Shown piece by piece: positions 1 to 20,000 of a DNA stretch of 20,000 nt. The position numbers and the translations under genes were made by a program. This DNA comes from an uncultured Ignavibacteriales bacterium (GTDB lineage: Bacteria; Zixibacteria; MSB-5A5; GN15; FEB-12). The stretch's first letter is position 1. The number at the start of each line of letters is the position of its first letter. The stretch lies in assembly GCA_964464605.1 (NCBI GenBank), contig CAYXJN010000008.1, forward strand, positions 175,038-195,037. The letters are read 5' to 3'. The notes under the pieces were generated by a model, which was not told where the DNA came from, searched no databases, and worked only from the letters and a program-made list of their open reading frames with translations.

Positions 1-720
1 ACCGTTCATGGTAAATCCCTTGCACTTGGAAACTCAACATTGTTGCGTGAGATGAACATTTCAATCGGGGAATTGGGCAGCATGGCCAAAAAACTGCAAG
101 CTGAGGGGCAAACCGTCATGTACTTTGCGGTTGATCAACAAATAGTGGGGTTGTTCGGCGTCACTGACCCTATTAAAGAAACAACTCCGTTGGCTATCGA
201 AGAGCTGCATAAGCGAGGTATCCGCATTGTCATGCTCAGCGGCGACAACAGCGCGACCGCACAGACTGTCGCCAGTGCGCTCGGTATTGATCAAGTCATT
301 GCCGAAGTGCTGCCAGATGAAAAAGCAGCTGTAATTTGGTCTCTCCAATCAGAAGGACACTTTGTTGCTATGGCAGGAGATGGTGTAAATGATGCCCCAG
401 CACTGGCGCAGGCAAATGTTGGCATTGCAATGGGCACGGGCACTGACGTCGCAATGGAAAGTGCCCACGTGACGTTGGTCAAAGGTGATCTTATGGGTAT
501 CATACGTGCACTAAATCTCAGCTACTGCACCATGCGCAACATAAAGCAGAATCTCTTTTTTGCCTTCATCTATAATGTCATTGGTGTACCGATTGCAGCG
601 GGCATACTGTATCCGATTTTTGGGCTTTTGCTGAGTCCGATGATTGCGGCTGGTGCGATGAGCCTGAGTTCGGTATCGGTGATTTGGAATTCTTTGCGCT
701 TGCGCCGTTTGAAACTTTGA
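1..720 (+). CDS. copA: Copper-translocating P1B-type ATPase, C-terminal part (5' end lies outside the window)
   Basis: Frame 1 is open from base 1 ([11 protein letters not shown]...). Motifs: [18 protein letters not shown], hinge [13 protein letters not shown], and the Cu(I)-type transmembrane signatures YN ([11 protein letters not shown]) and MxxSS (AMSLSS). Confidence 0.93.
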
Positions 721-800
721 GTCACACATGCAAACGTGCTGAGTTCGCTAAGTATGTATGTGTAGAAGTTATAAACAGAAATTTATGAAGAAGGAAACGC

Positions 801-1064
801 ATGAAAAAACGATCTGTTGAAGTATTTATTGCCGGCTGTCCTGCCTGTGATGAAACGGTTGCGCTGGTTAAGGCCACGGCCTGCGCAGACTGTGAAGTCA
901 GCGTTCACGATATGCGAACTGAGCATGCCCAAGTGGAAGCCAAGAAATACAACATTCATCGCTTTCCAACTGTGGTCGTCGATGGTCACATTGCAGGCTG
1001 CTGCCAACAACAACCAGTCGACGCAAAAATCCTGCGCGAAATGGGTGTCGGATTACCATTGTAG
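801..1064 (+). CDS. Small thioredoxin/glutaredoxin-fold protein, Cys-rich
   Basis: CPAC motif after the first beta-strand, cis-Pro region FPTVVVDG, extra CADC and GCC. SD-like AAGGAA precedes the ATG. Confidence 0.8.
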   Translation: MKKRSVEVFIAGCPACDETVALVKATACADCEVSVHDMRTEHAQVEAKKYNIHRFPTVVVDGHIAGCCQQQPVDAKILREMGVGLPL

Positions 1065-1078
1065 CCATGATTATGAAG

Positions 1079-1112
1079 CATCGGGGCAAGGCATCGATAC
1101 TTCGCCCCGATG
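1079..1112. terminator. Putative hairpin terminator between convergent genes
   Basis: CATCGGGGC (1079-1087) and GCCCCGATG (1104-1112) form a perfect 9-bp inverted repeat between the stops at 1064(+) and 1178(-). U-tracts are weak. Confidence 0.45.
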
Positions 1113-1177
1113 AAAGTATGCACTCCTATCTGCACTATGTAAGCGTTCATTCAGTGATGCTGGTGCGCGGTTTCGGC

Positions 1178-1768
1178 TTACTTTTCCTTTATCACCAAAT
1201 CCATTCCGCACTTTGGACAGGAACTGGGTTTATCACTCGTCACCTCCGGATGCATGGGGCAAACATATATTTTTTGTTCTACACCTGCGGTGTCGTGCGA
1301 AGGTTTCAGATCTTTTGCAGCGTACAGATTTTCGATGAATTTCAATTCGCCGTCCAGTGTGTCAATCAGGATTGCGACTTTAGCAGAGTCACCTGCATCA
1401 CCGGCTTCATCCAAACGTGCCACGAGACTCGGAATACGTTTGGCTGCCTTTGTTAAGGACATCGACTTTTCCTTGATCAGCATTTTCGATTTTGCAGGCA
1501 GCATAGCGACCAAATCCTGAATGGTGAACGCGATATGGTGTATGTCATCCAAATCCTTTGCTAAAAGTTTTGTGTGTAATGCTTTCTGCTGTGTTTCGAT
1601 TGCATTCCATAGGGTAGGGAGTGTATTGAGACTGTCGGTCTTATGTGTGCCTTTGACTTGCACGGTGTCAGCATGATCATGGTTGTCCTGAGCAATCGCT
1701 GGAGTTATGCCAAAAGCGAACAGGAGTAAGAACAACGGTGTCATGCGAAATAGTTTGGTAGTTTTCAT
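1178..1768 (-). CDS. Exported protein with helical His-containing domain and C-terminal heavy-metal-binding domain (YxCPMHP...CPKCGM)
   Basis: Start reassigned to the ATG at 1768 (AAGGA upstream), giving a signal peptide MKTTKLFRMTPLFLLLFAFGITPAIA. Contains HDHAD, DIHH and C-terminal IYVCPMHPEVTSDKPSSCPKCGMDLV. Confidence 0.85.
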   Translation of the reverse strand: MKTTKLFRMTPLFLLLFAFGITPAIAQDNHDHADTVQVKGTHKTDSLNTLPTLWNAIETQQKALHTKLLAKDLDDIHHIAFTIQDLVAMLPAKSKMLIKEKSMSLTKAAKRIPSLVARLDEAGDAGDSAKVAILIDTLDGELKFIENLYAAKDLKPSHDTAGVEQKIYVCPMHPEVTSDKPSSCPKCGMDLVIKEK

Positions 1769-1838
1769 TTCATATTCCTTGTCGTTGTGTGTTTTTATAG
1801 TGCCAACTGTTTGCAAATTGGGTCGTCATTCTGTTTCT

Positions 1839-2618
1839 TTAGAATCCCCATGACAAACCAACGGTAAGCGCAAGCGGAACGCGGACGACGTCATCGGTGA
1901 TAAAAACATCGCTCTCGATGCCAATATCGGCAACGCTACGTACACCGATTTGCTTTCTCAATCCGATGCCAACGGTTCCAACAATGCCCTGACCTTTGAC
2001 GTCGCTTTGTCGAACTGCGAACTCGCCGAGAAGCGTTTGCGTGAAGCTGCGCGGATAACCGATAGGCACTGAATATCCGAGTATTCCGCCAAACGTAACC
2101 TCACGTTCCCCAGGATCAGTCGACGTTTTTATATTAGCATCGACGTTGAAGTGGATTTTATCGTACTGTCGCAATGCTTTGGTCATGATTGCGCGGACGT
2201 GCGCATCGACTCCTTTGGAATCGCGACCTGTTGGCACGCTCAGTCCAAACCGGTACGCCAACGCAGGCCTATTACCGATTTCTCGGCGTAGGGCGTGAAA
2301 AAAACTCATCTCCAAATCACTCGCATCGAATTGATCGGCATCCGTAACATAGGTAGGAGCGAGGGAAACACTCGCATCCATGTTAAGCGCGAATCCATAC
2401 TTTGCTTCGAGCCGTGAGCCGAGCAAGGCCGACGTATGACGTGGAAATATAGCGCTCATGCCGATGTCGACAGTTCGCTCATGATACGCAATGCTTGACG
2501 CATCTTCAAAGCGCAGGGGCCGTCCGTCGTCGATGTTGTTGTGGTCAGTTCCCTTGCTAAGTGCAGGTAACAAAGCAACGCCAGCCACCAAAACCACCGT
2601 TTGAATCAATCTACTCAT
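1839..2618 (-). CDS. Putative outer-membrane beta-barrel/transporter-like protein
   Basis: Signal peptide, alternating amphipathic beta-strand pattern, GLSVPTG segment, C-terminal aromatic signature (LTVGLSWGF). ATGA overlap with the upstream gene and GGAGG SD. Confidence 0.65.
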   Translation of the reverse strand: MSRLIQTVVLVAGVALLPALSKGTDHNNIDDGRPLRFEDASSIAYHERTVDIGMSAIFPRHTSALLGSRLEAKYGFALNMDASVSLAPTYVTDADQFDASDLEMSFFHALRREIGNRPALAYRFGLSVPTGRDSKGVDAHVRAIMTKALRQYDKIHFNVDANIKTSTDPGEREVTFGGILGYSVPIGYPRSFTQTLLGEFAVRQSDVKGQGIVGTVGIGLRKQIGVRSVADIGIESDVFITDDVVRVPLALTVGLSWGF

Positions 2619-4189
2619 ATGCCGCCTCCTTGCGAATCAGTTGTTGAATCATCCTCTGTCGGATGGTATGGATTCGGACGGTTGATTTCTTGGTAAGTCT
2701 CAGGGGTTGGCTCGTTACGTTGTGACCATTCGGCGAGTGACAATGGCGCTTTCCCCTTGTACTCAGGATTGTAACTGACAAATGCAGCGAAGGCCGTTCG
2801 TGAGGTGAACGCGCGCGACCACGATGAGCATTCCGGATGGTCACCGATTTCCTCCAGAAAAACGACACTGTCAAGATTCGCGTGCCAATACCCTTGATCG
2901 TCTGAAATCAAAACGAGGGTCGTTTCGGGATTTTCCGTCGCTGCGCGGATAATTGCCCTCCCCGGCGTTTCTGTTGCCATGTCTCGCGCGCACAGTAAGC
3001 ATCGAACCATCATCGTCCAACCATTTGCGCTCACGCTGGCACCCCAAACCTTTCCATCGGGAAGTCGGACGGAGCAATGACCACACTCACTCATGTTCAT
3101 CCAACCCATACCGGCCATATACATCACTTCCTCATCCGACCCTTTCATCATGCCCATGCCAGGCATGCCCATTGAATAACGATGGTCGTGCAATGTCCCT
3201 GGTTGCCCTTCCCCGGGCTTTTCGCTCTTATGGGTAGTCGAAAGCACCATCCATAAGGCGCGTTTAACCTGTTCTTCTTTTTGCTTTTCCGGAATCCAAT
3301 CGCTGACGAGGATGTCATTGACCATATCGTGAAGCATGTGAAGATTGTCAAAGGCATTGGCAATTTCAGGGAAGCGCTTCGAGAAGCGTGGGCTGCTCTC
3401 CGCCATCATCGGCATGAAATCACGATCGGTTCGATACAGTTCGATCTCATGGTAGCGCTGGCCAATGACCTCGTACTGTTCAACATGGGTATTTGTCGGC
3501 GTATGCCAGAGCATGTCATACATTGTTCCCTGCAACCAGTGGTATCCCCAAAACAGTGCATTGACCTTTGGATACGCGTGACGGAATGCGCCGCTGAACG
3601 GCTGGCTGTCGAGAAACTCCATGTTCATTGGCAATCCGGTGATCACGAAAGGAGCGGACTCTTGGTAATACGTCCAAAGCCGTTCAATCTCAGCATCCTT
3701 CGCCGAGTCGGACATCTCTTTATTGGCCAACACATCAATCGTTTGCGCATGGAGAATATGCGCCCAATCAAAAGTTTTTTCCAGGTACCCATACAGACGC
3801 TGCATGGTCGGCGAAAGGGCGGCCTCATCTGGCATGAGTTTCGGTGGATGATTGAGTACCCAGTTGATGCGATCAAAAGTCGCATTTTCTAAGGTACTGG
3901 CTTTACCGGTCACCATGTCTTCATAAGCCATTGCATGCCCGGTCGCGACGGCGTTCAAATCGTACGCGAGTTTAGGGATATTGTAGACATCGAAGTTGTA
4001 CGAAGCTGATTTATAGAAAATGTGATCGGCGGTGCGGTTGGATATCCACTTCGGCAGATCTTTCGGTGGTGGCTCAAGCCGTTGCATCGAATCCGGCATC
4101 GTCATTGTGTGACCTCGATGCTCTTGCGCAAGCGCTGACCCTCCAATGGCCAGCGCTGCAATGATGAGCAAAGTGTAGTGTTGTTTCAT
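2615..4189 (-). CDS. Exported multi-domain metal-binding protein: four His-bearing helical repeats, Met/Gly-rich linker, C-terminal MerB/NosL-like Cys domain
   Basis: ATG at 4189 follows AGAGG. Signal peptide ends ALA-QEHRGH. Motifs HILH, HMLH, YHWLQ, GHAM, MGMPGMGMM, CGHC and CLLC. Function unknown. Confidence 0.8.
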   Translation of the reverse strand: MKQHYTLLIIAALAIGGSALAQEHRGHTMTMPDSMQRLEPPPKDLPKWISNRTADHIFYKSASYNFDVYNIPKLAYDLNAVATGHAMAYEDMVTGKASTLENATFDRINWVLNHPPKLMPDEAALSPTMQRLYGYLEKTFDWAHILHAQTIDVLANKEMSDSAKDAEIERLWTYYQESAPFVITGLPMNMEFLDSQPFSGAFRHAYPKVNALFWGYHWLQGTMYDMLWHTPTNTHVEQYEVIGQRYHEIELYRTDRDFMPMMAESSPRFSKRFPEIANAFDNLHMLHDMVNDILVSDWIPEKQKEEQVKRALWMVLSTTHKSEKPGEGQPGTLHDHRYSMGMPGMGMMKGSDEEVMYMAGMGWMNMSECGHCSVRLPDGKVWGASVSANGWTMMVRCLLCARDMATETPGRAIIRAATENPETTLVLISDDQGYWHANLDSVVFLEEIGDHPECSSWSRAFTSRTAFAAFVSYNPEYKGKAPLSLAEWSQRNEPTPETYQEINRPNPYHPTEDDSTTDSQGGGI

Positions 4190-4201
4190 GACGTACACCT
4201 C

Positions 4202-4759
4202 TTAATTCGAGTCATGATGATCTTCATGCTCTTCGTTTTCTTTGTCGGAAGCATCGGTTTTTGCTTTTTTAACTGCGTTGTCCAATTCTTCCGCCAATGT
4301 GAGCGGTTTGGCGTCCGTAATACCTTGAGCTTTCACGTAGGCGTCGAAAGCTGCGCGGGATGTAAAGGCGCGGGATTCGGCGGCACAGGTTTTGTGGCGC
4401 TTGAATGATGAGAGGAAAACTGTGCTGTCCGGGGCGCTCCACTTGCCTTCAGTACGCTTGATGATAATAGGTGCGCCCTTAGTTTCGCTTGGTGCCTGTA
4501 CCGTCAGGTCGCCTTTGAAGCGATCTTGATCGGCGAATACACAGTAGATGCAACGATATTCAATCTTCTTGTTGCCATACACGACAATAACTTCGTTATC
4601 CTGTGTTTCAGTGTTCTGCACCAACTTCAGTTTGCAGTACGGGCAAGGTGCTTCATGAGCAATAGCAGGTGAGAATATTGCACTGAGAGCGACGGCAACG
4701 GCAGCGATCGCTATACCGGTTGCGGCGGTCGATTTGAAAAGGGTGAATATGTTTTTCAT
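4202..4759 (-). CDS. Exported Cys/His protein, stand-alone paralog of the C-terminal domain of the 2615-4189 protein
   Basis: AAGGAG SD, signal peptide ending AIA-H, CPYC, CIYC, HKTC, SRAFTSRAAF, and an acidic His-rich tail (EEHEDHHD). Confidence 0.8.
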   Translation of the reverse strand: MKNIFTLFKSTAATGIAIAAVAVALSAIFSPAIAHEAPCPYCKLKLVQNTETQDNEVIVVYGNKKIEYRCIYCVFADQDRFKGDLTVQAPSETKGAPIIIKRTEGKWSAPDSTVFLSSFKRHKTCAAESRAFTSRAAFDAYVKAQGITDAKPLTLAEELDNAVKKAKTDASDKENEEHEDHHDSN

Positions 4760-4793
4760 AACTATCTCCTTAAGGAATTCAAGTTTTATACGT

Positions 4794-5207
4794 TTACAAT
4801 CCGTAGATCAATTCTCCGCCGAAGTAACCAGCGAGACCTACGGCAACGGTGGCAAGTCCCAATAGCAAAAAGTAAGGGGTAGAGGTTAGCTCGCGTTTAC
4901 GTCGCCATATGGCGGTTGCGGCCATCAATACCACTGCACACGCTGCAGCAACAATGTGCACGACAATGCCGCCGTTGAACGTGTACTCCGAGAGAAAAAA
5001 TGCCGCGATTCCGGTTGGAATGACAACGATGGTCGACAGGGCACCGGCAGCAAGATTCCAGAATGCGGCACGTCGAATGATGGCGTTTTTCTTCCACCAG
5101 CCGCACATGTCGAGCAACGCACCGAAGAGAAACAGCGCGATCGGAAAATGTATGACCACCGGGTGAAACCCGTGATCGGGAATGACGTCGGCAATCCATG
5201 CGAGCAT
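4794..5207 (-). CDS. DUF2231-type membrane protein (about four TM helices)
   Basis: Start reassigned to ATG 5207 after a strong GAAGGAGG SD. Contains HPVVIHFPIAL, PTG, a conserved His in TM3 and terminal GYFGGELIY. Confidence 0.8.
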   Translation of the reverse strand: MLAWIADVIPDHGFHPVVIHFPIALFLFGALLDMCGWWKKNAIIRRAAFWNLAAGALSTIVVIPTGIAAFFLSEYTFNGGIVVHIVAAACAVVLMAATAIWRRKRELTSTPYFLLLGLATVAVGLAGYFGGELIYGL

Positions 5208-5353
5208 GGCTCCTCCTTCACAAGTGAACCGTTTAACAACGATTCTAACGATTATTGACTGATCAGTGGTAATGGAGCGGACATGCTTTTCAAACAATGA
5301 CCAATATCCGGCCACGTGTTAGATGGCCGTGAAAAGCATTCCAATTGGAAGAA

Positions 5354-5812
5354 TTAGACGCGGAATGAGTGAGTGACGAGAAACAGCGGATCGGCGGGAG
5401 CGCGATAATTCGCAGTAAGTAACGTATTATGGAGAACACGCACTGCTGAGTTGGTATATGTGGAAAAGAGGAAAGTTGATTCTTGGAAGTTGCGATCCGA
5501 CGTTTGTGAAATATGAGTCGGTAATTCATACTTGTCGACCGTGAAGATATACCACGTCGAGCAACAATACTCTGGTATGGTGTCGCCAGAATGCTGTGCC
5601 GGTGTATCGTCACAGTGTGTTGCCTCTTGGTTCGCTTCGGAATTATGACACGCCGACGATTGGCCATCGCACGTGGTCTGTTGTGCACATTCTGAGGGCA
5701 GGCACTGCTGTGCCACCTCGCAGGTCGCGCGTAGACCCATAAACGTGAGCAAGACGATGCCTATTATTGCATTCTTCAGTGTATGGTGTTTTCCAAAAAA
5801 CATTCTGTTCAT
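5354..5812 (-). CDS. Cys/His-rich leader-type protein with N-terminal hydrophobic segment (resembles DUF2946 / HYC_CC_PP-like uORFs)
   Basis: N-terminal hydrophobic helix, several Cys including a CC pair (EYCC), His residues, and C-terminal YRAPADPLFLVTHSFRV. First gene of the metal operon. Confidence 0.6.
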   Translation of the reverse strand: MNRMFFGKHHTLKNAIIGIVLLTFMGLRATCEVAQQCLPSECAQQTTCDGQSSACHNSEANQEATHCDDTPAQHSGDTIPEYCCSTWYIFTVDKYELPTHISQTSDRNFQESTFLFSTYTNSAVRVLHNTLLTANYRAPADPLFLVTHSFRV

Positions 5813-6220
5813 TACTCAACTTATACGGTTGGCAGGTCAAAACGGTTGAAAAATTGGCCTGCCTTGAATCCAAAAAAGAAACAACTGTTCAATTAAACAA
5901 CAAAAAAGTCATCTATCGTTTCCGACGATGTTGCCGCAATTGCGGGGCCAAAACAACTGTTTTGTTAGCGTATTGAATAACAGCAAGTTGGGTGAATTCG
6001 CGAGGTTCCCTTCAGCGGATTTTTATAGGTTAGCGGCATGGATTTGCATTTAGTAACTACAGATTGAGAGAGGTAACATATAAGCCACTACGTTAGCGAC
6101 CTATCGTTCTGAGGAGTGAAAATCACATCAAACGGATTTGGGAGTGTGGGGTCTTGGAAGGCTCAAACCCCAAGATATTGGGGCAGGGTAGTATCACATT
6201 TCCAGAAAAGCGATATTGAA

Positions 6221-8692
6221 CTACGTGGTGAACAACCTACCAATATCACTGCTCTGTTGCATTTTCAAAGTTTTGTCGCGCGTTTCTTTAACGCTCATGT
6301 CGGCATACTCCCAGTCACTACCTACTTTTCTTGCTAAGATAAAGCGACCAAACACCCTGCCATGTTCTTCGGCAAATTTTGCCAAACCAATTGCCTTTGG
6401 CAAAGTGTCAACATACGCATCGTTGTGTGGTTCGAGAATGTCGACTACGAAACCAGTGCCGGTTTTCCGTATAATGATGAAATCAGGAAAGAACGACTTC
6501 ATAACACCGTTCATTTCATAAGGAATGCAGAATGACCAAATGCGGCGATCCATGTTGCGCAACCAACAGAAAAAGTCATCTTTTTTCATTTCGATAGCGA
6601 GCAATCCCTCTTCCCATGTATTCAAATCAGCGTAGAATTTATGGTCGGCATCGACAAAGAGATGTTTGTCCCACGCTGGCCCTTCCTTTTTCTCGACAAT
6701 CTGGTCGGGGAATTCCCAGTCCTGTTCAGCGGGTTTACCACTGGACTGAATCAGAGCATTGAAACGCACTCGAACTGAAGCGGAAAGTTTTTGAATTGCT
6801 GCTTTGTGTTTCTTCCACCATTTATCGAATTCCTCGCGCGCAAACTTTTCAAGCGCGGGAACGGTTTCTGACTGCCGCATAATAGCGATCATTTCCAACT
6901 TTGCTTGATTTGGTCTTTCCCTGTCGTGAAATTTTTTCCAATAGGTTCGGTGTAAACCTTCGCCTGAAGCAAGTGATCGCCCCGCCGCGTCAAAAAGCTG
7001 CTCGATGTTTTCCTCGGACAATGTGAGGCGCGTTGTCGTTGTTCCAGTGATGGTCATCGCGCTGGTTGCAACGGTCAGCGCATCTACCTCAATTTCTCCG
7101 CCCTCACGAAGGAAGTTACTCCACTCGGTAACCGTCTCGGCGTATCCGTCGCGCAACTCTTTCAGCTTCGTTTGGAAAATTTCTCGCATCTCGTCGTCGG
7201 CGTCTTGATTGAGGTTTTCGTGCATCAACAAACCTGCCAGCCTTAACGCCCGTTTTACTTCGCTCATTTTTGGAATCCGGTTCACGGCATAAGTCGGCAA
7301 AGTACCTAAATGTTCAAAGACTTTTGTCATAGCTGGATTGCGCACATACGTTTCAGCCGTAATTTCAGCGCGAACACCCAAGCCTTCCGTCGGATTGCGC
7401 AGGCTCTCTAAAACTCTCTCAACTGCCTCTCGGTTGTAATGAGGAAGAAACAATTCAACCGTGTCAAGTACCTCGTTTGAGCCGATCCTCCGTGCCAACG
7501 GTGTGCGAACCATGCGCCCAACAAGCTGCGCTATGCTGGTAGGGTCTTCCGCTCTGCGGAAACTCATTATCACTTCGGCACGCGGACAATCCCAACCCGT
7601 GGATAACGCCGTTTTGAACAATACCACTTTTGCGTCCGGTGTTTCCTGAATTCTCGACGCTTCCAATTTACGTACAATTTTGCCGGAAATCGAAAGGTCA
7701 ACCGAATCTTGAAAACAATGAACGATTTCATTTACAGACAGTAAACCAGTTTGTCGCTCAATAACGCGAATGACATCTTCCAACGATGTGCGGGTAAGTA
7801 CTCCTTCAGTTCCATCTTCCACTTGCACCACGAGAATCGGACGAACTACTTCCTTTTCATTTTCTTTGACGCAGTAGTCTTCCCATTGCTTTGTGAAGCG
7901 TTGCCATGTCTTTGCAGCTTCTTCGAGCATCGTCAAATCTCCCGTGACATTACTGCTCGGATTGCGGACGATTATCAAATCTTTCAGTAATCCGCTTGCA
8001 CGAACCTCTTCCGGGTCAATATTGATTGGCCGTTGCGTCCGGTTTGCTGTTCCAAGTAAGGCTGTGAATCGTTGTGGTGTCGCACTCATGCCCAGCACCA
8101 GCGGCACAGGTGGCAATCCGTCCAGCGCCGATCCGAGAATAAACTTTTGCATTATCGTCGTACGATTGCGGTCGTTGGCAGTTGTGCCGCGATGTGCTTC
8201 GTCGATGATGAGTACAAAATCCTGAGACGAGCGGGTGATGGTGTTGGCAATGGTTTGCCAAAACGTGAATTTCCTACGGTCGCCCGGCTCCTTGGTGAGT
8301 AGTTTGTCTTTACCGAGCAACTGCGTGTTTATGAAATATACATATCCGGGTTGCAAATAATCTTCATCGAAACTCTCGCTGTCAATGGTAACCATTTTGT
8401 GAAATGGTAGTTCGTCGCACGTGCTTAGCAGTTTGTTTTGGCTTTGCAGGTTTAATTCGGGCGAATCAGATAGCCAGAGAAAAACAGTGTTTGTTCGTGA
8501 TAAAATTCCATCACCGCCTCCGAATGTGAAATCAATTACCTGCGCTAGTGTTATGGTCTTTCCTGATCCAGTCGGAGCCGCGAGTATGACAGCTTGCAAT
8601 TTCCCCTTTGCAACAGATATACGCGCATCTTCCAGCTCGCAAATTATGTCACGAGCAGCCGTGTCTTGAAACGACTTCAGTTCCATTTTCAT
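6221..8692 (-). CDS. res: Type III restriction enzyme Res-like subunit (SF2 helicase/ATPase plus C-terminal PD-(D/E)xK-like nuclease)
   Basis: Q-motif LKSFQ, Walker A APTGSGKT, DEAH, motif III SAT, GWDCPRAEV, QLVGRMVR, C-terminal FFPDFII...DILEPH. ATGA overlap with the MTase gene. Confidence 0.88.
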   Translation of the reverse strand: MKMELKSFQDTAARDIICELEDARISVAKGKLQAVILAAPTGSGKTITLAQVIDFTFGGGDGILSRTNTVFLWLSDSPELNLQSQNKLLSTCDELPFHKMVTIDSESFDEDYLQPGYVYFINTQLLGKDKLLTKEPGDRRKFTFWQTIANTITRSSQDFVLIIDEAHRGTTANDRNRTTIMQKFILGSALDGLPPVPLVLGMSATPQRFTALLGTANRTQRPINIDPEEVRASGLLKDLIIVRNPSSNVTGDLTMLEEAAKTWQRFTKQWEDYCVKENEKEVVRPILVVQVEDGTEGVLTRTSLEDVIRVIERQTGLLSVNEIVHCFQDSVDLSISGKIVRKLEASRIQETPDAKVVLFKTALSTGWDCPRAEVIMSFRRAEDPTSIAQLVGRMVRTPLARRIGSNEVLDTVELFLPHYNREAVERVLESLRNPTEGLGVRAEITAETYVRNPAMTKVFEHLGTLPTYAVNRIPKMSEVKRALRLAGLLMHENLNQDADDEMREIFQTKLKELRDGYAETVTEWSNFLREGGEIEVDALTVATSAMTITGTTTTRLTLSEENIEQLFDAAGRSLASGEGLHRTYWKKFHDRERPNQAKLEMIAIMRQSETVPALEKFAREEFDKWWKKHKAAIQKLSASVRVRFNALIQSSGKPAEQDWEFPDQIVEKKEGPAWDKHLFVDADHKFYADLNTWEEGLLAIEMKKDDFFCWLRNMDRRIWSFCIPYEMNGVMKSFFPDFIIIRKTGTGFVVDILEPHNDAYVDTLPKAIGLAKFAEEHGRVFGRFILARKVGSDWEYADMSVKETRDKTLKMQQSSDIGRLFTT

Positions 8693-10698
8693 GTTGTGTC
8701 ACCTCGGCCCAGTGCTTCAGGCGTGTTTATTCGGAAGTTTTCAAGATAACTTTTGTAGAGCTGCGTACAGTGAAATTTTCGACCAAGTGCGCGGCGCATC
8801 AACCCAAAATTTTCTTCTGAGTCTGTTACAAGATAGATCCACTCGATGTCTTTTCGATCAATTATGGCGTTACGAAAGGCTCGGAATTCCTTTTCCTTAA
8901 TCAGAACAGCGAACGGTGCTTGTTTAGGAACGTACCATGATTGCGAACCTTTGGAGTCCTCGCGTCTGCCTCGACAACCAGACATCATCCAGAGAATCGG
9001 AAGAATTGCCTGAAACGCATCGCCGCGAGCAACTTCAGAAGGTTCAAGAAAAGCCAAACGAAAGTATTCCATGTTTTCCTCGAACCCTTCTTTTAGCTCA
9101 CGACCGTTCAAGTATGTAGATGGCAAGTCTACTCCATTGTCTCGTTTGCCATTAATAACAAATTTACAGCGAGGCCAAGTAACTGAATTTGCAATCCCAT
9201 GCTCTTCAAAAGCATCTTCACCTTGAAAATGTCCGTTTGAGTTCAATTCGAGAGCCAGCTTTTCGCTGACTTCGTTATTTGTGACGAGTATGCACCTGCG
9301 TTTCCCATCATCATCTGCATTTAGCAATGCGGTTGCATGAAATGTTGTCCCTGAACCAGCAAAAAAGTCCAAAACGATACCTGCTTTTCGTTTTAGCATA
9401 ACAGGCATGAGTGTCTCACAAACTGCATACACAGACTTAGGGTAAGAAAAGCCGGAAGTACCTCCGAAAATGTCTACCAGTAGTTCACTGCCATGTGTGC
9501 TTGCATCGAGAGGCGGCTTGCTCCATACTGTTTTCCATCTCTTTGATTGTTTTTCTTTGAGAGTATAATAGATCTGGATTCCATAATTTTGTCTTGCAGC
9601 GAACAACTTACCAGCCTCAAACTCCGCCTTTGCGCGTGCTGGCCCATAGTGCCAATTTCGCTCAACTCCGAGTTTATCAATCGGCCAAATCGGAATAGAC
9701 GAACCGAGTTTTATCGCATTGCGTTTTTCAGTTTTAGGCAGTGGATTGCCAAAACCGGTTACTTCAAGTGTTTGTTCATTGACGTAGATAGGATAAAATT
9801 GACCCGGCCGTGCAAGTCGTAGCGAATTGTTGCCTGTACGTCGAAGGTTTCTTGTTTCGCCACCGATGGTGGATTCAAGGGGTTGTTCATCAATAATGTC
9901 TTCACCTTGTGGCACAACAAACAGTGCGTATTCGTGACTTCGCGCAAATTCTTCTCCTTGGCGGCCACGCTTATTGTGTTCGATGACTATCGTGAAAAAT
10001 TTGAATCCTTGGAATAACTCTTCAACTAAACACATCAGATGGCCAAGCTCATGGTCGTCTATGGTTATTACTAAGACCCCATCTGGCTTGAGCAGTCGCT
10101 TGCCAAACAATAATCGTTTCTTAATCATTGAGAGCCACTTCGAGTGACGAAAACTATCTGATTTATCTACATAATCGTTGTTGTATTTCCAATCACGTGC
10201 GCCCGTGTTGTAAGGTGGGTCTATATAAATAACGTCTATTTTGCCCTCGTAGCAATAAAGCAAAAGCTGAAGCGCGTGGAAGTTATCGGCGTTGATGAGC
10301 AGGTGCCAAGGTTTGTCAGCCCCGCCTCGCTCAACACGATCCACTGGTTCGAGCGCAGGAAAAATCGGTTCTCCGAAACTCCTAACGACCACAAGGTCGT
10401 CGATATGAAACTCTTTTTGCGTTTGTTTTTGCGTTGATGAACGCTCCACTGAAACGCATATCGCCGTTTTCTTCTGGATGCTTTTAACGCGCCAGAGCTG
10501 GTTTCCAGATTCGCGCTTGAGTGCCACAAGTTCACTTGGCTTCACAGTCAAGTTTGGCAGCCGCACAGTTTCCGGCAGGTGTTCCTCAAAGACGAGCCCG
10601 AACTGCTTAGTCTTTTTTAGTGCCTTTACCTCGGCGGCGATTCCCTTGCGGAGTCGCTCGTCTGGAATTTGCGCAATCAAGTCTTCAATTTTAGCCAT
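8689..10698 (-). CDS. mod: Type III Mod-like adenine-specific DNA methyltransferase (beta class)
   Basis: Catalytic IYIDPPYNTG precedes the SAM-binding LDFFAGSGTT. Also HSKWLSM, FSYPKS and N-terminal FGLVFEEHLPE. Confidence 0.92.
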   Translation of the reverse strand: MAKIEDLIAQIPDERLRKGIAAEVKALKKTKQFGLVFEEHLPETVRLPNLTVKPSELVALKRESGNQLWRVKSIQKKTAICVSVERSSTQKQTQKEFHIDDLVVVRSFGEPIFPALEPVDRVERGGADKPWHLLINADNFHALQLLLYCYEGKIDVIYIDPPYNTGARDWKYNNDYVDKSDSFRHSKWLSMIKKRLLFGKRLLKPDGVLVITIDDHELGHLMCLVEELFQGFKFFTIVIEHNKRGRQGEEFARSHEYALFVVPQGEDIIDEQPLESTIGGETRNLRRTGNNSLRLARPGQFYPIYVNEQTLEVTGFGNPLPKTEKRNAIKLGSSIPIWPIDKLGVERNWHYGPARAKAEFEAGKLFAARQNYGIQIYYTLKEKQSKRWKTVWSKPPLDASTHGSELLVDIFGGTSGFSYPKSVYAVCETLMPVMLKRKAGIVLDFFAGSGTTFHATALLNADDDGKRRCILVTNNEVSEKLALELNSNGHFQGEDAFEEHGIANSVTWPRCKFVINGKRDNGVDLPSTYLNGRELKEGFEENMEYFRLAFLEPSEVARGDAFQAILPILWMMSGCRGRREDSKGSQSWYVPKQAPFAVLIKEKEFRAFRNAIIDRKDIEWIYLVTDSEENFGLMRRALGRKFHCTQLYKSYLENFRINTPEALGRGDTT

Positions 10699-10975
10699 TT
10701 ATTTTCATGTACATAGTTGTCAAGGTTGTTTACGAATTGCTCAAGTGTTCCCATTGCCTGCCTTTGACTTTCGCCCGTTTGCCACGAAAATCCTCTCTCT
10801 GTTAAGCCCTGAAAGTGTAAGAATAGCTGAGAGATAGAGGAATTGTCAAGTTGAGCATTTAAGCAGAATTTGGCATCTCGATGCAATTTGTAATTGATTG
10901 TTCCGATACAATTAAGCAAAGTTTGGGAAATTAGGGTAACGGCCAGCGAGCCAATCGAGCAGGGAAGAAATTGAT

Positions 10976-11758
10976 ATGGGTCATACGTATTTGGGAGTGC
11001 TTGCAAAAACTCAACTTTGGAATGAGGTTGTTGCTCTTTTACAAAACGAGGCCGACACCGATCTAATTGCCGAAAAGAGCTTCTTAGCCATTGACCAGGG
11101 GCTTTCCAAGATTTCAGACGATGCGGGATTTACCCACGTTCTAACCAACATACTGCAATTCATCGACCAATCAGCTTCCGGCAAGACAACCGACTTCTTC
11201 ACCCAATTTGGGTTGAATGTCAGGGAAATTACATCGCCGCTACACGCGACCGCCGTGCTTAGGGAGACTTCCGACAAGGTTATTCGTCAGGCACGGTGCA
11301 AATCTGATCTGTCTGAATTGGCTCAAAACAGTTTCTCTGAAGCATTTCAAAGTCACCTTTATAATCAACTTCCTACTCTGTTTTCAAATGCGCCGGAGCA
11401 TGTTGAACGGGCTATCAAGAATGTAAGCAAAGGCAAAGAGTTTCAAGCTCTCATGCACGACTTTTATGCCGTTTTCACTCGGCGATATGTCAGTTACTAC
11501 CTAAGCAGGGAGCTTTCCAATCATGTAGGAAGTGGGAAAAAGTTTCGTGATCTAAAAGAACATTCAGATTTTTACAAAGCATTGGATCACCACATTCGAC
11601 AGACGGTGCGGATTTCGGATGATTTCACCCCCGGTTGGTTCGGTAAGGCGAGATTTGAAAAACGGGTCAGTCACGATGATGTCAAAAAGTATGCGTTTGT
11701 AGCGTTTAAGAAAATCCGTTCAGAGTTCAAACGGGGCATGGTCAGTGGCAAACAGTGA
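10976..11758 (+). CDS. Helical hypothetical protein with N-terminal Gly; candidate QatB-like substrate/partner of the downstream QueC-like enzyme
   Basis: 260-aa ORF starting MGHTYLG with a purine-rich GGGAAG upstream. Overlaps the QueC-like gene by 14 nt. The QatB-like role is inferred from gene order and the N-terminus. Confidence 0.7.
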   Translation: MGHTYLGVLAKTQLWNEVVALLQNEADTDLIAEKSFLAIDQGLSKISDDAGFTHVLTNILQFIDQSASGKTTDFFTQFGLNVREITSPLHATAVLRETSDKVIRQARCKSDLSELAQNSFSEAFQSHLYNQLPTLFSNAPEHVERAIKNVSKGKEFQALMHDFYAVFTRRYVSYYLSRELSNHVGSGKKFRDLKEHSDFYKALDHHIRQTVRISDDFTPGWFGKARFEKRVSHDDVKKYAFVAFKKIRSEFKRGMVSGKQ

Positions 11759-13613
11759 ACACCTGATATGGTGCGGCACAGACAAGCCGCCTAAGAAGCC
11801 AGTTGATGGAACTTTGGTTCATCTATCGACTGATGGGCCGAACGAAAATGTCAATTGTCGCATTGAGAATATCTCCAACAAGCTTACGCAAAACCTTTCC
11901 CCTATAATCGAAGACATGATTGAAATTGGAAGCTATGTATATGCCGCCGACCAAACGGTAAGTCGAGGAGGCCCGGCTTGGTCGAACAACGGAGCAGATT
12001 GGACACGGGACTTTCGATTTGTTATTCCAGTCAGGGAACCAGATACATGGAATAAACAGGAAGTTCGAGAATCGCTGGAGGAATTGCTGAGTTTCATGTC
12101 CGGCGACAGTTATCAGTTTGAGTTCACCGAACGGAAATCGATAAGGGCTACGACACCTTATTTTGAGTTTGGTGACAATCCCTGGTTCAGGGCCGATTCG
12201 ATCGTGTTGTTTTCCGGGGGACTTGATTCATTTGCCGGTGCTTTGGAAGAAGTGTTAACTTTGAGGAACAAAACGGTTTTGGTTAGTCATCGATCTGTTC
12301 CAAAAATAGCTAAACGACAATTAGACTTGGCCGAGAAAGTACGGCAACTTGCAGGCGGCAATCAGAAATTGCTTCATGTGCCGGTTTGGGTGAATAAAGT
12401 GAAGGGCTTAACAAAGGACTCCACGCAGAGATCGAGGTCGTTTCTCTTTATGATGCTGGCAGCGAGTATGGGGGAAGTCTTCAAATCGAATACCATTAGA
12501 TTCTACGAAAATGGAATTACGAGCTTTAACTTGCCGTGTAGTGCCCAAGTCGTTGATTCTCGCGCGAGCCGAACTACCCATCCCAAAACACTCAAATTGG
12601 CTTCTGAGTTTTTCACAAAGTTACTCAATCGCCAATTCGTTGTTACCAATCCGTTTTTATGGCATACCAAAACAGATGTGGTTGGAGTAATTAAAAAGCA
12701 CAATCTCGGTTCATTAGTACCATTCACGTCGAGTTGTAGTCATACTCAAACGACAAGCATTATGAACACCCACTGCGGAACTTGCTCGCAGTGTTTCGAT
12801 AGGCGAACGGCAATCATTGCAGGTGGCCTTGCCGATTTTGAGACGGGTGAATCCTACAAAGTTAACTTACCTCTCGATCCAATCAAGGAAGGTCGCGACC
12901 GAACAATGGTTGAGTCAATGGCGCGGATGGCGACTGAAATTGAGGATATGGACGAAGTTCAATTCTGCTCAAAGCTTAACGAAATCGAACGCATTGTCAC
13001 TAACCTCGATCCACCCGTTGACCAAGCTGCTATGCAGGTCATTAGTTTGTACAAACGCCATTCCGCCCAGGTCTTCTCGGTGCTGCGCTCGTTCGTTTCA
13101 GAAAACGCGACGCTTATCCTAAAGAAAAGAGTGCCGCCTGACTCTCTGTTGTCTATGATCGCAGGGTTGATCCAACCGAGTGCTAAAGCGGAAGATAGTC
13201 AAACCATTTGCAAGCTGCCTGATGGAACTACATGGAGTCAACTCTTGGTCGAAATCGTATCCAACGATGCCATTCGAATTAAGGCAAATGGATTTACGAA
13301 ACGGCTCACTTACCAAGACTTGGGTATGCGAGACGGTCGAAAAGGGGACTTTCCAACGGCTCAATGGGAATTGCTGATTGAATTTGCGGAAGGTGGTGGT
13401 ATGTTGAATTGGAAGTCTAAGGGTTCTGACCCCAAGTGGAAAAAGCAAGTAAACGTACTAAGAAAGAAGCTCAAGGACATTTTCGGCCTGTCTGGTGCCC
13501 CGATTACTATGTACCAAAAGCGAGTTGGTTACAAGTGCAACTTTCAGGTAAGCGACTCACGACCGAACCAGGTCAGAAAAAAGATAGATTACACAAATCC
13601 TGAATTTTCATAA
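11745..13613 (+). CDS. QatC-like (QueC / 7-cyano-7-deazaguanine synthase family) protein with additional C-terminal winged-helix-like domain
   Basis: PP-loop LFSGGLDS, LVSH, QRSRSFLF, YENG, SRTTHP, NPFLWHTK, and Zn site SCSH...HCGTCSQC. Long N-terminal region (YAAD...R...WTRDF) as in QatC. About 130-aa C-terminal extension (QWELLIEFA...VNVLRKKLKDIFG...VGY). Confidence 0.85.
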   Translation: MANSEHLIWCGTDKPPKKPVDGTLVHLSTDGPNENVNCRIENISNKLTQNLSPIIEDMIEIGSYVYAADQTVSRGGPAWSNNGADWTRDFRFVIPVREPDTWNKQEVRESLEELLSFMSGDSYQFEFTERKSIRATTPYFEFGDNPWFRADSIVLFSGGLDSFAGALEEVLTLRNKTVLVSHRSVPKIAKRQLDLAEKVRQLAGGNQKLLHVPVWVNKVKGLTKDSTQRSRSFLFMMLAASMGEVFKSNTIRFYENGITSFNLPCSAQVVDSRASRTTHPKTLKLASEFFTKLLNRQFVVTNPFLWHTKTDVVGVIKKHNLGSLVPFTSSCSHTQTTSIMNTHCGTCSQCFDRRTAIIAGGLADFETGESYKVNLPLDPIKEGRDRTMVESMARMATEIEDMDEVQFCSKLNEIERIVTNLDPPVDQAAMQVISLYKRHSAQVFSVLRSFVSENATLILKKRVPPDSLLSMIAGLIQPSAKAEDSQTICKLPDGTTWSQLLVEIVSNDAIRIKANGFTKRLTYQDLGMRDGRKGDFPTAQWELLIEFAEGGGMLNWKSKGSDPKWKKQVNVLRKKLKDIFGLSGAPITMYQKRVGYKCNFQVSDSRPNQVRKKIDYTNPEFS

Positions 13614-13758
13614 TTCGATTCCTCAAAAATAGCTCAAATATTCACGATCAATAAATCACCCAGTAGTAAGCAGTTTGTTCCAAAAATCAACCAGCGTCGC
13701 ATTTTTTTTCGCCGAATTCTGAATTTTCACAAGAAAGGGTAAAGACACTTTGGTTTAA

Positions 13759-13857
13759 CTGATTCGGTCAATTTGTGAAACCAACTTCGCTCGAATGGGC
13801 GAACAACGAGCCCCTGACGGGAACTGACCGAATCAGCCGTCAGGGGTTCCTTATTTG
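13759..13857 (+). promoter_or_regulatory. Structured non-coding leader / attenuator-like RNA element
   Basis: 13-bp stem 13808-13820 with 13837-13849 (one G-U), followed by CTTATTT. 7-bp hairpin at 13786-13803. Segment 13759-13770 is perfectly complementary to the loop segment 13825-13836. Confidence 0.55.
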
Positions 13858-13876
13858 TGATGCTTGGTTTTTTGAC

Positions 13877-14044
13877 GTGAAAGAAAATGAATCCCAGATT
13901 GAGAAGTTGGAACCGACTTCGGATCAACTCTCGGTAGACTCGGCGGTCGAGCCATTTGTTATCGATAAGCAGGCGGCCAGTAATCTCTGGGATTTCTTTG
14001 AAATTCTTCGCCGGTGGGCTGAGGAGGAGGAGAAGAATGGGTAG
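13877..14044 (+). CDS. Small acidic hypothetical protein (start uncertain, 13775 or 13877)
   Basis: Ends in an amphipathic helix NLWDFFEILRRW, and its stop overlaps the start of the next gene. The GTG at 13877 lies just after the hairpin region. Confidence 0.45.
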   Translation: MKENESQIEKLEPTSDQLSVDSAVEPFVIDKQAASNLWDFFEILRRWAEEEEKNG

Positions 14045-14549
14045 GATTAACGGGCAGACTATCCGGCGAATGCGACTGCGAAGAACCTACGATGCGCGGG
14101 AATTAGCGACAATTCTTGGCGTTCATATCGGTACCGTCCGAACGTGGAGTAAGTCCAGTCTCAAACCCATCGACGTCAAGAATTTCCCGAGGCTGTACTT
14201 GGGTAGAGATGTTAGAGCATTTCTCAACCAAAGGTTCAAGAGTAAGCAGCCAAAGATGCAGGCGAACGAATTGTGGTGCTTCAAATGTCGAACAGCTACC
14301 ACATCGGAATCCAAAAATACAGTCATTGAAATCACTGGAAAGCGGCTGGGGAAATCTTCTTTTCATGTTATGGTGCGTGGATTGTGCATAGTTTGCGGAT
14401 CGAATTGTAGTAAGGCATTTTCTCTGGAGAAAGCAGCAAATGCTTACAATTCCCCCGAAGTGCTGTGGTTAGGGGAAAACCGATTATCAGGATTGCAATC
14501 CCCTAAGCTAAACACTGACTCTGAAAGGACTATTGAAGATGGAAGTTAA
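14037..14549 (+). CDS. Excisionase-like HTH protein with C-terminal Zn-ribbon
   Basis: ATG 14037 after a GAGGAGG SD. TYDARELATILGVHIGTVRTW is a MerR/Xis-type HTH. Also YLGRDVRAFL, CFKC and CIVC. Confidence 0.8.
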   Translation: MGRINGQTIRRMRLRRTYDARELATILGVHIGTVRTWSKSSLKPIDVKNFPRLYLGRDVRAFLNQRFKSKQPKMQANELWCFKCRTATTSESKNTVIEITGKRLGKSSFHVMVRGLCIVCGSNCSKAFSLEKAANAYNSPEVLWLGENRLSGLQSPKLNTDSERTIEDGS

Positions 14550-15642
14550 TGCACGAAATGAGAGAGTGAAAAGGCGTTATATCAATTGGCTTGCTCGCGC
14601 TCAAAGTAAGAACGACAAGACCGTTGAGAGTATGTTGGCGGCAGTTTATTCCTATGATGATTTTACCAAAAATTCAAATTATGAAACATTTAGTGAAAAG
14701 AGAGCCATCAAGTACAAAGACTACCTTGCTACCGACAGGCAAGGGAAAGGGCGACTTTCCGCTACTACAATCAGAAGTCACTTGAAAAACCTACAGGCGT
14801 TTTTTAGATATTTATGTGATCAACCGGGCTATCGGAAGCACATTCGACCGACTGAAATCGCGTTCCTTTCCCCGGACTGCGCTCACGGACAATTGCATCT
14901 TTCGAGCATTCCCAAGCGGACTCCTTCCCTTGAATATGTGAAGCGAATTATTCGGTCGATTGCTGGAACAGATGAAATAGCAATGCGAGACCGGGCTATG
15001 ATTGCAATACTCTGTTTAGCTGGAATGAGAGACAATGCAGTTGCATCTTTGCCGATCGGTGCCGTCGATTTGTCGAGAAGGCAAATTGTTCAAGACCCAA
15101 GACATCTTACCCGAACAAAATTCAATAAAGTAATAGTTTCGTACATTCTGAGAATCGACACCGAACTATTCGATCACTTTGCCAATTGGATTCTTTACCT
15201 TCGGGAAGTTAGGCTTTTTGACGACGCCGATCCAGTATTTCCAATTGCAGAAATGGGACAGAGGGAAGATGGCTTTGCTTTTGAAGTAAAGGGGGTGTCC
15301 CGAAAAGCCTGTACTTCTTCTTCCCTTGTGAGAACTGTATTGAAGGGACGAAGCGAAGCTGCCAATCTTGAGTATTACATTCCGCACTCATTCAGGTCGC
15401 TTACGGTAAAATTGGCAATGAAGGCTTGCCGCACACCCGAAGAATTCAAGGCAATAAGCCAGTCGTTAGGGCATGAGGCTGTGACAACCACGCTTCGCAG
15501 TTATGGCACTTTAGATAACCAACGAGTCGAGGACGTTATTTCCACAATTGATTTTGAGAATGTCGGGATGGAAGACAATCTTGATAAGGTTGCCCTTGAA
15601 GCTGCGTTTAGAGAATTTGAACGGCGGAAAAAGAATCGTTGA
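14539..15642 (+). CDS. Tyrosine recombinase/integrase
   Basis: Core-binding region LSATTIRSHLKNLQAFFRYL. Catalytic residues R (RDRAM...AGMR), K (RTKF), HSFR, LGH and Y (RSYG). Confidence 0.92.
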   Translation: MEVNARNERVKRRYINWLARAQSKNDKTVESMLAAVYSYDDFTKNSNYETFSEKRAIKYKDYLATDRQGKGRLSATTIRSHLKNLQAFFRYLCDQPGYRKHIRPTEIAFLSPDCAHGQLHLSSIPKRTPSLEYVKRIIRSIAGTDEIAMRDRAMIAILCLAGMRDNAVASLPIGAVDLSRRQIVQDPRHLTRTKFNKVIVSYILRIDTELFDHFANWILYLREVRLFDDADPVFPIAEMGQREDGFAFEVKGVSRKACTSSSLVRTVLKGRSEAANLEYYIPHSFRSLTVKLAMKACRTPEEFKAISQSLGHEAVTTTLRSYGTLDNQRVEDVISTIDFENVGMEDNLDKVALEAAFREFERRKKNR

Positions 15643-15667
15643 CTACGGTCTGGCAATGTTATATTAT
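15639..15667 (+). promoter_or_regulatory. Putative sigma70 promoter for a leaderless XRE-recombinase transcript
   Basis: TTGACT (15639-15644), 17-nt spacer, TATTAT (15662-15667). The ATG is at 15675 with no SD. Confidence 0.6.
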
Positions 15668-15674
15668 GTTATAG

Positions 15675-15869
15675 ATGAATAAGGAAGCTCTTTTGAAGCA
15701 GCTTGAGAATTACCGTCTCGAAAACAGGATTAGCCAAGTTGAGTTGGCCGAGACACTCGGTGTTTCGTTCGCAACTGTGAATCGATGGTTGAACGGTCAT
15801 TTCAGTCCGAACAAGATTCAGGCATTCCATATTGAGAAGATACTTGCCGGAAAGAAGCCTAAAAAATGA
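15675..15869 (+). CDS. XRE-family HTH transcriptional regulator
   Basis: LENYRLENRISQVELAETLGVSFATVNRWLNGHFSP. ATGA overlap with the serine recombinase. Confidence 0.88.
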   Translation: MNKEALLKQLENYRLENRISQVELAETLGVSFATVNRWLNGHFSPNKIQAFHIEKILAGKKPKK

Positions 15870-17338
15870 AGTGTGTCATTTACGCCAGAGTATCATCGAA
15901 AGAACAGGAAAAGGAAGGGTATTCAATTCCGGCGCAGTTGAAATTGCTAAGGGAGTATGCCGGAAATAAGGGCTTTACGATCGACAAAGAGTTTACTGAT
16001 TCCGAAACTGCAAAATCTTCTGGCCGTCACAGCTTCGGTCTCATGATTGCTCATTTGAAAGCAAACAAAGATTCACGAGTTGTGCTTGTCGAAAAGACAG
16101 ACAGACTTTATCGGAATTTGAAGGACTATGTCACTATTGAAGAAATTGACGCTGTCGTACACCTCGTTAAGGAGAATGAGATACTGAGCAAGGACAGCAA
16201 GTCAAACGCAAAGTTCATGCACCTGATAAAAGTTGCGGTTGCAAAAAACTACGTTGATAATCTTTCAGAAGAAGTCAAAAAGGGGCTACAAGAAAAGGCA
16301 GAACAAGGCTACTGGCCGCATCGAGCGCCGATCGGGTATATAAACGACCTTTCTTCCCATACAATTTTGCCTGACCCGGACAAGGCGGAGTTTATTCGAG
16401 TGCTATTTAGCCGATACGCTACCGGCAGTCACTCGCTTAAGAGTCTCGCTGACATCGCAAAGTCGTCCGGACTCTTTTCTCGCAATTCACACGCGGTGAA
16501 CAAGGCAGGAATTCATAGAATTCTGAAAAATCCGATTTACTGTGGAGAATTTGTTTGGAGAGGAAAACGGTATCCGGGTCAACATGAGGCTTTGATCTCA
16601 AGTGCATTGTTTGGCGAAGTGCAGAAAGTATTATCAGGAGGCAGACCAAGCGGACAAGTCAGCCGCGAATTCATGTTTACCGGGATGGTTAAATGCGGCT
16701 TATGCGGTTGCTCCATGACAGCGGAGATCAAGAAGGGGAAGTACATCTACTATCGCTGTACCGGGTACAAAGGAAAATGCGGGAACACCTACATTCGACA
16801 AGAGAGATTGGACGAGCTATTTGCGGAAGTTGTCGGGCGGCTCAAGGTGCATCCGAACCTCTTCGAGGACATTCGCACTGCGTTGGTTGGAATTCAGAAG
16901 GACAAGACGGCATTTCAAACTCAATCGCTGGATGCGCTCAGTAAACGAGAGAAAAAGTTGCAGTCGATGATAGACTCGGCTTATGAAGATAAGTTGTCCG
17001 GTACTATTTCCCCCGATATGTGGGATCGCAAATCGAAAGATTGGCAAATGGAGCTGTCTGAAATTGGGTGCAAGATACGGGCATTTGATGGTGCGAATGC
17101 TGATTATTACAAAAAAGGTATCGAGATTTTAGAACTCGCTAACGCCGCCTACGGCTTGTACTTGAAACGACCCGATAAGGAAAAGCGGGAACTGCTATTA
17201 TCTGTACTATCGAACTCGTCATTTACTAAGGGAACTCTATGTCCCACATACATAAAACCCTTCGACATACTTGCCAAAGGGTCTAATTTTGAATCAATGC
17301 GGGGTCGACGAGACTCGAACTCGCGGCCTCATGCGTGA
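15866..17338 (+). CDS. Large serine recombinase (integrase)
   Basis: YARVSS with catalytic Ser, SIPAQ, DRLYR, recombinase domain (APIGY, ILKNPIYCG, HEALIS), Zn ribbon CGLCG...YYRC...C, coiled coil. Confidence 0.95.
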   Translation: MKCVIYARVSSKEQEKEGYSIPAQLKLLREYAGNKGFTIDKEFTDSETAKSSGRHSFGLMIAHLKANKDSRVVLVEKTDRLYRNLKDYVTIEEIDAVVHLVKENEILSKDSKSNAKFMHLIKVAVAKNYVDNLSEEVKKGLQEKAEQGYWPHRAPIGYINDLSSHTILPDPDKAEFIRVLFSRYATGSHSLKSLADIAKSSGLFSRNSHAVNKAGIHRILKNPIYCGEFVWRGKRYPGQHEALISSALFGEVQKVLSGGRPSGQVSREFMFTGMVKCGLCGCSMTAEIKKGKYIYYRCTGYKGKCGNTYIRQERLDELFAEVVGRLKVHPNLFEDIRTALVGIQKDKTAFQTQSLDALSKREKKLQSMIDSAYEDKLSGTISPDMWDRKSKDWQMELSEIGCKIRAFDGANADYYKKGIEILELANAAYGLYLKRPDKEKRELLLSVLSNSSFTKGTLCPTYIKPFDILAKGSNFESMRGRRDSNSRPHA

Positions 17339-17373
17339 CAGGCATGCGTTCTAACCAGCTGAACTACGACCCC
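17300..17373 (-). tRNA. tRNA-Asp(GTC)
   Basis: GGGGTCG/CGACCCC acceptor stem, D-arm AGTTCAGCTGGTTAGAAC, anticodon arm CATGC-CTGTCAC-GCATG, T-loop TTCGAGT, discriminator G. CCA not encoded. Confidence 0.96.
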
Positions 17374-17470
17374 GGCAAATCTATGGTTTCATCCCCGGTG
17401 CGTTGCACACCGCAGATTGAAAATGTCTTTTTGTACTTCGCGGTCATTCGGTTCGTTGACCGCTCAAATA

Positions 17471-17544
17471 TGGGCGGTAAAGGATTCGAACCTTTGACCC
17501 TCTGCGTGTAAGGCAGATGCTCTAACCAACTGAGCTAACCGCCC
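17471..17544 (-). tRNA. tRNA-Val(TAC)
   Basis: GGGCGGT/ACCGCCC acceptor stem, anticodon arm TCTGC-CTTACAC-GCAGA, T-loop TTCGAAT, discriminator A. CCA not encoded. Confidence 0.96.
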
Positions 17545-17593
17545 GTCAATCCCAAGCCCAGCTGACCGGCAGCCCAAGCCTGATACGAGCCAG

Positions 17594-17623
17594 CAAAGAT
17601 AGCCCGAACAGCCAAAAACGCAA
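17594..17623 (-). promoter_or_regulatory. Putative promoter of the tRNA-Val/tRNA-Asp operon
   Basis: Minus strand TTGCGT, 16-nt spacer, TATCTT(TG), followed by a GC-rich discriminator-like stretch, about 50 nt upstream of tRNA-Val. Confidence 0.45.
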
Positions 17624-17751
17624 GTGGGCTCAGGCAGTTTTTTTCACCTGTCCAAAGGCCGGTAACCCTGCGTTCCGCCGGGACTTAAATCCGGCCGGAA
17701 TCTGCCGATTATTGGTCTATATACTTCACCGTGAAAGTTAAGAGTAAAAAC

Positions 17752-17780
17752 TTGAGACGCTTTTATAATCGGCCTACCTT
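17752..17780 (+). promoter_or_regulatory. Possible sigma70 promoter for the PMM/PGM operon
   Basis: TTGAGA (17752-17757), 17-nt spacer, TACCTT (17775-17780). Confidence 0.3.
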
Positions 17781-17838
17781 CAATTATGGGACTTCGTCGC
17801 GCAAACAGCCGCTATTGGCTCCGAAAGGAAATGAACCT

Positions 17839-19182
17839 GTGCCGATAAACCCGACTATTTTTAAAGCCTACGACATTCGCGGCACGTATCCGGATCAGAT
17901 CAACGCCGATGCCGCCTATTTAATCGGGTTTTCGCTCGCCAATTATCTAAAACCGAAATCGATAGCGGTCGGCCGTGATATGCGATTGTCATCCGATGAA
18001 ATGTTCGAAAACCTCGCGCGGGGAATCAATGATTACGGCGTTGATGTGATCGATCTTGGAAAAATTTCGACTGATGCGCTGTACTTTGCTGTCGGTAAAT
18101 ACGGCTACGATGCCGGCGTGATGATTACCGCGAGCCACAATCCGAAAGAGTACAACGGATTCAAAATTTGCCGCAAAAATGCCGAGCCGCTTTCCGGACA
18201 GGATGGGCTGAACGAAGTATTGGCCGGTATAGCGGATGTTCCGAATATGCCTCCTTCTCCAAGCAAAGGAGTGGTAGCACGCAAAGATATTCTGGAAGAG
18301 TACGCGAAGCATTGTTTGTCGTTCGTTGATACTTCAAAAATCAAGCCGTTCAAAATAGTTATCGATGCCGGTAACGGCATGGCGGGAGCAACCCTTCCGC
18401 CGGTACTTGCAAAACTGCCGTTAAAGATTACGCCGCTCTACTTTGAGTTGGATGGCAGTTTCCCGAATCATCCAGCCTCCCCAATTGAACCGGAAAACTT
18501 GGTCGATTTGATCAAGAAAATCAAAGAAGTTGATGCCGATTTTGGTGTTGCGTTCGACGGCGATGCCGACCGGATGTTCTTAGTCGACAAATTCGGCAAA
18601 CCACTCGGTGGAGATATGGTGACGGCACTCGTTTCCAAGTCGCTATTGGCAAAGCATAAAAAGGAAACGGTACTTTATAATCTTATTTGCTCACGCGCTG
18701 TGCCTGAAATTATTACGAAAATGGGCGGTACGCCGCTGCGCACCCGTGTCGGGCATGCCTTAATCAAGCCGCTGATGAAAAAGCATAACGCCATTTTCGG
18801 CGGGGAACACTCCGGACACTTTTATTTCCGAGACAACTGGTTTGCCGATTCCGGATTAATCGCCTTCTTAGTCTGTGTAGAGTTGATTTCCACTGAAAAC
18901 AAACCGCTGCATGAAATGGTGGCGCAGATTGATCCGTATGTTCGCTCAGGAGAGATTAATAGCAAGGTAGCATCTGTGACCGACACGATCTCAAAGGTAA
19001 AAGCACAGTTCAATGATGGTCAGCAGGATGAACTCGATGGATTGACGGTGCAATACGCTGACTGGTGGTTCAATTTACGTCCGTCCAACACCGAACCGCT
19101 TTTACGGTTGAATGTCGAAGCAGATTCTCAGTCTATACTTGATACGAAGGTCAAACAACTTTTAGCCGTTATCCGGGGATAA
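17839..19182 (+). CDS. manB: Phosphomannomutase/phosphoglucomutase
   Basis: IFKAYDIRG, catalytic TASHNP, metal loop FDGDADR, sugar loop GGEHSGH, RPSNTEPLLRLNVE. Start reassigned to GTG 17839 after AAAGGA. Confidence 0.93.
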   Translation: MPINPTIFKAYDIRGTYPDQINADAAYLIGFSLANYLKPKSIAVGRDMRLSSDEMFENLARGINDYGVDVIDLGKISTDALYFAVGKYGYDAGVMITASHNPKEYNGFKICRKNAEPLSGQDGLNEVLAGIADVPNMPPSPSKGVVARKDILEEYAKHCLSFVDTSKIKPFKIVIDAGNGMAGATLPPVLAKLPLKITPLYFELDGSFPNHPASPIEPENLVDLIKKIKEVDADFGVAFDGDADRMFLVDKFGKPLGGDMVTALVSKSLLAKHKKETVLYNLICSRAVPEIITKMGGTPLRTRVGHALIKPLMKKHNAIFGGEHSGHFYFRDNWFADSGLIAFLVCVELISTENKPLHEMVAQIDPYVRSGEINSKVASVTDTISKVKAQFNDGQQDELDGLTVQYADWWFNLRPSNTEPLLRLNVEADSQSILDTKVKQLLAVIRG

Positions 19183-19183
19183 T

Positions 19184-19933
19184 ATGATTAAGAAGGCAGA
19201 GATATTGGTTGCCGATGATGATCCGCTTTTGCTGGAGTTGTTAGTTGATACCCTGACTACTATCGGGCATCAGGCTACCGGCGTTGAAGACGGCGTTCAG
19301 GCATTGCAAAAATTAGAAACTGCCCACTACGATTTAGTGATTAGTGACGTCAAAATGCCGAACATGGACGGGTTGCAGTTGCTTGGTGAAATTCGTCAGC
19401 GATATCCGTATCTGCCGGTGTTGTTTATTTCGGCGTATTTATCTCAAGATATGCTCGGCACGGTCCATCCGGATGGCTTTTTAGCCAAGCCGTTTCGGAT
19501 TTCTCACGTTGAAGAATTGATAAGCGAAACGCTGAAAAGAAAACGAGTCGCTCCTGCACCTGTCAAATCCCGCTATGGTCTTATTGTCAGCGGAGACCGT
19601 GAACTGCAGGCGCAAATTTTGAACGTCAGCGAAGCAATGGATATCGAATTTTTGCAGATAGCATCGATGAAGGAAGCGACCGCCCTTTTGTATTCGCAGA
19701 AAATCTCACTACTTATTAGCGATGACAGTCTGGTGCAGATGGACCAGGCGGAAGTGTTAGCACCGGTGAGACGCCAGTCGCCCGGTTTGCCGATTCTGGT
19801 ATTTACGCGGAATGTTCATGTCAGCAACGCGCTTCATGAAGCTGGCATACTCGCTGTCGATGCACCTTTTACAAATGAAAAAGTGGCGGATGCAATTTCT
19901 TCCGCGCTTGCCGTCTCTGTTCCCCTTTCATAA
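19184..19933 (+). CDS. Response regulator with one canonical and one degenerate receiver domain
   Basis: ILVADDD, phosphoacceptor SDVKMPNMDG, ISA, AKPF. The second domain (IVSGD, LLISD, ILVFT, APF) lacks the conserved Lys. Confidence 0.85.
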   Translation: MIKKAEILVADDDPLLLELLVDTLTTIGHQATGVEDGVQALQKLETAHYDLVISDVKMPNMDGLQLLGEIRQRYPYLPVLFISAYLSQDMLGTVHPDGFLAKPFRISHVEELISETLKRKRVAPAPVKSRYGLIVSGDRELQAQILNVSEAMDIEFLQIASMKEATALLYSQKISLLISDDSLVQMDQAEVLAPVRRQSPGLPILVFTRNVHVSNALHEAGILAVDAPFTNEKVADAISSALAVSVPLS

Positions 19934-20000
19934 CTCATTCTGAAATTTCCTTCCTAAAAAAAATATCCCCCTGCGAGGTGATTCCGGGTCACCTTTGTTC

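Follow-up and report, generated by a model that had tools for sequence, protein, structure and literature searches.

A two-gene module on a mobile island, probably related to the Qat anti-phage system but uncatalogued

Two genes, P0001 and P0002, in the window (the whole 20,000-nucleotide stretch of DNA analysed here) probably form a module that is related to the Qat anti-phage system but has not been catalogued, in which an enzyme would chemically tag the first glycine of its partner protein. The QatABCD anti-phage system was reportedly described by Gao et al. in 2020. On balance, and with some reserve, we favour the reading that the pair is a QatBC-like protein-modification module on a mobile island, which would modify Gly-2 in a DNA-linked manner and act against phages or mobile elements. 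Both genes lie on the forward strand and overlap by 14 nt in the ORF list and translations, and a purine-rich GGGAAGAA is located a few bases 5′ of the P0001 ATG. A sequence-only reading had described two overlapping genes, for a 260-aa protein starting Met-Gly-His and a 622-aa QueC-family protein, and the ORFs and translations agreed with it exactly. Its stand-alone module, Gly-2 and island held up in the analysis, and a complex of the two proteins was confidently predicted; its QatB-like partner was not supported and its deazaguanylation was overstated. The features are collected in Table 1.

Table 1. Features of the window. Residue numbers are those of the encoded protein.
Feature	Position	Strand	Evidence
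Type III restriction helicase/endonuclease Res	6221..8692	-	Pfam ResIII 8.2e-14; PADLOC REase_III only 1.9e-8
Type III R-M methyltransferase Mod, divergent, directly upstream of the pair	8689..10698	-	PADLOC MTase_III 1.9e-112; Pfam N6_N4_Mtase
P0001, partner gene	10976..11758	+	ORF and translation; 260 aa, N-terminus MGHTYLG
P0001 N-terminal tail MGHTYLGVLAKT, residues 1-12	10976..11011	+	Alignment A1; AF2 model
P0002, QatC-family PP-loop enzyme with putative DNA-binding-type tail	11745..13613	+	622 aa; GTG start
QatC-type N-terminal extension of P0002, residues ~1-149	11745..12191	+	Aligned to QatC ~61-155; invariant A2 columns
QueC-like PP-loop core of P0002, residues ~150-365	12192..12839	+	Pfam QueC 33 bits over 153-356; 9zee_B alignment
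Helical C-terminal extension of P0002, residues ~366-480	12840..13184	+	Family-wide; HMM core ends near position 480
OmpR/PhoB-like winged-helix domain of P0002 (predicted), residues ~499-606	13239..13562	+	Predicted fold; VIA-align
MerR/excisionase-type HTH protein, first of the conserved block after the pair	13956..14549	+	Weak Pfam HTH_17; PADLOC mad1 3e-7
Tyrosine recombinase	14533..15642	+	Pfam Phage_integrase and SAM-like domains; neighbour cluster in 17 loci
Large serine recombinase	15866..17338	+	Pfam Resolvase, Recombinase, Zn_ribbon_recom
tRNA-Asp	17299..17373	-	Overlapped by the 3′ end of the serine recombinase gene

The profile searches showed that P0002 matched the PADLOC QatC model at 3e-54, a model without a curated cut-off, and the NCBIfam QatC model NF041925 at 203.2 bits, below the curated cut-off of 280 bits, which counts against a QatBC-like reading. 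The NCBIfam model was matched by all 33 long-form homologues of P0002 (best E-value 9e-64). QatC chains in the PDB were matched at 1.5e-27 (9vlk_A) and 6.7e-26 (9zee_B). As judged from these matches, P0002 is a QatC-family PP-loop enzyme. The motifs quoted in the sequence-only reading were all found in the translation, and all lie in invariant columns of the 33-sequence alignment A2. The core has SGGLDS (157–162), QRSRS (228–232), ENG (255–257) and RTTHP (276–280); the adenine-binding R/F are R229/F233, and R231 is also in the RxRxxxF/Y motif R229-S-R-S-F-L-F. Further core features are the loop 262–277 with S275/T277, H279-P280 and P303-FLWH-T308-K309. The zinc site (C331 and C344-G-T-C347-S-Q-C350-F-D-R-R) aligned to 9zee_B and is invariant in A2. 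The N-terminal motifs are D69-QTVS-R74...W86-T-R88, with a spacing of 11 instead of 7, and D121-S-Y-Q-F-E-F127.

The available part of PMC13329287 lists as motifs of Cluster 2 (QatC) D-x4-R...WxR, DxW/YxxxF, RxRxxxF/Y, ExG, HP and P-x4-TK, together with a Thr/Thr that replaces the Tyr/Asp of QueC, and all the Cluster-2 motifs given there are present in P0002. S275/T277 of P0002 align with Pa T278/T280, and the family columns of A2 have S or T at both positions. The deazaguanylation proposed earlier was overstated, as the pocket of P0002 is of the QatC Ser/Thr type, not the deazaguanine-binding Tyr/Asp type; the carboxylate that P0002 would use therefore need not be a 7-deazaguanine. Deazaguanylation is demonstrated for Cap9 only, and in the accessible text of PMC13279940 and PMC13376578 the canonical QatC reaction is not reconstituted. 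The host genome encodes a QueC (207 bits, over the cut-off, on another contig) and a QueD elsewhere, and 7-deazaguanine precursors would therefore be available if needed.

P0001 belongs to a family of proteins of about 260 aa (77 close homologues, 694 cluster representatives), and profile scans assigned it no Pfam, NCBIfam or PADLOC family. Its AF2 model contains 11 helices (pLDDT 86.8), in agreement with the helical protein first described. The N-terminal consensus of the family is MGHxRLGxLPRTxxW (alignment A1). Gly-2, the residue singled out by the sequence-only reading, was conserved in 205 of the 205 partners whose N-terminus is complete; 200 of these also have His-3. The tail of P0001 is unstructured in the AF2 model (residues 1–6 with pLDDT <50; first helix from residue 13), and a low-complexity tail is absent from A1. 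The Met-Gly start of the QatB acceptor type is present in the family as MGH, not as the MGTS with which all the canonical QatB examples fetched begin. P0001 is presumed to be the acceptor substrate of P0002.

P0001 was not recognisable as a QatB by profile, Pfam, hhalign or tail-length comparisons, and the earlier label of a QatB-like protein is not retained. The NCBIfam QatB model NF041924 had zero matches in the host genome and in five other genomes carrying the pair. None of the 77 P0001 homologues has a precomputed Pfam domain, whereas true QatB proteins carry PF28083. The A1 profile did not match the QatB chains 9zee_A and 9vll_A, both present in the PDB copy searched, and hhalign gave probabilities of 3.7% and 1.0% for the P0001 family against QatB. 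This lack of detectable homology counts against a QatBC-like reading, as does the tail of about 12 residues, compared with 30–90 in QatB. A weak QatB lead came from Protein Atlas, where 15% of the members of one cluster, ranked 16 with a score of 0.87, carry QatB. A PADLOC PDC-S02 match to P0001 was rejected as chance, being weak (E 0.0024) and found in 1 of 44 family members.

In 220 of 240 related loci the QatC-like gene was directly preceded by a member of the partner family in the same orientation; these loci were found through the enzyme alone and include near-identical prophages, and the pairing counts are therefore not independent. Of the 20 loci without a partner, 17 have <800 nt upstream, and the enzyme is truncated in two of the remaining three. 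The pairing of the two families is far beyond chance. Among 19 window ORFs scanned with Pfam, none was a QueD, QueE, FolE, TGT, KAP NTPase, TatD or CD-NTase gene, in accordance with the sequence-only reading. The isolation of the pair from QatA, QatD and CBASS genes extends to the genome and, by a rough BLAST check, to 241 related loci. No KAP NTPase is encoded in the genome, and its sole TatD is on contig 7, not on the contig of the pair. The BLAST check, with three partial QatA proteins and one housekeeping TatD as queries, found no QatA-like or TatD-like ORFs in the 241 loci.

Within the phylum the distribution is patchy: 23 of 285 genomes (8%) carry the pair, and 0.4% carry canonical QatB. 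Some copies in related genomes are decayed, interrupted or fragmentary. More than 500 relatives were among the matches listed in one metagenome scan, and 192 were found in IMG/VR. The search of cultured phages and plasmids gave only two weak partial phage matches and one plasmid match. Full-text literature searches found no description of the pair, and the partner is not covered by any PADLOC model.

A complex of the two proteins, as the sequence-only reading would require, was confidently predicted, with the partner N-terminus in the interface. The ipSAE values were 0.91, 0.91 and 0.90, and the best of three controls reached 0.00. Of 157 solved complexes 116 attain this mark, as do 2 of 215 mismatched pairs; the score may lean on the likeness of the enzyme side to the solved QatBC and Cap9 complexes. 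The runs had at least 94% of contacts in common, with a partner pLDDT of at least 86. The predicted interface, which is output as residues per chain without pairwise tail–enzyme contacts, comprises residues 2–10 and the invariant LSRELSNH helix (173–186) of the partner, and residues 264–277 (with S275 and T277), 382–430 and 463–475 of the enzyme. The available part of PMC13279940 describes two QatB-binding surfaces on QatC, of which 264–277 and 382–430 are the counterparts in P0002. The helical extension 366–480 is predicted to be the main platform that binds the partner.

Residues ~499–606 of P0002 are predicted to fold like an OmpR/PhoB winged-helix domain, with putative DNA binding. The predicted fold has an N-terminal beta-sheet, a helix-turn-helix and a C-terminal beta-hairpin wing, as in the OmpR/PhoB, ToxR and CadC domains (Trans_reg_C), and the first 24 VIA-align rows were all OmpR/PhoB-class domains. 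The tail ends in L-R-K-K-L ... G-Y, which we take to be the pattern familiar from the Trans_reg_C family. Unlike OmpR/PhoB, the domain has no receiver domain or membrane anchor and is fused to a ligase-type enzyme. The Pfam model Trans_reg_C (PF00486) had no match at E≤0.1 in this tail or in three sister tails of the same class, and Foldseek gave nothing at E≤1e-3, only weak OmpR-family rows. The winged-helix tail is one of several alternative C-terminal tails on a constant enzyme core. In another tail class of the enzyme family, Trans_reg_C was matched above the cut-off, namely in the tails of L017 (45.8 bits), L046 (28.8) and L068 (26.7), and the tail of L065 matched Pfam Sigma70_r4_2. The commonest class (115 of 221) had no assignable fold, which counts against the favoured reading, and Protein Atlas gave nothing for it. 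Profile comparison of the window-type tail gave a probability of 67% with the second class, 1.6% with the largest class and 3.1% with the Pfam-positive Trans_reg_C class; a common origin of all tail classes was therefore not borne out. The sequence-only reading had supposed a different output for the pair, and the winged-helix domain, absent from that reading, is the likeliest clue to it.

The pair lies in an island adjoining a type III R-M locus, as had been noted from the sequence, and the matches of Mod and Res confirm that locus. The pair family sits in prophages and integrative islands, adjoining recombinases. A serine-recombinase cluster was found near the pair in 100 of 241 loci, and the MerR-HTH cluster that includes the HTH protein of the window in 15 loci. 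When the dereplicated direct upstream genes were compared with the PADLOC defence models (E≤1e-15), 32 of 146 had a match and the other 114 had none. An R-M enzyme is directly upstream in seven window-type loci, of type III in the window, L001 and L142, IIG/ISP in L004, L095 and L099, and IIG in L096. No attachment-site repeats were found around the island, nor was its left edge. A 527-aa ORF at 2615–4198 occurs in 0 of 25 relatives, and the phosphoglucomutase to the right of the tRNAs occurs in 20 of 25. In the contigs of four DNA runs the island was intact, with no island-less junction, and the contigs break at the tRNAs.

The pair was compared with the known protein-modifying systems, for which structures of QatB–QatC (9ZEE/9ZEF, 9VLK/9VLL) and system papers (PMC13279940, PMC13376578 and PMC13639016, each available in part) were used. 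P0002 shares with QatC the specific N- and C-terminal extensions, the long loop, SGGxDS, the Zn-Cys4 site and the Ser/Thr pocket. The partner is in both cases a helical Met-Gly protein whose gene is immediately upstream and overlaps the enzyme gene, and in the predicted 1:1 complex the partner contacts the counterparts of both QatB-binding surfaces. Unlike in QatBC, the partner family is unrelated in sequence, the enzyme is about 160–200 residues longer with a winged-helix-type end (other tails in relatives), and the pair is found without QatA (KAP NTPase) and QatD (TatD), beside recombinases in prophages and islands. Cap9 of type IV CBASS is a QueC-family ATP-dependent ligase acting on the Gly-2 amine of its partner, an activity that P0002 would share. 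According to the accessible part of bioRxiv 10.1101/2025.04.06.647259, the CD-NTase N-terminus threads into the Cap9 active site, and the NDG adduct shown is the sole such case. The same text describes Cap9 as a minimal protein of about 185 aa in which, unlike in P0002, the Tyr/Asp deazaguanine pocket of QueC is retained. Cap9 acts on a nucleotidyltransferase starting MGGS, in a pathway with a TGT-like Cap10 and a cyclic-nucleotide effector. Neither a CD-NTase nor a TGT-like Cap10 is among the window ORFs, a cyclic-nucleotide effector pathway is absent here as well, and the P0002 pocket is Ser/Thr.

We propose the following mechanism. Met-1 of P0001 would be cleaved, given the specificity of methionine aminopeptidase, to expose Gly-2. 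P0001 is predicted to bind P0002 1:1 through the active-site loop 262–277 and the extension 382–430, with its short MGH tail lying against the enzyme. By homology to QatC and Cap9, P0002 would adenylate a carboxylate with ATP and join it to the Gly-2 amine. The OmpR-like fold suggests that the winged helix may tie this reaction to DNA, either by sensing incoming DNA or by giving a transcriptional output. It would thereby take the place that QatA, which binds DNA, and QatD, a nuclease, have in the four-gene system. The genomic context points to a possible role in anti-phage or anti-mobile-element defence. The available part of PMC13279940 reports that QatB and QatC alone protect against lambda-vir and that QatB G2D abolishes defence; these findings, with QatBC alone reported to suffice against some phages, speak for a minimal two-gene pair.

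In many loci the pair is flanked by a serine recombinase on one side and by phage replication genes on the other, a position that also fits a regulator of the element. The pair could be a regulatory switch of the mobile element rather than an immune system, with the winged helix as a transcription factor for excision/integration or lysogeny genes; the activity of this factor would depend on binding to the MGH partner or on the partner's modification. We consider this unlikely, though deserving serious weight. In its favour, the fold predicted for the C-terminal domain is that of OmpR/PhoB transcription factors, and some relatives have Trans_reg_C or sigma-70 region 4 tails. The block of partner, enzyme, MerR-type HTH, tyrosine recombinase and serine recombinase is kept across phyla with varying upstream cargo (L003, L004, L006, L096, L098, L099, L100 and the window), and the prophage-type pairs lie between a divergent serine recombinase/DUF2924 and replication/recombination genes, the usual spot of lysogeny control. 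However, the closest characterised relatives are defence proteins, and known defence genes make up 22% of the direct upstream neighbours, which is typical of defence islands and not of regulators. It is not evident why a transcription factor should need an ATP-dependent ligase together with a substrate whose Gly-2 is invariant, and the free swapping of tail classes on a constant core is more like diversifying recognition than a fixed operator–repressor pair.

An accessory or controlling role of the pair towards the neighbouring R-M system, such as tuning or licensing restriction, is improbable. An R-M enzyme is directly upstream in the seven loci named above and R-M components adjoin further family members, but the R-M types vary (I, II, IIG, III, IV), Mod and Res of the window are on the strand opposite to the pair, most direct neighbours have no defence match, and many loci are prophage early regions without R-M. 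The link is therefore co-location in islands, not a fixed operon. We give very little credence to the idea that the pair is what is left of a decayed qatABCD operon after the loss of qatA and qatD. Membership of the QatC family and the interrupted or fragmentary copies would suit it; against it, both frames are intact here with all catalytic residues, the two-gene arrangement, which has a dedicated partner family and an extra tail, is conserved across many phyla (33–77% identity in the listed examples), the rough BLAST found zero QatA-like or TatD-like ORFs in the 241 loci, and QatB is absent from five genomes carrying the pair. Hardly credible at all is the view that P0002 is an additional QueC supplying preQ0 for queuosine or DNA modification, beside an unrelated upstream gene. 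P0002 does match Pfam QueC (33 bits) and shares with QueC (TIGR00364/PF06508) the PP-loop ATP pyrophosphatase fold, SGGxDS and the C-terminal zinc site, with the PP-loop and zinc site intact. It scored only 25.9 bits on TIGR00364 (cut-off 150), however, and lacks the QueC catalytic signature motifs and Tyr/Asp substrate residues, having the QatC motifs instead. QueC is a protein of about 220 aa with a small-molecule substrate and no protein partner. The partner here is co-inherited in 220 of 240 loci. The genome has a bona fide QueC and a QueD elsewhere, and canonical QatC does not complement an E. coli queC deletion, according to the available part of PMC13329287.

Protein-modifying QueC-family enzymes are a very recent discovery, and the QatBC-like module favoured here would be a second, widespread partnership of the QatC scaffold. 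It differs from QatBC in an unrelated substrate family, an invariant Gly-His signature and enzyme-fused domains of the putative DNA-binding type. Roughly two-thirds of the 'QatC cluster' genes have been reported to lack a link to qatA or qatD, and the pair would account for some of them. It also offers a simpler two-gene, short-tail system for finding the QatC substrate. We speculate, as a doubtful but possible extension, that there is a large uncatalogued class of mobile-element immune systems in which a QatC-type ligase with interchangeable DNA-reading tails reads DNA and tags a Gly-His partner. If this were true, DNA recognition would be coupled to modification of a protein N-terminus without an NTPase or nuclease, and the OmpR-like, sigma-r4-like and other tail classes would read foreign or own DNA directly. 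The short tail and the single-polypeptide sensor could then make QatC chemistry tractable.

The small partner protein P0001 and the QatC-like enzyme P0002 are encoded by reading frames that share a 14 nt overlap. Both frames claimed by the sequence-only reading were found in place, and all the motifs it quoted are present in P0002, each at an invariant column of the alignment of 33 full-length enzyme homologues (A2). The gene pair and its motifs are established.

Coordinates of the gene pair and associated features in the window, and of one enzyme tail in a related locus
Feature	Position	Strand	Description
P0001	10976-11758	+	Partner ORF, 260 aa, N-terminus MGHTYLG
P0002	11745-13613	+	Enzyme ORF, 622 aa, start codon GTG
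Res	6221-8692		Type III R-M restriction subunit
Recombinase block	13956-17373		MerR-type HTH, tyrosine recombinase and large serine recombinase, after the pair
tRNA-Asp	17299-17373	-	Overlapped by the end of the serine recombinase ORF
tRNA-Val	17471-17544		After tRNA-Asp
Commonest tail class, example in locus L039	9372-10073		Length about 230 aa; the class holds 115 of the 221 tails

The QatC-like part of P0002 spans residues about 46-400. It matched the PADLOC QatC model (3e-54) and the PDB QatC chains 9vlk_A (1.5e-27) and 9zee_B (6.7e-26), and all 33 long-form homologues matched the QatC model (lowest E-value 9e-64). The alignment to 9zee_B was read in the Pseudomonas QatC numbering given in the available text of PMC13279940. 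In this alignment, S156/D160/S161, R233/F237, the loop N265-H282 and the four Zn cysteines correspond to S157/D161/S162, R229/F233, N262-H279 and C331/C344/C347/C350 of P0002, and T278/T280 of the "non-QueC" pocket correspond to S275/T277. The full set of cluster-2 motifs described in the available part of PMC13329287 occurs in P0002, with one spacing that differs. Because of the QatC matches, the aligned residues and these motifs, P0002 is, judged by its features, a QatC-family ligase. Both the family of the enzyme and its invariant catalytic residues are established. The QatC-like identity proposed earlier was borne out by features and by every long-form homologue, but the NCBIfam score of P0002 (203 bits) lies under the 280-bit equivalog cut-off, and by this curated threshold the protein is an outlier subfamily.

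P0001 showed no family in Pfam, NCBIfam or PADLOC. Its relatives comprise 77 close homologues and 694 cluster representatives (E ≤ 1e-3), nearly all about 260 aa long and aligned from residue 1. The structure model shows about 12 unstructured residues followed by 11 helices. The sequence-only reading had called this protein QatB-like, and QatB was rejected as a detectable homologue. The NCBIfam QatB model had no match in the host genome or in 5 other pair-carrying genomes, and the PF28083 tag was missing from the P0001 homologues but present in 120/120 of the canonical QatB homologues listed. A P0001 profile search of the PDB did not retrieve the QatB chains, though they were present in the PDB copy, and hhalign of the P0001 family against QatB gave a probability of 3.7% with a 3-sequence alignment and 1.0% with a 20-sequence alignment.

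Gene order and N-terminal conservation were examined in 240 loci retrieved by searching with the enzyme only, 80 each from species genomes, metagenomes and IMG/VR. In 220 loci the ORF immediately upstream, in the same orientation, is of the P0001 family, and all 205 partners whose N-terminus aligned to profile position 1 have Gly as residue 2; these counts overstate independence because the loci are interrelated and include near-identical prophages. Seventeen of the 20 partnerless loci had less than 800 nt of upstream contig, and two loci (L014 and L022) lacked the partner and carried a truncated enzyme. The sole intact enzyme without an upstream partner is the 706-aa protein of L036 (3777-5897), where a D5-type primase encoded on the other strand adjoins the enzyme gene. 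It is established that the two genes obligately occur together, as are the invariant Gly-2 and His-3; the Gly-2 conservation and gene order expected earlier were recovered.

Residue 3 (P0001 residues 1-3, window 10976-10984) is nearly as invariant as Gly-2. It is His in 200/205 partners (MGH 193, VGH 3, LGH 3, IGH 1), and the remaining five begin MGS, MGN (two), MGD or MGT. The partner N-terminus is MGH, whereas that of QatB is MGTS and that of CD-NTase MGGS. Were Met-1 kept, Met-Gly-His would be spaced like an amino-terminal Cu/Ni-binding motif.

The complex was modelled from the enzyme core (residues 1-480, A2) and the Met-less partner (residues 2-260, partner-family alignment A1). The ipSAE values were 0.91, 0.91 and 0.90 (best of three controls, 0.00), and part of this score may come from the likeness of the enzyme side to solved complexes, since QatBC and Cap9 complexes have already been solved. 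The ipSAE mark was attained by 116/157 solved complexes and by 2/215 mismatched pairs. Contact agreement between runs was at least 94%, and partner pLDDT was at least 86. The predicted interface involves partner residues 2-10 and the invariant LSRELSNH segment (173-186), together with enzyme residues 264-277, which include S275 and T277, and 382-430. In the available text of PMC13279940, QatC binds QatB through two surfaces, and these enzyme regions are their counterparts; the partner side has no sequence likeness to QatB. A P0001-P0002 complex is predicted, with the partner N-terminus at the interface.

The C-terminal tail of P0002 was absent from the sequence-only reading. The conserved core of the enzyme family stops near residue 480 and the remainder is variable: 221 tails from 241 loci fell into 22 BLAST clusters, the biggest with 115, 41, 17 (the class of the window), 14 and 13 members. 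The tail of P0002 is a probable DNA-binding winged helix. The commonest class (the L039 tail and 114 similar ones) had no Pfam match, no named Protein Atlas cluster and no similarity to the tail of P0002 in a profile comparison.

The type III R-M system proposed as a neighbour adjoins the pair directly upstream and is divergent. Mod matched PADLOC at 1.9e-112; Res matched Pfam ResIII and, weakly and partially, PADLOC REase_III (best 1.9e-8), and it may be a divergent enzyme. The accessory region exceeds an island of R-M system and pair, because a 527-aa ORF without family (2615-4198) is found in 0/25 relatives, against 20/25 for the phosphoglucomutase that lies on the right side of the tRNAs; no left edge of the region was located. 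Window positions 1-5812 carry metal-related and unknown genes, namely a HAD/P-type ATPase fragment, an HMBD protein, DUF2231 and a weak MerB-like match. The 340-nt gap between the enzyme and HTH genes (13614-13955), where a short ORF without family begins (13775-14044, 89 aa), is a candidate for the region that regulates the recombinase genes.

The recurrent neighbours of the pair are mobile-element genes. A large serine recombinase occurs near it in 100/241 loci, and DUF2924, sigma/HTH proteins, AAA_24, D5-type primase, PD-(D/E)XK nucleases, DUF669 and tyrosine integrases also recur. Window-type loci have the order variable cargo, partner, enzyme, MerR-type HTH, tyrosine recombinase and serine recombinase; in prophage-type loci a divergent serine recombinase/DUF2924 precedes the pair and replication genes follow. 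The same recombinase block follows the pair in L003, L004, L006, L096, L098, L099 and L100, and partly in L097 and L051, and the upstream cargo differs among these loci, which seem to represent a family of two-recombinase integrative elements. Among window-type loci, an R-M enzyme lies beside the partner in the window, L001, L004, L095, L096, L099 and L142. Of 146 dereplicated directly upstream neighbours (out of 201), 32 had PADLOC defence matches (E ≤ 1e-15), including R-M types I to IV, HmaA/HmaC, DrmD, DruE, BrxL, SoFic, ThsB-like and NsnA. The island context is established.

The main rival, which we regard as possible but rather improbable, is that the pair controls the excision or lysogeny of its own element; its position and transcription-factor-type tail fit this. 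Control of the R-M system by the pair is unlikely.

P0002 is also unlikely to be an extra QueC; the host QueC and QueD lie on contig 7. Nor is a decayed qatABCD locus likely. The absence of QatA and QatD was borne out: Pfam models run over 19 window ORFs gave no gene of the queuosine pathway and none for a KAP NTPase, TatD, TGT or CD-NTase, and BLAST of 241 loci, a rough check because its queries were three partial QatA proteins and the host TatD, found no QatA-like or TatD-like ORF. The host genome lacks a KAP NTPase, and the one TatD it encodes lies on a different contig from the pair. In the available text of PMC13329287, a link to qatA or qatD is given for only about 34% of the QatC cluster, and the remainder is left unanalysed. 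Full-text searches brought up no description of a QatC-type enzyme that has an MGH partner or DNA-binding fusion; the supplements of PMC13329287 might list such neighbourhoods.

On balance we favour a QatBC-like module that modifies the N-terminal Gly of its partner, bears a DNA-binding domain on the enzyme and resides in mobile islands and prophages, probably for defence. Met-1 would be removed, so that His adjoins the acceptor amine, and an ATP-dependent amide linkage would form at Gly-2; the tail would link the module to DNA. The Ser/Thr pocket of P0002 argues against presuming the deazaguanylation proposed earlier, and the available texts of PMC13279940 and PMC13376578 assign no attached group even to canonical QatC. 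The partner family occurs in 23/285 genomes and 21/130 genera of the phylum, and canonical QatB in 1/285 genomes. In the related genomes G121, G064, G194, G057, G068, G165 and G103 the partner gene has an in-frame stop or only fragments remain. Such broken copies are consistent with accessory or defence genes, which are typically gained quickly and decay quickly.
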